Below are positions 1 through 64,000 of a stretch of DNA of 64,000 nucleotides, in pieces. This stretch comes from Candidatus Omnitrophota bacterium (GTDB lineage Bacteria > Ratteibacteria > UBA8468 > B48-G9 > DTJG01). The DNA lies in contig JAMWBU010000006.1 in NCBI GenBank assembly GCA_023819255.1, positions 2,902-66,901 of the forward strand. The letters run 5' to 3'. Within the stretch, counting starts at the first letter, position 1; each line of letters opens with the position of its first letter. A program made the translations under genes and the position numbers. The notes beneath the pieces were generated by a model. It was given only the letters and a program-made list of their open reading frames with translations, was not told the origin of the DNA and did not search any database.

Positions 1-867
1 AAAATAGAAAAAGCGATTTCAAAAAAAACAAAAGCGATTTTTATCGCTCATACACTTGGTAATCCAGCAGATTTGAAAAAAATAGTGAAAATTGTAAAAA
101 AATATAATCTCTGGTTCATTGAAGACAACTGTGATAGCTTAGGCTCGAAATACAAAGGAAGATACACAGGGACATTCGGTCATATTTCAACCTGCAGTTT
201 TTATCCAGCCCATACTATTACAACAGGAGAAGGCGGCGCAGTATTCACAGATGACCCCTTATTAAAAAGAATAATTATTTCCATGCGCGACTGGGGAAGA
301 GATTGCTGGTGCGAAACCGGTTGTGATAATACCTGTGGAAAAAGGTTCTCATGGAAACTTGGTAAATTGCCGTATGGTTACGATCACAAATACATCTATT
401 CTCATATTGGGTACAATTTGAAGATGACCGATCTTCAAGCAGCAATAGGTGTTGCCCAGCTTGAAAAACTGCCGGCTTTTATAGGGGCTCGAAAGAAAAA
501 CTTTAATCAACTTTATAAATTTTTTAAAAAATACGAAAAATACTTTATACTTCCGCACTGGAGCAAAAACTCAGATCCCGCATGGTTTGGTTTTCCACTC
601 CTTATTAAAAACAGTGCTCCTTTCAGCCGCGACGAGATTGTCAATTATCTTGAAAAACATAAAATCGCAACGAGAATGCTTTTCGGTGGCAATTTAACTA
701 AACAGCCTGCTTATCAAGGTATTAAATACAGAATTTTTCAAAATCTCAAAAACACGGATAATGTTATGAATAACCTTTTCTGGATTGGAGTATATCCGGG
801 AATAACAGAAGAAAAAATGAGGTATTTAATTAACACATTTGATGGGTTTTTAAGAAACTCGAAATGA
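1..867 (+). CDS. DegT/DnrJ/EryC1/StrS-family PLP-dependent sugar aminotransferase (5' end outside window)
   Basis: Frame-1 reading is open from nt 1, so the ORF-track M at 73 is internal. The motifs FIEDNCDSLGS, GHISTCSFYPAHTITTGEGGAVFTDD and AQLEKLP are typical of ArnB/WecE-like aminotransferases. Confidence 0.8.
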   Translation, partial: KIEKAISKKTKAIFIAHTLGNPADLKKIVKIVKKYNLWFIEDNCDSLGSKYKGRYTGTFGHISTCSFYPAHTITTGEGGAVFTDDPLLKRIIISMRDWGRDCWCETGCDNTCGKRFSWKLGKLPYGYDHKYIYSHIGYNLKMTDLQAAIGVAQLEKLPAFIGARKKNFNQLYKFFKKYEKYFILPHWSKNSDPAWFGFPLLIKNSAPFSRDEIVNYLEKHKIATRMLFGGNLTKQPAYQGIKYRIFQNLKNTDNVMNNLFWIGVYPGITEEKMRYLINTFDGFLRNSK

Positions 868-1874
868 AAATTGTTTCTGTTTTTCTTCATTACGACTATG
901 GAATAAAAAGTCGTGGAGAAACTCCGGAGTATCAAAAGGGTGGCTTTTATGCTGCTTTCTGCCAACTGGGATATGCTGTTTATCCGTTCTGGTGGGATGA
1001 CTACCTGGCTGACAAAAATATGTTACAAAAGAAATTGATACAATATGTTGATGGGATAAAACCTGACATAGTGTTTTTTATTTTGATGAGAGATGAATTT
1101 TCTTTTGAGACCCTATCTTATCTTAAAAGTAAATATATCACTATAAACTGGTTCTGGGACGACCAGTGGAGATTTGATGATTTTACAAAATATTACGCAC
1201 CATATTTTACCTATAGCATCACAACTGATAAATTTTCTCTGGCGAAGTACAGAAATATTGGATATAAAAATGTTATACTGATTCGACCCGCTTCCTATGA
1301 TTGCTACAGGGAACTTGATTTCGCAAAAATTCAGTACAAATATGATGTTTCCTTTGTTGGAGGAAAAAGCGCTTACAGAGAATGGATCGCGAGGCAGCTA
1401 CAGAAAAATAATATAAAGGTGCAGTGTTTTGGCCACGGCTGGCCTGCAGGACCGATTTCTTATACAGAAATGGCAGAAGTTTTCAAAACAACAAGAATAA
1501 ACCTTAATATTTCAAACAGTGTTTCCCACGATATCAGGTACATTTTTTCCAGCCGAAGAAGCTTGAAAGAATTTTTGAAGTCTCCGAAAAGATTGGAGCA
1601 ATTGAAACAGAGAAATTTTGAAATACCGGCGTTTGGTGGATTTCAACTGACAAATTATGTGCCATCCCTGGAGGATTATTTTGATATTGGCAGAGAGATA
1701 GCGATTTATACTGGTGTCGACGATTTACTTTTGCAGGTAAGATATTACTTAGAAAATGAAGATAAAAGAAAAATGGTTATGATTGGTGGATACAGGAAGG
1801 TTTTTAATAATGGTCCGACCTATGTGGATAGATTCAGGGATATCTTTTCGCTTATACGGGCAAAGTCATTATGA
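864..1874 (+). CDS. CgeB-like / DUF3880-type glycosyltransferase-associated protein (paralog 1)
   Basis: ATGA overlap with the upstream gene. Shares the motifs DVSFVGG...GHGWP...TTRINLNISNS with the ORF at 5402, matching the CgeB-family pattern. Confidence 0.45.
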   Translation: MKIVSVFLHYDYGIKSRGETPEYQKGGFYAAFCQLGYAVYPFWWDDYLADKNMLQKKLIQYVDGIKPDIVFFILMRDEFSFETLSYLKSKYITINWFWDDQWRFDDFTKYYAPYFTYSITTDKFSLAKYRNIGYKNVILIRPASYDCYRELDFAKIQYKYDVSFVGGKSAYREWIARQLQKNNIKVQCFGHGWPAGPISYTEMAEVFKTTRINLNISNSVSHDIRYIFSSRRSLKEFLKSPKRLEQLKQRNFEIPAFGGFQLTNYVPSLEDYFDIGREIAIYTGVDDLLLQVRYYLENEDKRKMVMIGGYRKVFNNGPTYVDRFRDIFSLIRAKSL

Positions 1875-2872
1875 GAAAAGCAACACTTTTTACCGAAAGC
1901 TTCTATCTGAACAATAAACAATTCGATCTGAGCGATGAAATGGTGAATCGTGATGATTGCCAGTATGGCGCATATCTTCTGAGAAAAAGGTTTTGTGAAA
2001 TTGGAATCGATTTAAGTACCCAGGATATAAATCCAATTTCTGAATCTGAGTTTGTTATCTATAATGAGTTTCCCGGAAAGAAACATATTTTTTCTGATAA
2101 GAAAAATTATCTTTTGATTTTTGAATGCGAGGTTATCAGACCTGATAACTGGGATGTAGAAAACCATAAGTATTTCAAAAAGATTTTTACCTGGCATGAT
2201 GGGCCTGTCGACAATAAGAAATATATCAAGCTTAACTTTTCTATGAAAATTCCTGAAAAACTTGATTTTGATTTATCAAAAAAAAACAGGTTGTGCGCGA
2301 TGATAGTAGCGAATAAATCTGTCAGGCATCCACTTGAGCTTTATTCTGAAACGAAAAGGGCGATTGACTGGTTTGAAGAAAATCATCCAGAGGATTTTGA
2401 CCTCTACGGGTTTGGCTGGGACAGGTTTTTATTTACCGGATATTTCAGAAGGTTAAACAGATTTGACTCCCTGCGTCGATTTTTTAAACCGCGATTGAAG
2501 ACATACAGGGGTTCTGTGAAATCAAAAAAAGAGACAATGTCACGATATAAATTTGCGATCTGTTATGAAAACGCAAAAGATATTCCTGGCTATATCACAG
2601 AAAAAATTTTTGATTGCTTTTTTTCCGGCTGTGTTCCTGTTTATCTTGGAGCGCCAAATATTGCCGACCATATTCCGCCAGAGACATTTATCGACAGAAG
2701 AAATTTTAAAAATTATGAAGAATTGTATAAATTTATTAAGGATATGTCTGAGACAGAATATATTGAGTATCTTGATGCAATTAGGGATTTTGTTTCGAGT
2801 GATAAAATTTATCCGTTCAGCGCAGAGTGTTTCGCTGAAACACTTGTAAGAGAGATTGTGGAAAAGGATTAG
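1871..2872 (+). CDS. GT10-family alpha-1,3-fucosyltransferase-like glycosyltransferase
   Basis: C-terminal motif YKFAICYENAKDIPGYITEKIFDCFFSGCVPVYLGAPNI matches the GT10 FucT signature (FALAFENS..GYVTEK..IPIYWG). Confidence 0.6.
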   Translation: MRKATLFTESFYLNNKQFDLSDEMVNRDDCQYGAYLLRKRFCEIGIDLSTQDINPISESEFVIYNEFPGKKHIFSDKKNYLLIFECEVIRPDNWDVENHKYFKKIFTWHDGPVDNKKYIKLNFSMKIPEKLDFDLSKKNRLCAMIVANKSVRHPLELYSETKRAIDWFEENHPEDFDLYGFGWDRFLFTGYFRRLNRFDSLRRFFKPRLKTYRGSVKSKKETMSRYKFAICYENAKDIPGYITEKIFDCFFSGCVPVYLGAPNIADHIPPETFIDRRNFKNYEELYKFIKDMSETEYIEYLDAIRDFVSSDKIYPFSAECFAETLVREIVEKD

Positions 2873-2895
2873 ACTTATTGTAAATAGGTCCTACT

Positions 2896-4398
2896 GTGAT
2901 TAAAGTGAATTTTACTCTTTTCAGAAAAATATGGTTTTTGCTTACACAGAATTATTTGACCAGGGCGTTTACTTCTTTTTCATCAGTGCAGATAATTGGG
3001 ACACTTGTTGGTCTTTTAGTTTTGTCCCTCTACACAAGGCATCTTTCTCCTGAAGATTACGGGAAAATCACATTTATAATGATTTTTGTTATTATAGCTT
3101 CAATAGTGATTGATAGTGGGCTTAATACTGCTTTTTCAATAAGATTTTATAAGGTTTCCGAAGAAGAAAACAAAAAAAACATTTACACTGTTTTGATTTA
3201 TAACTTCATTGTTTTGTTGGTTTTTTGTTCTGTTTTCCTTCTGTTTCCAGGTCTTTTTGAAAAATTGTTGAAAGTGAAAATATCCTTTCATCAGAAATTG
3301 CTGATATTTTATTTAATTCTTACAAGCATTGCGGGAAGGTTTTATACCAATCTTTTACTGATATCAAAGAAGCCAAAGAGTTATTTTATCGTTAATTCTT
3401 ATTTTTTTCTTGCGGTAATAGCGATGAGTTTTGTATTTCTTGTGGTTTGGGAAAAAGGTTATTTTTCATACATTTACGCCTATGCTATAGCGCATAGCGT
3501 GCTTGCAATCGCTGGTATGTTTTATTTTTTGACTGCGTACAAACCCAAGATAGCCGGTGTATTTTCGAAGAAAAACCTTATTTCGATTTTAAAACTCGGG
3601 TTTCCCCTTGTTCCAAATAGTTTGCTTCTTATGCTTCTGACATATGCTGATAGATACATACTCGAGAAGTATATGGATCTTGCGGCGGTTGGGATTTATA
3701 GTGTCGGGTATGTTTTTGCCGATAAGGTTTCTACGATTGTTATCAACCCCGCCGGTCAGGCGCTCACGCCTGTAAGTTTTCAAACATTCGCAAGGTCAGT
3801 TTCAGAATATACTGTACTTCTTAAAAAAATATTTGAGTCCTACTGGTTGATGATCGGAATTTTTCTGGCTTTGTACTTTTCAGTTCTTCGCGAAATTTTT
3901 GAACTTATTGTTGGTACAAAGTATGTTGAAGGATATAACATTATTCCCATAGTAATTGCCGGGACAATTTTCTGGGGCGCCGCAAATATGATCGGGGGTA
4001 CAGTTGTGATTAAAGAAAAAACGGATAAGGTTTTTCTGTTTTCCCTGCTTGCTGTTGTACTTAACATAGCGCTGAATTTTCTTTTAATTCCAGCATACGG
4101 GATTTATGGAGCAGCTCTGGCTACATTTGTTAGCTATGTGATATATTTTCTGCTTTTTTTTTCCTATACACAGAAACTTGTGTATGTGCCCTATAATATC
4201 AAATTGATTGTAAGTTCGGGTTTGATTTCTTTGTTTTTTTTAATCGTAATTATCTCCATATCGTATCTTCAGATCAATGTCTGGTGTCGGCTGTTAGGAA
4301 AGATTATTTGCGCGCTGCTTTTTATTTTAATAATGCAGAAGCTTTTCAATGTTAAAAATGTAATAAAAGATATTCTACAGTATGGACAGCAGAAATGA
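2896..4398 (+). CDS. Wzx-like oligosaccharide flippase / polysaccharide biosynthesis membrane protein
   Basis: 500 aa, about 12-14 hydrophobic helices, MOP-superfamily architecture, located inside a glycan locus. Confidence 0.6.
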   Translation: MIKVNFTLFRKIWFLLTQNYLTRAFTSFSSVQIIGTLVGLLVLSLYTRHLSPEDYGKITFIMIFVIIASIVIDSGLNTAFSIRFYKVSEEENKKNIYTVLIYNFIVLLVFCSVFLLFPGLFEKLLKVKISFHQKLLIFYLILTSIAGRFYTNLLLISKKPKSYFIVNSYFFLAVIAMSFVFLVVWEKGYFSYIYAYAIAHSVLAIAGMFYFLTAYKPKIAGVFSKKNLISILKLGFPLVPNSLLLMLLTYADRYILEKYMDLAAVGIYSVGYVFADKVSTIVINPAGQALTPVSFQTFARSVSEYTVLLKKIFESYWLMIGIFLALYFSVLREIFELIVGTKYVEGYNIIPIVIAGTIFWGAANMIGGTVVIKEKTDKVFLFSLLAVVLNIALNFLLIPAYGIYGAALATFVSYVIYFLLFFSYTQKLVYVPYNIKLIVSSGLISLFFLIVIISISYLQINVWCRLLGKIICALLFILIMQKLFNVKNVIKDILQYGQQK

Positions 4399-5405
4399 TT
4401 AACGGAGAGTCAAAATTGCCATTGCTTTCCATCGGGATTCCGACATATAACGGAGAACAGCATATAAAAGAAGCGATTGATAGCGTCATTGCGCAGCTGG
4501 ACGATTTAGAAGATGAAATAGAAATAGTTATTTCTGATAATGCTTCTACCGATAGCACTCCTGAAATAGTTAAGCAATGTGCGCAAAGATTCAATTTTAT
4601 AAGATATTTCAGAAATCAGCACAATACGGGTTTTGATAGAAATGTGGATTTGCTTTTTGAAAGGGCGACCGGAAAGTATGTATGGATTCTGAGCGATGAT
4701 GATTCGTTGAGAGAAGGGGCTTTAAAAAAGTTTTTAACCAGATTAAAAGAATATAAAAATGTCTCTGTTTTTCTTGTAAACTATGCAGAATGTGATATTA
4801 ATTTGAAAGAGTATCCTCGCAGGATTCGTCCAGATATTGAAGAAGACATTTATTGTGAAGATGGAGATGACTTTTTCCATAAAAGCAAATTTTTGTTTGT
4901 ACTTGTTTCTTCGCTTGTCATCAGAAGAGACAGATGGGATAAAAGAGTCAAAAAACATATTGGTTCTGGTTTTGTTCATGTGGGCGCTATTGCCGAAATT
5001 CTGGCAAAAGACGCGGCATTTATTGTTTCTGAAAAACTGGTGAATTACAGAACTCCTGAAACAGGAAAAGAAAGATGGCGGGCTGCCGGATACTGGGCGA
5101 TTGTGAGGCCAGGGCTTGAACTTGTTAGAATTTTTAATTATATGAAGGTTCTTGGCTATAGAAAAAAAACCTGCCTGTATTTGATTGATAGTATGTTGAG
5201 GGCAAATTTAAGATTGATTCTGGTATTAAATATAATGGAAGTCAAAGACAGAAGAGAAATCGCAAGGGGTATGATAAATTGTTATGGAAGATATCCAACC
5301 TTCTGGTTGATTCACCTTCCTTTTTTATTTACGCCAATTGCGGTTTTCCGTTTGTTGCGGAGAATAAGAAAAATGTTTAAGAAATTTATCGGAGGCATAC
5401 GGTGA
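4395..5405 (+). CDS. GT2-family glycosyltransferase
   Basis: N-terminal LLSIGIPTYNGEQHIKEAIDSV...ISDNASTDST is the GT2 DxD-fold signature. ATGA overlap upstream. Confidence 0.7.
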   Translation: MINGESKLPLLSIGIPTYNGEQHIKEAIDSVIAQLDDLEDEIEIVISDNASTDSTPEIVKQCAQRFNFIRYFRNQHNTGFDRNVDLLFERATGKYVWILSDDDSLREGALKKFLTRLKEYKNVSVFLVNYAECDINLKEYPRRIRPDIEEDIYCEDGDDFFHKSKFLFVLVSSLVIRRDRWDKRVKKHIGSGFVHVGAIAEILAKDAAFIVSEKLVNYRTPETGKERWRAAGYWAIVRPGLELVRIFNYMKVLGYRKKTCLYLIDSMLRANLRLILVLNIMEVKDRREIARGMINCYGRYPTFWLIHLPFLFTPIAVFRLLRRIRKMFKKFIGGIR

Positions 5406-6439
5406 AGATAGTATTCTGTCTTGTGAGATACATTGGCGGCAACAGAAATCTTGGAGTTTCTCTTGAGGAACAATACTGGGTTGAACCATTGCGACAGCTG
5501 GGACACGATGTTTTCATTTTTGAGATTGACGATTACCTGGTTGGTCCCGGGCTTGCTTCAAAAAAAGACGATGGCAGATTGCTTGAATATGTAAAAAAAA
5601 TTAAGCCCGATTGGGTTGTTATGAATGACTATTCTAACGATTCTATTTCAGAACAGACATGGATGGAAATTGCCGGAATTTGCAAAAGTTCTGACTGGTT
5701 CGGGGACGACAACCATAGATACGATAATTACACAAAATACAAGGCATCTTATTTTACCCATCCGATAACCTGCGATTTCTTCTCATATGATAAGTACCTG
5801 CGCGATGGATATACAAATGTGATAATGAGCCAGTGGGCTGCTTTTAATTTTGACAATGTTGAAGAAGAAGAGACCGATGCTTATCTCTACGATGTTACAT
5901 TTGTTGGAACATTCAGCCTTTACAGAAAATGCGTTTATGATTATCTGAAAAAAAATAAAGTAAGTGTCCAGTTTTATGGAAGTGGCTGGCCGGGAGGAAC
6001 AGTCACGCTTGGTCAGATGAAAAATATCTTCAGGACATCCAGAATCAATCTCAGTCTTGAAAAACTCGCCACCAATTATGATATAAGATTTTTGATTTCA
6101 GACAAAATGCGATTTTTGTCTTTTTTAAAGAGAACCATCATGAACAGATCTCTTTATACTGTTCATAAACAAATAAAAACAAGGCATTTTGATATATGTA
6201 TGTGTGGCGGATTTCAAATTTCAGAATATGTACCTATGATTGAGAAATATTTTGAGATTGGAAAAGAATTGGTTGTTTTTTCATCTCTTGAAGAAATGCT
6301 TTCTCTGATTCAGTATTATACGAAAAGAGAATACGAAAGAAAAAAAATTGCACAGGCAGGCCAGCAAAGGACAAAGAGCCAGCATTTAATGATAAACAGG
6401 TGGCAGGAAGTTATAAGACAGCTGGAAAGGAAAGAATAA
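5402..6439 (+). CDS. CgeB-like / DUF3880-type glycosyltransferase-associated protein (paralog 2)
   Basis: DVTFVGT...YGSGWPGG...TSRINLSLEK aligns with the ORF at 864, roughly 35-40% identical by eye. Confidence 0.45.
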   Translation: MKIVFCLVRYIGGNRNLGVSLEEQYWVEPLRQLGHDVFIFEIDDYLVGPGLASKKDDGRLLEYVKKIKPDWVVMNDYSNDSISEQTWMEIAGICKSSDWFGDDNHRYDNYTKYKASYFTHPITCDFFSYDKYLRDGYTNVIMSQWAAFNFDNVEEEETDAYLYDVTFVGTFSLYRKCVYDYLKKNKVSVQFYGSGWPGGTVTLGQMKNIFRTSRINLSLEKLATNYDIRFLISDKMRFLSFLKRTIMNRSLYTVHKQIKTRHFDICMCGGFQISEYVPMIEKYFEIGKELVVFSSLEEMLSLIQYYTKREYERKKIAQAGQQRTKSQHLMINRWQEVIRQLERKE

Positions 6440-6442
6440 CCT

Positions 6443-8005
6443 ATGGATAGAAGGAAAAGTTTTTTTCTTGGAGTTTTTTCAGGCGGGTTTACCAATATTG
6501 TTGCGACAGTTATCGGTATTTTTTCAGCGCCTATCGGGCTGAGCTACTTTGGAATTGAAAAATATGGAGCCCTGGCTGTAATCAGCGCCCTGTTAACATA
6601 TTTGTCCACTTCTCAAATAGGACTTCCGACAGCAGTCAATGTGCTGGCGTCAAAGGCTCTTGCAAGAGTTGAACAATTAAAGATTATTACGAAGGCATTT
6701 GTTATCAGTTCAGGCATTATTGCTGTTGTGGCTGTTGGTTTTCTGGTTTATACCCGCATGCCGCAATGGCTTGATATCATCGGTAAGGTGCCCTCTGGCA
6801 TTTACCGGGAAGTTGCGCAAGCCACTTTTATTTCAGCGATATTGTTTTTGTTCAATCTACCTCTTTCAATTTTCTTAAGTGGATTTGTTGCAAATCAAAG
6901 AGTTCACATTGAGAGATTCTACAATATGACCATTTCTTCGCTAATTCCATTTACTGGATTATTAATGACAATATGGTTGAAAGGAAGTCTTGTTTTTTAC
7001 GCATCTGTAAAAGGTATTCTAACAATAGCTATCAGTTTGATTGCCGCAGTTCATTTTCTATTTTTTGACAGAGACAACAGATCATATATCAAGTCATTCA
7101 GAGTTCTACTGCAACCGTCAAACATTGATGAGTTTTCAATGTGTTCGATAATAACTTCTTCTCTCAGATTTTTTATAATTGGACTGGCTACAATAGTGGT
7201 CTGGCATACTGACAATCTGATAATCAGCCATTTTTTTGGAGTAAAAGATGTAACGCCGTATGCGATTACTTTTAAGCTTATTACTTCTGCTTTTTTTATT
7301 TTTTCTGTTCTTACATATCCTGTTTTTCCGATGGTGGCAAGAGCATATAGCGCAGGAGAGTTTGACTGGATAAAAAAAACATATGACAGGTTGATTTCAA
7401 CACTGCCTTTGCTGGGAGGGTTTATCTGGATATCAAGCATTGCTTTTGCCCGTGATATCATTAACATCTGGGTTGGTCCAGATGGCTACGCTGGAATGCT
7501 AACTGTATTTGCTCTGGGTGGATATGGATATGCCTGTTCTGTGCTCGCGACCCCAAATATGATGGCAACCGGACTGAACTTCATAAATGTTTTTATAGGA
7601 TGGAGCGAGGCTGTTGTGAACATCCTGCTTTCAATATTTTTTATAAAATATTTGCAAATGGGAATAGGAGGTACTGCGCTTGGAACCTTTCTCGCATCAT
7701 TTCTAACTGTTTTCTGGATGGTTCCAATTTATATCCGCAAAAGAAGCCAGGGTAAAATTATTATTGATTATTCCAGTGTGTTTCGAACTTTCTTTTTTAT
7801 CATTCTTCCATCTCTTGCTTTGCTCATAGTTTTCAATCAGCTGAATTTTAATAATAATCTGAAAAGGGTTTTTAATTTTTTGATTGTTGTTGTCTATTGC
7901 TTAATTTCATACAGGGTATTACCTGCCAGCGTTAAAGAGATTGTTAGAAACACAAAAAGCGCATTTTATAAGAGGGTGATTTTGAAATGGAAAAGGTTAC
8001 CATAG
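6443..8005 (+). CDS. second Wzx-like flippase / MOP-family polysaccharide exporter
   Basis: 520 aa polytopic membrane protein, position equivalent to 2896 in the repeated module. Confidence 0.5.
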   Translation: MDRRKSFFLGVFSGGFTNIVATVIGIFSAPIGLSYFGIEKYGALAVISALLTYLSTSQIGLPTAVNVLASKALARVEQLKIITKAFVISSGIIAVVAVGFLVYTRMPQWLDIIGKVPSGIYREVAQATFISAILFLFNLPLSIFLSGFVANQRVHIERFYNMTISSLIPFTGLLMTIWLKGSLVFYASVKGILTIAISLIAAVHFLFFDRDNRSYIKSFRVLLQPSNIDEFSMCSIITSSLRFFIIGLATIVVWHTDNLIISHFFGVKDVTPYAITFKLITSAFFIFSVLTYPVFPMVARAYSAGEFDWIKKTYDRLISTLPLLGGFIWISSIAFARDIINIWVGPDGYAGMLTVFALGGYGYACSVLATPNMMATGLNFINVFIGWSEAVVNILLSIFFIKYLQMGIGGTALGTFLASFLTVFWMVPIYIRKRSQGKIIIDYSSVFRTFFFIILPSLALLIVFNQLNFNNNLKRVFNFLIVVVYCLISYRVLPASVKEIVRNTKSAFYKRVILKWKRLP

Positions 8006-9075
8006 GTATTCCGACATATAATAGCGAAAAATACATCAAAGATTGCCTCAGATCAATTTTAAGCCAGACATATGCCAATCTTGAAATCATCGTAGTGGAC
8101 AATGGCTCAACCGATAATACTGAAAAAATAGTTTTTTCTTTCGCGGATTCAAGGATTAGATTCCATAAAAACCCAGAAAACATTTACTGCTATGGAAGTT
8201 ACAATGTAATACTGCATCTTGCAGAAACTGAACTTGTTGCCATCTATCATTCTGACGATGTTTACCAGCCAACAATTGTAGAAAGGCAGGTAGAATTTTT
8301 GAAAAAGCACCCGGATGTGATGGCTGTTTTCACTGAAGCCAGTATCATAAATTCCAGAGGAGAAATTATTGGCGAATGGAAAATACCCGAACATCTGGAG
8401 AACACTGAAATTTTTGATTTTTACGCTGCCTATAATAATTTTTTGAAGTATGGCGATTTTTTCATATGTCCAAGCGGTATGTTTGTGAAAAAAGTTTTTT
8501 CAGAAATCGGGCTTTTTAAGGAAGAGGACTTCTTTCAGATAACAGATGATGCATACTGGCTTGAATTGCTTAAAAAATATGAAATGAAAAGAGAAATGCA
8601 GTTTACAGCGAACGACCTTGAAATGTGGCTTCGCATATTGCAGAAATTTTCGGTAGGTATTTTGCGCAAAAAGCTTATAAATTACAGGGTGCATCCAGCT
8701 CAGGGGACCTTTTCTCATTATTCAACATCTTCAGAAAACTATTTTATTGTGATGGACTATTATGAAAAATATGCAAGAGAAAAAAATTTCTTGTCTTTGC
8801 GTTACTGTAAACATTATCGGGCTAAAAAGATTAGATGGAAGTTTGCTAAAGGTCGTGATGCTTTGCTTTGCGGTGATTTTAAAATAGCAAAAGAAAAATT
8901 TATCAGGTTTATAAAAAAGTTTTATTTGATTTGCCCTGTTTTGACTTTTAAGGATATTGCCCGGTTTTTGTTCGCTCTGGCTTTTGTTTTTTTACCTGTT
9001 CAATCCTGGTATTTTTTCAAAAAGATTGCTTTTTATTATATGGCTTATAAAACAAGAAAGGAACAGAAAAGGTGA
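7987..9075 (+). CDS. GT2-family glycosyltransferase
   Basis: VTIGIPTYNSEKYIKDCLRSILSQTYANLEIIVVDNGSTDNT, homologous to the ORF at 4395. Confidence 0.7.
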   Translation: MEKVTIGIPTYNSEKYIKDCLRSILSQTYANLEIIVVDNGSTDNTEKIVFSFADSRIRFHKNPENIYCYGSYNVILHLAETELVAIYHSDDVYQPTIVERQVEFLKKHPDVMAVFTEASIINSRGEIIGEWKIPEHLENTEIFDFYAAYNNFLKYGDFFICPSGMFVKKVFSEIGLFKEEDFFQITDDAYWLELLKKYEMKREMQFTANDLEMWLRILQKFSVGILRKKLINYRVHPAQGTFSHYSTSSENYFIVMDYYEKYAREKNFLSLRYCKHYRAKKIRWKFAKGRDALLCGDFKIAKEKFIRFIKKFYLICPVLTFKDIARFLFALAFVFLPVQSWYFFKKIAFYYMAYKTRKEQKR

Positions 9076-9082
9076 AAATGAT

Positions 9083-10216
9083 ATGAAAATTGTTCTGGAT
9101 GTGAATTTTCCATTTGGTCATGCGGCCGGGCTTGAGATATGGGTCGAAGGTCTTATTGATGGCCTTGCCTGTGTTGACACTGAAAACCAGTATCTGATTT
9201 TTGGTTTTTTTATGAGGAATTTTGAAGAAAGAATAAAGAAAATCAGAATTCCTCGTCAGGAGAATTTTCAACTTTTTGTCAGGCGCGTTCCGAGACCTTT
9301 GATCGCGTTCTTTGAAAATAATAATATTTCCATTATTGAAAGATGGCTTTCAGGAGAGAAAGTTGATGTTTTCCATGGGACCGGTTATTTCCTTCCGCGT
9401 CTGAAAAAAATAAAAGGAATAGTTACAATACACGGCCTTGATTTTGTTGAAATGGATGTATACTGGTATTCAGATAAGTGGTACAAAAATGTTCATAATT
9501 ATTTGAAAAGGGCTTCTATTATTATTGCTGTTTCTGAACATGTGAAAAATGCGATAGTTCAACATTATGGCATTGAAAGGGAAAGAATAATGGTTGTATA
9601 CCCTGGTGTAAGAAAAGAATTTATGCCCCTTGAAAATACTGGTAATTCCGAAATATTTGAAAGGTTTAAGATTTCTTTTCCATATCTTTTAACTGTTGCT
9701 ACCTCTGTTGAAAGAAAAAATCTTAAACGATTGCTTGATGCTTTTGCAATTCTGGCTGGGAAAAACAGAGATTTGAAGTTGTTTATTGCAGGGGATAGAA
9801 GCATTCAAGATAAGATTGTACAGCAGATTCAACAGCATAAACTGGAAAACAGAGTTGTTTTTACCGGATATCTTGGCGCTGAACAGCTTGCCTGTCTTTA
9901 TAATATGGCGGAGGCGTTTGTGTTTCCATCTTTATATGAGGGTTTCGGTTTGCCTGTGCTTGAGGCAATGGCATGCGGATGCCCTGTAATAACATCAAAT
10001 GTTTCTGCTCTGCCAGAAGTGGCGGGAAATGCAGCGATTCTGGTTAATCCCTACAGCATCGAACAACTTGTCGAGGCAATGGAAAAGGTTTTACAGAGTT
10101 CTTATACAAGAGAACGAATGCGGATGGATGGATTGAAAAGAGCAAAGGATTTTTCCTGGGAAAAAAGCGCAAGGCAGATGATTGAAGTTTATCACATGGT
10201 TATGAATGCAGATTGA
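9083..10216 (+). CDS. GT4 (GT-B) glycosyltransferase
   Basis: Start set at MKIVLDV, the first ATG after the upstream stop at 9075. EGFGLPVLEAMACGCPVITSNVSALPEV is the GT4 EX7E motif. Confidence 0.75.
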   Translation: MKIVLDVNFPFGHAAGLEIWVEGLIDGLACVDTENQYLIFGFFMRNFEERIKKIRIPRQENFQLFVRRVPRPLIAFFENNNISIIERWLSGEKVDVFHGTGYFLPRLKKIKGIVTIHGLDFVEMDVYWYSDKWYKNVHNYLKRASIIIAVSEHVKNAIVQHYGIERERIMVVYPGVRKEFMPLENTGNSEIFERFKISFPYLLTVATSVERKNLKRLLDAFAILAGKNRDLKLFIAGDRSIQDKIVQQIQQHKLENRVVFTGYLGAEQLACLYNMAEAFVFPSLYEGFGLPVLEAMACGCPVITSNVSALPEVAGNAAILVNPYSIEQLVEAMEKVLQSSYTRERMRMDGLKRAKDFSWEKSARQMIEVYHMVMNAD

Positions 10217-11325
10217 AAATGGTTTCAGAAAATAAAATGGCAAGAATTTGTTTTATCACAGGCACTCTTGATGTCGGCGGCACAGAAAAGCAACTTTTGC
10301 TTTTATGCAGGTATATCAATCACCAGAGGTTTCATATTGTTATTATAAGTTTAAGAGGCGGAAGAATGAAAGAAGAGTTTCAAAAAGAAAACATCTCAGT
10401 CTGGGTGGTTGGCAAAAGGTTCAGGTTTGATGTGATCGCGTTATTCAGGTTAATAATAATTCTCCTGAGAGAAAAACCCGACATTCTTCAAACTTTTATG
10501 TTTACATCAAACACCTGGGGCAGAGTGGCCGGAATACTGTTGGGGGGCAAAATTATTATCGCTTCTGAAAGAAGCATTGATTTATGGAAGAAAAAACACC
10601 ATTTTTTTATTGACAGAATGTTAGGTTTTTTTACAGATAAAATAGTGTGCAATTCGATAAGCGTACAGAATAGATACAAGGAAAATCTGGGGTCTGTTGG
10701 AAGAAAAATTATTGTTATCAGAAATGGCATTGAACTGAACAAATTTAATTCTTATGCTGAGAAGAAAAAGGAAAGAAAAGAAAAAATTGTCTTCACCGCA
10801 AGCAGGCTTTCCCCCGAGAAAGGAATTCAATTTTTGATTGATGCAGCAAAAATCATTTTAAAGAAAGATAAAAGCGTTAAGTTTCTGATTGCTGGAGAGG
10901 GTTATTTCGAACCCAATCTTGTTGAAATGGTTAAAGAGTATGAGATAAAAGACAATGTAATATTTCTTGGATACAGAAGTGATATTTTGCAGCTTATTTC
11001 AGAATCTGATATCGTGGTCCTGCCTTCTTTATGGGAAGGAATGCCCAACATAATTCTTGAAGCAATGGCTATGAAAAAACCTGTTATCGCAACTGATGCT
11101 GGCGGTTCATCTGAAATTGTAAAAGATGGTCAAACAGGTTTACTTGTTCGTCCGGGTAGCGCAGAGGAGCTGGCAGAAAAAATCATTCTATTGTTTTCAG
11201 ATGAGATGCTTGCAAAAAAAATTGCTGAAAATGGTTATGAGCTGGTTAGCAGGGATTTTGATATTTCACTCATGGTTTCTGCATATGAAACACTTTATCA
11301 ACATCTTCTGCAGCGGAGGAAATAA
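10213..11325 (+). CDS. GT4 (GT-B) glycosyltransferase
   Basis: ITGTLDVGGTEKQ and LPSLWEGMPNIILEAMAMKKPVIATDAGGSSEIV. ATGA overlap. Confidence 0.75.
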   Translation: MKMVSENKMARICFITGTLDVGGTEKQLLLLCRYINHQRFHIVIISLRGGRMKEEFQKENISVWVVGKRFRFDVIALFRLIIILLREKPDILQTFMFTSNTWGRVAGILLGGKIIIASERSIDLWKKKHHFFIDRMLGFFTDKIVCNSISVQNRYKENLGSVGRKIIVIRNGIELNKFNSYAEKKKERKEKIVFTASRLSPEKGIQFLIDAAKIILKKDKSVKFLIAGEGYFEPNLVEMVKEYEIKDNVIFLGYRSDILQLISESDIVVLPSLWEGMPNIILEAMAMKKPVIATDAGGSSEIVKDGQTGLLVRPGSAEELAEKIILLFSDEMLAKKIAENGYELVSRDFDISLMVSAYETLYQHLLQRRK

Positions 11326-13224
11326 ATGTGCGGCATATGCGGAATTGTGAAAAGGAATAAAAGAGTTTCACAAGAAGATGTCAGGAAAATGGCTTCAACA
11401 ATGATTCATCGTGGTCCTGATGAAGAAGGTTACAAAATTTTTGACAGCGCTGGACTCGGCCATCGAAGACTGAGCATTATTGACCTTACAACAGGTAGAC
11501 AACCAATTTCAAATGAAGATGATTCTATTTTTCTTGTCTGCAATGGAGAAATTTATAACTTTAAGCAGTTGAGAAAGGTTCTTGAGGATAAGGGGCACAT
11601 TTTTAAGACAAAAACAGACAGTGAAGTCATCCTGCATCTTTATGAGCAGCATGGTACCCAGTGTCTGAAATTTTTAAGAGGAATGTTTGCCTTTGCAATA
11701 TGGGACAATAGAAAAAGAACACTATTTCTTGCCCGTGACAGGCTCGGGAAGAAGCCTCTTGTTTATTCAGTGAAAAATGGAGACATTTATTTTGCTTCTG
11801 AAATTAAGGCGCTTCTGGCAATGGATGAAATTTCAAAGGAAATAGATTATGTTGCAATTGATCTTTTTCTTACTTATCAGGCGATTCCTTCTCCGTGGAC
11901 AATATTCAGAGCAATAAGAAAATTGCCACCAGGACATTTTTTACTCTGGAGAGATGGTGAAATTAAAGTTGAAAGGTACTGGGAGATTGATTTTACAAAG
12001 AAATTGAAATTGAAAAGTGAGGAAGAATACATGGAGCTGATGTGGGAAAAACTTGTCGAATCAACAAAATTGAGAATGATCGCAGATGTGCCGCTCGGTG
12101 CATTCCTCAGTGGAGGCATAGATAGTTCAACAGTTGTTGGTATTATGAGTGAAAACTCCTGTCAGCCAGTAAAAACATTTTCCGTTGGATTTGAAGAAAG
12201 CGATTTCAGTGAACTGAATTACGCGAAAATTGTCGCTGACAGATTTGGAACCGAGCACCACCAGTTTATTGTAAGACCTGATGTTGTTGCAATTCTACCA
12301 AATCTTGTCTGGCATTACAATGAGCCATTTGCGGACTCTTCAATGATTCCCACTTATTATGTGGCAAGAGAGACAAAAAAGCATGTGACGGTCGCTCTCA
12401 ATGGTGACGGCGGAGATGAAAACTTTGCGGGTTACACAAGATACTGGCAAACAGAACTTCTGCGAATGATAAATGTTATCCATGAAAAAATGCCTTTCAG
12501 TTTTAATTTTATTTTAAAAAATTTTGCAAAGTTCTATAATAGGTATCCCTCAAACACATTTTTCAGGGTGTGGAAATGGCTTGAAGAATCTAAAAAATAT
12601 GGGTTTGACCATGCATACGCAAGACGGTTAATTTCTTTCACCAGGGATTTTCGACAGAGTATCTATTCTGAAGAAATGAAAAAGAACATTTCTGATTTTG
12701 ATTCTCTGATACTGGTGAAAAATATCTGGAATGCCACAGGCGAGATTGATCTGATTGAAAAAATGATTTCAACAGATATGCATCTTTATCTTCCAGAAGT
12801 TTTGCTGGTAAAAATGGATATTGCTTCAATGGCTAATTCCCTTGAAACAAGGAGCCCTTTTCTTGACCATGAGTTTGTTGAATTTATTGCATCTTTCCCT
12901 TTGAACCTGAAAATGAGGAATTTTAAGTCAAAATATATCCTTAAGAAGAAACTAAGAAATTTTCTGCCCGAAAAGATTGTTAAAAGGAATAAGATGGGAT
13001 TTGGTGTGCCTGTGGGAAGATGGTTCAGGAGAGAATTAAGAAATTATCTGATTGAAATATTGTTAAGTAGTAAAGCGCTTTCAAGAGAATATTTCAAACC
13101 GGAAAAAATAAAAGGAATTGTTGATGAGCACATTTCTGGAAATATCGACCACACAAGCAGATTATGGTCTCTTCTTGTCCTTGAATTGTGGCACAACATT
13201 TATGTTGATGAAAAAAATAGATGA
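11326..13224 (+). CDS. asnB: asparagine synthase (glutamine-hydrolysing), glycan-locus amidotransferase
   Basis: MCGICGIV N-terminal nucleophile and SGGIDSS PP-loop. 632 aa. Confidence 0.85.
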   Translation: MCGICGIVKRNKRVSQEDVRKMASTMIHRGPDEEGYKIFDSAGLGHRRLSIIDLTTGRQPISNEDDSIFLVCNGEIYNFKQLRKVLEDKGHIFKTKTDSEVILHLYEQHGTQCLKFLRGMFAFAIWDNRKRTLFLARDRLGKKPLVYSVKNGDIYFASEIKALLAMDEISKEIDYVAIDLFLTYQAIPSPWTIFRAIRKLPPGHFLLWRDGEIKVERYWEIDFTKKLKLKSEEEYMELMWEKLVESTKLRMIADVPLGAFLSGGIDSSTVVGIMSENSCQPVKTFSVGFEESDFSELNYAKIVADRFGTEHHQFIVRPDVVAILPNLVWHYNEPFADSSMIPTYYVARETKKHVTVALNGDGGDENFAGYTRYWQTELLRMINVIHEKMPFSFNFILKNFAKFYNRYPSNTFFRVWKWLEESKKYGFDHAYARRLISFTRDFRQSIYSEEMKKNISDFDSLILVKNIWNATGEIDLIEKMISTDMHLYLPEVLLVKMDIASMANSLETRSPFLDHEFVEFIASFPLNLKMRNFKSKYILKKKLRNFLPEKIVKRNKMGFGVPVGRWFRRELRNYLIEILLSSKALSREYFKPEKIKGIVDEHISGNIDHTSRLWSLLVLELWHNIYVDEKNR

Positions 13225-13541
13225 GAGAAAATTTGCATTAAAAAATTTTTATGTTATATTTTTTATAAATGGAGGAAAATAAAAGCATAAAAAAATCCGG
13301 AGAACAAGGTAAACTGCAGAAAAAGAGTTATCCTTCGAAATCTTCACGCCATTTTCATTTCCCTCATCCCTTCGATAAAAAAAATCTGTCACCTGATTTT
13401 AATTTTTACAGGACAGGGATTGGGAAAATATAACAAGAAATTTGCCTTCAATGATGTAGCTCTGGAAGAATACCCCACGTATATTTTATCCTTCGCATTG
13501 ATATCAATATTTTTTTTAACCTTTAAGGAGGTGATTTAAAA

Positions 13542-13622
13542 ATGGCATGCGCGAGAAAAACAGCGAAGAAAAAAACGGTAAAGAAAGTCGCGAAGAAGAC
13601 AGCGAAGAAAAAGAAAAAGTAG
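13542..13622 (+). CDS. 26-aa lysine-rich basic peptide (MACARKTAKKKTVKKVAKKTAKKKKK), function unknown
   Basis: Perfect SD (AAGGAGGTGA) 7 nt upstream of the ATG. Followed at once by a strong intrinsic terminator. Below the 60-aa ORF-track cutoff. Confidence 0.4.
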   Translation: MACARKTAKKKTVKKVAKKTAKKKKK

Positions 13623-13631
13623 TTTGAATTG

Positions 13632-13672
13632 AGCGCCCAACATTTTTCAATGTTTGGGCGCTTGCTGTTTTT
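13632..13672 (+). terminator. Rho-independent terminator
   Basis: AGCGCCCAA ... TTGGGCGCT 9-bp GC-rich stem followed by TGCTGTTTTTAT. Confidence 0.6.
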
Positions 13673-13708
13673 ATACTATATCCAGTGTTGCAGATGAAAG
13701 GAGTCCTT

Positions 13709-15079
13709 ATGGACGATAGAAAAATAGGTCAGTTGAAGAAAGAGTTTGAAAAAATATTAATTGTTCTTGAAACAACACAACAGGTTGATACTGGTTTTTG
13801 CATTCCTGAGTGCGAGTTTTTACAGAGACAGAGAAAAACATACCAGGCCATCAGGGGAAAAGGTATTGATGCCGGCATTGTTTTTTCAGATCAACACTAT
13901 AATGGCGATGTTCCTTATCTTGGCGGAAACACAAACATCACCATCGAACAGGTCGCCGGAGTTATCGGGGAAAACGGATTTCATATTATTGCGGGCCTTG
14001 AAGGAGGTTATGTTTCTGAACAGCTTGCGAAAAGAGCATCTGCAAAGGTGCATAAGGTCGAAATGCTTAAGCTTGCAGATGAACAGTATCCCATCAATGC
14101 TGAAAGGCTTGAAGATGTAATAGAAGAAGCTGCAGGAGGAAAGACAAAAAGTATTGGTCTGTTAACGCCGAGAGAGGTCATTCCCTATAGATTTGTAAAA
14201 TATCTTGAAGATGTTTATGGCGCAGAAAATGTTGTTGATATTCAGGATGTTTATTACAAAATTAAGTATGAAAAATCTGATAATGAAATGCGACTTATAC
14301 GCGATGCATGCTGTATTGCTGATGCAATGATGAGGGGAATGCTTGCTGTTTTAAAACCCGGAATGCTTGAAACACAGGTGGCTGCCTGGGGATATTTTAT
14401 TGCAAAGGAACTTGGGGCAGAAGAAATGGGATGGGACATTATAGTTGGCGCGAATGAAGCAAACCGAACTCTTATTGGAAAAGCGCTCAACCGTGAAATA
14501 AAAAAAGGTGATTATGTACATCTCGGAGTTGCTCCAAAAAGAGATGGTCTGAACTCCTGTATAAGAAGGTCTGTTGTAGCGGTGGAAAACCCATCTGAGG
14601 TTATTGATGAGCAAAGGTACTGGTTTGATCTTGTTGAGGAAGCTTACAGGATAGGTTTCCAAAAATATTGTGAAGTGGCAGAAAAGAATCTGCCCGCATA
14701 CCTTCAGGAAAAAGCGCTTGTTGACTATTTCGTTTCAAAATCAGAAGAGGTCTGTGCAAGAACAGGAAAAAAAATTAATCTTGAAAAATTAAAACCTTAT
14801 ACAGGCACGCATAACGCAGGATATACGGAATGCCAGGAGTTCTACGGCGCAATAACGTTTTCTTCCAATCAACCGCTCGGCAATCAGATTGTCACCATGC
14901 TGGATGTCGCATTGAGGGGGATAGGTGATAGGTGGGATGATGTTATTATTCCAGGTTTTGACTATCTCGTAATTGAAAACACGCTTGGAAAATTCGGGAA
15001 ACGGGTAGAGGTTTTTAACAGGTTACCTTTGAATGTGCAATCGCTCGTTGGCAATCCTGAACTACCAGATTCAGCTTGA
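13709..15079 (+). CDS. M24-family metallopeptidase (Xaa-Pro aminopeptidase/creatinase fold)
   Basis: Start chosen at MDDRK because AAAGGAG lies 5 nt upstream. LIRDACCIADAMM...GWDIIVGANEANRTLIG...GDYVHLGVAP fits the M24 pita-bread fold. Confidence 0.55.
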   Translation: MDDRKIGQLKKEFEKILIVLETTQQVDTGFCIPECEFLQRQRKTYQAIRGKGIDAGIVFSDQHYNGDVPYLGGNTNITIEQVAGVIGENGFHIIAGLEGGYVSEQLAKRASAKVHKVEMLKLADEQYPINAERLEDVIEEAAGGKTKSIGLLTPREVIPYRFVKYLEDVYGAENVVDIQDVYYKIKYEKSDNEMRLIRDACCIADAMMRGMLAVLKPGMLETQVAAWGYFIAKELGAEEMGWDIIVGANEANRTLIGKALNREIKKGDYVHLGVAPKRDGLNSCIRRSVVAVENPSEVIDEQRYWFDLVEEAYRIGFQKYCEVAEKNLPAYLQEKALVDYFVSKSEEVCARTGKKINLEKLKPYTGTHNAGYTECQEFYGAITFSSNQPLGNQIVTMLDVALRGIGDRWDDVIIPGFDYLVIENTLGKFGKRVEVFNRLPLNVQSLVGNPELPDSA

Positions 15080-16663
15080 TTTTTTTCTTATACGTTTATT
15101 GGAATACATCATCCTGTCAGCAATAGATATAAGATTGTCAATTGTAAGCTTCTGACCTGGTTTGTAAAGCGCGAATCCCACGCTGGCCTGAAGTTTATAA
15201 TCTTTGATTTTGCTGTTTTCTGTTTCAAATTCAGACTGCATCCGTCGCAAAATGGAATCTATGTCAGCAGGAGAATCCTGTATAACAAGAGTGAGAAATT
15301 CATCTCCGCCTACCCTTCCGATAATATCCGCCTGCCTGAATGTGGTTTTTAAAACATCAGCCGTTTTGATGAGCGCAATGTCTCCTTCCTGGTGTCCAAG
15401 AGCATCATTAATATTTTTGAAATCATCAAGGTCTATGTAGAAAAGAACCATATGTTGATTTACTCTTTCGGCTATTTTTAACTGCTGTTCTGCAAGAAGG
15501 AAAAAGCCTCGTCTGTTATATAATCCTGTTAATGGATCTGTCACTGAAAGATGTTCAAGAACTCTTTCCGCATATTCCTTTTTTAAGGTAATTCGAGCTA
15601 TAATCCACGAAACGATAATGAAAAACAACAATAAAACCAGATCATACATAAGAAATTCTTTAAGTCTTGTGGTTGATTGAATTGTGCATATGTTTCTGGG
15701 CACGAAAGAAATAATCTTCCAGAGTCGGTCAAAACTTCTAATATTTCCTGAAACAATATTTTCGAATTCATCTGCGGTTTGTTGACTTGCTTTTTCTGCG
15801 CGCGCTAATGGATAAAAAGTCGTAAAAGTGAAAAGCCCGTCTTTGATGAAAATCTGACCGGTCTGGTCCTTTGTGATTTTTTCCCACGCTTCAGGAAAAA
15901 CATACCCGAACCTTTTTTCTCTTTTTGTGCTGTAAAGAAACCCGAATTCATCCTCTGGTTTCGGCCCTTTTATCCAGTATCCATCGGCATCGATAATGAA
16001 ATAGTTTGAAACTTTTGTCCTTTTTTCTTCTGGCAGTTCAAAAGTCCATTTGAATATCTCGAATATTGGTTTGCAGTTGTAGCTGATAAGAAGCGCTGCT
16101 TTTTTCTTTTTATATTGATCAACAACAGGCGTGCCAAAAACAAGCACAGGAATTCCTTCTTCAAGTTGAAAATCAGAAACATACACATGTCCGCGTCCTG
16201 TTGCCATAGTATTTTTGAAATCAAGATTATTTTTGAGGTTCTGACTTGCTGAATGAACAAGTGTTAATTCCCTGTCCTGTGTCCTGATTTCGATAAGAAT
16301 TTTGCCATCTGCGTTGGCAAGAATAATTTTTTGATAATAGTTTTTGCTTTTCAAAAATGAAGAAATCGCTTCAAATAATTGGGTTTTGCTTTCCTGACCT
16401 GATATAAAACTTGTGCTCAGTTCGTTGAGGAAAATAACATCAGAAATTGCCGAATCAAAACCTTTGATAACAAGTCTGGAGACCGTGGAAATATTCTTAA
16501 TTTCGTGGTTTTCGATTATTGATAGTTCATTCCTTGCGCTCGATATGAATAAAACTGCTGTAATGCCGGCAAGGATCACCATTATCGAGAAGAAAATAAA
16601 CAAAAATCTTTTGACCAGGTCAGATAGTTTTATCCCTTCATCTTCCGGCCTTGTAAATTTCAT
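15071..16663 (-). CDS. membrane diguanylate cyclase with periplasmic sensor domain, active-site GGDEF
   Basis: TM segment, about 300-aa extracytoplasmic domain, second TM, then DPLTGLYNRRGF...RVGGDEFLTLV (GGDEF). 9-nt convergent overlap with the peptidase. Confidence 0.8.
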   Translation of the reverse strand: MKFTRPEDEGIKLSDLVKRFLFIFFSIMVILAGITAVLFISSARNELSIIENHEIKNISTVSRLVIKGFDSAISDVIFLNELSTSFISGQESKTQLFEAISSFLKSKNYYQKIILANADGKILIEIRTQDRELTLVHSASQNLKNNLDFKNTMATGRGHVYVSDFQLEEGIPVLVFGTPVVDQYKKKKAALLISYNCKPIFEIFKWTFELPEEKRTKVSNYFIIDADGYWIKGPKPEDEFGFLYSTKREKRFGYVFPEAWEKITKDQTGQIFIKDGLFTFTTFYPLARAEKASQQTADEFENIVSGNIRSFDRLWKIISFVPRNICTIQSTTRLKEFLMYDLVLLLFFIIVSWIIARITLKKEYAERVLEHLSVTDPLTGLYNRRGFFLLAEQQLKIAERVNQHMVLFYIDLDDFKNINDALGHQEGDIALIKTADVLKTTFRQADIIGRVGGDEFLTLVIQDSPADIDSILRRMQSEFETENSKIKDYKLQASVGFALYKPGQKLTIDNLISIADRMMYSNKRIRKKSS

Positions 16664-16796
16664 TTTGCCTTCCTGTTTTTCATAGTATACACCACATCTT
16701 TTTTTGAATAAAACGAAAAAAAATTCTACTGCATTTTATCTCTGTCAGTGATCCAGATTGCTGTTGATTTCGGTAGTATAAAAGAGTGGAGAGTTT

Positions 16797-16825
16797 TTGA
16801 CGCTTTATTGTTCATATGGTAAAAA
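16797..16825 (+). promoter_or_regulatory. sigma70-like promoter TTGACG-17-TAAAAT
   Basis: Hexamers with 17-bp spacer, then AAGGAG about 8 nt before the ATG at 16845. Confidence 0.4.
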
Positions 16826-16844
16826 TTAGAGAAAAAGGAGCCAA

Positions 16845-17891
16845 ATGGGAAAAAACAGAGGGCAGTTAGAGTTTATTGAAACTGAACACCAACTAGAAGA
16901 AGTTCTTTCAAGGCCATATGAAGGCACCATTGATACATCCAGGACTCTTAAAGGAGATATTGTAATACTTGGTGTTGCAGGGAAGATGGGTCCTTCTCTT
17001 GCTGTTCAGATAAAACGAAGCTGCCAGTTATCAGGAATAAAGAAAAGAATTATCGGAGTTGCGAGGTTTTCGGATTTGCGTACAAGAGAGTATCTTGAAA
17101 AAGCAGGCATAGAAACAATTGCTTGTGATTTACTTGATGCCAGTGCAGTAAATGGCCTTCCTGAAGCCGAAAATGTGATTTTTATGGCAGGTATGAAATT
17201 CGGAACAGGGCTTAATCCGTCTTTAACATGGGCTATGAACTCTTATGTGCCTGCGCTTGTCGCCAATAGATATAAGAACTCAAAAATTGTTGTCCTTTCC
17301 ACTGGTAATGTATATCCACTCGTGCCAGTGCATTCAAAAGGATCAAAAGAAGACGATGTACCTGTTCCATCTGGCGAATATGCTCAATCATGTCTTGGAA
17401 GAGAAAGGGTTTTTGAATATTTTTCCGAGAAATTTTCGATACAGTCCTGTATTATAAGGCTCAATTACGCGGTTGAATTACGCTATGGTGTGATCTATGA
17501 CATTGGAAGCAAGGTTTACAGCGGAGAAGCAATAAATCTTGAAAACGGTTATGTAAATGTCGTGTGGCAGGGATGGGCAAACAGCGTAATTTTTCAGTGT
17601 TTGAAAATTTGTTCAGTTCCACCGCGAATTCTTAATCTCACTGGCCCTGAGATCCTTTCTGTTCGCAAGATAGCAGAAGAGTTTGGAAAAATTTTTAAAA
17701 AAGAGCCGGTTTTTGAGGGCAAAGAGGCAGAAACAGCGTATCTTTCTGATGCGTCTGTTTGTTTCAATCTGTTTGGCAAGCCTGATATAGATATTGAGAC
17801 AATAATCAGATGGGTCGCTCACTGGATTCAAATAGACGGGAGAGCTCTTAACAAACCCACTCATTTTGAAGAAAGAAAAGGGAGGTATTGA
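16845..17891 (+). CDS. NAD(P)-binding Rossmann oxidoreductase (epimerase/dehydratase-like)
   Basis: GVAGKMG glycine-rich loop and overall SDR-extended-like pattern. Weak. Confidence 0.4.
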   Translation: MGKNRGQLEFIETEHQLEEVLSRPYEGTIDTSRTLKGDIVILGVAGKMGPSLAVQIKRSCQLSGIKKRIIGVARFSDLRTREYLEKAGIETIACDLLDASAVNGLPEAENVIFMAGMKFGTGLNPSLTWAMNSYVPALVANRYKNSKIVVLSTGNVYPLVPVHSKGSKEDDVPVPSGEYAQSCLGRERVFEYFSEKFSIQSCIIRLNYAVELRYGVIYDIGSKVYSGEAINLENGYVNVVWQGWANSVIFQCLKICSVPPRILNLTGPEILSVRKIAEEFGKIFKKEPVFEGKEAETAYLSDASVCFNLFGKPDIDIETIIRWVAHWIQIDGRALNKPTHFEERKGRY

Positions 17892-18949
17892 TGGCTGATG
17901 TTCTTTCAGAAAAAATTATTCGTAAAATAAGGAAAGGAACAGTAATTCCGGCTCATCCCCTCGCGCTTACGGCAAGAAGAAAGCTCGATGAGAAAAGACA
18001 GAGGGCTTTAACACGTTATTACATTTCTGCAGGCGCCGGTGGAGTCGCTATTGGGGTTCACACAACACAGTTTGAGATCCATGACAAAAAGATTGGGCTT
18101 TATAAACCCGTTTTAGAGCTTGGTTCAGAAACGATTTCAGACTATGAACAGAAAAACAGACTGGATGAGCCAGTAATAAGGGTTGCAGGTGTTATCGGAA
18201 AAACATCGCAGGCAGTGGAAGAGGCGCAGATTGCAAAATCGCTGGGATATCATGCTGTGCTATTGAGTTTGTCTGCTTTCAAAAACAGCACCAATGAAGA
18301 AATGATTCAGCATGTTAAAACAATTGCCCGGATTATTCCGGTGTTTGGATTTTATCTGCAACCGGCTGTCGGCGGCCGAGTTTTGAATTATGATTTCTGG
18401 AGAAGATTTGCTGAAATTGAAAATGTGGTTGCAATAAAGATTGCTCCATTTAATAGATATTACACAATTGATGTTGTCAGGGCAATTGCTGATAGCGGCA
18501 GTGAAATCGCTTTATACACCGGCAACGACGACAGCATTGTTGTTGACCTTCTTACAAAATTCAATTTTGGAAATAGAAAACTTCGCATCGTTGGCGGGCT
18601 TCTTGGGCACTGGGCGTTCTGGACGCGCAAAGCAGTCGAACTTCTTCAAAAGATACATTTTTTAATAGAGAAGGAAGATGGAATTCCTTCTGAGATTTTA
18701 TCGCTTGGTATTGAAGTCACGGATTGCAACGCAGCGATTTTTGATGCAGCAAATGGGTTTGAAGGTTGTATTCCTGGAATTCACGAGATTTTAAGAAGAC
18801 AGGGAATACTTGAAGGTATCTGGACTCTAAAAGAAGACGAAGGATTGTCTTTGGGTCAGAAAGAAGAAATTGACAGAATTTACCATATGTATCCTCATCT
18901 AAACGACGATGAATTTGTGTCAGAGCATCTTGATAGGTGGTTGAGATAA
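17888..18949 (+). CDS. DapA/DHDPS-family (class I aldolase-like) protein
   Basis: TIM-barrel aldolase-like pattern (VAIGVHTTQFE, VVAIKIAP). ATGA overlap upstream. Confidence 0.35.
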   Translation: MMADVLSEKIIRKIRKGTVIPAHPLALTARRKLDEKRQRALTRYYISAGAGGVAIGVHTTQFEIHDKKIGLYKPVLELGSETISDYEQKNRLDEPVIRVAGVIGKTSQAVEEAQIAKSLGYHAVLLSLSAFKNSTNEEMIQHVKTIARIIPVFGFYLQPAVGGRVLNYDFWRRFAEIENVVAIKIAPFNRYYTIDVVRAIADSGSEIALYTGNDDSIVVDLLTKFNFGNRKLRIVGGLLGHWAFWTRKAVELLQKIHFLIEKEDGIPSEILSLGIEVTDCNAAIFDAANGFEGCIPGIHEILRRQGILEGIWTLKEDEGLSLGQKEEIDRIYHMYPHLNDDEFVSEHLDRWLR

Positions 18950-21522
18950 CCTTTCGATTACAGAAAAAAATGGACAATATTTCGGGTTTAACAGAAACTG
19001 AGGCGCAGAGTCTTCTCAAGACCTGTGGTCATAATGAAATTCCATATTCTGGAGAAAGAAGTATTCTTATCATTGCCAGAAGCATAATTAAGGAACCAAT
19101 GTTTTTGCTTCTTGTTGGGTGCGGAATTATTTATCTTTTGCTTGGCAGTAAACTTGAAGCCCAGATGCTTTTGTGTTTTGTTCTTGTGATGATGGGCATT
19201 ACCTTTTATCAGGAGAGAAAAAGCGAAAAAGCTCTTCGATCCCTGAGGGATCTTTCAAGCCCGCGCGCAATTGTAATAAGAGATGGAAAGGAAAAAAGAA
19301 TCTCTGGCAGGGATGTCGTTTGTGGAGACATTGTCGTTTTGAAAGAAGGCGATAGAGTTCCAGCAGATGGATATCTTATTACCTGTAGCAATCTATATAT
19401 TGATGAATCTTTGATTACGGGCGAATCTGTCCCTGTAAGAAAAAAAATTCGTGATTCTAATGCTGAAGGCGTGGCAGATAAAGATAGCAGATGCAATGTT
19501 TTTGCAGGAGGTCTTGTGGTCAGGGGATATGGCTTAATGAAGGTTGAAAAAACTGGACAGCATACACTTATGGGAAAAATTGGTAAGTCCATTCAGTCCA
19601 TAGAACAATCCAGAACTCTTGTTCAGGTAGAGGTAGAAAAACTTGTGAGGATTTTTTCTATTTCAGGACTTTTTCTCTGTGTGCTGATTACTATTTCCTA
19701 TAGTTTGTTCGGTTATGGCTGGTTGCATGGAATACTCGCAGGACTTACCCTGGCAATGGCAATTCTTCCCGAAGAATTCCCGGTCATTCTTGCGGTTTTT
19801 TTTGCTCTTGGCGCGTGGCGGTTAGCCCGGCACAATGTTCTGACAAGAAGAGTTCCTGTTATTGAGACACTTGGCGCAACGACTGTTTTGTGTGTTGATA
19901 AAACCGGGACACTCACGACAAACCGTATGGAAGTCAACGGACTTTATGCAAACGGCGAACTTATTATTTTTGACAGACATTTGAAAAATCTTCCGGAATC
20001 CTTTCATCATCTGATCGAATTTGGAGTTCTTGCGAGTTTAGAAAAGCCGTTTGATCCAATGGAAAAAGCATTTCAGGTTTTTTTTGAGCAACATCTTTCT
20101 GCGACAGAACATTTGCACAATGACTGGGTTCTTATTCACGAATATCCGCTTTCTGAAGACATTGTGGCAATGTCCAATGTATGGAAATCTCCACGAAGCG
20201 ATGATTATATAATTGCTGTAAAAGGGTCTCCTGAAGCAATTATTGAGCTGTGCCACCTGAATGAAATAGAAATAGCACATCTTAACGGAATTATCGCGAA
20301 GATGGCTAAGGAAGGTTTAAGGGTAATCGGGGTTGCCTCTGCTGAATTCAAAGGTGGCAAAGACCTTCCTGACCAGCAACACGACTTCAATTTTGTTTTT
20401 GCTGGTTTTATCGGACTAATAGATCCATTGCGAGAAGAAATTGGTTTTTCTGTAAAACTTTGCCGTAGCGCCGGGATAAGAGTATTAATGATTACAGGCG
20501 ACTATTCTGAAACAGCGAAAAGTATCGCAAAAAAAATCGGTCTCGTTCCGTATGATAAAGTTGTCACCGGTCAACAGATTTCGGAACTTGACGATATTGA
20601 ACTATCGGAAATTATAAAAAAAGTTAATGTTTTTGCAAGGATAATGCCTGAACAAAAACTTAGAATTGTTAATATCCTGAAAAAGATGGGAGAGATTGTT
20701 GCGATGACAGGAGATGGAGTTAACGACGCGCCTGCTTTAAAGGCGGCTCATATTGGCATCGCAATGGGAGAAAAGGGGACAGATGTTGCAAGAGAATCCT
20801 CAGATATTGTTCTGTTAGACGATGATTTTTCATCAATTGTCAGGGGTATAAAAACTGGCAGGGCAATTTTTGATAATCTAAAAAAAGCGGTCTCCTATGT
20901 TATTTCCGTCCATATTCCTATTATTGGGATGTCTATTTTTCCTGTTTTTATGGGATTACCTCTTGTTCTTGGTCCTGTTCACATTGTTTTTCTTGAAATG
21001 ATTATAGACCCGGTATGTTCCATAGTTTTCGAAGCAGAACTTCCAGAGCAGGATTTAATGGAACGGCCACCAAGAAGAATAACAGAACATTTGCTGGACG
21101 GGAGAACTTTTTTTCTCAGTTTTCTTCAGGGGTTTGTTGTTCTTATTGTGGTATTGATAGTTTTTCTGTACGCTCTTGCCAGCGGGCACGATGAAACAAG
21201 ATCCAGAGCCATCACTTACATAACCCTGATTGTTGCCAATATATGTTTGATACTTACAAATCGTTCGAAAACAAGATTTGCCTTTTCGAAATCAAATTTC
21301 AAGAACAAAGCGTTGATCTTTGTGATAACAGGCACAATGGGTGTGCTTGTTTTAATCAATGCCACAAATTTTTTCAGAACTCTTTTCAATTTTGGCTCTG
21401 TCGACCTGCACGATGTTTTAATCTGTTTTATGTCAGGAGTTGCGAGCATCCTGTGGTTTGAGGGTCTGAAGTTTTTCAACCTCAGGAAAACAATTAAAAC
21501 AGTCCGCCAAGTTGTTCAATAG
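18937..21522 (+). CDS. cation-transporting P-type ATPase (P2-type, Ca2+/Mg2+-like)
   Basis: CVDKTGTLTTN phosphorylation motif, MITGD and TGDGVNDAPALKAAHIGIAMG hinge, 10 TM helices. Alternative ATG at 18970. Confidence 0.85.
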   Translation: MVEITFRLQKKMDNISGLTETEAQSLLKTCGHNEIPYSGERSILIIARSIIKEPMFLLLVGCGIIYLLLGSKLEAQMLLCFVLVMMGITFYQERKSEKALRSLRDLSSPRAIVIRDGKEKRISGRDVVCGDIVVLKEGDRVPADGYLITCSNLYIDESLITGESVPVRKKIRDSNAEGVADKDSRCNVFAGGLVVRGYGLMKVEKTGQHTLMGKIGKSIQSIEQSRTLVQVEVEKLVRIFSISGLFLCVLITISYSLFGYGWLHGILAGLTLAMAILPEEFPVILAVFFALGAWRLARHNVLTRRVPVIETLGATTVLCVDKTGTLTTNRMEVNGLYANGELIIFDRHLKNLPESFHHLIEFGVLASLEKPFDPMEKAFQVFFEQHLSATEHLHNDWVLIHEYPLSEDIVAMSNVWKSPRSDDYIIAVKGSPEAIIELCHLNEIEIAHLNGIIAKMAKEGLRVIGVASAEFKGGKDLPDQQHDFNFVFAGFIGLIDPLREEIGFSVKLCRSAGIRVLMITGDYSETAKSIAKKIGLVPYDKVVTGQQISELDDIELSEIIKKVNVFARIMPEQKLRIVNILKKMGEIVAMTGDGVNDAPALKAAHIGIAMGEKGTDVARESSDIVLLDDDFSSIVRGIKTGRAIFDNLKKAVSYVISVHIPIIGMSIFPVFMGLPLVLGPVHIVFLEMIIDPVCSIVFEAELPEQDLMERPPRRITEHLLDGRTFFLSFLQGFVVLIVVLIVFLYALASGHDETRSRAITYITLIVANICLILTNRSKTRFAFSKSNFKNKALIFVITGTMGVLVLINATNFFRTLFNFGSVDLHDVLICFMSGVASILWFEGLKFFNLRKTIKTVRQVVQ

Positions 21523-22840
21523 TTTTCTGCGCTTTTTTTACAGGGACAGATTGCGCGTCACATTTTTCATTCAGGCAAACAGAAGCAATTGCGCCTGCCG
21601 CATCTCCTGTCGCCATACATGTTGCCATAACCCTTGTTGCACCCATTGCCTTGTGGTCAGCGGAAATGCATCTTCCCGCCACAAGAAGATTTTTTGCTTT
21701 TTCTGGCATTAAACATCTTGACGGAATGCTGAACCAGTCATTATCAGGCGGGTACAGTTTGTCTTTTGAGGGCAGATAGTCCCTGTATTTATCGAGCATA
21801 ACACAATATTCAGATGTCTGGCATTCTTTATAACAAAGATGGGTATTGATCGTTCTTCCAAAAGGGCAGTGTATATCAATCCAGTATGTGCATCTTGCCA
21901 CGCTGTCGTCGTTTTTTCTTCCTTCAATGACATCCTGTTCTGTCAGGGTATACAGTCCTTTTATCTGTCTTGTTTCTCTTACCCCGGCATTGATATTAAA
22001 GGCAGAGATATAAGAATTTTCAAAACCAGGCACATTTTCCTTGAAAAATTTATAGATTTTGAATGTTTCTTTTCGAAGAAATATTTCGGCATTTGTTAGT
22101 TCTATTGCATTTGTTGCGTCGCCAGCATATCTTGTCATATTAAAGCTTCTTTCTCCTTTTCTTATTGTGCTTCCTTTTCCGCCGAGTCCTTCATTGAATA
22201 TTTTCAATTCGCCACTTTTTCTAAATTCAGAAAGCTTCCTTCTTGCTTCATCGATCGCCTGTTCTGTTAGTTTGTCTTCATCAATGCCAGCAATCTTAAA
22301 AATACTTCCCATTGATTCTGTTTTTTCGTCCTGGGGCCTGCCTTTTGTGCATTCAAATCCAGCGAAGTAAGCAATGTCGGCATCTCCTGTTGCGTCAATG
22401 AAAAATTTTCCTTCTATTTCCATCGTTCCGTTTTTGTTAACAACTTCTATAAAATCAATATGTCCTGAACTTACTTTTGCTTTTGAAAAATATGAGTGAT
22501 AAAGGAATTTTACACCTGCGTCACAGAGCACCTGTTCGGCAGCGTATTTCAGAATTTCAGAATCAAAGGAGATGCCATATTTTTTGAATACGTTTTCCCA
22601 CTTTTCGCAGCCACCGAGTTGTGCCATTTTTTCAACAAGAACCTTTAAAAACCCTGCAACCGCGGGTTCTTTTTCATTAAGGTAATGGCCGAGTATCGAG
22701 CCTATTATGCCTGTAGTTGCCATGCCTCCACAAAAACCGTATCTTTCCACCAGAAGAGTTTCAGCGCCTGATTTTGCCGCCGTCCAGGCAGCAGCCATTC
22801 CACCAGGTCCGGCTCCGACGACAACTATGTCTGCTTTCAT
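21494..22840 (-). CDS. FAD-dependent oxidoreductase (PF12831-like)
   Basis: VVVGAGPGGMAAAWTAAKSGAETLLVERYGFCGG dinucleotide-binding motif. 29-nt convergent overlap with the ATPase. Confidence 0.6.
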   Translation of the reverse strand: MKADIVVVGAGPGGMAAAWTAAKSGAETLLVERYGFCGGMATTGIIGSILGHYLNEKEPAVAGFLKVLVEKMAQLGGCEKWENVFKKYGISFDSEILKYAAEQVLCDAGVKFLYHSYFSKAKVSSGHIDFIEVVNKNGTMEIEGKFFIDATGDADIAYFAGFECTKGRPQDEKTESMGSIFKIAGIDEDKLTEQAIDEARRKLSEFRKSGELKIFNEGLGGKGSTIRKGERSFNMTRYAGDATNAIELTNAEIFLRKETFKIYKFFKENVPGFENSYISAFNINAGVRETRQIKGLYTLTEQDVIEGRKNDDSVARCTYWIDIHCPFGRTINTHLCYKECQTSEYCVMLDKYRDYLPSKDKLYPPDNDWFSIPSRCLMPEKAKNLLVAGRCISADHKAMGATRVMATCMATGDAAGAIASVCLNEKCDAQSVPVKKAQKTIEQLGGLF

Positions 22841-22872
22841 AATGAACTCCTTTTTTACAAATTTTTAGTATT

Positions 22873-22912
22873 ATAGCACAAAGTGCTATTTGTTTTTTGA
22901 ATGTGATATAAT
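22873..22912. promoter_or_regulatory. perfect 6-3-6 palindrome TAGCACaaaGTGCTA plus extended -10 (TGaTATAAT) in a divergent intergenic region
   Basis: IR at 22873-22887. TGATATAAT at 22904-22912, 35 nt before the ATG at 22947, with an AAAGGAGGG SD. Confidence 0.45.
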
Positions 22913-22946
22913 CAATTAAGAAGGTTTTTTTTAAAAAGGAGGGCAC

Positions 22947-25541
22947 ATGAAACTAAAAAAGACTGCAATACTTACAGTGCTGTTGGCTTTCTATTGTTTT
23001 GCTGGTGTTAATATGAGTGGCAGGGTTTCTGACATTCAAAACGGTCAGGGAATTGCTGGTGCAACAGTATCCATCGTCGGAACAGGATTTTCTTCCACTA
23101 CTGACAGTCAGGGGAATTTTACAATATCAAATGTTCCGGCTTATTCCACTGGATTTCAGTTTAAAGCAAGCAAAACCGGTTATGTCGACACATACACTCA
23201 GCTTGGGAATTCAGGAGAAATGGATGCGAATGATATTACTTTTCCCCTGATTTCAAACACACTGTACGGCAATTTGCACAATCAATTATATGGTGGCATT
23301 GCCCATACAAGCGGTAAAGCGGATATTTTTGGTAGGGTTGGTAATGAGTACACTGGAGTGTCCGGGGTTGTTATAACTGCCAGATATATCGACAACAACG
23401 CAAATGCTGGAACTATTAGATATGTCAACGCAAGCAATATGCCTGATGGTTCATTAACATCAACATCTTCAAATGGAGTTTTCATTGCCTATAATGTGGA
23501 TCCTTACAGACCAATAAAGATAACAGGAACAAAAGCCGCAAGTTATTTTTCTTCCTGTGTTGCAATTTGTTATCCTGACAAAGTCACTGTCGGCGGAATT
23601 GAGCAGGTCGACAGTTTACTTCAACTTTCAGGAAAGGTTGGTTGGGATGAAAACCCTGTTTCAGGAGTGACAGTTTCAATCCCTGGCACTTTGAGTTCAA
23701 CGACAACCGGAACTGATGGTTCATTCAATATATCTTTTAATCCTGTAAACTACGGCGTACTCAAATTTTCAAAGTCAAACTATGTTGACACATATTTTTC
23801 AGAAAGAATAGACGAAGATGAAGGAAACAGGAAACAGGGCGATGATGAAGAAGAGAATGAATTTTTCATTATTCCTCAAACTGATTATACAGGGTTGTTG
23901 AATCAGCTTGGAAGGTCGCACATTAATGGTAAAGGAGATATTGTAATAGAGCTTGAAACAATCAATGAAATGAATGTGGCTGGAGCAAAAATAACCCTTT
24001 ATGATAAAAATGGCACAAAGCTCAATCCAGATATCTTATATTTTGATGAAGAAGGTATGCCTGCAACTGGTTTAAATGAAACCACCAGCGAAAGTCAGTG
24101 TCTGATTTTAAATCTTGACCCTGGATATTATTTTATTGCTGCGGAGAAATCAGGTTGTGAATTTTCAAGAAATACAGTTTTTGTTTTTGCCAATGGCATA
24201 ACCAGCGCTCCAAGAATAATTGGACTCCCTCCGATACCTGAAATTATCAAAGCAAAAGCAGAGGACATTCCTTCCGCAAATATCAGCAAGAGCGCTCAAA
24301 ATGTGCCAATGCTTGCTTTTATGTTCCATCTTAACAAGTGGGAAACAGATGAAAGCGTGATTTTTGACAGCATTATTGTAACAGCGAAAGGTACGGGAAA
24401 TATCTCGACAGCGCTTTCAAGCGCAAAGCTTTATCTTGACGCAGACAACAATGGCACCTATGAAACAGAGGTGTCGACAGGAACAATTTCAGGAAATAAA
24501 ATCACATTTAAAAATATCAATAAAGAGATGGATATAGGCTTGAATCAGAGATATCAGGTTGTTTTCAATTTCAATGGAACAGCCTCTATCGGGCAGACCT
24601 TTGGAGTTGATATTCTTAAAAACGCTGATGTTTACAGCCATACAAAAAATACAGGCATTTCAGTAACCTGTGATGGCTGGACGGTTGAAGGAAATCTGAT
24701 GACGATTGCCCAGGTTTATCCACCCTCAAAACCCAGCAATTTTTCACCCGCAAATGGAGCAACACAAGTTAATCCTCTATCATATGTATTGCAGTCGAGT
24801 CCGTTTAACCCGGGTCAGGGCAGCAATGTTCACAGTTCTTCGCAATGGATGATGTGGAAGGATGGAGAAACAGAGGAAACCTTTACCTGGGATAGTGGAA
24901 CAAACACAATAAATCTCACATCTGTTTCAACACCTGTCTTGTTAGAGGGTTCCACAAAATACTGGTGGAAGGTACGGCATCAAAATGGAGATAATATCTG
25001 GAGTGATTGGTCAGATGCGACATACTTTACGACAGCGCAGGGTGGAATTACACCTGCAGGCAAACCGAGCAATCAATCGCCCGAAGATGGGCAAACAGAT
25101 GTTCCATTGCCGGTAGTGTTAACAGGGAGCCAGTTTTCACCGGGTAACTCTGTAGTTCATGCTGCTTCTCAGTGGCAAATTTACCTCGACACCAAGAATG
25201 TAAATCCTGTTTTTGATTCAAAAAGGGATGGAAATAATCTCACCTCAATTACAGTTTCAGGACTTTCATACAATACTCAATATCTGTGGAGAGTCAGGTA
25301 TCAGGATGGAAACGGCGCGTGGAGCCAGTGGAGCGAGTTTACCAGTTTTGAAACAAAAGAGGGTATGAAGGGCGATTTAAATCACGATGCCGAGGTTGAC
25401 ATAAGAGATGTAATACTTTGTTTAAGGATGGCAATTGATCTTGATCCTGTTGATCCTGGTCTTGCAGATATGAATGAAGATGGACAGGTTGATATTTTAG
25501 ATGTCATTTTAATTCTGCGAAAAGCAATTGACCTGGATTAA
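22947..25541 (+). CDS. secreted multidomain protein: signal peptide, CarboxypepD_reg-like beta-sandwiches, two tandem FN3-like repeats, C-terminal type-I dockerin
   Basis: MKLKKTAILTVLLAFYCFA signal peptide. GRVSDIQNGQGIAGATVSIVGTG is CarboxypepD_reg-like. Two FN3-like repeats (...YWWKVRHQNGDNIWSDWSDATYFTT and ...YLWRVRYQDGNGAWSQWSEFTSFET). C-terminal dockerin duplicated segments GDLNHDAEVDIRDVILCLRMAIDLD and DMNEDGQVDILDVILILRKAIDLD. Confidence 0.6.
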   Translation: MKLKKTAILTVLLAFYCFAGVNMSGRVSDIQNGQGIAGATVSIVGTGFSSTTDSQGNFTISNVPAYSTGFQFKASKTGYVDTYTQLGNSGEMDANDITFPLISNTLYGNLHNQLYGGIAHTSGKADIFGRVGNEYTGVSGVVITARYIDNNANAGTIRYVNASNMPDGSLTSTSSNGVFIAYNVDPYRPIKITGTKAASYFSSCVAICYPDKVTVGGIEQVDSLLQLSGKVGWDENPVSGVTVSIPGTLSSTTTGTDGSFNISFNPVNYGVLKFSKSNYVDTYFSERIDEDEGNRKQGDDEEENEFFIIPQTDYTGLLNQLGRSHINGKGDIVIELETINEMNVAGAKITLYDKNGTKLNPDILYFDEEGMPATGLNETTSESQCLILNLDPGYYFIAAEKSGCEFSRNTVFVFANGITSAPRIIGLPPIPEIIKAKAEDIPSANISKSAQNVPMLAFMFHLNKWETDESVIFDSIIVTAKGTGNISTALSSAKLYLDADNNGTYETEVSTGTISGNKITFKNINKEMDIGLNQRYQVVFNFNGTASIGQTFGVDILKNADVYSHTKNTGISVTCDGWTVEGNLMTIAQVYPPSKPSNFSPANGATQVNPLSYVLQSSPFNPGQGSNVHSSSQWMMWKDGETEETFTWDSGTNTINLTSVSTPVLLEGSTKYWWKVRHQNGDNIWSDWSDATYFTTAQGGITPAGKPSNQSPEDGQTDVPLPVVLTGSQFSPGNSVVHAASQWQIYLDTKNVNPVFDSKRDGNNLTSITVSGLSYNTQYLWRVRYQDGNGAWSQWSEFTSFETKEGMKGDLNHDAEVDIRDVILCLRMAIDLDPVDPGLADMNEDGQVDILDVILILRKAIDLD

Positions 25542-25581
25542 GTCAGATTATTTATAGTAAACTTTTTGCAGTTATAAAAAA

Positions 25582-26250
25582 TTATAACTTCTTATGACAG
25601 AGCCACCAGTCAAAGCACTCAAACTCGCCTTTTTTCGATTTTTCAATCCTTTCTTTAGCTGTTTTAACATCCTTTGCCGGCGGAATAATGACATGATTTC
25701 CTATAATTTCATTGTTGGGCCAGTTTGCCGGCATGGCAACGCCATTGGCGTCTGATATCTGCATTGCTTCAACGGCTCTCAGGATTTCATCCATATTTCT
25801 TCCAAGTTCCTGCGGATAATAAAGAATAATCCTGATTATTCCTTTTGCGTCAACAACAAACACTGCCCTGACAGTGTTTGTGCCTTTGCCAGGATGAATG
25901 AGCCCGAGTTTTTCTGCGACGATACCGGTATCAGCGATAATTGGAAACAGGATCTCAACATTCAGGTTATCCTTTATCCACTCTTCCCATTTTATATGAG
26001 AGAAAACCTGGTCTACACTGAGCCCGATGAGTTCGCAATTTAATGCTTTGAATCTGTCATATCTTTTCTGAAATGCGACAAACTCAGTTGTGCAAACAGG
26101 CGTAAAATCAGCAGGGTGGCTGAATAGCACAAACCATTTTCCTGCAAAAGCATCCGGCAAAATCATTATGCCATGCGTTGTTTGAACAGTGATCTTTGGA
26201 AAAGCGTCTCCCAATAGCGGCATACTTTTCTTTTCATTCATTGCTTCCAT
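25582..26250 (-). CDS. 1-Cys peroxiredoxin (Prx6/AhpC-TSA family)
   Basis: [13 protein letters not shown] peroxidatic-Cys motif. AGGAGG SD upstream. Confidence 0.85.
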
Positions 26251-26369
26251 TTTGCCTCCTTTGTTTGGTTATTATAATTATAACATTTTGAGAAGGTTCC
26301 TAAAATTATTTTTTCTTCCCTCTTTCAAATGGGAGCACACAAGAGGGATGAAAAAGCTGGTAGTAAGGA

Positions 26370-26416
26370 CATTCAAATCCTTTCAAGGAAGGAATAAGCT
26401 GGGGGACTAGGATTTG
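26370..26416. repeat. direct-repeat copy 1 (47 bp) of the tRNA-Gln 3' end plus 28-bp downstream flank
   Basis: cattcaaatcctttcaaggaaggaataagctgggggactaggatttg, identical to 26496-26544 except for a 2-nt AG indel. Confidence 0.7.
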
Positions 26417-26495
26417 GCGCCTTCGCCTCCCACTACGGCTCAGGTCGGCCACCGCACAAGTCCTCGCACTTGCTCGGACTTATACGTCTTCGCTC

Positions 26496-26544
26496 CATTC
26501 AAATCCTTTCAAGGAAGAGGAATAAGCTGGGGGACTAGGATTTG
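26496..26544. repeat. direct-repeat copy 2 (49 bp), overlapping the genuine tRNA-Gln 3' end
   Basis: See copy 1. The repeat ends inside the tRNA T-loop. Confidence 0.7.
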
Positions 26545-26597
26545 AACCTAGACACTCAGATCCAGAGTCTGATGTCCTACCGTTAGACGATCCCCCA
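26527..26597 (-). tRNA. tRNA-Gln (anticodon CUG)
   Basis: Manual fold: acceptor TGGGGGA/TCCCCCA, D-arm GTCT-AACGGTA-GGAC, anticodon stem TCAGA/TCTGA with loop CT-CTG-GA, T-arm CTAGG-TTCAAAT-CCTAG, discriminator G. Close to E. coli tRNA-Gln2. Confidence 0.8.
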
Positions 26598-26706
26598 GTT
26601 TCAGAAGATTTTACCATTGAAGAAACTTATTATCAATGCAGAGATTGTTTTCGGAAGATTCCTTTAAGAAAAATGGCAACAAACAGCAGGTTTCATAGTC
26701 AAATAA

Positions 26707-26913
26707 TTAACGATTTCTCAGTTTAACCTTGAAGTCATTTCTACCGTGTCTTACAACTTCCACATGTCCTTCTCTTGCCAGCCATCCAAGGCTCATCAGA
26801 GAGAGATCCTTTGGCCTATCAATATCCTTGACCATTTTCAAAAATGATACCTCTCCATGTTTATCCAGATAATTCCATATGTCTCCTGCCGCAAAACCAA
26901 TGTCTGTAATCAT
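26707..26913 (-). CDS. small winged-helix (wHTH) domain protein
   Basis: 68 aa. Pattern consistent with a wHTH DNA-binding fold. Last gene of the TonB operon, ATGA-overlapped. Confidence 0.35.
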   Translation of the reverse strand: MITDIGFAAGDIWNYLDKHGEVSFLKMVKDIDRPKDLSLMSLGWLAREGHVEVVRHGRNDFKVKLRNR

Positions 26914-27182
26914 TTTGCCTCCTTGTTATCATCTTTTCCGCAAAGATTATACCCTGATTCTCCTTTTTTGTGAAGACTTCCGCAAAGGGGACATCTTGAT
27001 ATTTGATTCCCGGAACTATCAATATAGAGGTGAAAACATAACGGACACTCCCATAAATAGTTTTCTTTTCTTAAAGAGAAATTGCTTTTTTTCTTTGCTT
27101 CTTTATAAATCCATAAAAAAAGAATCAGAAGGGCTAAAAAAAGATAACCAGTAACCGCAAAAGTAAGTTCTATTTTTATCAT
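26910..27182 (-). CDS. small membrane-anchored zinc-ribbon protein (CPLC...CPLC)
   Basis: N-terminal TM helix followed by ECPLCFH...RCPLCGS. ATGA overlap on both sides. Confidence 0.35.
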   Translation of the reverse strand: MIKIELTFAVTGYLFLALLILFLWIYKEAKKKSNFSLRKENYLWECPLCFHLYIDSSGNQISRCPLCGSLHKKGESGYNLCGKDDNKEAK

Positions 27183-27886
27183 TTAAGCCTGAATTTTAGC
27201 GTTACAATTGCCCAGACATTTATATCTTTATCAATTTTTGCAAATCGCCATTTTTTAATGGCTTCTTCTGCGATAATGTCAAGTTTTCTATATCCGCTTG
27301 TTTCAACAATGTCAGTCGCTGACACAAAACCGTCTTTGTTTACCCATATCTTGATCCGCACATTTGATTCAATGCTTTGTTGTTCTGCCCAGAAAGGATA
27401 TTCAGGGATCGTTTTTGATATAACAGGTCTTGTTCCTCCAGGTCCGGATATTTCAAATTCTTCTCCCTCCACTTTAATATTTGGCAGGGTTTCCATTTCC
27501 GGCCGGCCTTCAGTTGTTTGCGGGGTGGTTTCGGTTATTCTCGGCACAGGCAATTCCCAGTTGACATTATCCAGTTTTTCAGCAGTTAGCAGCGGAGTTT
27601 TCTGGATGCCGATAGAAATTTCTTTTTCGATTCTTCCGACCTTTTGCATCGATATGTCTATCTTTTGTTTTTCAATTATCCTTGTTGAGGGTAGATCTGG
27701 CGAAGCTTTTGTTAAATAAGCGTTCGAGATATTTGTTTTTGCTTCCTGATACAAATACACCAGATAATATGGCGGTTTTTCAACTTTTGCAGGAAGTACT
27801 AAACTCAAAACCGGCAGTATCAGAATATGTGCACCAAGACAGACTAAAAATATTCTTAAAAGGTTTCTATTGCTGGATTCCATCAT
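27179..27886 (-). CDS. tonB: TonB-family energy transducer
   Basis: N-terminal TM anchor, Pro/Glu-rich linker and a C-terminal TonB_C-like domain. Follows exbD. Confidence 0.65.
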   Translation of the reverse strand: MMESSNRNLLRIFLVCLGAHILILPVLSLVLPAKVEKPPYYLVYLYQEAKTNISNAYLTKASPDLPSTRIIEKQKIDISMQKVGRIEKEISIGIQKTPLLTAEKLDNVNWELPVPRITETTPQTTEGRPEMETLPNIKVEGEEFEISGPGGTRPVISKTIPEYPFWAEQQSIESNVRIKIWVNKDGFVSATDIVETSGYRKLDIIAEEAIKKWRFAKIDKDINVWAIVTLKFRLK

Positions 27887-28293
27887 TGTTCGGAAACAGG
27901 CATTGTTGCGATCGCAATCTTTGATATGCCGGCGACTCTTGCAATGTCCATCACGCTAACAATTTTTCCATGCGGTGTTTTCACATCGCCCTTTATAATA
28001 ATAATGATATTTTTTGATGTTTCATTAAATTTTCTCAAAAACTGCTCGAGTTGTTGAGGGGAAACCTGTTTTTCTCCCAGAAATATGATGCCTTCAGCTG
28101 AAACGCTGATGAAAACTTCATTTTTCTCAATGCTGTCGGTTGAAATAGCAGTTGGTAGATTTATTTTTATGCCAGGTTGCATTATGAAGCTTGATGTCAG
28201 CATAAAGTAAACCAGCAACTGAAGAATCACATCAATCAGTGGTGCCATATTTGTCTGACCTTTGAAGATTTCATACCTTTTTGGAAATCTCAT
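27883..28293 (-). CDS. exbD: biopolymer transport protein ExbD/TolR
   Basis: 136 aa, single TM. Pattern FISVSAEGIIFLGEKQVSP...IIIKGDVKTPHGKIVSVMDI. Confidence 0.85.
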   Translation of the reverse strand: MRFPKRYEIFKGQTNMAPLIDVILQLLVYFMLTSSFIMQPGIKINLPTAISTDSIEKNEVFISVSAEGIIFLGEKQVSPQQLEQFLRKFNETSKNIIIIIKGDVKTPHGKIVSVMDIARVAGISKIAIATMPVSEQ

Positions 28294-28925
28294 TTTATTT
28301 CCTCTTCTTCGGACCTCAAAAAGAGCAGAATGTCCATCATTCGGGATGTTGCCCGTTCCATGTCGTTGATCAAGCCATTAACCCGTGAAACAAGATAATT
28401 ATATCCAAGATAAGCCGGGATACTTACCACAAGTCCTGCGACAGTTGTGATCAGTGCTTCCCATATGCCACGCGCCAAATCTGTTGGATTTACAAGACCT
28501 GATTTTGCTTCTATCACCATAAACGCCTTAATCAATCCTGTAACAGTGCCCAGCAGTCCAAGCAGGGGAGCGACGGTTGCAATTGTTGCAAGGACTCCAA
28601 GATATTTTTCAAGATACGGGATAATCTGGTTAGCTTCATCCTGAATATTTTCTTTTATGACTTCAGGAGGCTTGTCAGATTTTACCAGGGCTCTGTAGAC
28701 CAATCTTGCAACCGGTCCTGGAGTATTTTCACAAAGTTCAAGTGTCTCCCTTATTTTTCTCTTTTTCATTTTTTCTTCCACACTGCCGATAAACTTCTCA
28801 GTGTCCACTTCGGATTTTCTCAGCGCGATAAGTCGTTCAATAATTACCGCCAGTGTCAGAGCGCCGCAGATAATAATCGGGATCATCAGCCATCCACCAC
28901 GAATGACAAATTGCCATAAACTCAT
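28290..28925 (-). CDS. exbB: MotA/TolQ/ExbB proton-channel protein
   Basis: 211 aa, three TM helices. LGLLGTVTGLIKAF motif. Confidence 0.85.
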   Translation of the reverse strand: MSLWQFVIRGGWLMIPIIICGALTLAVIIERLIALRKSEVDTEKFIGSVEEKMKKRKIRETLELCENTPGPVARLVYRALVKSDKPPEVIKENIQDEANQIIPYLEKYLGVLATIATVAPLLGLLGTVTGLIKAFMVIEAKSGLVNPTDLARGIWEALITTVAGLVVSIPAYLGYNYLVSRVNGLINDMERATSRMMDILLFLRSEEEEIK

Positions 28926-28952
28926 AATATACCCCCGTGTATTTTTACTAAT

Positions 28953-30383
28953 TTACCATCTTGCCTGAAAACCCGCAATGAAATCAAATGGTCTGCCTGG
29001 ATAACCAGGCGCTATTTCGTAGTCATTGCCCAGAATATTGTTAAATCTGAAAAACAGTTTCAGATCAGGTGTAACATTGTATGAAATTGCTGTTGAAAAA
29101 ATGGTGTATCCTTTCACTTTTTCACTGTCAAAAATCTGGTTTCCCTCATATATTAATTGAAAATCAGAACTTAACTTTCCTTCAACAAACCCTGCTTTGA
29201 AATAACTGGTGCTTTCAGGAAATCCGGATTTTTTTTTGTTCTGATTAAAGCGGAAGTGACCTGATTCAATATAGAATTTTTCAAATTTCTTTGATAGTGT
29301 AAAACCTGTCATATTTGTAAAATTGTCTTTAAGAACCGAAGGTTCATAAAGGTTATCATTATCTATGTCAAGCCAATGATAGCCCAGTTTTTCATATGAG
29401 ATCTGGCCTTCTATTGAGAAATCAACGCCTGTTATTTTTCCATAAAATCCAGCATAAATGGAATAAATTTCTTCAGGAGGAAGGAAAACATTCTTCATAT
29501 CAAGATGGGGCTGTTCTCCAGCAATCTTCCATAAATCAGGGAAAGAGAAAGTGCTCGAAAACCCTGCTTGAAATTTTGTTCCATCTTTCTCAACCTGAAA
29601 ATTTGCAGAAGGTAAAACCCTGATCTCATCTCCAATATTTTTTATCGTGATTGCTACAGCAAGGTTTTCATTACGATACTGGCCTGATAAATCGACGATT
29701 CTATTCTTTTCATCAGCAAATTCGTTAAATCCCAATTCCGCGTTAAAATCAAATTTTCCAATTTTATTGTTCAAAATAAAAAACACGCCTGTTTGTTCAA
29801 GCTCTCCAAGCGAATTTTTTGTTCCAGCAAATGTGATTCTGTAATCCTGCTGTTTCAAAATTAGTTTTGTGTCAGTTGTTACAGTGTGCTTCTTTTTATA
29901 AGTCAAAAAACCACCTGGAGGAGAAACTTCTTTTATACAGTTCCAGAGATCAAAAGCAAAATCTATATTTTCAGCAAAAGATTTTTGAATATGGGCTTCA
30001 ATGATATTTTTGCCATCGCGGCGTCTGTAGGAGTTGTCATGCAATGCAGAAAGATTCAGGTGCCACCCCGGATAATTTAATAAAATGTCAGATGATATGT
30101 ATCCGAATTTGCCTGCGCATACGGTCAATTCCTTGAAATTTTTGGTGCCAACATCTGCAACTTTTTCATTCTTTGTCGAAGTGGGTTTTTTTAGATATTG
30201 TTCGGGAATTCCGGGGGTATGCGGGAAATTAATCTGAAACTGGTGTGGGTAGAAGAAAACAGGTGTTTTATAAATGTTTCTATCGCTTCCAGTCACAACA
30301 GTTTCAGGGATTTCAATGTTCTGTCCATATATCAGACTTGATGAGATCAAAAAAAACACTGCAAATGTAAAAAGGCATTTCAT
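28953..30383 (-). CDS. outer-membrane beta-barrel protein with N-terminal TonB-box-like motif
   Basis: Signal peptide, ETVVTGSDRNIY right after the cleavage site, alternating amphipathic strands, C-terminal FQARW aromatic end. Only 476 aa, so shorter than classical TonB-dependent transporters. Confidence 0.5.
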   Translation of the reverse strand: MKCLFTFAVFFLISSSLIYGQNIEIPETVVTGSDRNIYKTPVFFYPHQFQINFPHTPGIPEQYLKKPTSTKNEKVADVGTKNFKELTVCAGKFGYISSDILLNYPGWHLNLSALHDNSYRRRDGKNIIEAHIQKSFAENIDFAFDLWNCIKEVSPPGGFLTYKKKHTVTTDTKLILKQQDYRITFAGTKNSLGELEQTGVFFILNNKIGKFDFNAELGFNEFADEKNRIVDLSGQYRNENLAVAITIKNIGDEIRVLPSANFQVEKDGTKFQAGFSSTFSFPDLWKIAGEQPHLDMKNVFLPPEEIYSIYAGFYGKITGVDFSIEGQISYEKLGYHWLDIDNDNLYEPSVLKDNFTNMTGFTLSKKFEKFYIESGHFRFNQNKKKSGFPESTSYFKAGFVEGKLSSDFQLIYEGNQIFDSEKVKGYTIFSTAISYNVTPDLKLFFRFNNILGNDYEIAPGYPGRPFDFIAGFQARW

Positions 30384-32026
30384 CTGGTTTTATAAGTTGA
30401 TAAATCCTGTTTTGCTTTTTGTGCCCAAACAGTTTTCGGAAAAGCGGCGAGGAGTTTCACATAATATGTTTGCGCATCTTTTATTCTGGATTTTTCTATG
30501 TTGATTTTGACAAGTATGTAAAGAGCCTCAGCGGCGAAGATGCTTTTTCTATCTATGTTTTTCAATATTTTTTCGCTTTCGTCAATGTTTCCAGTAAGAT
30601 AAAGAATTTTTGCATTCAAAAACAAAAGATCCGAATTCCTGCTGGATTCCATTTTTTTAAGGTAACTATTAGCAACATCTATTCCGTCTGTATTCAGGAT
30701 CTCATTGATAAAAATTATTCCTTCTGTCAGAATGAAGTTGTCTTCAGGGTAGATTTCCAGCATCTTGGTAAAAAATTTTTTCATTTTTTCTCTGTCACCC
30801 GAATCCTTGTAAAAGCCGTAAATTGCTTTGAGCACCTGAACAGGCAGAGGATAATCAGGATTCTGGTTGGCTAAAAATTCCCATATATTTATAGCCTGCT
30901 GTATTTTATCGCTATTATAAAAAGCCAGACCGAGTGTGTACATCACATCCGGGTCACTTGTATTTTTCAGATATTCGGAAAAAATCTCTATGGCATTTTC
31001 ATATTGTTTCTGGTTGAAATAGATATACCCAATCTGCAATTTTGTTTTTAGAAGCATTTCCTGGTTTGTTGCGGATTGCAGTATTTTTTCATACCAGCCA
31101 ATTGCCTGGTCTTTTCTGTCTTCCAATTCAGAAATTTTGCCAAGTTCCCAGAATGAACGAATAAGAATTTCATTATTCTTTGTGGTTTTTATAATGGCTG
31201 TGAGCAGGCTCTTTGCTTCTTTATACTTATTATTTCTTTTGTATATGAGCGCTTTTTGCAATTTTGCCCATTCCGCCTGTGGAGAACCAGAAAATTTTGA
31301 TATTACACTGTTATAATACCTTTCACTTTCAGAATAGTTTTTCATATTGAAAAAGCAATCCCCGATTTTCAAAAGTATTTCCGGCTCAATTTTTTGATTC
31401 CTGAAGTAAGTTAGGGAGTTCAGAAAATTCTCGACCCCTTCGGCAAAATTGTTTTCCTGATAAAGTATCAGCCCTCGGTAATATTCTATTTCATGGTTAA
31501 TACCCGGTTCAGAAAATACCTTTTCCATTTCATCAAGAATTTTTTTTGCCGCAGAGATGTCGCCAGATGCAATTTTTTGACCTGCTTCGTTAAGAAGCAT
31601 ATATCCCATATTTTTTTCAATTTCAGGTTCTCTGCCATAAACCGGCAATCCTTCTTTATATGTTTTCAATGCTTCATAGAGCATGTTTAAAAACATTTTG
31701 AGCGTTAATGTATACTTCCAGACATCATGATTGTATCTGGAATCCGGAAAAATCTTTGTGAATTCCTCAAACTTTTCAAGCGATTTATCGTATTTTTTTA
31801 ATTTGAGAAGGTTTATTCCGTAAAGAAAAAGAGCGTATTGATTCTTTTTAATTTCTGTTTTTTCAAAGTATTTATCAAGGAATTCCAGAGATATTTCATA
31901 AAACCCTTCATTGAAAGCAATAACAGCGCAAGTGAAGGGATCATCCTGATCTGCATTTTCTTGAGGGTATGCATTAAGTGAAAAGATAACAACTGATATT
32001 ATTAAAAGAAGTCCTTTTAGTTTCAC
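30380..32026 (-). CDS. secreted TPR-repeat protein
   Basis: Signal peptide plus many 34-aa TPR-like repeats. GTG start. First gene of the TPR-OMP-exbBD-tonB operon. Confidence 0.7.
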   Translation of the reverse strand: MKLKGLLLIISVVIFSLNAYPQENADQDDPFTCAVIAFNEGFYEISLEFLDKYFEKTEIKKNQYALFLYGINLLKLKKYDKSLEKFEEFTKIFPDSRYNHDVWKYTLTLKMFLNMLYEALKTYKEGLPVYGREPEIEKNMGYMLLNEAGQKIASGDISAAKKILDEMEKVFSEPGINHEIEYYRGLILYQENNFAEGVENFLNSLTYFRNQKIEPEILLKIGDCFFNMKNYSESERYYNSVISKFSGSPQAEWAKLQKALIYKRNNKYKEAKSLLTAIIKTTKNNEILIRSFWELGKISELEDRKDQAIGWYEKILQSATNQEMLLKTKLQIGYIYFNQKQYENAIEIFSEYLKNTSDPDVMYTLGLAFYNSDKIQQAINIWEFLANQNPDYPLPVQVLKAIYGFYKDSGDREKMKKFFTKMLEIYPEDNFILTEGIIFINEILNTDGIDVANSYLKKMESSRNSDLLFLNAKILYLTGNIDESEKILKNIDRKSIFAAEALYILVKINIEKSRIKDAQTYYVKLLAAFPKTVWAQKAKQDLSTYKTR

Positions 32027-32030
32027 TGAT

Positions 32031-32063
32031 GTAAGGGAAAAGGGGGGCGTGGTGCGCCCCCCT
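32031..32063 (-). terminator. intrinsic terminator downstream of csp
   Basis: AGGGGGGCG-TGGTG-CGCCCCCCT perfect 9-bp GC stem followed on the minus strand by a TTTTCCC T-run. Confidence 0.65.
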
Positions 32064-32077
32064 GGGTGATTGTCGGC

Positions 32078-32284
32078 TTACAGTTTTACCACGTTTGTGG
32101 CCTGGAGCCCTTTCTTACCCTGAACTACTTCAAATTCAACGGTTGCGCCTTCTTCAAGCGTCTTGTATCCATCTCCCACGATCGCCGTGTAGTGGACAAA
32201 GACATCCTCACCGTTTTCTCGTTCAACAAAGCCATATCCTTTAGCATTGTTGAACCACTTCACCTTCCCTTTCTCCTTCGCCAT
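32078..32284 (-). CDS. cspA: cold-shock protein (CspA family)
   Basis: [19 protein letters not shown]1 motif and [11 protein letters not shown]2 motif. Confidence 0.9.
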
Positions 32285-32551
32285 GCTTTCCTCCTTTTAT
32301 CCACGCAAATTCTTTAGCCGTTATTCGGCTGTGCGTGGATTTTATCTGAACTGGTAATAATAAATCTGATTTGTACACAATTATTGCCTATCGGGTTGAA
32401 CTTGAGGATTTGCCCTGCGGATGCAAATCTAAACTCATTGTACAGCCGGCTAATCCAATTAAAAAAGTTAACACTGCCAATAGCAAAATCTTCTTCATTT
32501 ATCCTCCGACAGGAGATAGTTTAACACTAAAAAAAATTATGTCAAGTTCTG

Positions 32552-32710
32552 TCATCCCTTGAGAGCAAGGTATTTATCCGGTTCTTTTTCAAACTTTGAC
32601 TTACACCGAGGGGAACAAAAATAAAATATCTTTCCGTCTTTTTCAAAACTATTTTTTGTTGGCTGCTTCAACCAGGTTCTACAAACAACATCTTTAATGT
32701 TTTTTTTCAT
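32552..32710 (-). CDS. 52-aa YHS/TRASH-like metal-binding zinc-ribbon protein
   Basis: MKKNIKDVVCRTW...KDGKIFYFCSPRCKSKFEKEPDKY. The C..(x)..FYFCS..C spacing is typical of YHS domains. Below the ORF-track cutoff. Confidence 0.4.
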   Translation of the reverse strand: MKKNIKDVVCRTWLKQPTKNSFEKDGKIFYFCSPRCKSKFEKEPDKYLALKG

Positions 32711-32734
32711 AATATAACTCCGTATCGAATGCTT

Positions 32735-33628
32735 TTATTTTACCTTTTTTTCTGAAGAAGTCAAATTACACTTTTCAATTTCTTTAATTTTTGCCATTTG
32801 CTCAGCAATCTTCACCACTTCGTCTAATTTCAGTTGATGGCTTCTTAGAGTGGGCTCAATCTGTAATTTTTCCAGAATTGAAAGGGCTGTTTTTTTATCA
32901 ATTCTGAATGATTTGTTCAAAACATTCAGAATGTTTTTTCTGCGCTGGATGAAAAGTCCTGGTAAAAAGGACCATAAAATTTTATGGTTTTTTACCTGTA
33001 TTTTAATTTTTGATTCTGGCAAAATTTTCATCGCAACAGATTTGATTTCAGTTTCTGGATAAAATACAGACCCCGGAATTCTGTGGCATACCGAACAACT
33101 GGTTAAAAGCGCGAACACCACAGACAGCAAACCAAAGTTCTTCTCCCCTGATTTAGCAACAATTCTTGTCGCCACGTCCTCGGGTATCATAACAACAGCC
33201 ATTTTCCAGTATTGCCTGAATTTTAGCAATTCAAACAGAATTGGAGATGCGATATAGTAAGGAAGATTTCCAATTATTTTGATTTTGTTTTTAAATCCTA
33301 AAGAATCCCAATCCAGTTCAAGAAAATCTTTTTCTTCGATGCGAATGCTGGAAATGCCTGCAAATCTTTTTTTGAGAATGTCAGCGATTTTTTTGTCTTT
33401 TTCAACAGCGTAGACAAAACCGGCTTTTTCAACCAGTGAGCCTGTTAACGCGCCCAGTCCTGGACCTATTTCCATACAGATATCGTCTTTTGTTATTTCA
33501 GCGAAGGAGAGAATTTTATCTCTTATATTTCTGTCTATGAGAAAATTCTGTCCAAGTTCTTTTCTGGGAAAGATATTATTTTGCCTGAGAAGTTCCTGCA
33601 GTTGTTTCAATGTCAGGAATGTGTCCAT
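32735..33628 (-). CDS. rsmA: 16S rRNA (adenine1518/1519-N6)-dimethyltransferase
   Basis: LGQNFLID and EIGPGLGALT SAM-binding motifs. Confidence 0.85.
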   Translation of the reverse strand: MDTFLTLKQLQELLRQNNIFPRKELGQNFLIDRNIRDKILSFAEITKDDICMEIGPGLGALTGSLVEKAGFVYAVEKDKKIADILKKRFAGISSIRIEEKDFLELDWDSLGFKNKIKIIGNLPYYIASPILFELLKFRQYWKMAVVMIPEDVATRIVAKSGEKNFGLLSVVFALLTSCSVCHRIPGSVFYPETEIKSVAMKILPESKIKIQVKNHKILWSFLPGLFIQRRKNILNVLNKSFRIDKKTALSILEKLQIEPTLRSHQLKLDEVVKIAEQMAKIKEIEKCNLTSSEKKVK

Positions 33629-34584
33629 TATTTTCTTCTGGCCATCTTGACCGCGGTTTTAATTGCTTCTTTCATCGCTGAAGCGCATGCCTTATTTTTC
33701 CACGCTATGTCAAAAGCGGTTCCATGCCCGGGACTGGTTCTTATCCATCCGGTTTTGTTGACTGTGATATTGACAAGTTTTTCAAAAAATAATGTTTTAA
33801 GCACTGGCAGCGCCTGATCATGATACATAGATACAATAAGGTCGATGTTGCCTTTTTCAATTACATTTCTGAAAATGGCATCAGCAGGATATGGACCGGA
33901 GACATTGAGACCTTTTTTTGAAAGTTCTTTAATGACAGGAGCAATAATTGTTTTTTCTTCTTTGCCCAGGGTTTTTGATTCGCCCGCGTGGGGGTTCAAC
34001 CCACAAAAGGCTATGTGAGGATTTTTTATTCCAAAGAACCTTGCCAAAAACTCTGAGGTGGTCTTAACAGCAAAAAAAAGATTTTCCCTGGACATATATT
34101 GCCATATTTTCTTCATTGGAATGTGAACTGTAGCAAGTAGCACTCGAATTTTTCCGGCAGTCATCAGCATGTATGTTTTTTCTTTCCAGAAGGATGAAAG
34201 CGCTTCTGTATGTCCGTGGTATGAAATCCCGGAAAGATTCCACGCTGCTTTTGATACAGGAGCGGTAATAATGCAATCTCCTTTATTTTCTTTGAGAAGA
34301 CACCATGCTTTTTTTAGATATGAGAAAGAAGCCCTGCCGGCAAGAGCAGAATCCTTTCCCTTTGGAAGTTCCCTGTTTTTTATCACCGGCACATCAACAA
34401 GAATTACATTTTCTTTTGTTTTTTTTATTTTGAGGTTTTCAAATGTGTTGATGATGACGGATTTATCTCCCACCAGCACTGGAATAAATTTGAAATCTTC
34501 TTCCATTAATTCATACACTGCCTTAATTGATACTTCTGGACCAATTCCAGCAGGATCACCAATTGAAATTAATGCTCTTATCAT
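33628..34584 (-). CDS. pdxA: 4-hydroxythreonine-4-phosphate dehydrogenase
   Basis: GDPAGIGPE and HGHTE motifs. Conserved surA-pdxA-ksgA synteny. Confidence 0.85.
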   Translation of the reverse strand: MIRALISIGDPAGIGPEVSIKAVYELMEEDFKFIPVLVGDKSVIINTFENLKIKKTKENVILVDVPVIKNRELPKGKDSALAGRASFSYLKKAWCLLKENKGDCIITAPVSKAAWNLSGISYHGHTEALSSFWKEKTYMLMTAGKIRVLLATVHIPMKKIWQYMSRENLFFAVKTTSEFLARFFGIKNPHIAFCGLNPHAGESKTLGKEEKTIIAPVIKELSKKGLNVSGPYPADAIFRNVIEKGNIDLIVSMYHDQALPVLKTLFFEKLVNITVNKTGWIRTSPGHGTAFDIAWKNKACASAMKEAIKTAVKMARRK

Positions 34585-35435
34585 TGGCTGATGGGGATAG
34601 AAAATTTTTTAGCGATATTCGTGTCGAAAATCTTTATTGGAATCTTTTTCGCGAGGCTATCAAGATATTTGGAATATTCCTTGACGAATTTTTCCTGTCT
34701 GATTTCTTGATATGCCCTTTTGTATCTTTCTTCAGGAGAGTTGTTTTTTTCTTCTGCAAGAATATACACGATAGTTTTTTCCGAAAGTTTTCTGATTACA
34801 GGATTTCCTTTTCCAGCCGAATACAGCTCAGAAACAAGCTCGTTGTCAACTTTATTTATGCTAACCCAGCCAGTGGATTCCATTTTTTCAAGATATGCCA
34901 TATCATTTTTTATTGCTGTGACAAAACTTTCAGCATCAGTGGCGTCGCCAAACGATTTTTTGTATAAAAGAATCTGTTTTTCTTTTGGCATTTCTGCCAT
35001 CTTTTTTGAAATTTCAAAAGGCGAAATTTTTATTCTGTTATGAATTTTCTCTGATATAAGTTTCTCCTTTTGAATATCCTCTTTAATTATTTCTTTATAT
35101 TGATCGATCGTCAGGCCGTTTTCTCTGATAAATTTGTAGAAATCAATTCCCCTTTTATTCCACTGGTCAACGATAAAATTGAAGCGATTGTCAAGTTCTT
35201 CTTTTGAAACAGAAATGCCTTCTTCTTTTGCCTGAATTATCAGAAGATTTTCTTCTATAAGTTGCAAAAGAGCAGTTTCATAAGACAGGCCTCTTACCTG
35301 GGCTCTTTCCTTGATGTCGTTATCCCAGATAACTCTATTGCCAATCACGGCAATACTTCTGTCTTCTTTAATTTCAAATCCGTAAATGATTTTAAACAAA
35401 AAGCAAACCAGAAAGATTACAGAATACTTTTTCAT
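34581..35435 (-). CDS. surA: SurA-like periplasmic chaperone / peptidyl-prolyl isomerase
   Basis: Signal peptide plus SurA_N-like domain. Position upstream of pdxA-ksgA as in E. coli. Confidence 0.55.
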   Translation of the reverse strand: MKKYSVIFLVCFLFKIIYGFEIKEDRSIAVIGNRVIWDNDIKERAQVRGLSYETALLQLIEENLLIIQAKEEGISVSKEELDNRFNFIVDQWNKRGIDFYKFIRENGLTIDQYKEIIKEDIQKEKLISEKIHNRIKISPFEISKKMAEMPKEKQILLYKKSFGDATDAESFVTAIKNDMAYLEKMESTGWVSINKVDNELVSELYSAGKGNPVIRKLSEKTIVYILAEEKNNSPEERYKRAYQEIRQEKFVKEYSKYLDSLAKKIPIKIFDTNIAKKFSIPISQ

Positions 35436-35590
35436 CAGAGATTTTTTAGTTTTTCGTTGAACCTGGTAATTTTCGATTTATTCTTCAGTTCATTGATATA
35501 GGTATTCAACAGTTGACTCCTTTTCTGGTTAACAAGAATCTGTTTTATTACAGAAGATGCTTCTTCAACTGTTTGACGAGGCGCGGGCTG

Positions 35591-36355
35591 TTATTCTCCT
35601 GATTTTATAATGTGAAAACCCTGGTCGGTTCTCACTACTTTTTCAAGTACCTGGTCGGGCTTCATTGAAAAAAGAATTTCCTCCAGTTCAGGCATCAATT
35701 GGCCCCGTGAAATCATTCCAAGGTCTCCGCCTTTGTCCTTTGAAGAACTTATTGATTCTTTTTTTGCTATTTCGGAAAAATCCGCTCCGTTTGAAAGCCT
35801 GCTGATAATGTCTCTTGCCTGTTGTTCTGTAGGCACGACTATTTCATAAAGATGAATTCGTTCCGGCACAAGAAAATCTTTAAGATTGTTGTTGTAGTAG
35901 TTTTTTATTTCCTCAGGGGAAATTTGCGCTTTGTTCAATACCTGGTCTGAAAGAAATTCTTTTATCAATAGATCTTTCCTGTAGTTCTCAATCGCTTTCT
36001 TAATATTTTTTCTATAATGCCTTTGGTATTTTTTTGCCTGTTGCGTCAAAAGTTTTTCTCCTATGAAATCTTCAAGAGCCTGCTGGGGAAATTGTTTTAC
36101 ATATTCCTGATAAAATTCGGGATATGTTGAGATTTTTTCTTTTAAGTCCGCCAGCGTAATAATATGGCCATTGACGACCGCAACGGCATTTTTTTTCAGA
36201 TATTGTCTATATGCAGAATATACTGCGATCACAATTATCACCGGTATTCCCAGCATAAGTATGAATTTTTTTCTTTTTTTCCTATCCTTGAAATAACTTC
36301 CTATTCTTACACACAACGTCCTGCACTGATTCTTGACTTTCTCTTTTATTTTCAC
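35591..36355 (-). CDS. parvulin-type peptidyl-prolyl cis-trans isomerase (PpiC/PrsA-like)
   Basis: C-terminal rotamase motif SIS...GGDLGMISRGQLMPELE...GFHIIK. Confidence 0.6.
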   Translation of the reverse strand: MKIKEKVKNQCRTLCVRIGSYFKDRKKRKKFILMLGIPVIIVIAVYSAYRQYLKKNAVAVVNGHIITLADLKEKISTYPEFYQEYVKQFPQQALEDFIGEKLLTQQAKKYQRHYRKNIKKAIENYRKDLLIKEFLSDQVLNKAQISPEEIKNYYNNNLKDFLVPERIHLYEIVVPTEQQARDIISRLSNGADFSEIAKKESISSSKDKGGDLGMISRGQLMPELEEILFSMKPDQVLEKVVRTDQGFHIIKSGE

Positions 36356-38664
36356 AATCGTCTCCTTTCTATAATCTTATTTTTATGGCGGTCATAGATT
36401 ATCCTGTATCTCGTTTCTGCTTTTATTTCTTTGCCTTCTATTATACCATCGTTATTACTATCCTGCACTTTCTGGGATACAACAAGAATCCTGAATACAT
36501 TTGCCCTTACTGTGATAAGATTGATAATTTTAGAAATGACAAGCTCTTTTTCATCTTCTGTGTCAATCCAGCGATTTTCATTATCGTCGAGAGAATTTCT
36601 GCCATACCTGGTAATTACCTGTTTCAGCAATGAGCCGGGTTTACCCACAATATCGGATATATCCCTGAATGGTCTTTCATTTATTATTTGTCTTGCAATG
36701 TCTGTATCCACAAGAGGCAGGCATTGGAGAACAAAGGGTGATGCTGTATTTATATTAATCCTGCCATATACAGGTTTTTCAACTTCCTCTGCGACAGTGA
36801 ACACATCAAGCAATTTTTTATCTTCGCCTTTCCACATATTCAGTGTTTTCCACTGAGTTCCTTTATGAATAAAAGAAAGCTCGGCTGGATTTGAAAACGG
36901 ATTGTTTTTTATTATGAAGGAGGCAGGCCACTGAAAGACCTGAAAGGTCTCAAATTCACCTCCGGAACAGGGGTTGAAACTGAGATTAAATTTTCCTGGA
37001 GTTTCAGGCAGCGAAAACCACTGGTTAACCCTGGGATCGTTTTTCTGTCTTGATAGTTTACCGGGTTTTTCTTTTCCATAATCTAGCTGTTCTATCAAAT
37101 TGCCATTCTGGTTCAATAAATACATATTCCCACTGAATGCGAAATCTATTCCGAAAACTCTGGCAATAATAGAAAACATTTCTTTAAGTATCGGAAAATC
37201 AAAATTCATAAAAAGAATGGGTTCAAACTGGTCGGCATTTGACGGACTTTTTACTGGTATCAGAAATGGAATTACAACTGGTCCGGCTGGAGTAATTTTG
37301 ATAAAAATTTTCCATTTTATGGAGTCTCCGATCAGATAATATGAACGTGGGTTCAATTTTGTGCCATCTGGAATCCTTATTGAATTGAGAGTAAGGGACT
37401 CCCAGAAATTTTTCATATGCTGCATGTCCGGTGTTTTTTCATTGTCGATTTCATCAAGGGTGTCTTCAGATTTTTTGTTAAAATCGTTTATGTCAATTTT
37501 GGGCAGCAGTACCATTCCACCTTTTATAAGCCAGCCACCTATGTCAATTGTTTCATCGTATGGATTAAAAATTTCTATAAAATGCGGTCCAAGTTCTTCA
37601 ATTATCGTAACAGAGCCAATTGTTTTTATGCTTAGCTCAGGAGCTGGTTTTACTTCATTGATATATGGTGTTTTTTCCAGACCGATGAATTGTTCACCTT
37701 CTGCGGTTTTTACAACAGTGGGAATGCTGTCTTTATCGCGATAATCAACTGCGTTTACGGCTATCTGAATGGCTTGGTTCTGTTTATAACCGAGTGATAT
37801 CAAAATTGACGCAATTTGAGAAGCGCTTGCTTTATTTATGTTTGTTCTTAAATAATTTTCCGAATCAATGTTTAAATCATAGCTGTGGCAGGTGATAGAA
37901 TTTTTGATTTTTTTGAAAAAATCCTCCTTCATTCCATAGACCATTTTTATGTCTTCAATCGTAAAAAAAGGTCTGTCATCACCACGTGGTTTATTATGAT
38001 TGAACTCATCTTCTTCATCGATTCCTTCATCTTGTTCATCAATGGTGCCATCGCCATCATTGTCAATCCCATCATTTGAGATAGTTTGGTTATCATTATC
38101 ATCGTCCTGATTTGCTTTACCGGGTTTCAAATTTTCGCCTCTTCTGAATTGCACAATATGTCTGTGAAATTTCGGGAAAAGGCCAATTTCAAAACTTGTC
38201 CAGCCTTCATTGAATGAATGCTGGTTGTTTTTTGAAAGATTTCCTGCGTAATTCAGGTTTAAAGATCCTGATTCGTCTGCCACAAGCACCGCGTATCTTC
38301 CGACAATTTTATTTTTGAAGTTTCTAACATAAAAGAACCTGCTTTCGCAGATGCCGTCTCCATCAATATCCACATCGTCGCCGGCAAATTTCTGGTGCCA
38401 CTGCTGGTCGTATCCGTCGTAATTATCTGTGTCGTTTTTAATTTCCCATATTGCCTGTTCTATTCCTATCTTTGCGGCATGGTCGGAAAAAACCGTTGAA
38501 AACATAAGAAACGAGGATTTTTCCCACTGGCCGAATATGAGTAGAAGTCCCATTGTTATGACAAATAAAAGCAGTATTATCCCGATAGCAAAAATTAACG
38601 CGTCTCCTTTATCTGTCCATCCAGATTTCTTCTTCAAATGCCTTTTCAATATCTTTTCCCTCAA
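36352..38664 (-). CDS. giant GspK/PilX-like minor pseudopilin (770 aa) with acidic Ca-binding-like insert and C-terminal HhH motif
   Basis: Non-ATG (TTG) start. N-terminal KGDALIFAIGIILLL is a prepilin-like hydrophobic helix lacking Glu5. DNDGDGTIDEQDEGIDEEDE acidic loop. ININTASPFVLQCLPLVDTDIARQIINERPF helix-hairpin-helix as in GspK. Confidence 0.5.
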   Translation of the reverse strand: MREKILKRHLKKKSGWTDKGDALIFAIGIILLLFVITMGLLLIFGQWEKSSFLMFSTVFSDHAAKIGIEQAIWEIKNDTDNYDGYDQQWHQKFAGDDVDIDGDGICESRFFYVRNFKNKIVGRYAVLVADESGSLNLNYAGNLSKNNQHSFNEGWTSFEIGLFPKFHRHIVQFRRGENLKPGKANQDDDNDNQTISNDGIDNDGDGTIDEQDEGIDEEDEFNHNKPRGDDRPFFTIEDIKMVYGMKEDFFKKIKNSITCHSYDLNIDSENYLRTNINKASASQIASILISLGYKQNQAIQIAVNAVDYRDKDSIPTVVKTAEGEQFIGLEKTPYINEVKPAPELSIKTIGSVTIIEELGPHFIEIFNPYDETIDIGGWLIKGGMVLLPKIDINDFNKKSEDTLDEIDNEKTPDMQHMKNFWESLTLNSIRIPDGTKLNPRSYYLIGDSIKWKIFIKITPAGPVVIPFLIPVKSPSNADQFEPILFMNFDFPILKEMFSIIARVFGIDFAFSGNMYLLNQNGNLIEQLDYGKEKPGKLSRQKNDPRVNQWFSLPETPGKFNLSFNPCSGGEFETFQVFQWPASFIIKNNPFSNPAELSFIHKGTQWKTLNMWKGEDKKLLDVFTVAEEVEKPVYGRININTASPFVLQCLPLVDTDIARQIINERPFRDISDIVGKPGSLLKQVITRYGRNSLDDNENRWIDTEDEKELVISKIINLITVRANVFRILVVSQKVQDSNNDGIIEGKEIKAETRYRIIYDRHKNKIIERRRL

Positions 38665-39283
38665 ATTTTCTTGTTTTCAAAACAAAAAATACTTTAATCT
38701 TGTCCGGCAATTTAGCACGACCAATTTGATTTTGCGTATTCCAGGATTTTTCCCATGTGTTCCCATCCCAATATAAAAATGAAAACGTTTTTACATTTTC
38801 AACCAGTGGTTGGCTGCCAGAAAACCCGGAATCAAAAGCATAGGTTTTCATTTTTCTGTCAAGCCTTTCAAACGATAATTTTATCTCATCGCCATCAAAA
38901 TATATTCCATACTTTCCAATATCTGAACCACTACCAGGCGCGTAAGGTGCAACATATTTTATTGCTGTTTCTGTTCCAATGAAGTCAATTCTAAAAGGCC
39001 CTTCAATATCCTGAATTATTGCTTCCTTCAGTGAGCGTCTTAAGAAAAAAGTAAAATCTCTTGCCGAAGCTATCATTGTTTTTTCTGCTGCTTGTTTTGT
39101 TGCTCTAAGGGTAATACTGGAAAAAATCATAACTCCTGAAATAAAAACAACAACCATAACAACCATTGTAATGAGGATTTCAACAAGGGAAAAAGCCCTT
39201 TTATCTTTGATGCAGGGCTGTAACAAAATCCTGGGTATACTTTTTCCCTTCGTAAGTTTTTGTAAGTTTAATATGAACCTCAT
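38609..39283 (-). CDS. prepilin-type N-terminal domain protein (GspJ/PilW-like), long leader
   Basis: Strong SD (AAGGAG, spacing 7) before the ATG at 39283. KRAFSLVEIL prepilin motif lies 29 aa in. The track ORF extends to 39448. Start uncertain, with a TTG alternative at 39226. Confidence 0.45.
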   Translation of the reverse strand: MRFILNLQKLTKGKSIPRILLQPCIKDKRAFSLVEILITMVVMVVVFISGVMIFSSITLRATKQAAEKTMIASARDFTFFLRRSLKEAIIQDIEGPFRIDFIGTETAIKYVAPYAPGSGSDIGKYGIYFDGDEIKLSFERLDRKMKTYAFDSGFSGSQPLVENVKTFSFLYWDGNTWEKSWNTQNQIGRAKLPDKIKVFFVLKTRKFEGKDIEKAFEEEIWMDR

Positions 39284-39563
39284 AGAGGTGCTCCTTAATC
39301 TGCTTAAAAGATATATCATAATATAAATTTGAAAATCCAGGCATCTTGCCCTTGATATTTTCAGGAACAGCGATGCCATAATGGCTAAATTCTTCCTGTA
39401 TTTTATCACTAAGAATTTCGGCTGCGATTGCAAAATCCTGAAAATCACTGGCTCTTCTGTAAAGTTTTTCTGTGTTCTGCACGACCATCAAGACGCATGA
39501 GATGCCAAGAATGATAATAATTGTTGCCACAAGGACAGAAATTAAGGAAAATCCTCTATTCAT
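39201..39563 (-). CDS. small pseudopilin (GspI/PilV-like, Ser at +5)
   Basis: MNRGFSLISVLVATIIIIL. 120 aa. Confidence 0.5.
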   Translation of the reverse strand: MNRGFSLISVLVATIIIILGISCVLMVVQNTEKLYRRASDFQDFAIAAEILSDKIQEEFSHYGIAVPENIKGKMPGFSNLYYDISFKQIKEHLYEVHIKLTKTYEGKKYTQDFVTALHQR

Positions 39564-40008
39564 TCTTTTCTATTTTTGTCTTACCGGTGAGATTGTAGAG
39601 AACAATCTTTGCTGTTTTTTTGCTTGATGTGTCCTGAAGAACTAAATAACCTGCCTGCCTTGCAGTGCCCTGCGGTAAAAATTCAGCAGGTGAAAAACCG
39701 TCGGTTTTTTCTTTAATGATGATAAACTGCGGAAGTTTAATTACTTTTCCAACCAGTGTTCCATCAATCCTGTAGATTCCATATGAGTTGTTTCCAAAGA
39801 AAACACGAAAGTTTTGTTTTTCCGCTATTGCGTAGTATCTTGCAGTTTGAAGGGTTTCACAGATGCTTTTGCATGCATTATCAAGGTTGATTCTACTAAT
39901 TGCTTTGTGAGGGAAAAAAACAGAAAAACCAATGAGCAAGCCAATAATCACAACAACAACAAGAATTTCAATAAGGGTGATTCCTTTTTTACCAGTTTCC
40001 GATGTCAT
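39556..40008 (-). CDS. prepilin-type pseudopilin (GspH/FimT-like)
   Basis: MTSETGKKG|ITLIEILVVVVIIGLL, canonical E5. The track ORF extends to 40140 and would overlap the upstream gene by 152 nt. Confidence 0.5.
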   Translation of the reverse strand: MTSETGKKGITLIEILVVVVIIGLLIGFSVFFPHKAISRINLDNACKSICETLQTARYYAIAEKQNFRVFFGNNSYGIYRIDGTLVGKVIKLPQFIIIKEKTDGFSPAEFLPQGTARQAGYLVLQDTSSKKTAKIVLYNLTGKTKIEKNE

Positions 40009-40426
40009 CTTTTGTATTAGTTTTTCTGTCAGGACCATTGGAAAAAATGACAAATGGAACACTGTCTTTTTGTGTTTGTGGATAGATGTAAAAAATCGGG
40101 TTTCCCCAGGTGTCAATAATATTTTTGTTTTCATCGACATCTGCCTGCTTAAATCTCATATATGGACCTTTCCAGTTCTCGTCATCCACTGGTCCCATCA
40201 AAGCTTCAAAAAGAATTGTGCTTGAGCCAGTACTTTCAGGATAATCGCCCATATCTGTTTGATACATAAATAGGGCTGTTTCGATTGAAGCAATTATGCT
40301 TTTTGTTTTTAAAATGGCTGCTTTATTTCGCGCCTTTCTCACAGCTGGCATAGATATAGCGGCGATTGCTGATATTATCACCAGTACAACAAGAATTTCA
40401 ATGAGAGTAAATCCAGTTTTCTTCAT
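39989..40426 (-). CDS. GspG/PulG-like major pseudopilin
   Basis: MKKTGFTLIEILVVLVIISAIAAI and C-terminal FSNGPD...DDIGNW, the GspG-type tail. Confidence 0.65.
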   Translation of the reverse strand: MKKTGFTLIEILVVLVIISAIAAISMPAVRKARNKAAILKTKSIIASIETALFMYQTDMGDYPESTGSSTILFEALMGPVDDENWKGPYMRFKQADVDENKNIIDTWGNPIFYIYPQTQKDSVPFVIFSNGPDRKTNTKDDIGNW

Positions 40427-40529
40427 TTTTTCTTTTCTTTTTTCTGCCCAAAATCCTGTCTGTTCCCTTTATAAAAGGAGTAAATGCGAGGAAAATTAAA
40501 AACTGTAGGACATTTTTTTGCGTTCATCC

Positions 40530-41159
40530 TTAGAATGGGAGTTTGTTCTTAATCCTTGCAAGAATTGTTGTGGTAATGACCGGTCTTGTTTTCAAAGATG
40601 GATCAGTTGTTTTGCCTTTCAATGTAATTTTTACAGCGACGCAGGTATCAGGTAAAACTTCTGAATTTATTTCATGCAATCCTGAGTTTGTTTGTCCGTA
40701 ATAGGTAAATCCACTTCCAGAATCCAGCACTATGGATTTGTTTGCGTCAATCAGTTTCCACAGGCCAGAGTTTCTCGCCGGAGTGCCAGCTGAATTTGAT
40801 TTTGCCTGCCACAATGTTGTGTCTGTGGTTATTTCAGAATTCATTCCAGGTGAAATCAGATAAAACACTGTTTCTCCTTTTGTTCTGTCGTAAAAGGCCA
40901 GTTCATAAAAAGCATTTTGCGGGTCATTTTTTATATTATGCGCAAACTCAAGCCCGATTGTATTCCTGGAACCATAGGAAATTTCTGTTATCATTGAGTT
41001 CAATGTGTTTTGAACCTCATTTTGATATGTAATCAGTTTTCGCAGTCGCGCAGCGCGCGCATAAAGGTAAGCAGACAGCCCAACAATAATCACAAGAAGC
41101 GCAAGCGCAACAAGCAGTTCAAGTAGTGTGAACCCTGATTTAAGTCTGTTTTTTTTCAT
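40530..41159 (-). CDS. prepilin-type N-terminal cleavage/methylation domain protein
   Basis: KSGFTLLELLVALALLVIIV. Confidence 0.6.
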   Translation of the reverse strand: MKKNRLKSGFTLLELLVALALLVIIVGLSAYLYARAARLRKLITYQNEVQNTLNSMITEISYGSRNTIGLEFAHNIKNDPQNAFYELAFYDRTKGETVFYLISPGMNSEITTDTTLWQAKSNSAGTPARNSGLWKLIDANKSIVLDSGSGFTYYGQTNSGLHEINSEVLPDTCVAVKITLKGKTTDPSLKTRPVITTTILARIKNKLPF

Positions 41160-41611
41160 CAGTATATCCCGTTTCTTGTGATATAAACAGGCATTGCAAT
41201 CAATGGGTAATCATCTTTGATTCTTCTTATTTCTATCTTTATTTTTCGTAAAGCCACCTGATCTATTTCGGTATCGCTTGCTTCGCTGCCATCATATTTA
41301 TACCATACGCAACCCATCAGGACTTTGTAATATGGATCTAAACTTGAAACCTGGTATGAATTGTCAAATTCATCGTTTTCTCCCATCTTTTTTGGGAATT
41401 CTGATTGCCTATCAGAACAAACAGGAGGAAAATCGATTGTTTTTACAATCTCAATATGATACTGGGCGATTGCTGAAGCGATAAGTATCTCATTTGATTT
41501 TTTCATAATATTCAGATTCCCCGCAATAATCAATAGACCTGTTCCAATAACAATCGTCAGCAGAAATACTGCCACCACAAGTTCAAGAACGGAAAAACCC
41601 TTTTTTACCAT
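41159..41611 (-). CDS. prepilin-type N-terminal cleavage/methylation domain protein
   Basis: MVKKGFSVLELVVAVFLLTIVIG. Confidence 0.6.
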   Translation of the reverse strand: MVKKGFSVLELVVAVFLLTIVIGTGLLIIAGNLNIMKKSNEILIASAIAQYHIEIVKTIDFPPVCSDRQSEFPKKMGENDEFDNSYQVSSLDPYYKVLMGCVWYKYDGSEASDTEIDQVALRKIKIEIRRIKDDYPLIAMPVYITRNGIY

Positions 41612-43344
41612 TGTATTTTCCAGTTAACTGGAAGATAAATTCTTCTTCCGCCTGTAAATCCTGAATAAATCCGGATTCTATCAATATCAAGCGCGTTTTT
41701 ATCATAGGTAAGGGTTCCATTGTTTAGGTTAACTGTGCCATTTGCAACAAGGCACCCATTTATAAATGTATTTGCATTGTTTAATGTGATATTTCCTGCT
41801 GATGCACCATAAGAATAAACAAGTCCAGGGATTCTCGCATAATAAGAAGTGCTCCCAATATCTATTGTTGCAGAACTGCCTGTTGAATAAGCCACTATTG
41901 TCGCTTTATCACCAAGCCCTGTAATTGGATTTGAAATAAAATCGACGTTTCCGGTTGATGCTATGTGCACCTCTATTGGTTGATTTTGAGATAATAGCAA
42001 AAACGCGTAATTTTGATTGCTTCCAAGCGTAATTGAAGGAGTTGAATTTAGAGTGAATGGGGCTCTTGAAGGTGAATAAAGGACGATAGCAGCAGGTTTT
42101 GCGCTGCTTGAGGCATCAATGGTCAGATTAGGGGCGTTAATTGTTAGTGATGTGTTTGTGATAAGAGCGCCGTTTATTGTAATATTGGAATGATTTATTG
42201 TAAAAGTTCCATCACCGTTGTAATCATAGACAATCAGGTCTGAATTAGAAAATGTTGTGTTTGGATGGATGATCATTGTTCTCTTTCCATCTCCATTAAC
42301 ATCTGCTTCAAAAAGCGCATTCTGTAAAAGGTTAATACTTCCTTTGAAAACAATGTCTCCATCAGCAAGGACAGAATTAACAACATAAACCGTTGATGAT
42401 GTTCCGTCAAAACAAGCACCACCGCTTCTGCCCGAGCTTGCTCTGACATAGATTTTTCTGTTTCCTGGTGGAGTGTAGCTAGTGAATGTAAATGTTTCTG
42501 TTGTTGTTTCATCTGAAGTATAAGAAACACCTGGTGGCAGTGGCGTGTTCCAGGAACCACCATCAATCCTGTATCTTGGTTGACCTTCTTCCCCCTGAAA
42601 CTCAATCCAGCCCGAGCCTGCTGGGTCTGGCGGTCGGGTTTCAAATGGTAGATATGGAACAATTGGCTTTGGCAATGAGATACTTGTTTGTGTCCATGTT
42701 GCATCAGTCCATCCAGCAGGCCATAAAGCTGGTCTGGCTGAATTTGTTGCGATATTTCCTTTTACTTTTGCGTCTGTGTCTGAAACAGTATTAGCATAGA
42801 TCACATGCTTGTTGAACGCTTCAGGAACGCCTTTTGTATCAAGATCCGTAATATCTGCCAGAGGCAAACCAAGATTCATATTCCCATCGCTTAAGGTTCT
42901 TATTCCAGCAGCAATCATCACTTTTCTTCCGCGATATTTTCCAGTTGCAACAAGTGTATCAGGATAGGTGCCATCGTTGATGAAAAGTTGAATTGTTACT
43001 CCATCGTTTGCAGATGCCTGCGTCAATCCAAGTTCAGCGGCTTTCAGGGTATATGTATAGATATCACCATTATTTGGAACTCCATCGGCCAGAGTCAGGC
43101 ATTCTCCATCTGGTCTGAATCCATAATAGTGTCCTGGATCATGATACCTGTAGTTCAATTTGTATAAGGCGTCAGCAATACCAAGATGAGCAAGATTAAA
43201 GGCAATATTTCGGTCCCTCAAATATGTGGACCTTCTATATGCAGTTGTGCTTGTCAGGACAACAGAAAGAATGATTGCTGAAAAAAGTAAAATAAGTATG
43301 ATGACGATTACGAGCGCAACTCCGTTTCTGTTTTTTTTGTTCAT
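41605..43344 (-). CDS. 579-aa PilX/GspK-like pilus-tip protein with beta-helix-like repeat body
   Basis: MNKKNRNGVALVIVIILILL (no Glu5). Body rich in short N/T/G-containing repeats (ITINGALITNTSLTINAPNLTIDASS), suggesting a parallel beta-helix adhesin. Confidence 0.45.
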   Translation of the reverse strand: MNKKNRNGVALVIVIILILLFSAIILSVVLTSTTAYRRSTYLRDRNIAFNLAHLGIADALYKLNYRYHDPGHYYGFRPDGECLTLADGVPNNGDIYTYTLKAAELGLTQASANDGVTIQLFINDGTYPDTLVATGKYRGRKVMIAAGIRTLSDGNMNLGLPLADITDLDTKGVPEAFNKHVIYANTVSDTDAKVKGNIATNSARPALWPAGWTDATWTQTSISLPKPIVPYLPFETRPPDPAGSGWIEFQGEEGQPRYRIDGGSWNTPLPPGVSYTSDETTTETFTFTSYTPPGNRKIYVRASSGRSGGACFDGTSSTVYVVNSVLADGDIVFKGSINLLQNALFEADVNGDGKRTMIIHPNTTFSNSDLIVYDYNGDGTFTINHSNITINGALITNTSLTINAPNLTIDASSSAKPAAIVLYSPSRAPFTLNSTPSITLGSNQNYAFLLLSQNQPIEVHIASTGNVDFISNPITGLGDKATIVAYSTGSSATIDIGSTSYYARIPGLVYSYGASAGNITLNNANTFINGCLVANGTVNLNNGTLTYDKNALDIDRIRIYSGFTGGRRIYLPVNWKIQW

Positions 43345-43934
43345 CTGAATACATAAACAATGTCATCTGACTTTACCCGCGCTTGCTTATCCCCGGCATT
43401 TGTTTGTATCTTTCCATCCGGACCTGCTGAATAGATTATCATTACCTTATCAGATTGATTATAGGCAACAAGGTATGGATGACCCCAGGGGTCTAAAGGT
43501 GTTCCATACAAGTCTGTTGCAACAAGAGACCAGCTTGTTTCTTCATCAATCGCAGGCAGGCTTCCTCTGCTTGCGCTGAAAACTGAACCTTCCTGAAAAA
43601 CCTGATAGGGTCCATCCCATGGATGACCACTAGTAAGTGGGCTTGTTGTGCTGGTATCATCGTCAGTGCCATTAAAATAAACATAGGTCTGGGTCTTGTC
43701 ATCATACTTTAACGGAAGCGTAGCGTCTGAAAGATCGCATATCCTCACATAGTAACCAATATCGTTTTTCGCGGTAATTATAGCGCTTGCAATTGCAGCC
43801 ATTTCATTTTTTGCTCTGTCTATTGCTGCTTTTGCTCTTGCTTTTCTTAATGCAGGCAGCAACATCGCAGCAAGCATTGCAATAATAACCATTACCACAA
43901 GAAGTTCAATTACAGTAAAACCTTTTCTTTTCAT
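43341..43934 (-). CDS. GspG-like pseudopilin
   Basis: Start set at MKRKGFTVIELLVVMVIIAML, so the track ORF's extra 25 codons are dropped. C-terminal IIYSAGPDGKIQTN. Confidence 0.6.
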   Translation of the reverse strand: MKRKGFTVIELLVVMVIIAMLAAMLLPALRKARAKAAIDRAKNEMAAIASAIITAKNDIGYYVRICDLSDATLPLKYDDKTQTYVYFNGTDDDTSTTSPLTSGHPWDGPYQVFQEGSVFSASRGSLPAIDEETSWSLVATDLYGTPLDPWGHPYLVAYNQSDKVMIIYSAGPDGKIQTNAGDKQARVKSDDIVYVFR

Positions 43935-43935
43935 T

Positions 43936-44598
43936 TTATTGCCCCCATTCAGATTCAACACCATCCGCTTTAATATCAATGTTCCGGCCATCTTGGGTGC
44001 AGGCAACATTCACACCACTTGCTGGTCCGTTGGAACCTTTATAATAAACAACCTTTGCCTTAAGAACCCACATTGCAGAGCCATCAAGATACTGGACATT
44101 AATTCCATCTTTATGATTTCCGTATTTGAGTCTAGGATCCACGAAAATACCATTGTCGCTTATTACTGGAACAGGATTTGGGCAATTGTTTCCTGTCGTT
44201 AGTCCAAAAACAAAAGAGTAAGAATCGTTCCAGTTATTTTCATTAATGGTGTCCGGCGGTCTTACACCTCTTGATATTGTCGATGGACACCAGAATGTAT
44301 GCGGGGTTTTAATGTAATTAGGGTAGATTCCATCATATATGCTATAGGCAACTATCTCAGGGGGATCAGGGGGATAAGGGGGATTATATTTATAGTAAGC
44401 TACTGGATACCTTTCAAAAAAATCTTCAGAATACATTTCAAAAGCAGCCATAATCTGCTTCAGGTTATTGATGCAGGTTGTTCTTCTTGCTCTTTCCCTT
44501 GCTCCAACAAGAGCCGGCAAGAGCATCGCAGCCAGTATTCCTATTATTGCAATGACTATGAGCACTTCGATAAGCGTAAATCCATCTTTTTTTCGCAT
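43936..44598 (-). CDS. prepilin N-terminal domain protein of the H-X9-DG (DUF1559) class
   Basis: [30 protein letters not shown]...[10 protein letters not shown] and C-terminal [12 protein letters not shown]. Confidence 0.65.
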
Positions 44599-45911
44599 TA
44601 TTCACCTCCTCCGCCGCCTCCTGAGCCGCCGGACAAACTCAGGGCTATTTTTATAAGTGGCATAAACAGCGAAATGACTATAAATCCGACAACAACTCCG
44701 AGACAAACAATCAATATCGGTTCAAGCATAGAAGTCATCGCAGCCACAGCAGCGTCAACTTCTGCTTCGTATGCGTCAGCGACTTTTTCAAGCATAGCAT
44801 CCATAGCACCTGTTTCTTCTCCAACCGCAATCATATTTGTAACCATCGGCGGAAAAGCATGTGTTCTCATCATAATGCCTGAGATGCCCTCTCCTTCTCG
44901 GACACGATTGCGAATTTCGTTGATGGCATTGGCAATGACTTCATTGCCAACAGTGTCCCTGACAATTTGAAGTGACTGAAGTATTGGCACGCCGCTGGTT
45001 ATAAGGGTGGCAAATGTTCTTGCAAAGCGCGCTACAATGGTTTTTGAAATCACAGGTCCAAATATAAACAACTTCAGTTTTATCTTGTCGATCAGATATT
45101 TGGTAAATTTTATTTTGTTTGCCACCTTGTATAGAATCGCAAGGGCAAAAATGAAAGCGATTATAAGATAAGACCTTTCAGCCATAAGCTTTGACATTTT
45201 GATAAGAAGCACTGTTGTGGGTGGTAGATCCCCGACTTCCATATCTTCAAAAATTTTTGTGAAAGTCGGCACGATTTTAACCATGATGAATGTTAAAATG
45301 CCAATCATAACAACGATCACAACAGAAGGATATGCCATCGCTGATTTTATTTTTCCTTTCAGTTTTGCCTCTTTTTCCATAAACTCTGCAAGACGACTCA
45401 GCACAGATTCAAGGGCTCCACCTGCTTCACCGGCCTTTACCATAGCAACATAGATTCTGGGGAAACTTGAAGGAAACTTGGCAAGCGCTTCAGAAAAAAG
45501 CGCTCCCTGTTCAATTTCACTCGCGACCCTGTTAAGAACCTTTGCCGCTCCACCTTTTCTTTGCTGTTCGAGCACTTTCAAGGCTCTTAACAATGGAAGA
45601 CCTGAACCAATGAGAGTGGCAAGCTGCCGGGTGACAATCATTAGTTCTTTTGGTTTTATTCTGGATCCGCCAAGAAATGGCAGATTTATGTTTATTCCGC
45701 CAGCGGCTTTCTTTTTTGCAGGGGCTTTTTGCGCCTGTTTTGCTGCTGGCGCGGATTTTGGCGCGGCAGCGGTTTTCCCGGAACTTATGTTTGTGACATA
45801 ATATCCCATTGTTTTCAGTTTTCCTATGGCGTCCTGAGAATTTGCTGCTTCTATCGCGCCGCTGACTGTTTTGCCTGTTCCGTCCAGAGCCGTGTAATTG
45901 AAATTTGCCAT
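44598..45911 (-). CDS. pilC: type II secretion / type IV pilus platform protein (GspF/PilC family)
   Basis: Two T2SSF repeats, 3-4 TM helices, and an unusual C-terminal [11 protein letters not shown] tail. Confidence 0.8.
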
Positions 45912-45978
45912 CTTTTTTTGTCCCTTTTCTCTATTATAATACCCTGCAATTTCTGTTCAGTAAAGCCCGCATTTTTTA

Positions 45979-47703
45979 TTAACCATAACCATGGACTTCC
46001 TTCATAACTTCTTCCACTGATGTTATCCCTAAATTTATTTTTTCAATGCCGTCTTCAACAAGTGTTTTCATCTTGCATTCGTTAACTGCTATCTCGCGAA
46101 TTTCTCCCAGCGGCCTGTTTTCGAGCACAGCGCGCCATAACTGCTCGCTGGGAACAAGAATTTCAAATATGCCTGTTCTTCCTTTATATCCGCCCCTGCA
46201 GAAAGGGCATCCCACAGGTTTGTAAAATTTCATCTCCTGGACTTTTTCATCGCTGAGCCCGAGTTCAATGATTTCCTGTTTTGTGGGTCTGTATTCTTCC
46301 TTGCATCTTGGACACAGAACCCGTACAAGGCGCTGCGCGATGATACCTTCGATTGTTGACGCGAGAAGGAAAGGTTCTACCTTCATATCCACCAATCTCA
46401 TAATCGTTGTTGGCGCGTCATTTGTGTGCAGGGTACTTAAAACAAGATGTCCGGTGAGCGATGATTGTATCGCCATCTGCGCTGTGTCAAAATCGCGGAC
46501 CTCTCCAACCAGAATAATGTCAGGGTCCTGACGCAGTATACTTCTTATGCACGCAGCGAAAGTGAGGCCAATGCTTTCCTTTACTGGAACCTGCACGGCT
46601 CCTTCCAGCATATATTCAACAGGATCCTCTGTGGTAATAAGTTTTACTTCCGGAGTGTTTAGTTTTCTCAAAAGCGCATAAAGTGTTGTGGTTTTTCCGC
46701 AACCGGTTGGTCCTGTTGCAAGGATAATGCCATGCGGTTTGTGTATGAGCTTTTCAACCTTATCCATATCAGAGGCCAGAAGTCCAAGATTTTCCATATC
46801 AAAAATAGTTTTTCCTCTATCAAGCACACGAATTGCCAGACATTCGCCAAATACTGTTGGAACTGTGTTTACACGAAGGTCTACCGGTCTTCCCATAACA
46901 GATAGCTCTATTCTTCCATCCTGGGGCAGTCGTCTTTCCGCTATGTCCATTGAAGCCATAATTTTAAATCTACAGAAAAGGGCAAAGGCAAGACCTTTTG
47001 GCGGATGAACCATGTCATAAAGCACACCATCAACCCTGTATCTGACTCTGAAATCGTTTTCAAAAGGTTCAAGATGTACGTCAGAAGCATTGTCTCTAAC
47101 TGTTTGAAGCAAGATTAGATCAAACAGTTTCACAACCGGTGGAAGAGATGCGATTTCTTCAAGACTTGTAATTGTTGCATATTCTCCGCTGGCTGACGCT
47201 ATTGTCTCAAGTTCTTCCATTTCACTCATATCCTGAGATATCCACTTTATAAGGTCGTCTATCGTTTCAAGTTCTGACCCATAGTAAACATTAATGTTTT
47301 CCTTGATGTCATCTTCGTCTGCCAGAACCATTTTTATTTTGTATCCAAGGATGAATGAAATATCGTCCTGTATGTTCAAACTCAAAGTATCGCCAACAGC
47401 AAGTGTAAGTATATTTTTTTCCAGTTTTACCGGAATAACATTGTATGTTTTTGCGAGAGCAGAAGGAAAGACATTGACTGCATTCTTGTCGATGACAGTA
47501 TTTTTAAGGTCTATCATTTCTATACCGGCCTGGACGCTCAAAATTTTTTTAAGTTCCTTTTCGTCAATAATTCCTCTTTCAACAAGAATTCTTCCAAGAA
47601 ATTTGCCTGTTTTTACCTGTTCCTGCAGGGCCGTTTCAATCTGTTGTTCTGTAACAAGCCCGGCTTCGATCAGCATATCTCCAAGTCGTTTTCTTTCTGC
47701 CAT
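45979..47703 (-). CDS. pilB: GspE/PilB-family assembly ATPase (copy 1) with T2SSE_N domain
   Basis: Walker A GPTGCGKTTT, Asp box, His box and a tetracysteine CPRC...CPFC motif. Confidence 0.8.
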   Translation of the reverse strand: MAERKRLGDMLIEAGLVTEQQIETALQEQVKTGKFLGRILVERGIIDEKELKKILSVQAGIEMIDLKNTVIDKNAVNVFPSALAKTYNVIPVKLEKNILTLAVGDTLSLNIQDDISFILGYKIKMVLADEDDIKENINVYYGSELETIDDLIKWISQDMSEMEELETIASASGEYATITSLEEIASLPPVVKLFDLILLQTVRDNASDVHLEPFENDFRVRYRVDGVLYDMVHPPKGLAFALFCRFKIMASMDIAERRLPQDGRIELSVMGRPVDLRVNTVPTVFGECLAIRVLDRGKTIFDMENLGLLASDMDKVEKLIHKPHGIILATGPTGCGKTTTLYALLRKLNTPEVKLITTEDPVEYMLEGAVQVPVKESIGLTFAACIRSILRQDPDIILVGEVRDFDTAQMAIQSSLTGHLVLSTLHTNDAPTTIMRLVDMKVEPFLLASTIEGIIAQRLVRVLCPRCKEEYRPTKQEIIELGLSDEKVQEMKFYKPVGCPFCRGGYKGRTGIFEILVPSEQLWRAVLENRPLGEIREIAVNECKMKTLVEDGIEKINLGITSVEEVMKEVHGYG

Positions 47704-47704
47704 A

Positions 47705-48850
47705 TTATCCCTTTGTTTCTCCAGTGCTTTCCAGTTCTATTGTCTCGCCATACTCTTTAGACGCAAGAGACTGATCAATGACTCCTTCTGCGGCAAGCTG
47801 ATGTTTCACCTGCTCGGGATACTGACTGTAAATCATAACATCTTCAAAGGAAATTTTGCCTTCTTTGAAGAGTCTCATCAAAAATGCGTCAAGCGTCACC
47901 ATACCCATTTTCATTCCTGTTTGAATATCCGAAATAATCCTGTATGTTTTGCGCTCGCGAATCAGGTTCTGTATTGACGGGGTGGCTATCATAATTTCGA
48001 AAGCCGCAACCCTTCCAGGTTTGTCCTTGCGATGAAGAAGAATCTGAGATATTATTGCCAGTATTGAAACTGAAAGCATAACCCTTATCTGTTCTTGCTG
48101 TTCCACAGGGAACACATTGACAATTCGGTCTATGGTGCGGGTCGCTCCTGTTGTATGCAGGGTGCCGAAAACGATATGACCTGTTTCAGCCGCAGTGATG
48201 GCGGCTTCGATGGTTTCAAGGTCTCTCATTTCACCGACCAGAAACACATCCGGATCCTGTCTCAATCCTCTTCTCAACGCTTCAGCGAATGATGGCACAT
48301 CAACTCCGAGTTCCCTCTGTGTTATGATGGATCTTTTGTGCGGATGATAGTATTCAATAGGGTCTTCAATTGTGATGATGTGATGGTCCATATGTGTATT
48401 CATATAGTCAATCATTGAAGCGAGAGTGGTGGTTTTTCCACTGCCAGTTGGTCCAGTGACAAGTATTAATCCGCGGGGTCTTGTAAGCAAATATTTCATT
48501 GTTTTTTCTTCAAGTCCAAGCTGCTCAAAGGTTAGAAACCTATATGGAATCAAACGAAGCGCCATTGCGATGTGACCCCTTTCTTTGAATACAGAAACAC
48601 GGAATCTTGCAATATCTTTGAACGCAAAGCCAAAGTCAGTGCCGCCAACTCTTTGAAGTTCTTCCTGGTGCTCTCTGGAAGTAATTGCTTTCATATAATT
48701 GACTGTATCTTCGGGTGTGAGAGGTTCTGAGTCCATTTTGACAAGCCCGCCATGTCCTCTCATCATTGGCGGCAACCCCACATTTATATGAAGATCCGCA
48801 GCGTTTTCACGCACTATCATTTCAAGAAGTTCTTCAATTCGCTTTGGCAT
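47705..48850 (-). CDS. pilT: twitching-motility retraction ATPase PilT
   Basis: LHINVGLPPMMR, GPTGSGKTTT, and SIQNLIRERK resembling the PilT AIRNLIRE signature. Confidence 0.85.
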   Translation of the reverse strand: MPKRIEELLEMIVRENAADLHINVGLPPMMRGHGGLVKMDSEPLTPEDTVNYMKAITSREHQEELQRVGGTDFGFAFKDIARFRVSVFKERGHIAMALRLIPYRFLTFEQLGLEEKTMKYLLTRPRGLILVTGPTGSGKTTTLASMIDYMNTHMDHHIITIEDPIEYYHPHKRSIITQRELGVDVPSFAEALRRGLRQDPDVFLVGEMRDLETIEAAITAAETGHIVFGTLHTTGATRTIDRIVNVFPVEQQEQIRVMLSVSILAIISQILLHRKDKPGRVAAFEIMIATPSIQNLIRERKTYRIISDIQTGMKMGMVTLDAFLMRLFKEGKISFEDVMIYSQYPEQVKHQLAAEGVIDQSLASKEYGETIELESTGETKG

Positions 48851-50568
48851 TATTCCTCCTCTCCGGTGACATCTATTACCTCCTGCATTGTTGTTAGCCC
48901 GAGTTTAACCTTTCTGAAGCCGTCATCTTTCATGGTTGACATTCCAAGCCTGCGCGCTTCTTTTTTCAGTTCTTCTGCTGTGGCTCTTCTCATTGTGAGT
49001 TCTCTCAGCGTGTCGTTCATAATAAATATTTCAAAAATAGCCAATCTATCAGTAAAACCTGTAAAGTTGCATTCAGGACATCCTCTTGGCTCATAGATTG
49101 TGATTTTTTCTCCTTCCTGTATTTTCAGTTTTTGTTTCATAGATTCATCCGGCTCAATGGGCTGTTTGCAGTACTTGCAAAGAACCCTCACAAGCCTTTG
49201 CGCCATAACGCCCTGCACTGACGAAGCAACAAGAAAAGGTGGTATGCCAAGATCAATTAATCTTGTGATGGCGCTTGGCGCGTCGTTTGTGTGAAGGGTG
49301 CTGAAAACAAGATGTCCGGTAAGCGCGGCTCGCAACGCGATATCCGCTGTTTCAAAATCGCGAATTTCTCCGACAAGTATTACATCCGGGGATTGTCTTA
49401 AAAAAGCCCTAAGCACAGAGGCAAAGGTAAGCCCTATTTCAGATCTAACAGGTGTCTGGTTTATTCCCTGTATCTGGTATTCAACAGGCTCTTCAACTGT
49501 CATCAATTTTCTGTCAATGGTATTCAATCTTTTCAGTGATGCGTAGAGTGTGGTTGTTTTTCCTGAACCAGTCGGCCCTGTCACAAGAAGAATTCCACCC
49601 GAATATTTCAGGAGGTTTTCCCATATCTTTCGGTCCTGTTCCATAAATCCGAGTCCTTCAAGATCCTTGAGGGCTTTTGTTTTATCAAGGATTCTCAAAA
49701 CAACGCTTTCTCCATAAATACCTGGAAGCGTTGAAACGCGAAAATCTACCGGTCTTCCACCTATATCAAGCATAATGCGGCCGTCCTGGGGAAGCCTTTT
49801 TTCCGCAAGGTCCATTTTTGACATAAGTTTCACGCGCGCAATGACCGCTCTTTCAACTCTTTTGGGTGGGCTGACTACTTCGTAAAGGACTCCGTCAATC
49901 CTGAATCTTACCCTGAATTTTTTTTCCATGGGCTCAAGGTGAATATCGCTTGCTCTTCTTCTTAAGGCTTCAACAAAAATCAAATTAACAATTTTTACGA
50001 CAGGAGCCTGAAGGGCAAGAGCTTCTTCGTCTTCATCTGTTGTAATTTCCTCATCTTCAAGAGTTTCAATCGTGTCGGCGCTTCCAACTTCTTGAAGCAT
50101 GGCGGATAGGTCCTCAATATCCTGCTGTTCAAAATATTTAGCTATCAGCTGGTCTATTTCATTTGGGAAGGTTACCATAATTTCTATCTCATTGGGCACA
50201 TTGAGTACCTTTTTAAAATAGTCGCTTGCTATAATGTTAATAGGGTCATCTGTTACCAGAACAAGTTTTTGATCTTCACGAATTTCCCAGGGTATTATCC
50301 TGTGTTTTTTAGCAAATGATGGAGATATAAGATTTATTACTTCTGCAGGAATTTCTCTGAGTGGAAGGTTTTGCTGCACAATTCCAAGTTGAAAAAAAAG
50401 CGTTGCCGGGATATCTCCAAATGGCAACAGTCCCATATTCTGAAATACTTCTTTAAGTGGCCTGTCTGTTGCTTCTTGTTCCTGTAGCGCTTTTTCAATC
50501 GCCGCACGGTCCCAGAGACCTATGTTCTGGATAATCGTTGTAATTTCTTTTTTCGTCGGCATACACAA
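48850..50568 (-). CDS. GspE/PilB-family assembly ATPase (copy 2) with N-terminal T2SSE_N/MshEN-like domain
   Basis: GPTGSGKTTT, and CKYC...CPEC tetracysteine. First gene of the cluster. Confidence 0.8.
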   Translation of the reverse strand: MCMPTKKEITTIIQNIGLWDRAAIEKALQEQEATDRPLKEVFQNMGLLPFGDIPATLFFQLGIVQQNLPLREIPAEVINLISPSFAKKHRIIPWEIREDQKLVLVTDDPINIIASDYFKKVLNVPNEIEIMVTFPNEIDQLIAKYFEQQDIEDLSAMLQEVGSADTIETLEDEEITTDEDEEALALQAPVVKIVNLIFVEALRRRASDIHLEPMEKKFRVRFRIDGVLYEVVSPPKRVERAVIARVKLMSKMDLAEKRLPQDGRIMLDIGGRPVDFRVSTLPGIYGESVVLRILDKTKALKDLEGLGFMEQDRKIWENLLKYSGGILLVTGPTGSGKTTTLYASLKRLNTIDRKLMTVEEPVEYQIQGINQTPVRSEIGLTFASVLRAFLRQSPDVILVGEIRDFETADIALRAALTGHLVFSTLHTNDAPSAITRLIDLGIPPFLVASSVQGVMAQRLVRVLCKYCKQPIEPDESMKQKLKIQEGEKITIYEPRGCPECNFTGFTDRLAIFEIFIMNDTLRELTMRRATAEELKKEARRLGMSTMKDDGFRKVKLGLTTMQEVIDVTGEEE

Positions 50569-50821
50569 TTAAAATACTTCAAAAAGAGACCTGTGTCAAG
50601 CGGTTGTAACAGTGTTTTAGATTAATTACAGTTTCATTCAAGATTCAAATTTGAATAGCGAATAGTATTATGTTTTTGTCCCAAAGTCGAGAAGTGGATT
50701 TTCCCTTTATAAAAAGAACTGATGGGATTGTTTTTAACCAACCCATATTCATATTCAAGCCAGAAAAAGCAAGGTGAGAGACAATAAGAGAATTCAGAGA
50801 ATTCGGGGAATTAGAGTAATG

Positions 50822-52441
50822 TCACATTTTTTCTGGTTGTGATATGCCAAGAAGTTCAAGTCCGGTGTGCATAACGATGAACAAACATTGAACCAGCGCG
50901 GTTCTCGCGCAGGATTTTTTTAGATTTTCATCCACAACCCTGAATTTCTGGTAGTAAGAATGGAATGTTCCAGAAAGGTCAAGAATGTAAGGCGCAATTT
51001 TTGAGACTTCGACAGTCGTCGCAGCCTGTTGCACAATCGAGGGAAATTTTTTAAGTTTCTTGAGTATGTCTAATTCGATAGGTTCTCTCAATAACGAAAA
51101 ATCAGCGCCTGCGATATCCTTCTGATCGATTCCTTTTTCTTTCGCAAATTCAAGGATGTGTTTTGCTCTAACATAAGCATACTGAATATAGTATACTGGA
51201 TTTTCTTCTGTTTTCTTTCTGGCGATTTCAATGTCGAAATCGAGATGGCTGTCCGCTTTCCTGAAAAGGAAGAAAAACTTTGCAGCATCAGGTCCAACTT
51301 CATCCATCAGTTGTTTCAATGTTATAAACTGGCCCTTTCTTGTTGACATAGAGATTTTTTCTTTTCCGCGATAAAGGGTTGTTAACTGTACGATTATGAT
51401 CTGAAGTTTTTCGGGAGAAAACCCTAAGGCATTAACAGCTGCCTTGATTCTTGCAACATAACCAGCATGATCAGGTCCCCATAGATTAATCAACAGGTCG
51501 TATCCTCTGTTTATTTTATACTGGTGATAAGCAATATCCGGAGCAAGGTATGTGTAAGAGTTGTCTTTTTTCCTTATGACCCTGTCTTTATCGTCGCCAT
51601 AGAGAGTTGATTTGAACCAGATAGCATCGTCTTTTTCATAAATAAGTCCTTTTTCTTCAAGCATCCTGATAACCTCTTCCACTCTGCCGCTTTTTCGAAG
51701 TTCAGCTTCTGAAAACCACCGATCAAAAACCACGCCGAATTCCCTGAGGTCGTCCTTTATCATTGTCATTATTTCCTGTTTTGCAAGGCCCTCAAAAAAT
51801 CCGGATTCTTTTTTTTCATATCCATCAGGCAATTTTTTTGCGATTTCTTTAAGATATTCTCCGTGATAACCGTCCTGGGGAATTTCAGCGGGCATTCCCC
51901 TGATTTTGAGGTAATGGGATTTTAGAGAAATTCCAAGAAGTTCCATCTGTCTTCCGCAATCGTTAAGATAATACTCTTTTGTTACCTGCCATCCAGAGAA
52001 AGCCAGTATCCTTGAAAGCGCCTCGCCGAACGCTGCCTGCCTTCCGTGCGCTATTGTGAGCGGACCTGTTGGATTAGCGCTTACAAATTCAATGAGAACC
52101 TTTTTTTTGTTTCCAGAATCAGATCTGCCATAGTCTTGTTTTTTTGAAAGAATTTCGTTGATGACAGAGTAAACAATGCTGTCTTTGAGAAAGAAGTTTA
52201 AAAATCCATTTTTTTCTTCTATTTTTTCAAAGTTTTCTTTCATCCAGGCATTTTTCTGAATCAGAATAATTAATTTTTTGATAGAAATATTTTTTTCTGT
52301 TTGCTTGATTTTAAGAAAGATATTGGTTGAAAAATCCCCGAACTCTTTTTTTGCGGAAGGAAAAACATTAAAGTTTTCATAATTAAGTCCTGCGCCAGAG
52401 AGAATTTCAACAAGTTTTGTTTTTAATTCTTCAGCCTTCAT
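50822..52441 (-). CDS. argS: arginine--tRNA ligase
   Basis: ANPTGPLTIAHGRQAAFGEAL, the class I HIGH-region analogue. 539 aa with DALR-type C-terminal domain. Confidence 0.9.
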   Translation of the reverse strand: MKAEELKTKLVEILSGAGLNYENFNVFPSAKKEFGDFSTNIFLKIKQTEKNISIKKLIILIQKNAWMKENFEKIEEKNGFLNFFLKDSIVYSVINEILSKKQDYGRSDSGNKKKVLIEFVSANPTGPLTIAHGRQAAFGEALSRILAFSGWQVTKEYYLNDCGRQMELLGISLKSHYLKIRGMPAEIPQDGYHGEYLKEIAKKLPDGYEKKESGFFEGLAKQEIMTMIKDDLREFGVVFDRWFSEAELRKSGRVEEVIRMLEEKGLIYEKDDAIWFKSTLYGDDKDRVIRKKDNSYTYLAPDIAYHQYKINRGYDLLINLWGPDHAGYVARIKAAVNALGFSPEKLQIIIVQLTTLYRGKEKISMSTRKGQFITLKQLMDEVGPDAAKFFFLFRKADSHLDFDIEIARKKTEENPVYYIQYAYVRAKHILEFAKEKGIDQKDIAGADFSLLREPIELDILKKLKKFPSIVQQAATTVEVSKIAPYILDLSGTFHSYYQKFRVVDENLKKSCARTALVQCLFIVMHTGLELLGISQPEKM

Positions 52442-52796
52442 TATCGCCTTTCTCCTTCATTTCTCTAAGAATTTCTTCTATTTTTAATCCAGGGTTTTCA
52501 TCTCTGACAAATTCAATTTCAGGAGTAAATCTCGTTTCAAGTTTCTTGCCAAGAAGGTGTCTCACATACCCAGCAGCATTGGCAAGTCCCTTCAATGATT
52601 CTTCTTGTTGCTCCTGGTTTCCAAGAGCGCTGACAAACACAGTTGCGTGTTTTCTGTCTGAGCTGACCCTCACATCCGTGATGGTTACAAAGCCAATTCT
52701 CGGATCAGAGATTCCTTTTTGCAGAATCTCATTTATCTGGTGTTTTAAGATACTTGCGAACTTTAAATTCTTTCTGTTTCTTATATCAAAGGACAT
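52431..52796 (-). CDS. rbfA: ribosome-binding factor A
   Basis: RIGFVTITDVRVSSDRKHATVFV, a KH-like fold. Confidence 0.85.
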   Translation of the reverse strand: MSFDIRNRKNLKFASILKHQINEILQKGISDPRIGFVTITDVRVSSDRKHATVFVSALGNQEQQEESLKGLANAAGYVRHLLGKKLETRFTPEIEFVRDENPGLKIEEILREMKEKGDNEG

Positions 52797-52844
52797 TCTT
52801 TCTCCCTGTTGGTTATATATTTATTTTATGCTAAAATTAAAAAG

Positions 52845-55064
52845 ATGGAAAGAAACTCTGCGAGATTTGTGGGAATTTTTCTTCTTGGGTTGACCGTTTT
52901 TCTTTTTCTCTGCCTGATTTCTTATGATCCACTGGATCCCTGTTTCGGGTTCTGTCAATCAGGATACCCTGTGAGGGACGCGCCTGTTAATTTTGGCGGA
53001 AAATTTGGCGCGAATGTTTCTGCGTCGCTGTTTTTTATGCTCGGATGGATTTCATATCTGTGTGTTTTATCTGTTTTTCTTTACGCCTGGTCGAAAACAT
53101 GGAAAAAAGAAAAATTCACATCGCTTGAAATTGTTAGTTGCGCGATTTTTATCCTGATTCTGGCAGGATTTGTTGAAGCGACAAAGAATATTCTTTGCAT
53201 TTCAAACAATTCTTTTTTTCCCGCAGGCGGAATTGCTGGATTGTTGATTAGCAACGGAGTTGGAGCGTATTTTGGCGCTAAAGGCGGATTTTTCTTGCTT
53301 GCAATAACTGCGGCTGGCTTGTTAATAGCGTCCTGGAAGATTTTTTACTCGCCTTTTGAGAATTTTTCGTTGATTTTTCCTGGCGTATGGAAGCCGATAG
53401 AACCTGTTTCCATGCCAAAAACAGATGTGAAGCAGAGAATAAAAAAGCCCTTGCAGTTACAGACTGACAGCAGTGAGAAGGTTGAACCTGTGACGCAAAC
53501 GCAGCGAACTTCCATTCCGGATCATAAAGAAGAAGTAAATGTGGAAACAATCCATGCCGGCACAGCTGAAAAAATGGTTTCAAAAAAACAGGCGACAGTT
53601 AAAGGCGTTAAATACCAGCTGCCTTCACTATCTTTTCTGAAGGCCGCAAAACAGCCTGAAAAAGAAACAGAAAAAGATCTCAGAGTTTACGCTCAGGTAA
53701 TAGAAGAAACACTGAACGATTTTGGCATAGAAGGAGAAGTTGTCAATTTTACGCAGGGTCCGAGAGTCACTCTTTATGAGGTGCAACCCGCGCCGGGCAT
53801 ACCGCTGGTGAAGATAACAAAACTAGCGGACAACATCGCAATGAGTTTGAAAGCAAGTCCTATAAGAATGGTTGCGCCGATACCCGGCAAGTCAACCATC
53901 GGTATAGAGGTTCCAAACAGAGAAATTTCAATTGTTTGTTTGAAGGAAATTCTTGAAAGCAAGGAATTTCAAAGTTCTCCTTCAAAACTTACAATAGCGA
54001 TAGGGAAAAACATACTCGGCAAACCTGTTATATCCGATTTGAAAATAATGCCGCATCTCTTGATAGCTGGAGCAACCGGGTCCGGCAAGACCGTGTGTTT
54101 GAATTCTTTGATTACAAGTATTCTGTATAAAGCCACAGCAGAAGAAGTTAAGTTCATAATGATAGACCCAAAAATGGTGGAACTCGTCATATACAATGAT
54201 ATACCTCACCTTATTTTGCCTGTAATCACAGATATCAAGAAAGCAGTGAATTCCCTTAAATGGCTGATACGCGAGATGGACCGACGATATCACCTTTTTG
54301 CTCAGACAAAGGTGAGAAATATTGAGTTGTACAATCACCAGGCGCAGGAAAAACTTCCTTATGTCGTGGTTGTGGTTGACGAACTCGCGGATCTTATGCT
54401 TATTTCGAGAAATGAGATTGAAAATAGTATCATCAGGTTGACTGCTCTTTCTCGCGCTGCCGGGATTCACCTGATACTTGCCACTCAGAGACCTTCCGTG
54501 AATGTCATAACCGGGATAATAAAGGCAAATCTTCCATGCAGAATAGCGTTTCAGGTTTCTTCAAAGTTTGATTCTCAAACAATACTTGACTCAAAAGGAG
54601 CAGAGAAACTTCTTGGCAGGGGAGACCTTCTTTTTATTCCGCCAGGCAGGTCCCATCCTGTGAGAGCGCAGGGTGGATATGTCAGCGATGAAGAACTGGA
54701 AGAAATCACAGGATTTTTGAAATCCCAGGGTGCCCCTGAATATAAAATGGATATTCTTGAACATCAGCCAGAAAGCAATGATGTTAATGTTTTCGATAGT
54801 TCTTCGACTGGTTCTGAGGATGACGAACTTTATACCAGAGCGGTAAGAATTGTTCTTGAAACAAGAATTGCTTCGATATCAATGCTTCAGAGAAGACTTG
54901 AAATAGGATTCAACAGAGCCGCAAGGCTGATAGAAAGAATGGAGCAAGAGGGTATAGTTGGTCCGTACAGAGAGGGCAAACCAAGAGTGATTCTAAAGGG
55001 CGCGGTGCAAGACAAAGATCATGACCAGGCCAATCCACGAAATTCTGAAGGAAGTTCGTTCTAA
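52845..55064 (+). CDS. ftsK: DNA translocase FtsK/SpoIIIE
   Basis: N-terminal 4-TM domain, linker, then GATGSGKT Walker A and a C-terminal winged-helix gamma domain. Start ambiguous (52809 or 52845). Confidence 0.85.
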   Translation: MERNSARFVGIFLLGLTVFLFLCLISYDPLDPCFGFCQSGYPVRDAPVNFGGKFGANVSASLFFMLGWISYLCVLSVFLYAWSKTWKKEKFTSLEIVSCAIFILILAGFVEATKNILCISNNSFFPAGGIAGLLISNGVGAYFGAKGGFFLLAITAAGLLIASWKIFYSPFENFSLIFPGVWKPIEPVSMPKTDVKQRIKKPLQLQTDSSEKVEPVTQTQRTSIPDHKEEVNVETIHAGTAEKMVSKKQATVKGVKYQLPSLSFLKAAKQPEKETEKDLRVYAQVIEETLNDFGIEGEVVNFTQGPRVTLYEVQPAPGIPLVKITKLADNIAMSLKASPIRMVAPIPGKSTIGIEVPNREISIVCLKEILESKEFQSSPSKLTIAIGKNILGKPVISDLKIMPHLLIAGATGSGKTVCLNSLITSILYKATAEEVKFIMIDPKMVELVIYNDIPHLILPVITDIKKAVNSLKWLIREMDRRYHLFAQTKVRNIELYNHQAQEKLPYVVVVVDELADLMLISRNEIENSIIRLTALSRAAGIHLILATQRPSVNVITGIIKANLPCRIAFQVSSKFDSQTILDSKGAEKLLGRGDLLFIPPGRSHPVRAQGGYVSDEELEEITGFLKSQGAPEYKMDILEHQPESNDVNVFDSSSTGSEDDELYTRAVRIVLETRIASISMLQRRLEIGFNRAARLIERMEQEGIVGPYREGKPRVILKGAVQDKDHDQANPRNSEGSSF

Positions 55065-55686
55065 AGCAGGCATTGACCTTGAAACAGTTTCAAAAGACAC
55101 ATTCATACCGATCAAATTCTTGCGTGAAATGGAAAACGGTCAGTGGCAGGCGTTTTCATCGACGGCTCATAGAATTGGATTTTTGAAAAAGTATCTTGCC
55201 TATCTCAAGATACCTTCTGACATTCTGCTCGAATATCCTGAGTTTTATCCGGTTGCTGAAAGCGTTGAAAATGTGAAAAATGAGAAACCGGCTGAATCAT
55301 CATTGATATGGATTTTGATTGTGTCCAGCGTTTTTTTGTGCTTACTGCTTTTTTTACTATTATTCAATAAAGATGCCAGATTGAAGGAAAATTTTGTGTC
55401 TGTGGATTCTGGTTATGTTCTGCCAGATCCAGTGAAAGAAAACAGAGACATAAAATTAAAAGCGATCGATGATGTTTGGATAAGGGTTGCGGTTGACGAT
55501 AAGAAAATAGTTGAAAAAATACTTAAAGCAGGTGAGAGTATTTCGATTTCAGGCAATGAAATATTTATAAGAATCGGGAACGCAGGCGGATTGCTGATTG
55601 AAAGAAACGGAGAAACGACCGGTCCATTTGGAAAACTCGGCCAGGTAAAGGAGTTAAGGATAAATAATACCGGGAAAAAACGATGA
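55021..55686 (+). CDS. rodZ: RodZ-like HTH (XRE) membrane protein
   Basis: N-terminal HTH (LKEVRSKAGIDLETVSKDTFIPIKFLREME), one TM helix, C-terminal DUF4115-like domain. Confidence 0.5.
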   Translation: MTRPIHEILKEVRSKAGIDLETVSKDTFIPIKFLREMENGQWQAFSSTAHRIGFLKKYLAYLKIPSDILLEYPEFYPVAESVENVKNEKPAESSLIWILIVSSVFLCLLLFLLLFNKDARLKENFVSVDSGYVLPDPVKENRDIKLKAIDDVWIRVAVDDKKIVEKILKAGESISISGNEIFIRIGNAGGLLIERNGETTGPFGKLGQVKELRINNTGKKR

Positions 55687-56981
55687 GAAAAGTATCTGTT
55701 ATAAGCCTTGGCTGTCCAAAAAACACAGTGGATTCCGAGAAAATGCTTGGCATTCTCGGTAGCAGCGGTTATGCAATTTCATCTATTCCTGAAGAGTCGG
55801 ATTTTGTGATAGTCAATACATGCGCTTTTATTGAGCCGGCAGTAAAAGAGGCAAAACAAATGATTGCGAACTTGAAGAAAAACAAGAATCGATACGGATA
55901 CAAACTTATTGTAACAGGTTGTTTGCCTGCCAGAGACAATCGGCTTCTTGACATCCGGGATATCGATGGAGTTATAGGCCCTTACGATATTGATAATCTG
56001 GTTGACATTCTTTCCGATATTGACGCGGGGAGAAAGATAAATGTCAAGTCCTGTTTGAGGATAACAAACTACTGCAGAATACCCAGGGTAATATCCACCC
56101 TGCCATACGCTTATCTTAAGATTACAGAAGGATGCAGCAATCATTGTTCTTATTGCACTATTCCGTCTATAAGAGGACCTCTTTTCAGTTTTCCGGAGAA
56201 AGAAATTTTGAAAGAAGCTGAATCTCTGTTTGATTCTGGAGTTAAGGAACTTATCATTGTTGGGCATGATATAACTGCTTACGGGAAGGATAGGGGCAGA
56301 GGAAATCTTTGCAATCTATTAAGAAAAATTTTGAAAATAGGTTTTCAATGGATCAGGTTGATGTATTTGCATCCATCCGGGATCACAGAAGAGTTATTGG
56401 AATTAATTAACGATAATGCCAGTATGTGCAAGTATCTTGATATTCCTTTGCAACATGTGAATCCGCGGATTCTAAAAAAAATGAACAGACCTGTATTTGA
56501 CTACAAGAAGTTGATTGAGGACATAAGAAGGGCAGTTCCGCGAGTTGCAATTCGCACCACATTCATTGTCGGGTTTCCAGGTGAAACAGAAGAAATTTTT
56601 GAGCAGTTGATAGATTTTGTCAGGACTTTTAAATTTGAAAGAATGGGTTCGTTTATTTATTATCCGGAAAAAAACACAAAAGCTTTTTTTCTGAAAAAAC
56701 AGATTCCTTTTGAAATAAAGAAAAAAAGATTTTTTGAGCTGATGAATGTTCAAAAGACAATAAGCAAAGACCTTTCCCGCTCATTTGTTGGTAAAGAAAT
56801 TGATGTTCTTGTGGAGAAAAATGGAAATGGCTGCCTTGAAGGTCGCACAGAAATGGATGCGCCTGATATTGACTGGACTGCAAAAATTTATGGAAGAGCA
56901 AGCATTGGAGATACAGTCAGAATAAAAATAATAAAAAGCTCGCCTTATTGTCTTAAAGGTACTATAATCAGGCGCAAATAA
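55683..56981 (+). CDS. rimO: ribosomal protein S12 methylthiotransferase (radical SAM, MiaB/RimO family)
   Basis: N-terminal VSLGCPKNTVDSEKMLGIL close to E. coli RimO, CSNHCSYC radical-SAM cluster, TRAM C-terminus. Confidence 0.75.
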   Translation: MRKVSVISLGCPKNTVDSEKMLGILGSSGYAISSIPEESDFVIVNTCAFIEPAVKEAKQMIANLKKNKNRYGYKLIVTGCLPARDNRLLDIRDIDGVIGPYDIDNLVDILSDIDAGRKINVKSCLRITNYCRIPRVISTLPYAYLKITEGCSNHCSYCTIPSIRGPLFSFPEKEILKEAESLFDSGVKELIIVGHDITAYGKDRGRGNLCNLLRKILKIGFQWIRLMYLHPSGITEELLELINDNASMCKYLDIPLQHVNPRILKKMNRPVFDYKKLIEDIRRAVPRVAIRTTFIVGFPGETEEIFEQLIDFVRTFKFERMGSFIYYPEKNTKAFFLKKQIPFEIKKKRFFELMNVQKTISKDLSRSFVGKEIDVLVEKNGNGCLEGRTEMDAPDIDWTAKIYGRASIGDTVRIKIIKSSPYCLKGTIIRRK

Positions 56982-56994
56982 GAATGGTCGTTAT

Positions 56995-57023
56995 TTGACA
57001 TTCATTCCTGTTATTCTTATAAT
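56995..57023 (+). promoter_or_regulatory. perfect consensus sigma70 promoter TTGACA-17-TATAAT upstream of nusA-infB
   Basis: Exact hexamers with a 17-bp spacer, about 80 nt upstream of the nusA ATG. Confidence 0.6.
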
Positions 57024-57103
57024 TAACAATAGCCAATGTTAATAAACATCCTTATGAATTAATCATTTGTGAGAATAAAAATTTGCTTGCGGAGTTCAGA
57101 GGA

Positions 57104-58270
57104 ATGAAAAAAGAACTGGTGGCATTGCTTGATTACTGGGAAAAGAACAAGGGGATATCAAAAGAGTTTTTGATAGCTTCCCTCGAAGAGGGATTGTCTG
57201 CTGTTTACAGAAAAAAGGCCATGCTTCAGGATAACATTGAAGTTAAAATAGACCCTGAAACAGGAGATATCAATTTCGTCGATGAAAACGGCAATAGTGT
57301 AACTCCTCCCTCTTTCCCGTGGGAAAGAATAGCGGCGCAGACGGCCAAACAGATACTCATTCAGAAAATTCGTGAAGCAGAAAAAGCGGCGATATACAGC
57401 GAATTCAAAAAACTTGAGAACACAATTATCTCAGGAAGGATAGAAAGGTTTGAAACCGGCAATCTTGTTATCTCTGTAGCCAGGATAGAAGCTCTTTTGC
57501 CTCAGAAACACCTGCTTCCTCGCGACAGGTTTCATCTGGGCGATCCGATAAAAGCACTTTTACTTGAGGTTCGCAAGCCGAATAAAGGAGTTTATCCTAT
57601 AATTCTTTCAAGAACCGCAACAGATTTTGCTAAAAGGTTGCTTATGGATGAAATACCGGAAATAAGGGACGGAATTGTTGAAATAAAAGCGATTGCGAGA
57701 TTTCCTGGAGATCTTACAAAGATTGCTGTGTATTCTTCGAATCCAAAAGTAGACCCTGTTGGCACATGTATAGGAGACAAGGCTAACAGGATAAAAAATA
57801 TCACAAAAGAACTGAGCGGAGAGAAAATTGAGGTTGTTAAATGGAGTTCTGACCCTGAAAAATTTACTGCCAGCGCCTTGTTACCTGCGGTATGCGAACG
57901 TGTTGTTTATGATCCGACAAAAAATGAAGCGACTGTCTGGGTGAGTAAAGACCAGCTATTTGTTGCCATAGGGAAAAAAGGACAGAATGTGAGGCTTGCT
58001 TGCAAGTTAACAGGGTGGAATATTGTGGTAAACAGAGCCGAAGGAGAAGGCCCTGCAACTTTGCTGCTGGGTATCAGCGAGGAATTAGCTCAAAAGCTCA
58101 GCGATGCTGGTTATGAGACAATTAAATCTGTGAGCGAAGCAAAATCAAAAGAGTTATCCGAAAAGATAAATATCTCTGAAGATCATGCCAGAGAACTTAT
58201 TGAGGCCGCCACCAGACAAATGCAGGATGCAGCCGGCGATAAAAAAATCGACCAAACGGAGAATGAATGA
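57104..58270 (+). CDS. nusA: transcription termination/antitermination factor NusA
   Basis: MKKELVALLDYWEKNKGISKEFLIASLEEGLSAVYRKK N-terminal domain, S1 and two KH domains. The track ORF starts at a TTG at 57083. Confidence 0.9.
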   Translation: MKKELVALLDYWEKNKGISKEFLIASLEEGLSAVYRKKAMLQDNIEVKIDPETGDINFVDENGNSVTPPSFPWERIAAQTAKQILIQKIREAEKAAIYSEFKKLENTIISGRIERFETGNLVISVARIEALLPQKHLLPRDRFHLGDPIKALLLEVRKPNKGVYPIILSRTATDFAKRLLMDEIPEIRDGIVEIKAIARFPGDLTKIAVYSSNPKVDPVGTCIGDKANRIKNITKELSGEKIEVVKWSSDPEKFTASALLPAVCERVVYDPTKNEATVWVSKDQLFVAIGKKGQNVRLACKLTGWNIVVNRAEGEGPATLLLGISEELAQKLSDAGYETIKSVSEAKSKELSEKINISEDHARELIEAATRQMQDAAGDKKIDQTENE

Positions 58271-60189
58271 GGGTTTATCAGTTTGCAAAACAGATAAAAG
58301 TTTCACCAAAAAACCTTGTTGAAATTTGTGAGAAGGCTGGAATAAAGGGTAAGACATATGTTAGTGGATTAAAAGATGATGAGATAGGTCTTATTAAGGA
58401 ATATATCAAGAAAAGCAAATTAGCCGGAAAACCTTTAATTGCAACGGGTATAGAAACAGTTGGAGAAATTGCTTCGAAACTGGGCATTTCTGCATCAGAA
58501 ATCATAAAATATCTTTCATCTCTTGATATCAAAGTTTCTATCAATGACAGAATGGGAGCTGAAAACATCAAGAAGTTTTGCGACTCTCAAGGTGTGGTTG
58601 TTGAGTTTAGGAAAACAAGGGAGAGCTATCTTCTTGGAGCAGATATAGATACGCCACAGGACCTTGTTTCCCGCGCACCGGTTGTGACAGTTATGGGACA
58701 TGTGGATCATGGTAAAACCACAATTCTCGATTTTATCCGAAAGTCCAATGTGGCAGCGAGGGAATACGGGCAGATTACACAGAAGATAGGCGCATACAAG
58801 GTACATTTGAAAGAGGGTTCCATAGTTTTCATAGATACGCCGGGTCATGAGGTATTTACGGCAATGAGAGCTCGCGGTGCAAAACTTACAGATATTGCTG
58901 TTCTTGTTATTGCCGCGGATGAAGGAGTAAAATTGCAGACAATAGAGGCCATCAATCACTGTAAAGCGGCAAGTGTCCCGATAATTGTTGCAATTAACAA
59001 AATAGACAGGCCTAACGCCAATCCTGAAGCAGTCAAGAAGAAATTGAGCGAATACGGAATTGTGCCCGAAGAGTGGGGCGGTCAGAATGTGTTTCTAAAT
59101 GTTTCTGGAGTTACGGGCGCCAACATCAATGAGTTGCTTGAGATTATTCTTCTTATGGGCGAAATGATGGAGTTGAAAGCAAATCCTGAAAGGCCTGGCG
59201 AAGGCGTTGTTCTCGAATCTTATCTTCATAAACAGAAAGGTCCGGTTATCAATCTGCTGGTTCAGAATGGAACAGTCGCCAGCGGCGATTTTTTTGTTTG
59301 TGGAAGTATCTGGGGAAAAGTCAGAGCAATGTTTGACGAGAATGGCAAGAGAATAGAAAAAGCCGGACCTTCTACTCCTGTTGAACTTCTTGGAGCCAAT
59401 TCCACGCCTGTCCCGGGAGATATGTTCAAAGTTGTTTGTTCTGAAGCAGACGCAAGAAAAATGGCTGAAGGGAGGAATAGAGAACACGATTTTTCTCAGG
59501 AAAAAGTGCAGAAGGTTCTTACTCTTGAAGACCTTCAGAAACAAATTATGCAGGGCGAAGTCAAGGAATTCAATATGATTTTGAAAACAGATTCAATAGG
59601 TTCTCAGGAAGCAATAAAAGCTTCCATTGAGAAGATAAGTCAGTCTTCTTCAGAAAAACATAATGTGTCTGTCAATTGCCTCCATTACGGGCTGGGCACT
59701 GTTAGTGAATCTGATATTCTTCTTGCGGTTTGTTCTAACGCAATTGTATTTGCTTATAATGTGGGCATTGATTCAAAGGCAGAGAAAGTCGCCAAGCAGC
59801 ACGGAATAGAAATTAAGCTTTATCGGCTCGTTTACGATCTGATAGAAGACATAAAAAATACTGTTGAGGGTATGACAAAACCAAAAGAAGTTGAGATTAT
59901 GATCGGCCAGGCGCTGGTAAAGCAGGTATTCAAAATTGGGAAAAACCAGGCAGTTGCCGGATGTCTTATTGTTGATGGTAAAGCCGTAAGGGACGCAAAG
60001 GTGAAAATTGTTCGCAATGGCAGTTTTGTTTTTGAAGGGTTCATCTCAAGTTTAAAAAGATTTAAGAATTCTGTTCGGGAGGTCGCAACAAATACTGAGT
60101 GCGGCATAGGAGTCTCGGGTTTCGGTGATTTCCAACAGGGGGACATAATTCAGATTTATCAAAAGGTTGCAGAAGGAACGACAGCATGA
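58267..60189 (+). CDS. infB: translation initiation factor IF-2 (short form)
   Basis: VVTVMGHVDHGKTT G1 motif and DTPGH. 640 aa. ATGA overlap with nusA. Confidence 0.9.
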   Translation: MRVYQFAKQIKVSPKNLVEICEKAGIKGKTYVSGLKDDEIGLIKEYIKKSKLAGKPLIATGIETVGEIASKLGISASEIIKYLSSLDIKVSINDRMGAENIKKFCDSQGVVVEFRKTRESYLLGADIDTPQDLVSRAPVVTVMGHVDHGKTTILDFIRKSNVAAREYGQITQKIGAYKVHLKEGSIVFIDTPGHEVFTAMRARGAKLTDIAVLVIAADEGVKLQTIEAINHCKAASVPIIVAINKIDRPNANPEAVKKKLSEYGIVPEEWGGQNVFLNVSGVTGANINELLEIILLMGEMMELKANPERPGEGVVLESYLHKQKGPVINLLVQNGTVASGDFFVCGSIWGKVRAMFDENGKRIEKAGPSTPVELLGANSTPVPGDMFKVVCSEADARKMAEGRNREHDFSQEKVQKVLTLEDLQKQIMQGEVKEFNMILKTDSIGSQEAIKASIEKISQSSSEKHNVSVNCLHYGLGTVSESDILLAVCSNAIVFAYNVGIDSKAEKVAKQHGIEIKLYRLVYDLIEDIKNTVEGMTKPKEVEIMIGQALVKQVFKIGKNQAVAGCLIVDGKAVRDAKVKIVRNGSFVFEGFISSLKRFKNSVREVATNTECGIGVSGFGDFQQGDIIQIYQKVAEGTTA

Positions 60190-60533
60190 GTTTGTATTGT
60201 GTATTCTGCGAAATTTCAGCAGGGAAGATGCCTGCAAAAAAAGTGTATGAAGATGAGGAAATAATTGCATTTTATGACATAAACCCTCAGTCTCCGGTAC
60301 ATCTGCTTGTTATACCTCGTAAGCATATAAGCAATTTACTCGATATCAAGCAACAGGATGCTGATTTGCTTGCAAAAATGATTATGACTGCCACAATTCT
60401 GGCTAAAAAGCATGATATTGCGGAAACAGGATACAGAATTGTGATAAACACTAATAGATATGCAGGACAGAGCATTGACCATCTCCATATTCATATTCTG
60501 GGAGGTCGAGTTATGGGGTGGCCTCCAGGTTAG
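60186..60533 (+). CDS. HIT-family (histidine triad) hydrolase
   Basis: HLHIHILGG histidine triad. ATGA overlap with infB. Confidence 0.8.
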   Translation: MSLYCVFCEISAGKMPAKKVYEDEEIIAFYDINPQSPVHLLVIPRKHISNLLDIKQQDADLLAKMIMTATILAKKHDIAETGYRIVINTNRYAGQSIDHLHIHILGGRVMGWPPG

Positions 60534-62367
<1,834 letters not shown>

Positions 62368-62368
62368 A

Positions 62369-62884
62369 ATGAATATTTATGACATACGACTTATTGCAAC
62401 TGATGTGGATGGGGTTTTAACTGATGGGAAGATTTTTTACGATGCTGATGGCAGGCAGGGAAAATTGTTCTCTATCAAAGATGGTATTGCTTTCAGAATG
62501 CTGAAAATTGCTGGATTGAAAAGCGCAATTATTTCCGGTAAGACAGCAGGTATTGTTAGAGAAAGACTTTCCGGCATAGATGTCGATTTGATATTTGAAA
62601 ATGTCGAGAATAAACTGGCCGTTATGGAAATGATATGCGGTCAAGAATCTGTTTCAATTGAAAATGTATGCTATATAGGTGATGATGCTGGTGATATACC
62701 GGTTTTGAAGAAAGTGGGTTTTTCGGTTGCGCCTTGCGATGCGGTCGAAGATGTAAAAAATGCGGTTATGTATGTCACAGGTAAAAGAGCTGGTGAAGGT
62801 GTTTTCAGGGAATGTGTGGAAATAATACTGAGAGGGCAGAACAAATGGGAAAAAACGCTGGAAAAATTATTGCAATCGCTTTGA
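62369..62884 (+). CDS. kdsC: KDO 8-phosphate phosphatase (HAD superfamily)
   Basis: ATDVDGVLTDGKIFY...GDDAGDIPVLKKVGFSVAPCDA. Start at MNIYD, since the track start at 62315 overlaps kdsD. Confidence 0.8.
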   Translation: MNIYDIRLIATDVDGVLTDGKIFYDADGRQGKLFSIKDGIAFRMLKIAGLKSAIISGKTAGIVRERLSGIDVDLIFENVENKLAVMEMICGQESVSIENVCYIGDDAGDIPVLKKVGFSVAPCDAVEDVKNAVMYVTGKRAGEGVFRECVEIILRGQNKWEKTLEKLLQSL

Positions 62885-63402
62885 CTTTGCTTGTGATTCT
62901 GTCAGGTTGCGGAAGAAAAAAATCTCCAGAAGAAATGCGAGAGACAGGTCAGGTTCTGAAAAATTTTACCATGCAATTTTTTGACACTTCGTTTTCCATC
63001 ACCCTCACCGGGCTTGCCGCAGAGAAAAATTCCGCAAATACACAGGCAACCGTTTCAAAGCCGGCCATCGAAATCAAAAGCAGAAATTTTATCGTTGAAA
63101 TCAAAACAGGGGCCAGAGGCACAGGTGAGATTTTTCTTGACCCGGAAACACAGGATGTGACAAAAATTGTAATCCAGAATAGCGTTTCAATAATTCAGAG
63201 AATTCCTGAAACAAACCAGATTAATTTTTCAGCAACCTGTGAAAGATTGACATATCTTGAAAAAGAAGGCACCATAATAATGGATGGTTCGCCGGTGGTT
63301 ACGCAGGGGACAAATCAATATGGCGCAGACCGCATTACTTATTCTTTTAAGGAAAACAAACTGAAATTTGATGGAAATGTTAAGGTCCGGTTTAACAAAT
63401 AA
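62845..63402 (+). CDS. LptC-like lipoprotein (LPS export bridge component candidate)
   Basis: Lipobox LLVILSGC-G, about 185 aa, beta-rich. Occupies the lptC position after kdsD-kdsC. Confidence 0.35.
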   Translation: MGKNAGKIIAIALTLLVILSGCGRKKSPEEMRETGQVLKNFTMQFFDTSFSITLTGLAAEKNSANTQATVSKPAIEIKSRNFIVEIKTGARGTGEIFLDPETQDVTKIVIQNSVSIIQRIPETNQINFSATCERLTYLEKEGTIIMDGSPVVTQGTNQYGADRITYSFKENKLKFDGNVKVRFNK

Positions 63403-64000
63403 AACAAAGACAACGCTTGTTGCAATTTTTCTTTTTGGTTTATTGACTGCCGACGCTGAATCGGTTCGAATATGCGTATGGGAAGGCAGTAAAAGGCCAT
63501 CTATTGAAAATTACAAAGGAAAATACAGGGGGCAACTGTCTTTTGCAAGGTGGGGCGGAAAGTATTTGATTATTAATACCATGGATGTAGAAGAATATCT
63601 TTTTGGAGTTATAGGAAAAGAAATGGAGAAGTCCTGGCCTTTTGAAGCTTTAAAAGCTCAGGCGGTTTGTTCCAGAACCCTTATTTATTACTACAAAGAG
63701 ATGGCGATAAAAAAGAAACTTCCATATGATGTTAGTGGCACGATCTATCATCAGGTTTATGGCGGAGTATCGTCTGAAAACGAGAACATCGTCAGGGCGG
63801 TTGAAGAGACAGCAAATCTTGTGCTTGCTGGACAGAACGATGAAAACGGATATAATATAGTTCCATCTTTTTTTCATGCGTGTTGCGGCGGGCACACAAA
63901 TTCCGCTTCAGGTGCGTGGGGTGGCAGATATCCGTTGCTTGAAGGCGTAGAAGATCCGTATTGTGAAGGTTCGCCATTTTACACATGGCAGCGGATTCTT
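63371..64000 (+). CDS. SpoIID/LytB-domain protein (3' end outside window)
   Basis: Frame-2 ORF opens at MEMLRSGL, with signal peptide. EEYLFGVIGKEM...ALKAQAVCSRTLIYY...FFHACCGGHT is the SpoIID/LytB signature. No stop before the window end. Confidence 0.6.
   Translation, partial: MEMLRSGLTNKTKTTLVAIFLFGLLTADAESVRICVWEGSKRPSIENYKGKYRGQLSFARWGGKYLIINTMDVEEYLFGVIGKEMEKSWPFEALKAQAVCSRTLIYYYKEMAIKKKLPYDVSGTIYHQVYGGVSSENENIVRAVEETANLVLAGQNDENGYNIVPSFFHACCGGHTNSASGAWGGRYPLLEGVEDPYCEGSPFYTWQRIL

What the first reader, a model, noticed from the sequence alone, without database searches (positions are those of the whole stretch)
22947..25541. Dockerin-bearing secreted protein with CarboxypepD_reg and tandem FN3-like repeats, with no cohesin nearby
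A duplicated calcium-binding segment (D-x-N-x-D-x-x-V-D-I-x-D-V-I-L-x-L-R-K-A-I-D-L-D, twice) at the C-terminus is a textbook type-I dockerin. Upstream are two about 100-aa internal repeats with conserved W/Y (YWWKVRHQNGDNIWSDWS versus YLWRVRYQDGNGAWSQWS) and N-terminal CarboxypepD_reg-like domains. There is also an acidic DEDEGNRKQGDDEEENE linker. Dockerins outside clostridial cellulosomes usually anchor proteins to cohesin-bearing surface scaffolds. The partner and the cargo function are unknown here.
Basis: partly seen in the sequence, partly recalled or inferred. Interest (0 to 1): 0.55.

Follow-up and report, generated by a model that had tools for sequence, protein, structure and literature searches.

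The report
Dockerin-tailed surface protein of Ratteibacteria
This gene encodes a secreted, enzyme-free chain of beta-sandwich domains ending in a genuine dockerin. Related uncultivated bacteria carry matching cohesin anchor proteins elsewhere in their genomes, so it is most likely a binding subunit plugged into a non-cellulosomal cohesin-dockerin surface complex.

Summary
Window 22947..25541 (+) is an 864-aa ORF with these parts:
- a signal peptide;
- two CarboxypepD_reg domains;
- an acidic linker;
- two FN3-like repeats (44% identical, E=1e-22);
- a C-terminal duplicated dockerin (Pfam 23.3 bits against cut-off 22.9; family profile against solved dockerins E=3e-5).

No enzyme fold was found. 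The N-terminal half is an internal duplication. The "central region" is a single copy of a Pfam-less, probably Ca-binding, CBM-like beta-sandwich module. Elsewhere this module forms arrays of up to about 25-28 copies in giant proteins.

The 64-kb window holds no cohesin and no second dockerin. The same is true around five orthologues.

The same dockerin subtype (DISDVILCLRMAIGLD / DISDVILILRKAIGLD) sits on clostripain, subtilase, RCC1 and beta-helix proteins in relatives. Those genes lie in clusters with bona fide cohesins. Some of these cohesins head proteins that end in a CFI-box-CTERM anchor.

One Ratteibacteria MAG carries both an orthologue of this protein and such a cohesin locus.

Best reading: a non-catalytic binding or adhesin subunit docked onto cell-anchored cohesins encoded elsewhere in the genome.

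It is a new member of a known kind and of moderate interest. The cohesin in this window's own genome, and the ligand, remain untested.

The parts
22947..23003 (+). Sec signal peptide (aa 1-19), with predicted cleavage after the conserved F-A of 'xFA|G'
   Evidence: It has a basic n-region (KLKK), a hydrophobic core, and F18/A19 nearly invariant in orthologues. The model shows a helix at 2-16 with low pLDDT. The cleavage site is inferred, not computed.
23013..23210 (+). CarboxypepD_reg-like domain 1 (aa 23-88)
   Evidence: Pfam PF13715 scores 57.3 bits and PF13620 scores 52.5 bits, both above cut-off. pLDDT is about 85-92. It also matches the X-module of CipA in 2b59_B / 5g5d_B, E=4e-5.
23226..23612 (+). 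Beta-sandwich domain (aa ~94-222), second half of duplicated unit 1
   Evidence: The model is all-beta with pLDDT about 85-92. No Pfam family matches. It is duplicated at aa 304-426.
23619..23804 (+). CarboxypepD_reg-like domain 2 (aa 225-286)
   Evidence: This is the second stretch of PF13620 / PF13715 (positions taken from orthologues). It aligns with domain 1.
23808..23861 (+). Acidic disordered linker IDEDEGNRKQGDDEEENE (aa 288-305)
   Evidence: The sequence is shown. pLDDT is below 50 for aa 290-301. The acidic character is kept in orthologues. It lies at the position of a short loop in duplicate 1.
23856..24224 (+). Beta-sandwich domain (aa ~304-426), second half of duplicated unit 2; weakly prealbumin/SpaA-like
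   Evidence: The model is all-beta with pLDDT about 77-91. The SpaA hit is weak (E=0.02, below cut-off). aa 21-222 against 225-426 are 34% identical, E=3e-12.
24273..24713 (+). Central module (aa ~443-589): a single copy of a Pfam-less beta-sandwich repeat family carrying a DxDxNG-type putative Ca2+ loop (LYLDADNNGTYE, aa 495-506)
   Evidence: No Pfam or NCBIfam hit. phmmer finds 251 representative proteins with up to 25-28 tandem copies. The AF2 model has pLDDT 91.6 and pTM 0.87. Foldseek's best matches are the N-terminal domain of Bacteroides GH33 sialidases, TM about 0.55. The loop matches Ca-type loops of S-layer protein EA1 and of dockerins.
24720..25037 (+). FN3-like domain 1 (aa ~592-697) with a WSDWS motif
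   Evidence: The two repeats are 44% identical, E=1e-22. Pfam Ig_Rha78A_N scores 39.7 bits against 27.4. pLDDT is about 80-92. PDB profile hits fall on the WSxWS FN3 domains of cytokine receptors.
25044..25355 (+). FN3-like domain 2 (aa ~700-803) with a WSQWS motif
   Evidence: Same evidence as domain 1. Together with the dockerin it forms a cassette that also occurs on an S8 subtilase in L007 (34% identical over 177 aa).
25368..25538 (+). Dockerin (aa 808-864): Ca loop 1 at D810/N812/D814/D818/D821 with helix 819-829; Ca loop 2 at D841/N843/D845/D849/D852 with helix 850-860
   Evidence: Pfam Dockerin_1 scores 23.3 bits against 22.9. The profile matches solved dockerins at E=3e-5. Loop and helix residues are invariant in orthologues. 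The model shows two helices. The same helix motifs occur on many different cargo proteins that lie next to cohesins.

Best explanation
The gene encodes a Sec-exported, non-catalytic, all-beta protein of a diderm Ratteibacteria-type bacterium. NCBI labels the organism 'Candidatus Omnitrophica'.

Its C-terminal, internally symmetric, Ca2+-dependent dockerin most likely docks it non-covalently onto a cohesin module of a cell-anchored scaffold protein encoded elsewhere in the genome. In relatives this scaffold has an N-terminal cohesin, a beta-sandwich stalk, choice-of-anchor U and a CFI-box-CTERM membrane anchor.

The rest of the chain acts as the cargo: two [CarboxypepD_reg + beta-domain] units, one Ca-loop CBM-like module and two FN3-like spacers. 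This cargo would be an extended binding or adhesin arm for a glycan or a cell-surface ligand. It would be displayed beside dockerin-bearing peptidases (clostripain C11, subtilase S8) and other cargo that share the same dockerin type.

Shown: the domain anatomy, the authenticity of the dockerin, the absence of an enzyme fold, the absence of a cohesin in the window, and the co-occurrence of this dockerin type with cohesins in the lineage.

Inferred: the actual cohesin partner in this genome, outer-surface localisation, and ligand binding by the cargo.
For: Dockerin:
- Pfam score is above the gathering cut-off.
- The profile hits solved dockerins.
- The Ca-ligand positions and both helices are invariant across 13 orthologues of 60-71% overall identity.

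No catalytic domain:
- Pfam and NCBIfam show only beta-sandwich families.
- The full-length model matches only strings of Ig/FN3 domains.
- The central module is CBM-like.

Cohesins in the lineage:
- L003/L008: a dockerin fragment 77% identical to the target's lies next to a 1000-aa cohesin protein with a CFI-box-CTERM.
- L004-L006: 4 cohesin genes (8 modules) lie next to 6 genes that end in a dockerin.
- L007: a 46-57% identical homologue of the target's C-terminal half lies in one cluster with an S8-dockerin protein, a C11 peptidase, another dockerin protein and a 2-cohesin protein.
- These cohesins match solved cohesins at E=2e-13 to 1e-11.

Same-genome co-occurrence:
- Orthologue P0013 (JBMFLH010000085.1) and a cohesin / C11-dockerin / cohesin locus (JBMFLH010000047.1) are in one assembly, GCA_049971295.1.
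- Neighbouring accession numbers link an orthologue and a C11-dockerin peptidase in three Ratteibacteria MAGs.

Shared dockerin type: dockerins on all these different cargo proteins keep the same helix motifs as the target. This is the pattern expected when they share cohesin partners.

Envelope: the organism is diderm, with TonB/ExbBD, an OM barrel, LptA-like and SurA-like proteins, and a T2SS-like operon in the window.
Against: - No cohesin was found in the 64-kb window or within about 10 kb of five orthologues.
- The window's own genome could not be searched, so a partner there is assumed from relatives that are only 60-70% identical.
- The Pfam dockerin score is marginal for the single sequence.
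- The dockerin part of the model has only pLDDT 51-65.
- The CBM-like similarity of the central module is weak (TM about 0.5-0.55, E about 2e-4), so ligand binding is speculative.
- How a dockerin protein or a CFI-box-anchored cohesin reaches the outer surface of a diderm cell is unknown.
- No binding was computed or measured.
Confidence: 0.6

Rival explanations
1. Orphan dockerin. The C-terminal module is a Ca2+-stabilised EF-hand pair that does not bind a cohesin in this organism. It would instead mediate self-association or attachment to another envelope component such as LPS, polysaccharide or an S-layer. Many non-cellulosomal dockerins occur in genomes without cohesins.
For: There is no cohesin in the window or beside five orthologues. 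From my own knowledge of Peer et al. 2009, cited in PMC10066038, dockerin-like modules outnumber cohesins in non-cellulosomal genomes. Omnitrophota dockerin repeats have been interpreted simply as adhesins.
Against: The same dockerin subtype lies directly beside cohesins in several relatives, and it co-occurs with cohesins in a MAG that carries an orthologue. The putative cohesin-contact helices are invariant across unrelated cargo proteins. That pattern is hard to explain without a shared protein partner.
Confidence: 0.18
2. Structural surface-coat subunit. The protein would be a building block of an S-layer-like or fibrillar coat. The Ca-loop module and the beta-sandwich chain would mediate Ca2+-dependent lattice or fibre contacts, and the dockerin would only tether the coat to the cell.
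For: The Ca-type loop of the central module matches loops in the B. anthracis S-layer protein EA1 (8opr, E=0.002). The same module builds giant multi-copy extracellular proteins, some with a T9SS sorting tail. The gene is single-copy, conserved and sits at a fixed genomic position.
Against: The EA1 match covers only about 34 residues of a loop. No lattice-forming domain or S-layer family was detected. The target holds only one copy of the module. This rival overlaps with the best explanation as far as the tether is concerned.
Confidence: 0.12
3. Periplasmic envelope protein functionally tied to the neighbouring TonB-ExbB-ExbD / beta-barrel / TPR cluster, for example an accessory substrate-capture protein. 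CarboxypepD_reg domains commonly head TonB-dependent receptors.
For: The TonB/ExbD/ExbB/barrel/TPR cluster lies 1.6 kb downstream in the window and again downstream in L001. From my own knowledge, CarboxypepD_reg is typical of the N-termini of SusC-like receptors.
Against: The genes are convergently transcribed and separated by variable genes: peroxiredoxin; or flavodoxin and DUF2582; or methyltransferase and hydrolase. In L002 and L025 the downstream genes differ. The target has no plug or barrel domain. The dockerin links it to the cohesin system instead.
Confidence: 0.05

Closest known systems
Cellulosomal dockerin modules (e.g. B. cellulosolvens Cel48 Doc 2y3n_B, C. thermocellum Xyn10B 1ohz_B / CelS 1daq)
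   Same: It sits at the C-terminus and is about 60 aa long. It has two duplicated 22-24-residue segments, each an EF-hand-like D-x-N-x-D-x-x-x-D-x-x-D loop followed by a helix. The near-identical helices suggest two-fold symmetry, as in dual-binding dockerins.
   Different: The cargo is not a carbohydrate-active enzyme. The host is a diderm candidate-phylum bacterium, not a Firmicute. The helix motif DISDVILCLRMAIGLD is specific to this lineage. The type (I, II or III) and the binding partner are untested.
Ruminococcus flavefaciens CttA / ScaE (a non-catalytic binding protein with a C-terminal dockerin, held by a single-cohesin, cell-anchored protein). This comparison rests on my own knowledge.
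   Same: The logic matches: an enzyme-free protein made of binding-type beta modules, whose dockerin would attach it to a one-cohesin anchor protein on the cell (compare the architecture of P0290/P0308).
   Different: There is no sequence relationship in the cargo. The anchor here ends in choice-of-anchor U plus CFI-box-CTERM, not a sortase signal. The ligand is unknown. The target is not encoded in the cohesin gene cluster.
'Planctosome' hypothesis for Nemodlikiaceae (Planctomycetes), PMC6461901
   Same: This is also a PVC-group bacterium with cohesin/dockerin proteins unrelated to cellulose breakdown. Dockerin-bearing peptidases plus a non-catalytic binding or adaptor protein would sit on a membrane-tethered anchor. 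In the present lineage the dockerin cargo includes C11 and S8 peptidases.
   Different: The peptidase families differ (C11/S8 here, M12B/M14 there). The anchors differ (CFI-box-CTERM here, LTD there). The domain sets differ. Both systems are only predicted.
Dockerin-type giant proteins and non-cellulosomal dockerins of Omnitrophota (bioRxiv 10.1101/2023.11.21.568195; PMC10066038)
   Same: These are neighbouring PVC lineages. Their dockerin / EF-hand repeats on extracellular proteins are interpreted as attachment devices. Ratteibacteria MAGs are often mislabelled as Omnitrophica.
   Different: The target is 864 aa and carries one terminal dockerin. It is not a protein of 30,000 aa or more with many internal dockerin repeats. 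According to the preprint, none of the 34 Ratteibacteria genomes it examined encodes a protein of 5,000 aa or more.
N-terminal CBM-like domain of Bacteroides GH33 sialidases (4bbw, 6mrx) and TTHA1873 (7wrk); compared with the central module only
   Same: Beta-sandwich fold. These are the best Foldseek matches, with TM 0.47-0.56 and E=2e-4 to 1e-3.
   Different: Sequence identity is only 8-15% and the rmsd is about 5 Å. The module has its own DxDxNG loop. It belongs to a separate repeat family with a period of about 165 aa and no Pfam model.

Membership tests
Dockerin (Pfam PF00404 Dockerin_1) | Score at or above the curated gathering threshold | tested here: met
   23.3 bits against 22.9, E=7.2e-5, aa 808-856. 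This is marginal for the single sequence. The 12-sequence profile hits solved dockerins at E=3e-5.
Dockerin (Pfam PF00404 Dockerin_1) | Two duplicated ~22-residue segments, each a 12-residue Ca2+ loop with D/N at positions 1, 3, 5, 9 and 12, followed by an alpha-helix | tested here: met
   Loop 1 is D810/N812/D814/D818/D821 and loop 2 is D841/N843/D845/D849/D852. The segments are 17/24 identical, and these residues are invariant or nearly invariant in 13 orthologues. The model has helices at 819-829 and 850-860.
Dockerin (Pfam PF00404 Dockerin_1) | Ca2+-dependent binding to a cohesin module | not testable with these tools
Biochemistry is required.
Dockerin (Pfam PF00404 Dockerin_1) | A cohesin encoded in the same genome | tested here: inconclusive
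   None is present in the 64-kb window. One is present in the Ratteibacteria MAG JBMFLH01, which carries a 63% identical orthologue. The window's own MAG could not be searched.
Type I dockerin specifically | Groups with, and binds, type I cohesins | not tested
   Pfam's Dockerin_1 model is not type-specific. As far as I recall (not checked), the best solved match, 2y3n_B, is a dockerin bound to a type II cohesin. The lineage cohesins match solved cohesins from several scaffoldins; their types were not assigned.
CarboxypepD_reg (PF13620 / PF13715) | Score above the gathering threshold | tested here: met
   52.5 bits against 32.3 and 57.3 bits against 32.2, with two stretches each.
Fibronectin type III (PF00041 fn3) | Score above the gathering threshold | tested here: not met
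   17.0 bits against 25. The fold is FN3-like, and the related model Ig_Rha78A_N does pass (39.7 against 27.4). PDB profile hits fall on the FN3 domains of cytokine receptors.
Cellulosome component | Dockerin joined to a carbohydrate-active enzyme or a recognised CBM, in an organism with scaffoldins for plant cell-wall degradation | tested here: not met
   No GH, PL, CE or CBM family was found in the target and no enzyme fold. The lineage's dockerin cargo is mainly peptidases, RCC1 repeats and a beta-helix.
Cohesin (PF00963), considered for the central module | Cohesin sequence profile or nine-stranded jelly-roll cohesin fold | tested here: not met
   No Pfam Cohesin hit. The lineage cohesin HMM gives only noise on the target or its orthologue. 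A cohesin structure appears only at rank 36 with TM 0.26.

The most novel reading that the evidence does not exclude
The protein is the ligand- or prey-recognition arm of an undescribed cohesin-dockerin surface machine in Ratteibacteria, a 'proteolysome'.

In this reading, single- and multi-cohesin scaffolds anchored by a CFI-box-CTERM on a diderm cell assemble several cargo proteins through one shared, lineage-specific dockerin type. The cargo would be clostripain- and subtilisin-type peptidases, RCC1 and beta-helix proteins, and this binding subunit.

Its central domain would be the founding member of a new Ca2+-dependent carbohydrate- or surface-binding module family. That family also builds giant adhesins of more than 5,000 aa.
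Probability: 0.3. Interest if true: 0.65.

Novelty: new member of a known kind. Interest (0 to 1): 0.4.

Why it matters
Cohesin-dockerin assembly is best known from Gram-positive cellulosomes.

Here a candidate-phylum, diderm bacterium has one conserved dockerin type placed on peptidases and on this enzyme-free binding protein. Cohesins sit on membrane-anchored scaffolds.

This gives concrete, clonable cohesin/dockerin pairs for testing whether uncultivated PVC-group bacteria build protein-degrading or adhesive surface complexes. It also flags an unannotated repeat module for domain databases.

Tried and rejected
1. Enzyme in the 'central region'. Rejected: no Pfam or NCBIfam hit, and both the full-length and central-module models match only beta-sandwich, Ig or CBM-like structures.

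2. Central module as a hidden cohesin, which would make a self-assembling cohesin+dockerin protein. Rejected.

3. Profile search of the 5.8-billion-protein set with the central-module alignment. It returned one hit and was wasted.

4. The best hits of the dockerin-profile search looked like additional dockerin proteins from the same MAGs. At least P0166 turned out to be the C-terminal fragment of an orthologue split across contigs, so I did not count it as an independent dockerin protein.

5. Linking the window's own MAG (protein MCM8821633.1) to a cohesin-bearing MAG by accession arithmetic. This failed because accession numbers do not run in step with WGS prefixes. The look-up of encoding contigs has no record of P0001.

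6. The 10-module cohesin alignment A4 was too diverse for the genome scan. The 5-module alignment A5 worked.

8. The promoter/terminator scan around the gene gave nothing above the shuffled expectation.

9. Peer et al. 2009 (PMC3035643) is not held. Statements about that paper rest on my own knowledge and on papers that cite it.
Full report
**Observation**

Window 22947..25541 (+) is an 864-aa ORF with an ATG start and a GGAGG ribosome-binding site. It is identical to NCBI protein MCM8821633.1, 'carboxypeptidase-like regulatory domain-containing protein [Candidatus Omnitrophica bacterium]'. It has 12 orthologues at 60-71% identity, one labelled Candidatus Ratteibacteria. A preprint notes that Ratteibacteria genomes are often labelled Omnitrophica.

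- Two CarboxypepD_reg stretches score above Pfam's cut-offs.
- The acidic linker spans aa 288-305 and is disordered in the model.
- The two FN3-like repeats are 44% identical over 107 aa, E=1e-22. They pass Pfam as Ig_Rha78A_N but not as fn3.
- The C-terminal duplicated segment scores as Dockerin_1 at 23.3 bits against a cut-off of 22.9.

**Anatomy beyond the finding**

The N-terminal half is itself a duplication. Residues 21-222 and 225-426 are 34% identical, E=3e-12. Each copy is a CarboxypepD_reg domain followed by a beta domain of about 130 aa. The acidic linker is an insertion in the second copy.

A full-length AlphaFold model built on 13 sequences has mean pLDDT 75.7. It is all-beta apart from the signal peptide, a few short helices and the two dockerin helices. 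Against the PDB it matches only strings of Ig/FN3 domains: contactins, Robo, cytokine receptors and the GhpA neck. No catalytic domain is detected by sequence or by fold.

The N-terminus is a Sec signal peptide with a conserved xFA|G site. The cleavage site is inferred.

Both FN3-like domains end in WSxWS. This explains the profile hits to class-I cytokine receptors.

**The central region**

Residues ~443-589 have no Pfam or NCBIfam match. An exhaustive phmmer search of 1.8 billion representatives found 251 proteins. Many are giant and hold up to 25-28 tandem copies with a period of about 165 aa. A 2,692-aa protein made of 14 copies has no Pfam hit at all. One other member ends in a T9SS sorting tail.

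With 40 repeat units as the alignment, the module folds confidently (pLDDT 91.6, pTM 0.87) as a beta-sandwich.

Its best structural matches are the N-terminal CBM-like domain of Bacteroides GH33 sialidases and TTHA1873, with TM about 0.5-0.56. A cohesin appears only at rank 36 with TM 0.26, so the module is not a cohesin.

Its conserved LYxDxNxNG loop resembles Ca2+ loops of the S-layer protein EA1 and of dockerins.

Among 164 proteins examined, only the single-copy, target-like family carries the dockerin (18 proteins). None carries a cohesin.

**Is the dockerin real?**

The two 24-residue segments are 17/24 identical. Each has D/N at loop positions 1, 3, 5, 9 and 12, followed by a helix. These residues and the helix faces are invariant or nearly so in proteins that are otherwise only 60-71% identical.

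A profile of the orthologues' dockerins hits solved dockerins: 2y3n_B at E=3e-5, then dockerins of R. flavefaciens and C. thermocellum.

I therefore accept the dockerin. 'Type I' is not established, because the Pfam model is not type-specific.

**Where is the cohesin?**

It is not nearby. An HMM built from 10 cohesin modules of this lineage finds nothing in the six-frame translation of the window (best E=0.86). The target is also the window's only dockerin. Pfam scans of 18 neighbouring or secreted window proteins show no Cohesin.

The gene stands alone. It diverges from an FAD-dependent oxidoreductase and converges on a peroxiredoxin. Five orthologous contexts keep this position without any cohesin.

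The lineage, however, has cohesins:
- **L003/L008 ('Omnitrophota' MAG JAMWCC01).** A dockerin fragment 77% identical to the target's lies next to a cohesin protein. Its full-length relative P0290 (1000 aa) has a signal peptide, an N-terminal Cohesin domain (43 bits against 24.1), beta-sandwich domains, choice-of-anchor U and a CFI-box-CTERM (100 bits against 40).
- **L004-L006.** This cluster holds four cohesin genes with eight modules. They include a three-cohesin scaffoldin ending in a dockerin and a 227-aa cohesin+dockerin adaptor. It also holds dockerin-bearing clostripain (C11), RCC1-repeat, beta-helix and 112-aa proteins.
- **L007.** A 46-57% identical homologue of the target's C-terminal half lies in one cluster with an S8 subtilase-dockerin, a C11 peptidase, another dockerin protein and a two-cohesin protein.

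These cohesins match solved cohesins at E=2e-13 to 1e-11.

A scan of GTDB species representatives with the cohesin alignment found 16 loci. One is JBMFLH010000047.1 of Candidatus Ratteibacteria KM4336-44, which carries cohesin (573 aa), C11-dockerin (655 aa) and a further cohesin cut off at the contig end.

The same assembly carries the target's orthologue P0013 on JBMFLH010000085.1. Neighbouring accession numbers also pair an orthologue with the C11-dockerin peptidase in three Ratteibacteria MAGs.

Dockerins on all these unrelated cargo proteins keep the motifs DISDVILCLRMAIGLD and DISDVILILRKAIGLD found in the target. In cellulosome producers, this kind of uniformity goes with shared cohesin partners (established knowledge).

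**Mechanism proposed**

The protein is exported by Sec. Its dockerin folds around two Ca2+ ions and inserts into a cohesin of a cell-anchored scaffold encoded at a distant, conserved locus. In L010 and L016 that locus runs GT9, 108-aa gene, cohesin, C11-dockerin, cohesin anchor.

The 800-residue beta-sandwich chain projects as a non-catalytic binding arm. The Ca-loop CBM-like module is the most conserved cargo part, and the two FN3-like domains act as spacers next to the dockerin. The same FN3-dockerin cassette is found on the L007 subtilase.

Shown: the anatomy, the dockerin's authenticity, the absence of an enzyme fold, and the lineage-level cohesin co-occurrence.

Inferred: the partner in this genome, surface exposure on a diderm cell, and ligand binding.

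Confidence is about 0.6. The rivals are an orphan dockerin (0.18), a surface-coat subunit (0.12) and a periplasmic partner of the neighbouring TonB system (0.05).

**Comparison with the known**

It works like a dockerin-bearing, non-catalytic cellulosome accessory protein such as R. flavefaciens CttA on ScaE (own knowledge). It also fits the concept of non-cellulosomal cohesin-dockerin complexes proposed for PVC bacteria. Examples are the 'planctosome' (PMC6461901) and the dockerin-bearing adhesins of Omnitrophota.

It is not a cellulosome component, since it has no CAZyme or recognised CBM. Its central module is neither a cohesin nor a member of any curated family.

**Verdict**

The protein is a new member of a known kind.

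Added value comes from three points:
- a plausible class of cohesin partners in the lineage;
- a shared lineage-specific dockerin type, mostly carried by peptidases;
- an unannotated repeat module.

Interest is 0.4.

The main gap is that the window's own genome could not be searched for cohesins, and no binding was computed or measured.

Noticed in passing
window 24273-24713 (aa ~443-589); proteins P0016-P0164: The central module belongs to a Pfam-less repeat family with a period of about 165 aa. It covers 251 representative proteins and reaches up to 25-28 tandem copies in proteins of 5.2-5.4 kaa. A 2,692-aa member has no Pfam hit at all, and one member ends in a T9SS sorting tail.
   Followed up: partly
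window 23007-24224 (aa 21-426): The N-terminal half is an internal duplication of a [CarboxypepD_reg + ~130-aa beta domain] unit (34% identical over 175 aa, E=3e-12). The acidic linker is an insertion in the second copy.
   Followed up: yes
window 24999-25013 and 25320-25334 (WSDWS aa 685-689; WSQWS aa 792-796): Both FN3-like domains carry an intact WSxWS motif. The family profile hits class-I cytokine receptors in the PDB (leptin receptor, gp130, common beta chain) at E=6e-5 to 1e-2.
   Followed up: no
L004/L005/L006 (e.g. JAKPDB010000060.1), L007/L013, L010 (JAMWCD010000002.1), L016 (JBMFLH010000047.1): Relatives carry elaborate non-cellulosomal cohesin-dockerin gene clusters. They contain single- and multi-cohesin proteins, a cohesin+dockerin adaptor, anchors ending in choice-of-anchor U plus CFI-box-CTERM, and dockerin-bearing clostripain (C11), subtilase (S8), RCC1-repeat and beta-helix proteins. 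A conserved core runs GT9, 108-aa gene, cohesin, C11-dockerin, cohesin anchor.
   Followed up: partly
dockerins in L001-L025 (alignment): Whatever the cargo protein or genome, the dockerins keep almost invariant helices DISDVILCLRMAIGLD and DISDVILILRKAIGLD. Some have an insertion of about 13 residues (…QTYxSPYPDWL…) between the two segments.
   Followed up: partly
window 36352-50568 (-): This is a T2SS/type IV pilus-like operon. It has two GspE/PilB-like ATPases, a PilT-like ATPase and a PilC-like protein (these four identified by eye only), several pseudopilins, a 770-aa GspK-like protein with a lamin-tail-like stretch and a D-rich insert, and a 579-aa PilX-like protein with a weak dockerin/FG-GAP Ca-loop hit. 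T2SS-like loci next to giant adhesin genes have been reported in Omnitrophota.
   Followed up: no
window 27179-32026 (-); L001 14275-19641: A TonB / ExbD / ExbB / 476-aa beta-barrel / TPR cluster is conserved downstream of the target in the window and in L001. It is convergently transcribed and separated from the target by variable genes.
   Followed up: partly
between the FAD oxidoreductase and the target: L024 461-2933, L026 7443-9918, L002 7499-9654; absent at window 22841-22946: An ABC ATPase (313 aa) plus a 514-aa protein lie between the FAD oxidoreductase and the target in two orthologous loci. The pair is decayed into fragments in a third locus and absent in the window and in L001.
   Followed up: no
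L001 662-8560 and L002 1-6085, compared with window 18937-22840: A block of FGGY kinase, RuBisCO-like protein, AP endonuclease 2 and 2-oxoacid dehydrogenase E2/E1 lies upstream of the FAD oxidoreductase in both relatives. In L001 it sits between the P-type ATPase and the oxidoreductase; L002 begins inside the block, so the ATPase is not seen there. The block is missing from the window, where the ATPase abuts the oxidoreductase.
   Followed up: no
L003 856-1595: The 50-aa 'dockerin protein' next to the cohesin in MAG JAMWCC01 looks like the C-terminus of a frameshifted or mis-assembled SBBP-repeat protein. It is probably not a stand-alone gene.
   Followed up: partly
window 1-13224 (+): This is a long co-directional run of genes that look, by eye only, like a surface-polysaccharide biosynthesis cluster: glycosyltransferases, a flippase-like membrane protein and an asparagine synthase-like gene. 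They were not scanned against family libraries.
   Followed up: no

Follow-up and report, generated by a model that had tools for sequence, protein, structure and literature searches.

A structured RNA module behind tRNA-Gln and a multi-copy family of tRNA 3′-end units in Omnitrophota and related bacteria

A direct repeat that runs from the T-loop to the tRNA 3′ end, combined with tandem accretion at tRNA genes, is typical of tyrosine-integrase elements, and type V-K CRISPR-associated transposons home to tRNA genes as well. Among structured RNAs, aptamers, including those of purine and other riboswitches, are usually built as a three-way junction that is closed by a P1 helix and whose junction strands are invariant. 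Theta ribozymes, which are minimal HDV-like ribozymes, adjoin phage tRNA genes (PMC10879173), and the eukaryotic Dada transposons target tRNA genes and generate 6-7-bp duplications inside the gene (PMC8869645).

Here we analyse a tRNA-Gln gene of a Candidatus Omnitrophota bacterium that is followed on its 3′ side by a GC-rich island between two copies of the tRNA 3′ end; the window referred to below is the whole 64-kb stretch of DNA that surrounds it. The arrangement resembles integrative elements and genomic islands with attB in the T-loop, and their cis-mobilisable remnants, in its position on the tRNA 3′ side, the intact tRNA, the repeat that extends from the T-loop to the 3′ end, the tandem accretion and the polymorphism between empty and occupied sites. 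It differs from them in having neither integrase nor cargo and in enclosing a conserved 80-nt structured module common to all tRNA types; moreover, its repeat is always local tRNA sequence, its left junction varies, the T-loop part of its copies has indels, and part of its interior is complementary to the T-arm, a feature that is absent from att sites. Like theta ribozymes, the module is a small structured RNA beside tRNA genes, on the same strand and presumably in the pre-tRNA transcript. In contrast to them, it has no HDV-like match in Rfam, its three-way junction is closed by a target-derived helix, it starts 17-38 nt past the tRNA rather than at the tRNA end, it is chromosomal in Omnitrophota-like bacteria with none in viral contigs, and the tRNA 3′ end is duplicated. 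We consider it probable that the island is the core of a small, multi-copy, non-autonomous and tRNA-gene-specific element, whose folded RNA would be co-transcribed with the tRNA.

The tRNA-Gln locus and its relatives

The features of the locus, in the direction of the tRNA, are as follows.

26608-26636, minus strand: predicted sigma70-like promoter (TTGATA-17-TAAAAT, TG-extended) just 5′ of tRNA-Gln, from a consensus match only
26526-26597, minus strand: intact tRNA-Gln(CUG) without encoded CCA (ARAGORN, ctg; Rfam RF00005, 63.1 bits, with a gathering score of 29)
26518-26544, minus strand: putative original target segment, later duplicated, comprising tRNA C56 to G73, C74 and 8 nt of flank (CAAATCCTAGTCCCCCAGCTTATTCCT); 27-nt exact repeat D1
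26508-26517, minus strand: element leader CTTCCTTGAA with the semi-conserved pyrimidine-rich motif ...TCTTCYTTGAA, delimited by comparison with L070
26498-26507, minus strand: anti-T AGGATTTGAA, the reverse complement of tRNA-Gln positions 54-63 (TTCAAATCCT) and 5′ strand of P1, from P1 pairing and covariation
26417-26495, minus strand: conserved module (the GC-rich island), from covariance model R1, covariation in P2 and P3 and a strand-specific fold
26488-26495, minus strand: GAGCGAAG segment of the module
26453-26486, minus strand: hairpin P2 of the module
26443-26452, minus strand: GTGGCCGACC segment of the module
26420-26444, minus strand: hairpin P3 of the module, with tandem G.A
26417-26421, minus strand: GGCGC of the module
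26390-26416, minus strand: T-copy, a duplicate of tRNA C56 to C74 and 8 nt of flank, with its first 8 nt serving as the 3′ strand of P1, from repeat D1 and P1 pairing statistics
26370-26389, minus strand: truncated second unit consisting of leader, anti-T and TG only (TCCTTGAAAGGATTTGAATG), broken just 5′ of GAGCGAAG, from repeat D2
26318-26347, minus strand: hairpin CCCTCTT...AAGAGGG with an A/T-rich run behind it, located between the element and a peroxiredoxin gene, read from the sequence

An earlier note on this DNA had described a direct repeat of the 3′ end of tRNA-Gln and its flank around a GC-rich island, and both are borne out. Repeat search returned two exact direct repeats, D1 of 27 nt (26390-26416 = 26518-26544), which covers tRNA-Gln from C56 in the T-loop to the 3′ end plus flank and far exceeds chance, and D2 of 22 nt (26370-26391 = 26496-26517). 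The 2-nt indel that is apparent when both are taken as one 47/49-nt repeat is the seam between them: the first repeat is the duplicated target, C56 to C74 plus TTATTCCT, and the second is the element's first 20-22 nt (CTTCCTTGAA-AGGATTTGAA-TG), present again as a truncated extra unit. The window contains one full unit, with an anti-T of 10 nt, a P1 of 8 bp and a module that begins 30 nt past tRNA-Gln, and one truncated second unit. The 79 nt between the copies (26417-26495) have a GC content of 63% and sit in the top-GC 80-nt stretch of the window (0.66 versus a mean of 0.387, sd 0.063). A 22-mer taken from the island has no second occurrence in the 64 kb.

A promoter scan of 26200-26750 gave a single promoter-like match, at 26608-26636, and none between tRNA-Gln and the module. 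Since the element lies on the tRNA strand without a promoter of its own, its transcription most likely occurs as part of the pre-tRNA, which it would extend at the 3′ end. The hairpin at 26318-26347, which is kept in the empty-site relative L072, and the A/T-rich run behind it would be a possible end of this transcription unit; the terminator scan made no call for the hairpin because its loop is 16 nt long.

Comparison of the same tRNA-Gln locus among relatives revealed presence/absence polymorphism. The sites of L072/L073 and L076 are empty and give no R1 match, with L072/L073 retaining the tRNA and the TTATTTCT... flank, and the sites in the window, L070 and L075 are occupied and carry duplications of C56 to 73 plus 5-8 nt. 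This comparison of empty and occupied sites had been suggested as a check in the earlier note. The window leader CTTCCTTGAA is common to the element of L070 and missing from L070's duplicated flank. The duplicated segment behaves like a target-site duplication of 19-27 nt. Because the nearest empty site (L072) has further indels, the exact left boundary in the window can be placed only to within a few nucleotides. The number of units at the window locus also differs among assemblies (L005, L006 and L002). L006 suggests an empty allele, and in L005 the position of the window's truncated unit runs on into a second module with an R1 match.

A mis-joined or looped de Bruijn path might be suspected, as several contigs end inside the repeat, L005 loops into its second unit at the contig end and L075 has a scaffold gap at the tRNA-Gln element. 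However, the window arrangement reappears without a single base difference in an independent ENA assembly (L001/L004), and the architecture recurs in dozens of unrelated assemblies from different assemblers, which reduces the probability of an assembly artefact to practically nothing.

Unit architecture and RNA fold across the family

Some 23 MAGs of Omnitrophota, Ratteibacteria and TA06 contain the module of about 80 nt, at about 53 loci in total. Of the 60 genome loci that were collected by pattern, the remaining 7 were high-GC matches unsupported by covariance model R1; pattern matches in high-GC genomes (Rothia, Roseivivax and others) were rejected as chance, having no covariance-model score. 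The window copy is a member of the R1 family, with the model spanning 26404-26511 on the minus strand over its full length (82 bits, E 2e-20), and the metagenome contigs L007-L009 bear the module behind other tRNAs. The module usually starts 17-38 nt past the 3′ end of a same-strand tRNA gene, and it lies within 80 nt of 41 of the 60 tRNAs in the collected loci, namely of tRNAs for Ala, Arg, Asn, Asp, Gln, Gly, His, Leu, Lys, Met, Ser, Thr, Trp, Tyr and Val. Together with tRNA-Pro, where it was found in an interrupted-copy variant, at least 16 amino-acid specificities are covered, and at each tRNA type the module is accompanied by a duplicate of that tRNA's own 3′ end. Genomes carry multiple copies, and arrays reach 5-6 units.

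Each unit consists, in this order, of a short pyrimidine-rich leader, the anti-T, the module (GAGCGAAG...GUGGCCGACC...GGCGC) and a duplicate of the local tRNA sequence between C56 and the 3′ end. Units are about 105-125 nt long and without ORF, with a leader of about 10-18 nt, in which the motif ...TCTTCYTTGAA is present in about half of units, and a module of 79-85 nt; the anti-T is complementary to positions 54-63(+) of the adjoining tRNA. The right-hand boundary is constant at 55/56 (GGCGC|C56). The left junction, by contrast, varies between 0 and 8 nt after the tRNA 3′ end, and in about 24 of 40 loci the duplication ends 0-5 nt beyond position 73. Some copies have small indels in their T-loop part (L057, L062, L051, L025). 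Like the second unit of the window, 3′-truncated units terminate the arrays in L016, L068, L065, L052 and L042.

The family can be defined by model R1 as GAGCGAAG / P2 / GCGRGUGGCCGACC / P3 with tandem G.A / GGCGC, closed by pairing of the anti-T with the T-copy, and covariation supports a predicted three-way junction in which anti-T and T-copy form P1 and the module contributes hairpins P2 and P3. Positions assigned to P1, P2 and P3 are paired in 88.7% of cases, compared with 33-48% when the partners were slid, and we counted 264 double-compensatory cells as opposed to 17-60 in the slid controls; none of 500 shuffles reached the observed value. On the tRNA-sense strand, 43 G.U pairs stand against 22 A.C pairs, and the fold of the window copy has z = -2.7 on the minus strand versus z = -0.75 on the plus strand. 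The junction strands and their nucleotides are invariant and strongly conserved across phyla, and the orthologous units L043 and L053 have kept the structure while diverging in sequence. GCG of GAGCGAAG and CGC of GGCGCC are candidate partners for a pseudoknot, and the palindromes GGCC and GGCGCC might mediate dimers. A small structured RNA, which the earlier note had offered as a fallback, is thus supported by covariation.

We compared the island with catalogued RNAs using cmscan. The Rfam scan that had been proposed for the locus recovered the tRNA and left the island without any known family: no Rfam family matched the element in the window at gathering thresholds, and within 26200-26750 at E up to 10 the tRNA was returned alone, plus noise below 20 bits. 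The possibility that island and T-copy form a second tRNA or tRNA-like gene was rejected, as no tRNA covariance-model match was obtained at E up to 10, and a known ribozyme or other RNA family was likewise rejected on the lack of an Rfam match and on the position of the tandem G.A of P3, which by eye lies inside a regular helix and thus forms no hammerhead core and no clear K-turn. We also considered a locus-specific alternative hairpin between leader and anti-T. Energies of native and chimeric combinations were alike (-6.1 versus -5.3 kcal/mol, p = 0.6), and therefore this idea was dropped. The element is apparently undescribed so far; it was absent from the literature searched by topic and by sequence string, a coverage that lies outside most subscription journals.

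The fold and the distribution bear directly on the interpretation that the repeats are attL and attR of a tyrosine-integrase element in the T-loop of tRNA-Gln, of which 79 bp survive as a cis-mobilisable remnant, with arrays arising by accretion. The geometry on which this interpretation was based is confirmed, in that the repeat begins within the T-loop and continues through the tRNA 3′ end, and the sites are polymorphic. What it leaves unexplained is that one conserved, covarying module sits at no fewer than 16 tRNA types, each with its own 3′ end duplicated, as conservative recombination cannot generate a new tRNA-specific copy; nor do the left junction, varying by 0-8 nt, and the T-loop indels resemble conservative site-specific recombination. 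Nor is an integrase encoded nearby, although one encoded elsewhere in the genome might act in trans. In the window, which has 53 ORFs, no integrase or transposase was found (40 ORFs were scanned against Pfam, and the ORFs nearest the element carry Pfam annotation), and those 40 are all genes for housekeeping functions or the cell envelope. When 481 ORFs from the loci were clustered all against all, no protein family proved to be linked to the module or to recur near the 60 loci. A phage or attP origin was rejected, as two scans detected no module in viral contigs. The deleted-remnant part of the earlier interpretation is thereby largely refuted, and we regard it as very improbable.

Spread of the units and possible roles of the RNA

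Units lie 0-8 nt past the tRNA 3′ end, which leaves the tRNA gene intact, and the copy behaves as a target-site duplication with a fixed start at C56 and a variable end. As every unit ends in a tRNA 3′ end, more units can be added in the same manner, giving arrays. In the pre-tRNA, the anti-T would pair with the T-copy to form P1 and close the P1/P2/P3 three-way junction. Mobility itself we infer solely from the distribution, the polymorphism and the truncated copies, and spread would be selfish and non-autonomous, with machinery encoded elsewhere; to our knowledge, no reverse transcriptase or transposase partner of the element is known. The mechanism may be replicative or involve template switching, as in target-primed synthesis, rather than conservative recombination, and either the folded RNA or a folded single strand, together with its anti-T arm, might be recognised by the machinery or by the target.

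The pairing of anti-T and T-copy is locus-specific. The mean length of P1 is 7.5 in native pairs and 4.6 in mismatched ones, a P1 of at least 9 occurs in 38% of native but about 5% of mismatched pairs, and tRNAs without the module are mostly without an anti-T. Near-identical modules at different tRNAs of one genome have a locally perfect anti-T (10-15 nt) and very different leaders. Simple transposition of a fixed unit does not account for this; re-copying from a template would be required, or a gene conversion restricted to the module. The match of the anti-T to the local T-arm might be maintained through selection for P1, or by correction in which one of two nearby inverted repeats serves as template for the other.

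With SINEs and LINEs, MITEs and Dada, the element shares a short, non-autonomous, multi-copy nature, an internal conserved structure, a duplication with one precise and one variable end and specificity for small-RNA genes. It departs from them in a duplication of 19-27 nt that is anchored in the T-loop and in the lack of terminal inverted repeats of its own, a poly(A) tail and an internal promoter. MITEs have their own terminal inverted repeats and duplications of 2-10 bp, whereas the sole inverted repeat here, anti-T and T-copy, is target-derived and locus-variable. A variable-length duplication, as in SINEs, is present, there is no tail, and partial units are truncated on their 3′ side, the opposite of classical target-primed reverse transcription from an element's 3′ end. 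Unlike Dada, the element is bacterial and preserves the tRNA gene rather than disrupting it.

Conservation of the junction strands across phyla and retention of structure between L043 and L053 would fit a host-beneficial RNA as well. Such an RNA might act in cis as a riboswitch-like or protein-binding sensor that controls tRNA maturation: the anti-T would pair either with the decoy T-copy, so that the tRNA folds, or with the genuine T-arm, leaving the tRNA misfolded or unprocessed, while tandem units would sharpen the response and spread among tRNA genes would be secondary. As far as can be judged from the predicted fold, the module is compatible with a riboswitch architecture, since it shares with three-way-junction aptamers such as the purine riboswitch a size of about 80-100 nt, a junction closed by P1, invariant junction nucleotides and a P1 strand with an alternative partner. 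In the arrays L062 and L057, the anti-T is perfectly complementary to the genuine T-arm over 12-15 nt and the T-copies have T-loop indels, and the co-orientation with the tRNA in the absence of a promoter also agrees with a cis-acting role. Against this, the module follows a tRNA instead of lying in an mRNA leader, lacks sequence or Rfam similarity to any aptamer and has a polymorphic, repeat-like distribution: close relatives are without the module at the same tRNA, copy number varies inside one population, and truncated and degenerate units are common. A decoy would moreover need only positions 56-65, yet the copy always reaches the tRNA 3′ end, and the locus context suggests neither ligand nor protein. 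Overall, we judge a host-beneficial sensor unlikely.

In some variants, an interrupted tRNA copy resembles a tRNA with the module inserted within the T-loop. As the same tRNA is also present intact beside every such copy, nothing indicates a splicing requirement, and a T-loop intron needed for tRNA function was rejected.

A small cleaving, ligating or splicing ribozyme would use the anti-T as an internal guide to the phosphodiester 55/56 in the T-loop of the tRNA or T-copy, with unit-length RNAs being released or circularised, or tRNA 3′ portions being swapped, and with tandem units comparable to ribozyme-bearing satellite repeats. The constant boundary GGCGC|C56 beside a helix with a guide-like arm, the invariant junction nucleotides, the tandem arrays and the interrupted-copy variants are in line with such an activity. 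Hammerhead, HDV-like, twister, pistol and hatchet ribozymes, by contrast, have topologies different from that of the module. This difference in topology, the lack of Rfam ribozyme similarity even at E up to 10 and the intact tRNA beside every interrupted copy, which gives no sign that splicing is needed, lead us to view a ribozyme as rather improbable, notwithstanding the precedent of theta ribozymes beside tRNAs (PMC10879173).

The order of the unit also invites comparison with guide RNAs, because the homing crRNA of type V-K transposons and the TnpB omega RNA similarly consist of a conserved RNA part followed by about 20 nt matching a GGTT-adjacent tRNA segment. Here, the module would be the scaffold and the T-copy of 18-21 nt the 3′ guide for a nuclease or transposase encoded elsewhere, directed to the tRNA gene beside GGTT (G52 G53 T54 T55), which we take to be the PAM of Cas12k. 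The T-copy starts right after the GGTT position of the tRNA, its length is guide-like and the order of 5′ scaffold and 3′ guide is that of Cas12 and TnpB guides; as the T-copy itself is preceded by GCGC, the guide would not target itself. Yet the unit is without effector or transposon genes and adjoins its own target, the putative guide would be sequestered in P1 by the anti-T, and tandem units have identical 'guides'. Pfam analysis of 40 ORFs in the window identified no mobile-element, Cas (Cas12 included), TnpA, TnpB, IscB or Tn7-like genes, and none of Cas12, TnpB, IscB or Tn7-like genes recurs in the 60 loci. The scaffold is far shorter than known omega RNA or tracrRNA scaffolds. Read as a CRISPR array, the units would have the same module as every 'spacer' and the tRNA end as 'repeat', so that only the GGTT adjacency fits, and IS200/IS605-type elements produce no target duplication, whereas the units show one of 19-27 nt and a locus-specific left part. 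A guide RNA thus appears distinctly improbable.

Implications for Omnitrophota and related phyla

More tentatively, and with rather less confidence than in the element itself, we propose that the module may represent a new functional RNA class programmed by the tRNA's own T-arm, whether as a ribozyme acting at 55/56, as a ligand- or protein-dependent switch on tRNA folding, or as the RNA part of a target-copying machinery for insertion at tRNA genes; in each case, the anti-T would be the guide. The module is a compact and strongly conserved three-way junction, and a ribozyme, a sensor and a guide scaffold are all functions for which it is well suited as a candidate.

No bacterial counterpart has been described that combines an internal, target-complementary segment with a target-site duplication whose fixed point is in the T-loop. 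Because the units are GC-rich, break assemblies and look like att sites, they can be mistaken for the scars of prophages or genomic islands. If our interpretation of the element is correct, Omnitrophota and related uncultured phyla hold dozens of copies per genome of an uncatalogued structured RNA at tRNA 3′ ends, in an element that duplicates part of its target without damaging the tRNA gene. If the RNA is indeed programmed by the T-arm, it would be a natural RNA whose specificity is set by T-arm complementarity, across most tRNA genes of a poorly known phylum.

The tRNA-Gln(CUG) locus

The sole tRNA gene detected in the window by ARAGORN and Rfam encodes a tRNA-Gln(CUG), and the locus is described along the minus strand throughout. 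In this direction, the gene is followed by 30 nt, a 79-nt island (26495 down to 26417) and a second tRNA segment, which runs from T-loop C56 to the tRNA 3' end and on into the flank:

26526-26597, minus strand: tRNA-Gln(CUG) (ARAGORN; Rfam, 63 bits)
26518-26544 = 26390-26416, minus strand: exact direct repeat of 27 nt, CAAATCCTAGTCCCCCAGCTTATTCCT (repeat search)
26496-26517 = 26370-26391, minus strand: exact direct repeat of 22 nt, CTTCCTTGAAAGGATTTGAATG (repeat search)

The earlier note had described a GC-rich 79-nt island bracketed by a repeat of the tRNA-Gln 3' end, and the two exact repeats, the 63% GC of the island (window mean 38.7%) and a region that is base-identical in an independent ENA assembly bear this out. 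The richest 80-nt GC stretch of the 64-kb window includes the island. An assembly artefact, which the note had also considered, is excluded by the identical ENA assembly and by the occurrence of this architecture in dozens of unrelated assemblies. A sigma70-like promoter (consensus match) lies directly upstream of tRNA-Gln, and a promoter scan found no match in the tRNA-to-module interval. The element is followed by a hairpin with an A/T-rich tail, which was not called by the terminator scan and is conserved in a relative with an empty site (L072).

A tRNA-3'-end-specific family with a covarying module

A 22-mer from the island occurs once in the window, is absent from the viral contigs searched and matches three metagenome contigs, where it follows different tRNAs in tandem arrays. 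A pattern derived from these metagenome copies was run on genome contigs and returned 60 loci, nearly all in MAGs designated Candidatus Omnitrophota, Ratteibacteria, TA06 or 'uncultured bacterium'; a single genome can contribute up to 8 or more of them. Seven of the 60 matches, from high-GC genomes, did not score with R1, a covariance model that we built for the module family, and were rejected as chance; in the window, R1 found exactly one copy (26404-26511, minus strand, 82 bits, E 2e-20). In about 40 loci, the start of the module lies 17-38 nt past a same-strand tRNA gene, the tRNAs being those for Ala, Arg, Asn, Asp, Gln, Gly, His, Leu, Lys, Met, Ser, Thr, Trp, Tyr and Val. Of the 60 tRNAs counted across all loci, 41 carry a module. 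A unit consists of the following parts:

Leader: first part of the unit, about 10-18 nt, often with TCTTCYTTGAA within
Anti-T: after the leader, reverse complement of local tRNA positions 54 to about 63
Linker: between anti-T and module, GA(A/T)GR
Module: invariant GAGCGAAG, hairpin P2, invariant GCGRGUGGCCGACC, hairpin P3 (tandem G.A), invariant GGCGC
T-copy: end of the unit, local tRNA from C56 to the 3' end

A target-derived repeat of the tRNA 3' end is integral to every unit. Anti-T and T-copy pair as helix P1, and with P1 the module becomes a closed three-way junction. In the window, anti-T is AGGATTTGAA against TTCAAATCCT of tRNA-Gln, and a further unit, broken just before GAGCGAAG, comes after the last T-copy.

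Helices P1, P2 and P3 were evaluated over 63 distinct units (alignment A1), in which 88.7% of cells were paired, compared with 33-48% when the partners were slid, and compensatory double changes were found in 264 cells, compared with 17-60 in the slid controls; none of 500 shuffles reached the observed values. RNAalifold independently predicted P2 and P3. P1 has a mean length of 7.5 with the local tRNA as opposed to 4.6 with other tRNAs, and reaches at least 9 in 38% as opposed to about 5%. On the tRNA-sense strand, G.U pairs outnumber A.C pairs (43 vs 22), and folding of the window copy gives z = -2.7 for the minus strand vs z = -0.75 for the plus strand, which together modestly indicate a sense-strand RNA. 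The small structured RNA that the earlier note had kept as a fallback is thus supported by three covarying helices. The Rfam scan that it had proposed confirmed the tRNA-Gln and gave no family match for the island, nor did the module match any family even at E up to 10. A ribozyme acting at 55/56 would account for the fixed boundary and for the invariant junctions; homology to Rfam families lends it no support.

Two further arrangements were observed. A second, different conserved insert lies between an anti-T-like segment and a local tRNA 3'-end copy (L011:6700-6960 (+); L047:4020-4100 (+); L019 (-2038), L024 (+2952), L036 (-4655)), with the consensus ...CCGACGAT(T/C)A...TCTTCTCTGAAAAAA...GGAGGAGRCCGTGCG...GCAC and, at several loci, CCGAC directly after anti-T; the tRNA-end-duplicating elements of these genomes may therefore have more than one module type. 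In an interrupted-copy variant (L014:220-540; L015:1250-1540; L029:4560-5290; L035 (minus) 1990-2340; L049:5230-5555), the module, with a fixed hairpin, CTGAAATCCNG...CNGGATTTCAG, ahead of it, interrupts an additional tRNA-Val, tRNA-Ser or tRNA-Pro copy in the T-loop or variable region. This copy is often decayed and directly precedes an intact copy of that tRNA, and the 5' leader is also duplicated.

Site occupancy and insertion boundaries

Anti-T was missing from 12 of 19 module-free tRNAs and is therefore part of the element; solo remnants of leader plus anti-T occur in a few cases. The tRNA-Gln(CUG) site, between a DUF2582 gene and a peroxiredoxin gene, is syntenic in relatives and differs in occupancy:

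L072/L073 (peroxiredoxin 95% identical to that of the window): empty, no R1 match
L076 (Ratteibacteria MAG): empty, tRNA...CAG ATAATG CTTTATC
L075 (sister MAG of L076): tRNA...CAG ATAATG, 100-N scaffold gap, CAAATCC...CAG ATAATG CTTTATC
L070 (peroxiredoxin 90% identical): unit diverged and carrying an extra insertion; duplication of C56 to C74 + TTAAA

The comparison of empty and occupied sites suggested in the earlier note hence revealed a polymorphic locus. In the orthologous L070 unit (2186-2357), about 93 nt with extra hairpins take the place of GUGGCCGACC, and GCCGCC that of GGCGCC, while GAGCGAAG, P2, a P3-like hairpin, anti-T and T-copy are retained, indicating that the core tolerates large insertions. 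The 'empty' site of the closest relative (L072:2340-2440) includes GGGGGATTTTGAAAATCTCCCC, which is imperfectly palindromic, and then TAGCCCC; this arrangement loosely resembles a module-free join of anti-T and T-copy and might be the scar of an earlier element.

Unit number also varies within the source population, as judged across assemblies. Positions 26370-26597 of the window hold one unit plus a partial unit, NCBI contig L005 (3207-3598) continues into a second module and has two or more, and Logan contig L006 (782-974) joins a full tRNA to the flank variant that follows the partial copy in the window, possibly reflecting an allele with zero units. Several contigs break within the repeat (L002 and L003 begin inside it), so the element fragments short-read assemblies. 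Public MAGs have 100-N scaffold gaps at exactly the expected unit or array positions (L075:2343-2442, L015:1151-1250), which suggests that units are systematically under-assembled in short-read MAGs.

The duplicated segment starts at C56 at all loci and ends 0-5 nt past position 73 in about 24 of 40; at the remainder, a 3'-truncated further unit, usually broken at or near GAGCGAAG, comes after the last T-copy. Small indels occur in the T-loop portion of some T-copies (L057, L062, L051, L025), and these, together with the variable left junction, favour a replicative or template-switching origin over conservative site-specific recombination. The earlier note had preferred the att footprint of a deleted tyrosine-integrase element; this model fails, as the content between the repeats is conserved, the copies are tRNA-specific, the junctions are imprecise and no integrase was found in the window or recurrently beside the 60 loci.

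Partner genes and the nature of the unit

The window is ordinary chromosome, encoding glycosyltransferases, AsnB, a P-type ATPase, TonB-ExbBD, KsgA, PdxA, SurA, T2SS/T4P proteins, ArgRS, FtsK, NusA and IF-2. An 864-aa secreted-looking protein (22947-25541, plus strand) has CarboxypepD_reg-like domains (precomputed Pfam) and, judging from its translation, putative C-terminal dockerin-like repeats, in keeping with the large surface-protein repertoire reported for Omnitrophota. Among the 53 ORFs of the window, 40 of them scanned against Pfam, none encodes an integrase, transposase, reverse transcriptase, Cas protein or TnpB, and no protein family is recurrent beside the 60 loci, so any protein partner must act in trans. 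The lack of an effector gene in both settings also speaks against a rival reading of the unit as a guide RNA, whose would-be guide is in addition tied up in P1, even though the T-copy corresponds to the tRNA sequence immediately 3' of GGTT, the Cas12k PAM, and is itself preceded by GCGC.

An attractive alternative casts the unit as a regulatory RNA of the host, a sensor resembling a riboswitch whose anti-T would pair alternately with the T-copy as a decoy and with the real T-arm; anti-T of L062 and L057 indeed fits the real T-arm better than the T-copies, but the decayed copies and the empty sites of relatives argue against it. Within one genome, units at different tRNAs combine near-identical modules with locally perfect anti-T (10-15 nt) and dissimilar leaders, which calls for templated regeneration of anti-T, inverted-repeat correction or gene conversion confined to the module.

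The unit comes closest to integrative elements of the T-loop type and what remains of them, to the homing guides used by type V-K CRISPR-associated transposons, to non-autonomous elements of the SINE/MITE kind, to the theta ribozymes next to phage tRNAs (PMC10879173) and to eukaryotic Dada transposons targeting tRNA genes (PMC8869645); at least one defining test failed for every testable one. Literature searches by topic and by sequence string returned no description of the unit, nor does it feature in the treatment of mobile elements in a 2026 survey of complete Omnitrophota genomes (bioRxiv 10.64898/2026.06.07.730766). That the module is a categorically new functional RNA strikes us as possible rather than probable, and we conservatively class the unit as a small, site-specific, non-autonomous element.

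Collectively, the island belongs to a conserved family of multi-copy, ORF-less units that are specific for tRNA 3' ends, carry a covarying three-way-junction module and occupy polymorphic sites. Most probably, these units are non-autonomous selfish insertions, which would leave the tRNA intact because the part from C56 onwards is duplicated up to the 3' end; they would be transcribed as 3' extensions of the pre-tRNA, and their fold and anti-T arm would be recognised by putative machinery or by the target.

What the first reader, a model, noticed from the sequence alone, without database searches (positions are those of the whole stretch)
26707..32026. TPR - short OMP with TonB box - ExbB - ExbD - TonB - Zn-ribbon - wHTH operon
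Seven genes are tightly overlapped (ATGA/ATG-TGA junctions) on the minus strand. The 476-aa OMP begins, after its signal peptide, with ETVVTGSDRNIY, a TonB-box-like motif. It ends with an aromatic residue but is about 200 aa shorter than classical 22-strand TonB-dependent transporters. A membrane-anchored CPLC/CPLC zinc ribbon and a small wHTH protein close the operon. This could be a compact TonB-energised uptake or Tol-like envelope system with its own regulator. It does not match the canonical tol-pal or fec/fep layouts.
Basis: partly seen in the sequence, partly recalled or inferred. Interest (0 to 1): 0.55.

Follow-up and report, generated by a model that had tools for sequence, protein, structure and literature searches.

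The report
Plug-less TonB barrel operon in Omnitrophota
Seven overlapping genes in an uncultured Omnitrophota bacterium encode a proton-driven Ton/Tol-type motor wired to its own outer-membrane barrel that has the fold of a nutrient transporter but lacks the usual plug; this looks like an undescribed variant of the machines that carry energy to the bacterial outer membrane.

Summary
Seven minus-strand genes (26707-32026) are joined by five 4-nt overlaps and one 27-nt spacer. They encode a TPR protein, a 476-aa outer-membrane protein (OMP), ExbB, ExbD, a TonB-type protein, a membrane-anchored zinc ribbon and a DUF2582 winged helix.

AlphaFold (pLDDT 83.5) and Foldseek show the OMP is a full 22-strand barrel of the TonB-dependent-transporter fold (BtuB is the best match). 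It has no plug. About 37 conserved residues carrying a TonB-box-like strand (IPETVVTG) hang on a variable charged tether instead.

The gene set recurs in about 19 loci, down to about 20% OMP identity and with different flanks. TPR, short barrel, ExbB, ExbD and TonB also recur in a second Omnitrophota clade and in one much more divergent lineage.

At least 568 species genomes, nearly all Omnitrophota, carry the wHTH. Most of the sampled loci have TPR-ExbB-ExbD-(degenerate TonB)-Zn-wHTH without the barrel, directly upstream of a type IV pilus operon.

The best reading is a dedicated Ton/Tol-type envelope-coupling machine, not a substrate-specific importer. I rate it a new variant of a known kind. 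Its function is untested.

The parts
30380..32026 (-). Periplasmic TPR protein (548 aa, GTG start, signal peptide, no lipobox). Its stop overlaps the OMP start by 4 nt.
   Evidence: TPR_2/TPR_6 about 1e-24; YfiO/BamD-like; TIGR02795 YbgF-type TPR 107.7 bits spread over 4 stretches. A homologous TPR gene precedes the barrel or the motor in nearly all related loci.
28953..30383 (-). Outer-membrane protein (476 aa): signal peptide, conserved N-terminal segment, linker, plug-less 22-strand TBDT-fold barrel.
   Evidence: AF2 models (pLDDT 70; pLDDT 83.5, barrel blocks mostly above 90). Foldseek against PDB: the top 50 hits are all TonB-dependent transporters, BtuB best at E 6e-15, TMq 0.60-0.64. 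Profile against PDB: last strands of BtuB, E 0.002. No Plug hit in 30 of 30 family members.
30213..30323 (-). Conserved mature N-terminus (aa 21-57) with the TonB-box-like strand IEIPETVVTG (aa 23-32, nt 30288-30317).
   Evidence: Alignments A1, A2 and A5. Conservation 0.59-0.66 against a barrel mean of 0.39. The same motif ([IL]ELP[ED]xVIxGxD) occurs in more distant short barrels. AF2 leaves it unstructured (pLDDT below 40).
30138..30212 (-). Variable K/E-rich linker (aa 58-82) between the N-terminal motif and strand 1.
   Evidence: Least conserved segment (0.28). Its length varies by tens of residues among homologues. It is disordered in both models.
28956..30137 (-). 22-strand beta-barrel (aa 83-476). 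All periplasmic turns are 2-3 aa. The extracellular loops L2, L3, L7, L8, L9 and L11 are better conserved than the strands.
   Evidence: DSSP strings of both models, my topology parse, and per-loop conservation.
29340..29381 (-). Loop L8 motif YxWxDxDxDNLYEP (aa 335-348), nearly invariant across the family and resembling a DxDxD calcium-binding site.
   Evidence: 0.66 identity over 30 sequences. It is also kept in the second Omnitrophota clade. The calcium-site reading is inference only.
28290..28925 (-). ExbB/TolQ-family proton-channel subunit (211 aa).
   Evidence: Pfam MotA_ExbB 1.4e-32. NCBIfam TolQ 100 bits and ExbB 73 bits, both below their cut-offs. PDB: TolQ 4.5e-13, ExbB 1.4e-10.
27883..28293 (-). 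ExbD/TolR-family subunit (136 aa) with the transmembrane Asp (PLIDV).
   Evidence: Pfam ExbD 1.8e-29. PDB: ExbD 1.3e-12, TolR 6e-11. PLIDV aligns with PFIDV of solved ExbD.
27179..27886 (-). TonB-type protein (235 aa): N-terminal TM helix with His20, a linker of about 110 aa that is not proline-rich, and a C-terminal TonB_C domain (aa 161-235, nt 27182-27406) with a YP motif.
   Evidence: Pfam TonB_C 3.5e-10. PDB hits are only TonB C-terminal domains, including those solved in complex with FoxA and BtuB. Sequence.
26910..27182 (-). Membrane-anchored zinc ribbon (90 aa): about 6 residues outside, one TM helix, then a basic stretch and a cytoplasmic CPxC...CPxC ribbon.
   Evidence: Sequence. The alignment of 9 orthologues has invariant W24, E28, C46-P-x-C49, Y53, D55-S56, I61-S62 and C64-P-x-C67. 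It was uncalled but present in L007 and L012. Topology follows the positive-inside rule (inference).
26707..26913 (-). DUF2582 winged-helix protein (68 aa), the most conserved component of the module.
   Evidence: Pfam 2.2e-11. 49-91% identity across loci, with invariant SLGWLxREGH. Relatives occur in at least 568 species genomes.
32041..32063 (-). Terminator-like hairpin (9-bp stem, 8 G-C pairs, T-rich tail) between the cold-shock gene and the TPR start. It probably marks the 5' boundary of the operon.
32078..32284 (-). Cold-shock protein gene, a conserved upstream neighbour in barrel-containing loci. It is probably a separate transcript.
   Evidence: It is separated from TPR by the hairpin.

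Best explanation
The seven genes form one operon that encodes a self-contained Ton/Tol-type machine spanning the cell envelope.

Shown by sequence and structure prediction:
- ExbB and ExbD are intact members of the proton-driven 5:2 motor family, and the ExbD transmembrane Asp is present.
- The third protein has a TonB/TolA-type membrane anchor (His20) and a TonB-type C-terminal domain.
- The outer-membrane protein is a complete 22-strand barrel of the TonB-dependent-transporter fold without any plug.
- In front of the barrel, about 37 conserved residues carrying a TonB-box-like strand (IPETVVTG) hang on a variable, charged tether of about 25 residues here (longer in some homologues).
- The TPR protein is exported and translationally coupled to the barrel.
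- The zinc ribbon and the winged-helix protein are cytoplasmic and very strongly conserved.

Inferred:
- The TonB-type domain captures the N-terminal strand of the barrel by beta-strand augmentation. The motor therefore pulls on the barrel or its tether rather than unfolding a plug.
- The TPR protein scaffolds the barrel in the periplasm.
- The zinc ribbon and winged helix couple or regulate the motor from the cytoplasmic side.
- I think the machine serves an envelope-housekeeping or surface-organelle-support role, by linking and energising the outer membrane. That would resemble Tol-Pal or PocAB-TonB3, not import of one particular nutrient.
For: Operon structure and overlaps. Domains. Motor residues and TonB C-terminal-domain matches to solved structures. 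Barrel fold, 22 strands and no plug. N-terminal motif conservation with a variable linker.

Co-conservation of TPR-OMP-ExbB-ExbD-TonB-Zn-wHTH at about 20% OMP identity with different flanks. In further genomes. The core TPR-barrel-ExbB-ExbD-TonB in a second Omnitrophota clade (L094) and in a much more divergent lineage (L095).

Link between the TonB domain and the barrel: every barrel-containing locus examined has a Pfam TonB_C call. Seven of ten barrel-less loci tested have lost it.

Against a nutrient regulon: no ABC importer, binding protein or substrate-related enzyme sits next to the module in any locus. The neighbours are housekeeping or envelope genes such as SurA, KsgA, PdxA, UvrA and CSD. 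The module is present in at least 568 species genomes. In L095 a SPOR-domain protein lies between the barrel and ExbB. In 40 of 58 loci with enough downstream sequence the module runs into pilin-like, PilM/N and PilO genes. In L092 these continue into a secretin and PilB, and secretin homologues occur in 37 loci. Precedent for Ton-like motors serving type IV pili: PMC5285504.
Against: The 45-residue N-terminal peptide finds no transporter in the PDB by sequence, so the TonB-box call rests on motif, position and conservation.

Most sampled Omnitrophota modules lack the barrel (35 of 50 loci with full upstream coverage), so the motor must have another target there. The correlation between TonB_C and the barrel is only partial: 3 of 10 barrel-less loci keep a weak or partial TonB_C.

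An unplugged 22-strand barrel should leak, and how the lumen is closed is unknown. The conserved loops are only a guess. Much of the synteny could reflect shared ancestry within one phylum. Whether these genomes also carry TolB/Pal or other TonB-dependent transporters was not determined. Function is entirely untested.
Confidence: 0.5

Rival explanations
1. A minimal TonB-dependent nutrient importer. The plug-less barrel is a gated or size-selective uptake channel for small solutes, energised by its own ExbB-ExbD-TonB set. The N-terminal tether or the conserved loops act as the gate, and the Zn ribbon and wHTH regulate expression.
For: The barrel belongs to the transporter fold and is weakly homologous to BtuB. 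The TonB-box-like motif sits at the same place as in transporters. Extracellular loops are more conserved than strands, and a DxDxD motif recalls the calcium-ordered ligand loops of BtuB (the BtuB comparison is from my own knowledge). TBDT-like barrels with small or absent plugs are reported to be functional importers in Bacteroides (bioRxiv 10.1101/2025.11.13.688124). NCBI annotates the protein as 'TonB-dependent receptor'.
Against: No inner-membrane importer, binding protein or catabolic gene is linked in any of about 20 loci. The module is single, core and syntenic with housekeeping genes, unlike the variable, multi-copy pattern of nutrient receptors. The always-adjacent TPR protein, the SPOR protein in L095 and the pilus operon in most relatives have no role in this model. 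The Zn-ribbon protein has almost no periplasmic part, so it cannot sense the receptor the way FecR does.
Confidence: 0.25
2. An accessory of the type IV pilus / type II secretion-like machine, in the manner of PocAB-TonB3. The motor places, assembles or energises the pilus apparatus. In the window's clade the barrel plus TPR is an added outer-membrane partner, possibly even an alternative conduit.
For: In 40 of 58 loci the wHTH is followed within a few bases by pilin-like, PilM/N and PilO genes. In L092 these run on into a secretin and PilB, and secretin homologues occur in 37 loci. In L009 TPR-OMP is followed by three pilin-like genes. In L094 a response-regulator/PilZ protein replaces the Zn ribbon. 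The window has a PilB-PilT-PilB-PilC-pilin cluster 4 kb upstream on the same strand, but no PilM/N/O or secretin in 64 kb. Precedent: PMC5285504.
Against: In the window's own clade the module is not adjacent to pilus assembly genes; peroxiredoxin follows it. SurA, PdxA, KsgA and CSD separate it from the upstream pilus genes. L076 has both the barrel and PilM/N, so the barrel is not simply a replacement for the PilM/N assembly genes. Adjacency within one phylum may be inherited synteny. No physical link is shown.
Confidence: 0.15
3. A gliding or adhesion transducer of the Agl-Glt type. A TolQR-like motor, TonB-domain proteins, TPR scaffolds and outer-membrane barrels with TonB-box tails move or expose a surface adhesin.
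For: The parts lists are similar: motor, TonB C-terminal domain, cytoplasmic zinc ribbon (part of GltJ in Myxococcus), periplasmic TPR proteins, and barrels with unstructured N-termini and a putative TonB box (PMC9946355, PMC11761067).
Against: The Glt barrels are small (20-27 kDa), not 22-strand transporter-type. No MglA, AglZ or CglB-like genes, FHA or GYF domains are in the operon. No sequence relationship to Glt proteins was tested or found. Omnitrophota are very small cells with no reported gliding (my own knowledge).
Confidence: 0.05
4. The genes are neighbours by descent only and do not work together.
For: All but one locus (L095) come from Omnitrophota and closely allied candidate groups, so the synteny is not fully independent.
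Against: There are five 4-nt overlaps. The core is retained at about 20% OMP identity while the flanks change. It recurs in a much more divergent lineage. TonB_C loss goes with barrel absence.
Confidence: 0.03

Closest known systems
TonB-dependent transporters with the ExbB-ExbD-TonB system (for example E. coli BtuB)
   Same: 22-strand barrel fold (BtuB is the best Foldseek match). Weak sequence homology over the last strands. An acidic-T-V-V-T-type strand about 6 residues into the mature protein, as in BtuB DTLVVTA (own knowledge). ExbB, ExbD and a TonB_C protein are encoded alongside.
   Different: There is no plug domain: 62 residues precede strand 1, about 25 of them a variable linker, and there are 0 of 30 Plug hits. 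Loops are very short and the barrel is only about 394 aa. A dedicated motor sits in the same operon. TPR, Zn-ribbon and wHTH partners are obligatory. No linked inner-membrane importer is present. The TonB linker is not proline-rich.
Lidless, plug-reduced or plug-less 'Type S' TBDT-like glycan transporters of Bacteroides (bioRxiv 10.1101/2025.11.13.688124)
   Same: Barrels of the transporter superfamily that escape the Pfam Plug and barrel models and have a small or absent plug.
   Different: Those sit in CAZyme/PUL-type clusters and import sugars. This one sits with its own motor, TPR, Zn ribbon and wHTH and has no catabolic genes nearby.
Tol-Pal system with CpoB (YbgF)
   Same: A TolQ/TolR-like motor, with TolQ as the best solved-structure and NCBIfam match for the ExbB-like protein. 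The anchor protein has a His-containing TM helix. A periplasmic TPR protein matches the YbgF TPR model. The locus is core, single-copy and in an envelope-gene neighbourhood. In L095 a septal-PG-binding SPOR protein lies inside the cluster. TolA captures the N-terminus of TolB by strand augmentation, as proposed here (own knowledge).
   Different: No TolB and no Pal are in the operon, and none turned up among the window ORFs that were scanned. The C-terminal domain is TonB-type, not TolA domain III. The outer-membrane partner is an integral 22-strand barrel. The TPR protein is twice the size of CpoB and is all TPR. Two extra cytoplasmic components are present.
Myxococcus Agl-Glt gliding machine and its Nfs relative
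   Same: A TolQR-type motor, TonB-CTD proteins, a cytoplasmic zinc ribbon, periplasmic TPR scaffolds, and OM barrels with disordered N-termini and a putative TonB box.
   Different: The barrels are of a different kind and size. The zinc ribbon is a separate small protein here. There are no FHA/GYF domains or MglA/AglZ/CglB partners. Homology was not tested.
PocAB-TonB3 of Pseudomonas aeruginosa
   Same: An ExbB/ExbD/TonB paralogue set whose role is correct placement of type IV pili and the flagellum, not nutrient uptake (PMC5285504). In most Omnitrophota the module abuts a type IV pilus operon.
   Different: Poc has no dedicated barrel, TPR, Zn ribbon or wHTH (own knowledge). In the window's clade the pilus assembly genes are not adjacent.

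Membership tests
TonB-dependent transporter (TBDT) | 22-strand outer-membrane beta-barrel of the TBDT fold | tested here: met
   Two AF2 models give 22 transmembrane strands with all short turns on the periplasmic side. The top 50 Foldseek PDB hits are all TBDTs.
TonB-dependent transporter (TBDT) | Sequence membership in Pfam PF00593 (barrel) | tested here: inconclusive
   27.8 bits against a cut-off of 27, covering only residues 316-450. Only 4 of 30 family members hit at all.
TonB-dependent transporter (TBDT) | N-terminal globular plug domain (Pfam PF07715) filling the barrel | tested here: not met
   No Plug hit in 30 of 30 members. Only 62 mature residues precede strand 1, and they are disordered in both models.
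TonB-dependent transporter (TBDT) | TonB box near the mature N-terminus | tested here: inconclusive
   A conserved IPETVVTG motif lies at mature residues 5-12. There is no significant sequence hit to the N-termini of solved TBDTs, and binding could not be modelled.
TonB-dependent transporter (TBDT) | TonB- and pmf-dependent import of a substrate | not testable with these tools
   Needs experiments.
Ton system (ExbB-ExbD-TonB) | ExbB with a MotA_ExbB channel domain, and ExbD with a transmembrane Asp | tested here: met
   (PLIDV aligns with PFIDV).
Ton system (ExbB-ExbD-TonB) | TonB with an N-terminal TM helix containing His and a C-terminal TonB_C domain with a YP motif | tested here: met
Ton system (ExbB-ExbD-TonB) | Proline-rich (EP/KP) rigid spacer in TonB | tested here: not met
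   The linker of about 110 aa has scattered prolines only (sequence).
Ton system (ExbB-ExbD-TonB) | Scores above the NCBIfam equivalog cut-offs for ExbB, ExbD or TonB | tested here: not met
   All are far below: 72.6 against 206, 64.5 against 216, 29 against 377. Only the TonB C-terminal domain model passes.
Tol-Pal system | TolQ-TolR-TolA inner-membrane complex | tested here: inconclusive
   The TolQ and TolR models score best or nearly best but below their cut-offs. The TolA full-length model gives E 0.096, and the C-terminal domain is TonB-type.
Tol-Pal system | TolB beta-propeller and Pal lipoprotein encoded with the motor | tested here: not met
   Absent from the operon, from the window ORFs that were scanned, and from all related loci. 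The rest of the genome was not examined.
Tol-Pal system | CpoB/YbgF: about 260 aa, with a coiled coil and one TPR domain | tested here: inconclusive
   TIGR02795 gives 107.7 bits against a cut-off of 90.1, but summed over 4 repeated stretches of a 548-aa all-TPR protein. The full-length CpoB model gives 35.9 against 383.
Agl-Glt / Nfs machines | Small GltA/B/H-type barrels, GltG/J with FHA or ZnR-GYF domains, MglA/AglZ coupling | not tested
   Only the literature was compared. No FHA or GYF domains were seen.
PocAB-TonB3-like pilus-associated Ton paralogues | ExbB/ExbD/TonB paralogues functionally tied to type IV pili | tested here: inconclusive
   Gene adjacency to pilin-like, PilM/N and PilO genes in 40 of 58 related loci, continuing to a secretin and PilB in L092. 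This adjacency is absent in the window's clade. The functional link is untested.

The most novel reading that the evidence does not exclude
TPR protein, plug-less 22-strand TBDT-fold barrel with a tethered TonB box, and ExbB-ExbD-TonB together form a third, so far undescribed branch of Ton/Tol-type envelope machines. It would be ancient enough to be shared by Omnitrophota and a lineage related to Bacteroidota. In it the motor pulls on the barrel itself, with no plug to unfold. In Omnitrophota the machine has acquired two cytoplasmic subunits (zinc ribbon and winged helix) and is built into the type IV pilus gene cluster. It would supply force or positioning to a surface organelle used for host attachment. 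The barrel-less majority form would be a derived state in which the TonB domain has decayed.
Probability: 0.2. Interest if true: 0.8.

Novelty: new variant of a known kind. Interest (0 to 1): 0.6.

Why it matters
[quoted passage not shown] A conserved family that keeps the 22-strand barrel and a TonB-box-like strand but has no plug, and that always travels with its own motor and a TPR partner, asks what TonB-type force is used for when there is nothing to unplug.

The module is present in at least 568 species genomes, nearly all Omnitrophota. This phylum consists of very small, often host-dependent bacteria whose envelope biology is almost unknown. The adjacency to type IV pilus genes offers a genomic handle on the unexplained link between Ton-like motors and pili, known from PocAB-TonB3.

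The two cytoplasmic partners (zinc ribbon and DUF2582 winged helix) are uncharacterised and could be new regulators of 5:2 motors.

Tried and rejected
Dead ends:
- Genome scans seeded with the OMP alignments (A2, A3) and the Zn-ribbon alignment (A6) failed for lack of a conserved stretch. The wHTH alignment worked.
- The word-indexed protein search with the wide alignment returned only one distant member.
- The 45-residue N-terminal peptide gave no transporter hits in the PDB.
- Literature searches gave nothing useful on Omnitrophota and Tol-Pal, on DUF2582, or on natural plug-less TBDTs apart from one Bacteroides preprint.

Readings rejected:
- An ordinary 8-16-strand porin. The models give 22 strands and all fold hits are TBDTs.
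- A compact plug inside a smaller barrel. There is no room and no Plug signal.
- Canonical tol-pal. There is no TolB or Pal, and the C-terminal domain is TonB-type.
- A FecA/FecR/FecI-type signalling cascade. There is no sigma factor, and the Zn-ribbon protein has only about 6 periplasmic residues.
- A mobile island. Composition is uniform, the neighbours are housekeeping genes, and the module is phylum-wide.
- CSD as the first gene of the operon. A strong hairpin separates it from TPR.

Full report
OBSERVATION. The window is a core chromosomal stretch of a Candidatus Omnitrophica MAG. The OMP is 100% identical to an NCBI protein from that phylum, annotated 'TonB-dependent receptor'. Seven minus-strand ORFs occupy exactly 26707-32026. 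Five junctions are 4-nt overlaps. The OMP-to-ExbB junction is a 27-nt spacer with a GGGGG ribosome-binding site. A strong terminator-like hairpin (32041-32063) separates the upstream cold-shock gene from the TPR start, so the operon most likely begins at TPR. Composition is uniform across the region.

THE OUTER-MEMBRANE PROTEIN. The Pfam barrel model matches only the C-terminal third, at the threshold (27.8 against 27 bits), and there is no Plug hit. Two AlphaFold runs were made. The first used 10 close homologues (pLDDT 70). The second used 30 sequences reaching 16-20% identity (pLDDT 83.5, pTM 0.75, barrel blocks mostly above 90). Both give the same picture: a signal peptide, residues 19-80 without confident structure, then 22 transmembrane strands from residue 83 to the C-terminal Trp. 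Reading the DSSP string, every periplasmic turn is 2-3 residues and every long loop falls on the extracellular side. This is the expected topology for a 22-strand barrel with both ends in the periplasm. Foldseek against the PDB returns only TonB-dependent transporters among the top 50, with BtuB best (E 6e-15, TMq 0.60-0.64 although 17% of the query is disordered). A family profile also finds the last strands of BtuB by sequence (E 0.002). None of the 30 family members matches Plug. The protein is therefore short because it has no plug and minimal loops, not because it has fewer strands.

THE N-TERMINUS. After the predicted cleavage site (LIYG/QN) the mature protein begins QNIEIPETVVTGSDRNIYKTP. 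From my own knowledge, mature BtuB begins QDTSPDTLVVTANR, with the TonB box at residues 6-12. The position and the acidic-T-hydrophobic-V-T pattern correspond. Across the 30-sequence alignment, IEIPETVVTG is the second most conserved 10-mer of the whole protein (0.66 against a barrel mean of 0.39). The following residues 58-82 are the least conserved segment (0.28) and vary in length. More distant short barrels of 500-550 aa carry the same motif: IILPEAVIRGED, IELPEVMIKGKD, IELPDFVITG, IELPEFVITG. This fits a recognition strand on a flexible tether. It is not proof.

THE OTHER SIX PROTEINS.
- The ExbB-like protein matches solved TolQ (4.5e-13) slightly better than ExbB (1.4e-10).
- The ExbD-like protein matches ExbD (1.3e-12) slightly better than TolR (6e-11), and its transmembrane Asp aligns (PLIDV/PFIDV).
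- The third protein has a TM helix with His20 and a C-terminal domain that matches only TonB C-terminal domains, including those crystallised on FoxA and BtuB. The YP motif aligns. Its linker is not proline-rich.
- All NCBIfam equivalog scores are far below their cut-offs, so the set is neither a canonical Ton nor a canonical Tol system.
- The TPR protein is exported and consists of TPR throughout, with BamD/YbgF-type units.
- The 90-aa protein has about 6 external residues, one TM helix, a basic stretch and a CPxC...CPxC ribbon, which should therefore be cytoplasmic.
- Both the 90-aa protein and the 68-aa DUF2582 winged helix are more conserved across clades than the barrel.

CO-CONSERVATION. 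Close homologues (40-59% OMP identity) show the same seven genes, but also the same flanks. An exhaustive profile search found about 20 further full-length family members at about 20% identity. For five of them (L007, L008, L010, L011, L012) the context is CSD-TPR-OMP-ExbB-ExbD-TonB-Zn ribbon(-wHTH) with otherwise different neighbours. The Zn-ribbon gene was uncalled in two loci but is present. One locus (L009) keeps the overlapping TPR-OMP pair but is followed by pilin-like genes instead of the motor. A second Omnitrophota clade (L094) has TPR (769 aa, 4-nt overlap), a 507-aa barrel that matches the whole Pfam barrel model, ExbB, ExbD, TonB, a response-regulator/PilZ protein and DUF2582. A far more divergent barrel (L095) sits in TPR (992 aa), barrel, a SPOR-domain protein, ExbB, ExbD and TonB. 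Its 34%-identical relatives carry Bacteroidota labels.

THE WIDER MODULE. A scan of one genome per species with the wHTH alignment found at least 568 genomes, nearly all labelled Omnitrophota. I annotated the 80 best loci with HMMs built from the verified components. Of 50 loci with full upstream coverage, 5 have the barrel form, 35 have TPR (about 830 aa)-ExbB-ExbD-(TonB-like)-(Zn)-wHTH without a barrel, and 6 have TPR directly followed by wHTH. The barrel is thus a clade-restricted component of a phylum-wide module. In barrel-less loci the third gene keeps the His-containing anchor, but in 7 of 10 tested it has no detectable TonB_C domain, and in 3 only a weak or partial one. Every barrel-containing locus examined has a Pfam TonB_C call, faint only in the precomputed record for L095. 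This correlated decay is the best indirect evidence that the TonB domain and the barrel work together. Because the much more divergent lineage also has the barrel form, loss of the barrel seems more likely than gain. That is inference.

LINK TO TYPE IV PILI. In 40 of 58 loci with at least 3 kb downstream, the wHTH is followed by a pilin-like gene (8 nt away in L092), a PilM/N fusion and PilO. In L092 these continue with a 150-aa ORF, a secretin with an STN domain, and PilB. Secretin homologues occur in 37 loci. The window's clade differs. Peroxiredoxin follows the wHTH. A PilB-PilT-PilB-PilC-pilin/T2SS-J/K-like cluster lies 4 kb upstream on the same strand, behind SurA, a SurA-like gene, PdxA, KsgA, a YHS gene and CSD. 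No PilM/N/O or secretin homologue is detectable anywhere in the 64 kb. P. aeruginosa PocAB-TonB3 shows that ExbB/ExbD/TonB paralogues can serve pilus placement rather than uptake (PMC5285504).

MECHANISM. What is shown: an intact 5:2-type motor, a TonB-type connector, a plug-less TBDT-fold barrel with a conserved tethered strand, an exported TPR partner, two cytoplasmic partners, and their co-inheritance. What is inferred: strand augmentation between the TonB domain and the tether, with force applied to the barrel or its tether.

I favour an envelope-coupling or organelle-support role over nutrient import for four reasons. No importer or catabolic gene is ever linked. The locus is single, core and phylum-wide. 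The obligatory partners (TPR, SPOR in the outgroup, pilus genes in most relatives) belong to envelope architecture. The Zn-ribbon protein cannot sense the periplasm.

The uptake reading remains reasonable (0.25). The extracellular loops are more conserved than the strands, including a near-invariant YxWxDxDxDNLYEP motif that resembles a calcium site. Plug-reduced TBDT-like importers have also just been reported in Bacteroides. How an unplugged 22-strand lumen is kept closed is unexplained under any reading.

COMPARISON AND NOVELTY. The system shares its barrel and motor with Ton. It shares its general logic (TolQR-like motor, TPR partner, housekeeping context) with Tol-Pal/CpoB. Its parts list (TonB domain, zinc ribbon, TPR scaffolds, barrels with TonB-box tails) resembles Agl-Glt. 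Its pilus association resembles PocAB-TonB3. It fails a defining feature of each: no plug, no TolB or Pal, a different kind of barrel, and extra components. Public annotation calls the barrel either 'TonB-dependent receptor' or 'hypothetical protein'. I found no paper describing the module. I rate it a new variant of a known kind, with interest 0.6.

Noticed in passing
L024-L093, e.g. L092:2556-13687: In most sampled Omnitrophota the order is TPR (about 830 aa)-ExbB-ExbD-degenerate TonB-like-Zn ribbon-wHTH-pilin-like-PilM/N fusion-PilO, continuing in L092 with a 150-aa ORF, a secretin (STN domain) and PilB. A Ton-like motor module is thus embedded at the head of a type IV pilus operon.
   Followed up: partly
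window 36352-50568 (-): A type IV pilus / T2SS-like cluster (PilB, PilT, a second PilB, PilC, several N-methyl pilins, a 579-aa PilX_N protein, T2SS-J-like and a 770-aa T2SS-K-like protein). No PilM/N/O or secretin homologue is detectable anywhere in the 64-kb window.
   Followed up: partly
window 29340-29381 (OMP aa 335-348): The motif YxWxDxDxDNLYEP in predicted extracellular loop L8 is nearly invariant across the whole barrel family and looks like a DxDxD calcium-binding site. In general the extracellular loops are more conserved than the strands, which is unusual for an outer-membrane protein.
   Followed up: partly
L023, L026, L029, L042, L048, L075, L079, L082: In these loci the TPR gene is followed directly by the wHTH gene with no motor genes in between, mostly still followed by pilin-like/PilMN/PilO. 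TPR and wHTH may be the most persistent pair of the module.
   Followed up: no
L094:11396-12226: In a second Omnitrophota clade a response-regulator/PilZ protein occupies the position of the Zn-ribbon gene, between TonB and DUF2582. This hints that this slot holds a cytoplasmic regulator of the motor, possibly responsive to c-di-GMP.
   Followed up: no
L095:9591-11567: In the much more divergent lineage a 658-aa SPOR-domain protein (SPOR domains bind septal peptidoglycan) sits between the short barrel and ExbB, with M23 peptidase genes nearby on the other strand.
   Followed up: no
window 22947-25541 (+): An 864-aa secreted protein with two CarboxypepD_reg domains, Ig-like domains and a C-terminal dockerin. 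It is a conserved downstream neighbour in the close relatives (L001, L003).
   Followed up: no
window 32388-32498 (-) and 32552-32710 (-): Two small ORFs lie between KsgA and CSD: a 52-aa YHS-type ORF, conserved in nearly all barrel-type loci, and a 36-aa ORF with a lipoprotein signal (LAGC).
   Followed up: no
window 1-11325 (+): A polysaccharide biosynthesis cluster: DegT aminotransferase, a flippase, seven glycosyltransferases and one 520-aa protein with no Pfam match. An asparagine synthase follows.
   Followed up: no
L014, L015, L019, L024 and similar (record titles): Several genomes carrying this Omnitrophota-type module are labelled Vermiphilus, TA06, Ratteibacteria or Planctomycetia in their records. 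This probably reflects mis-binning or outdated taxonomy and not true spread of the module.
   Followed up: no
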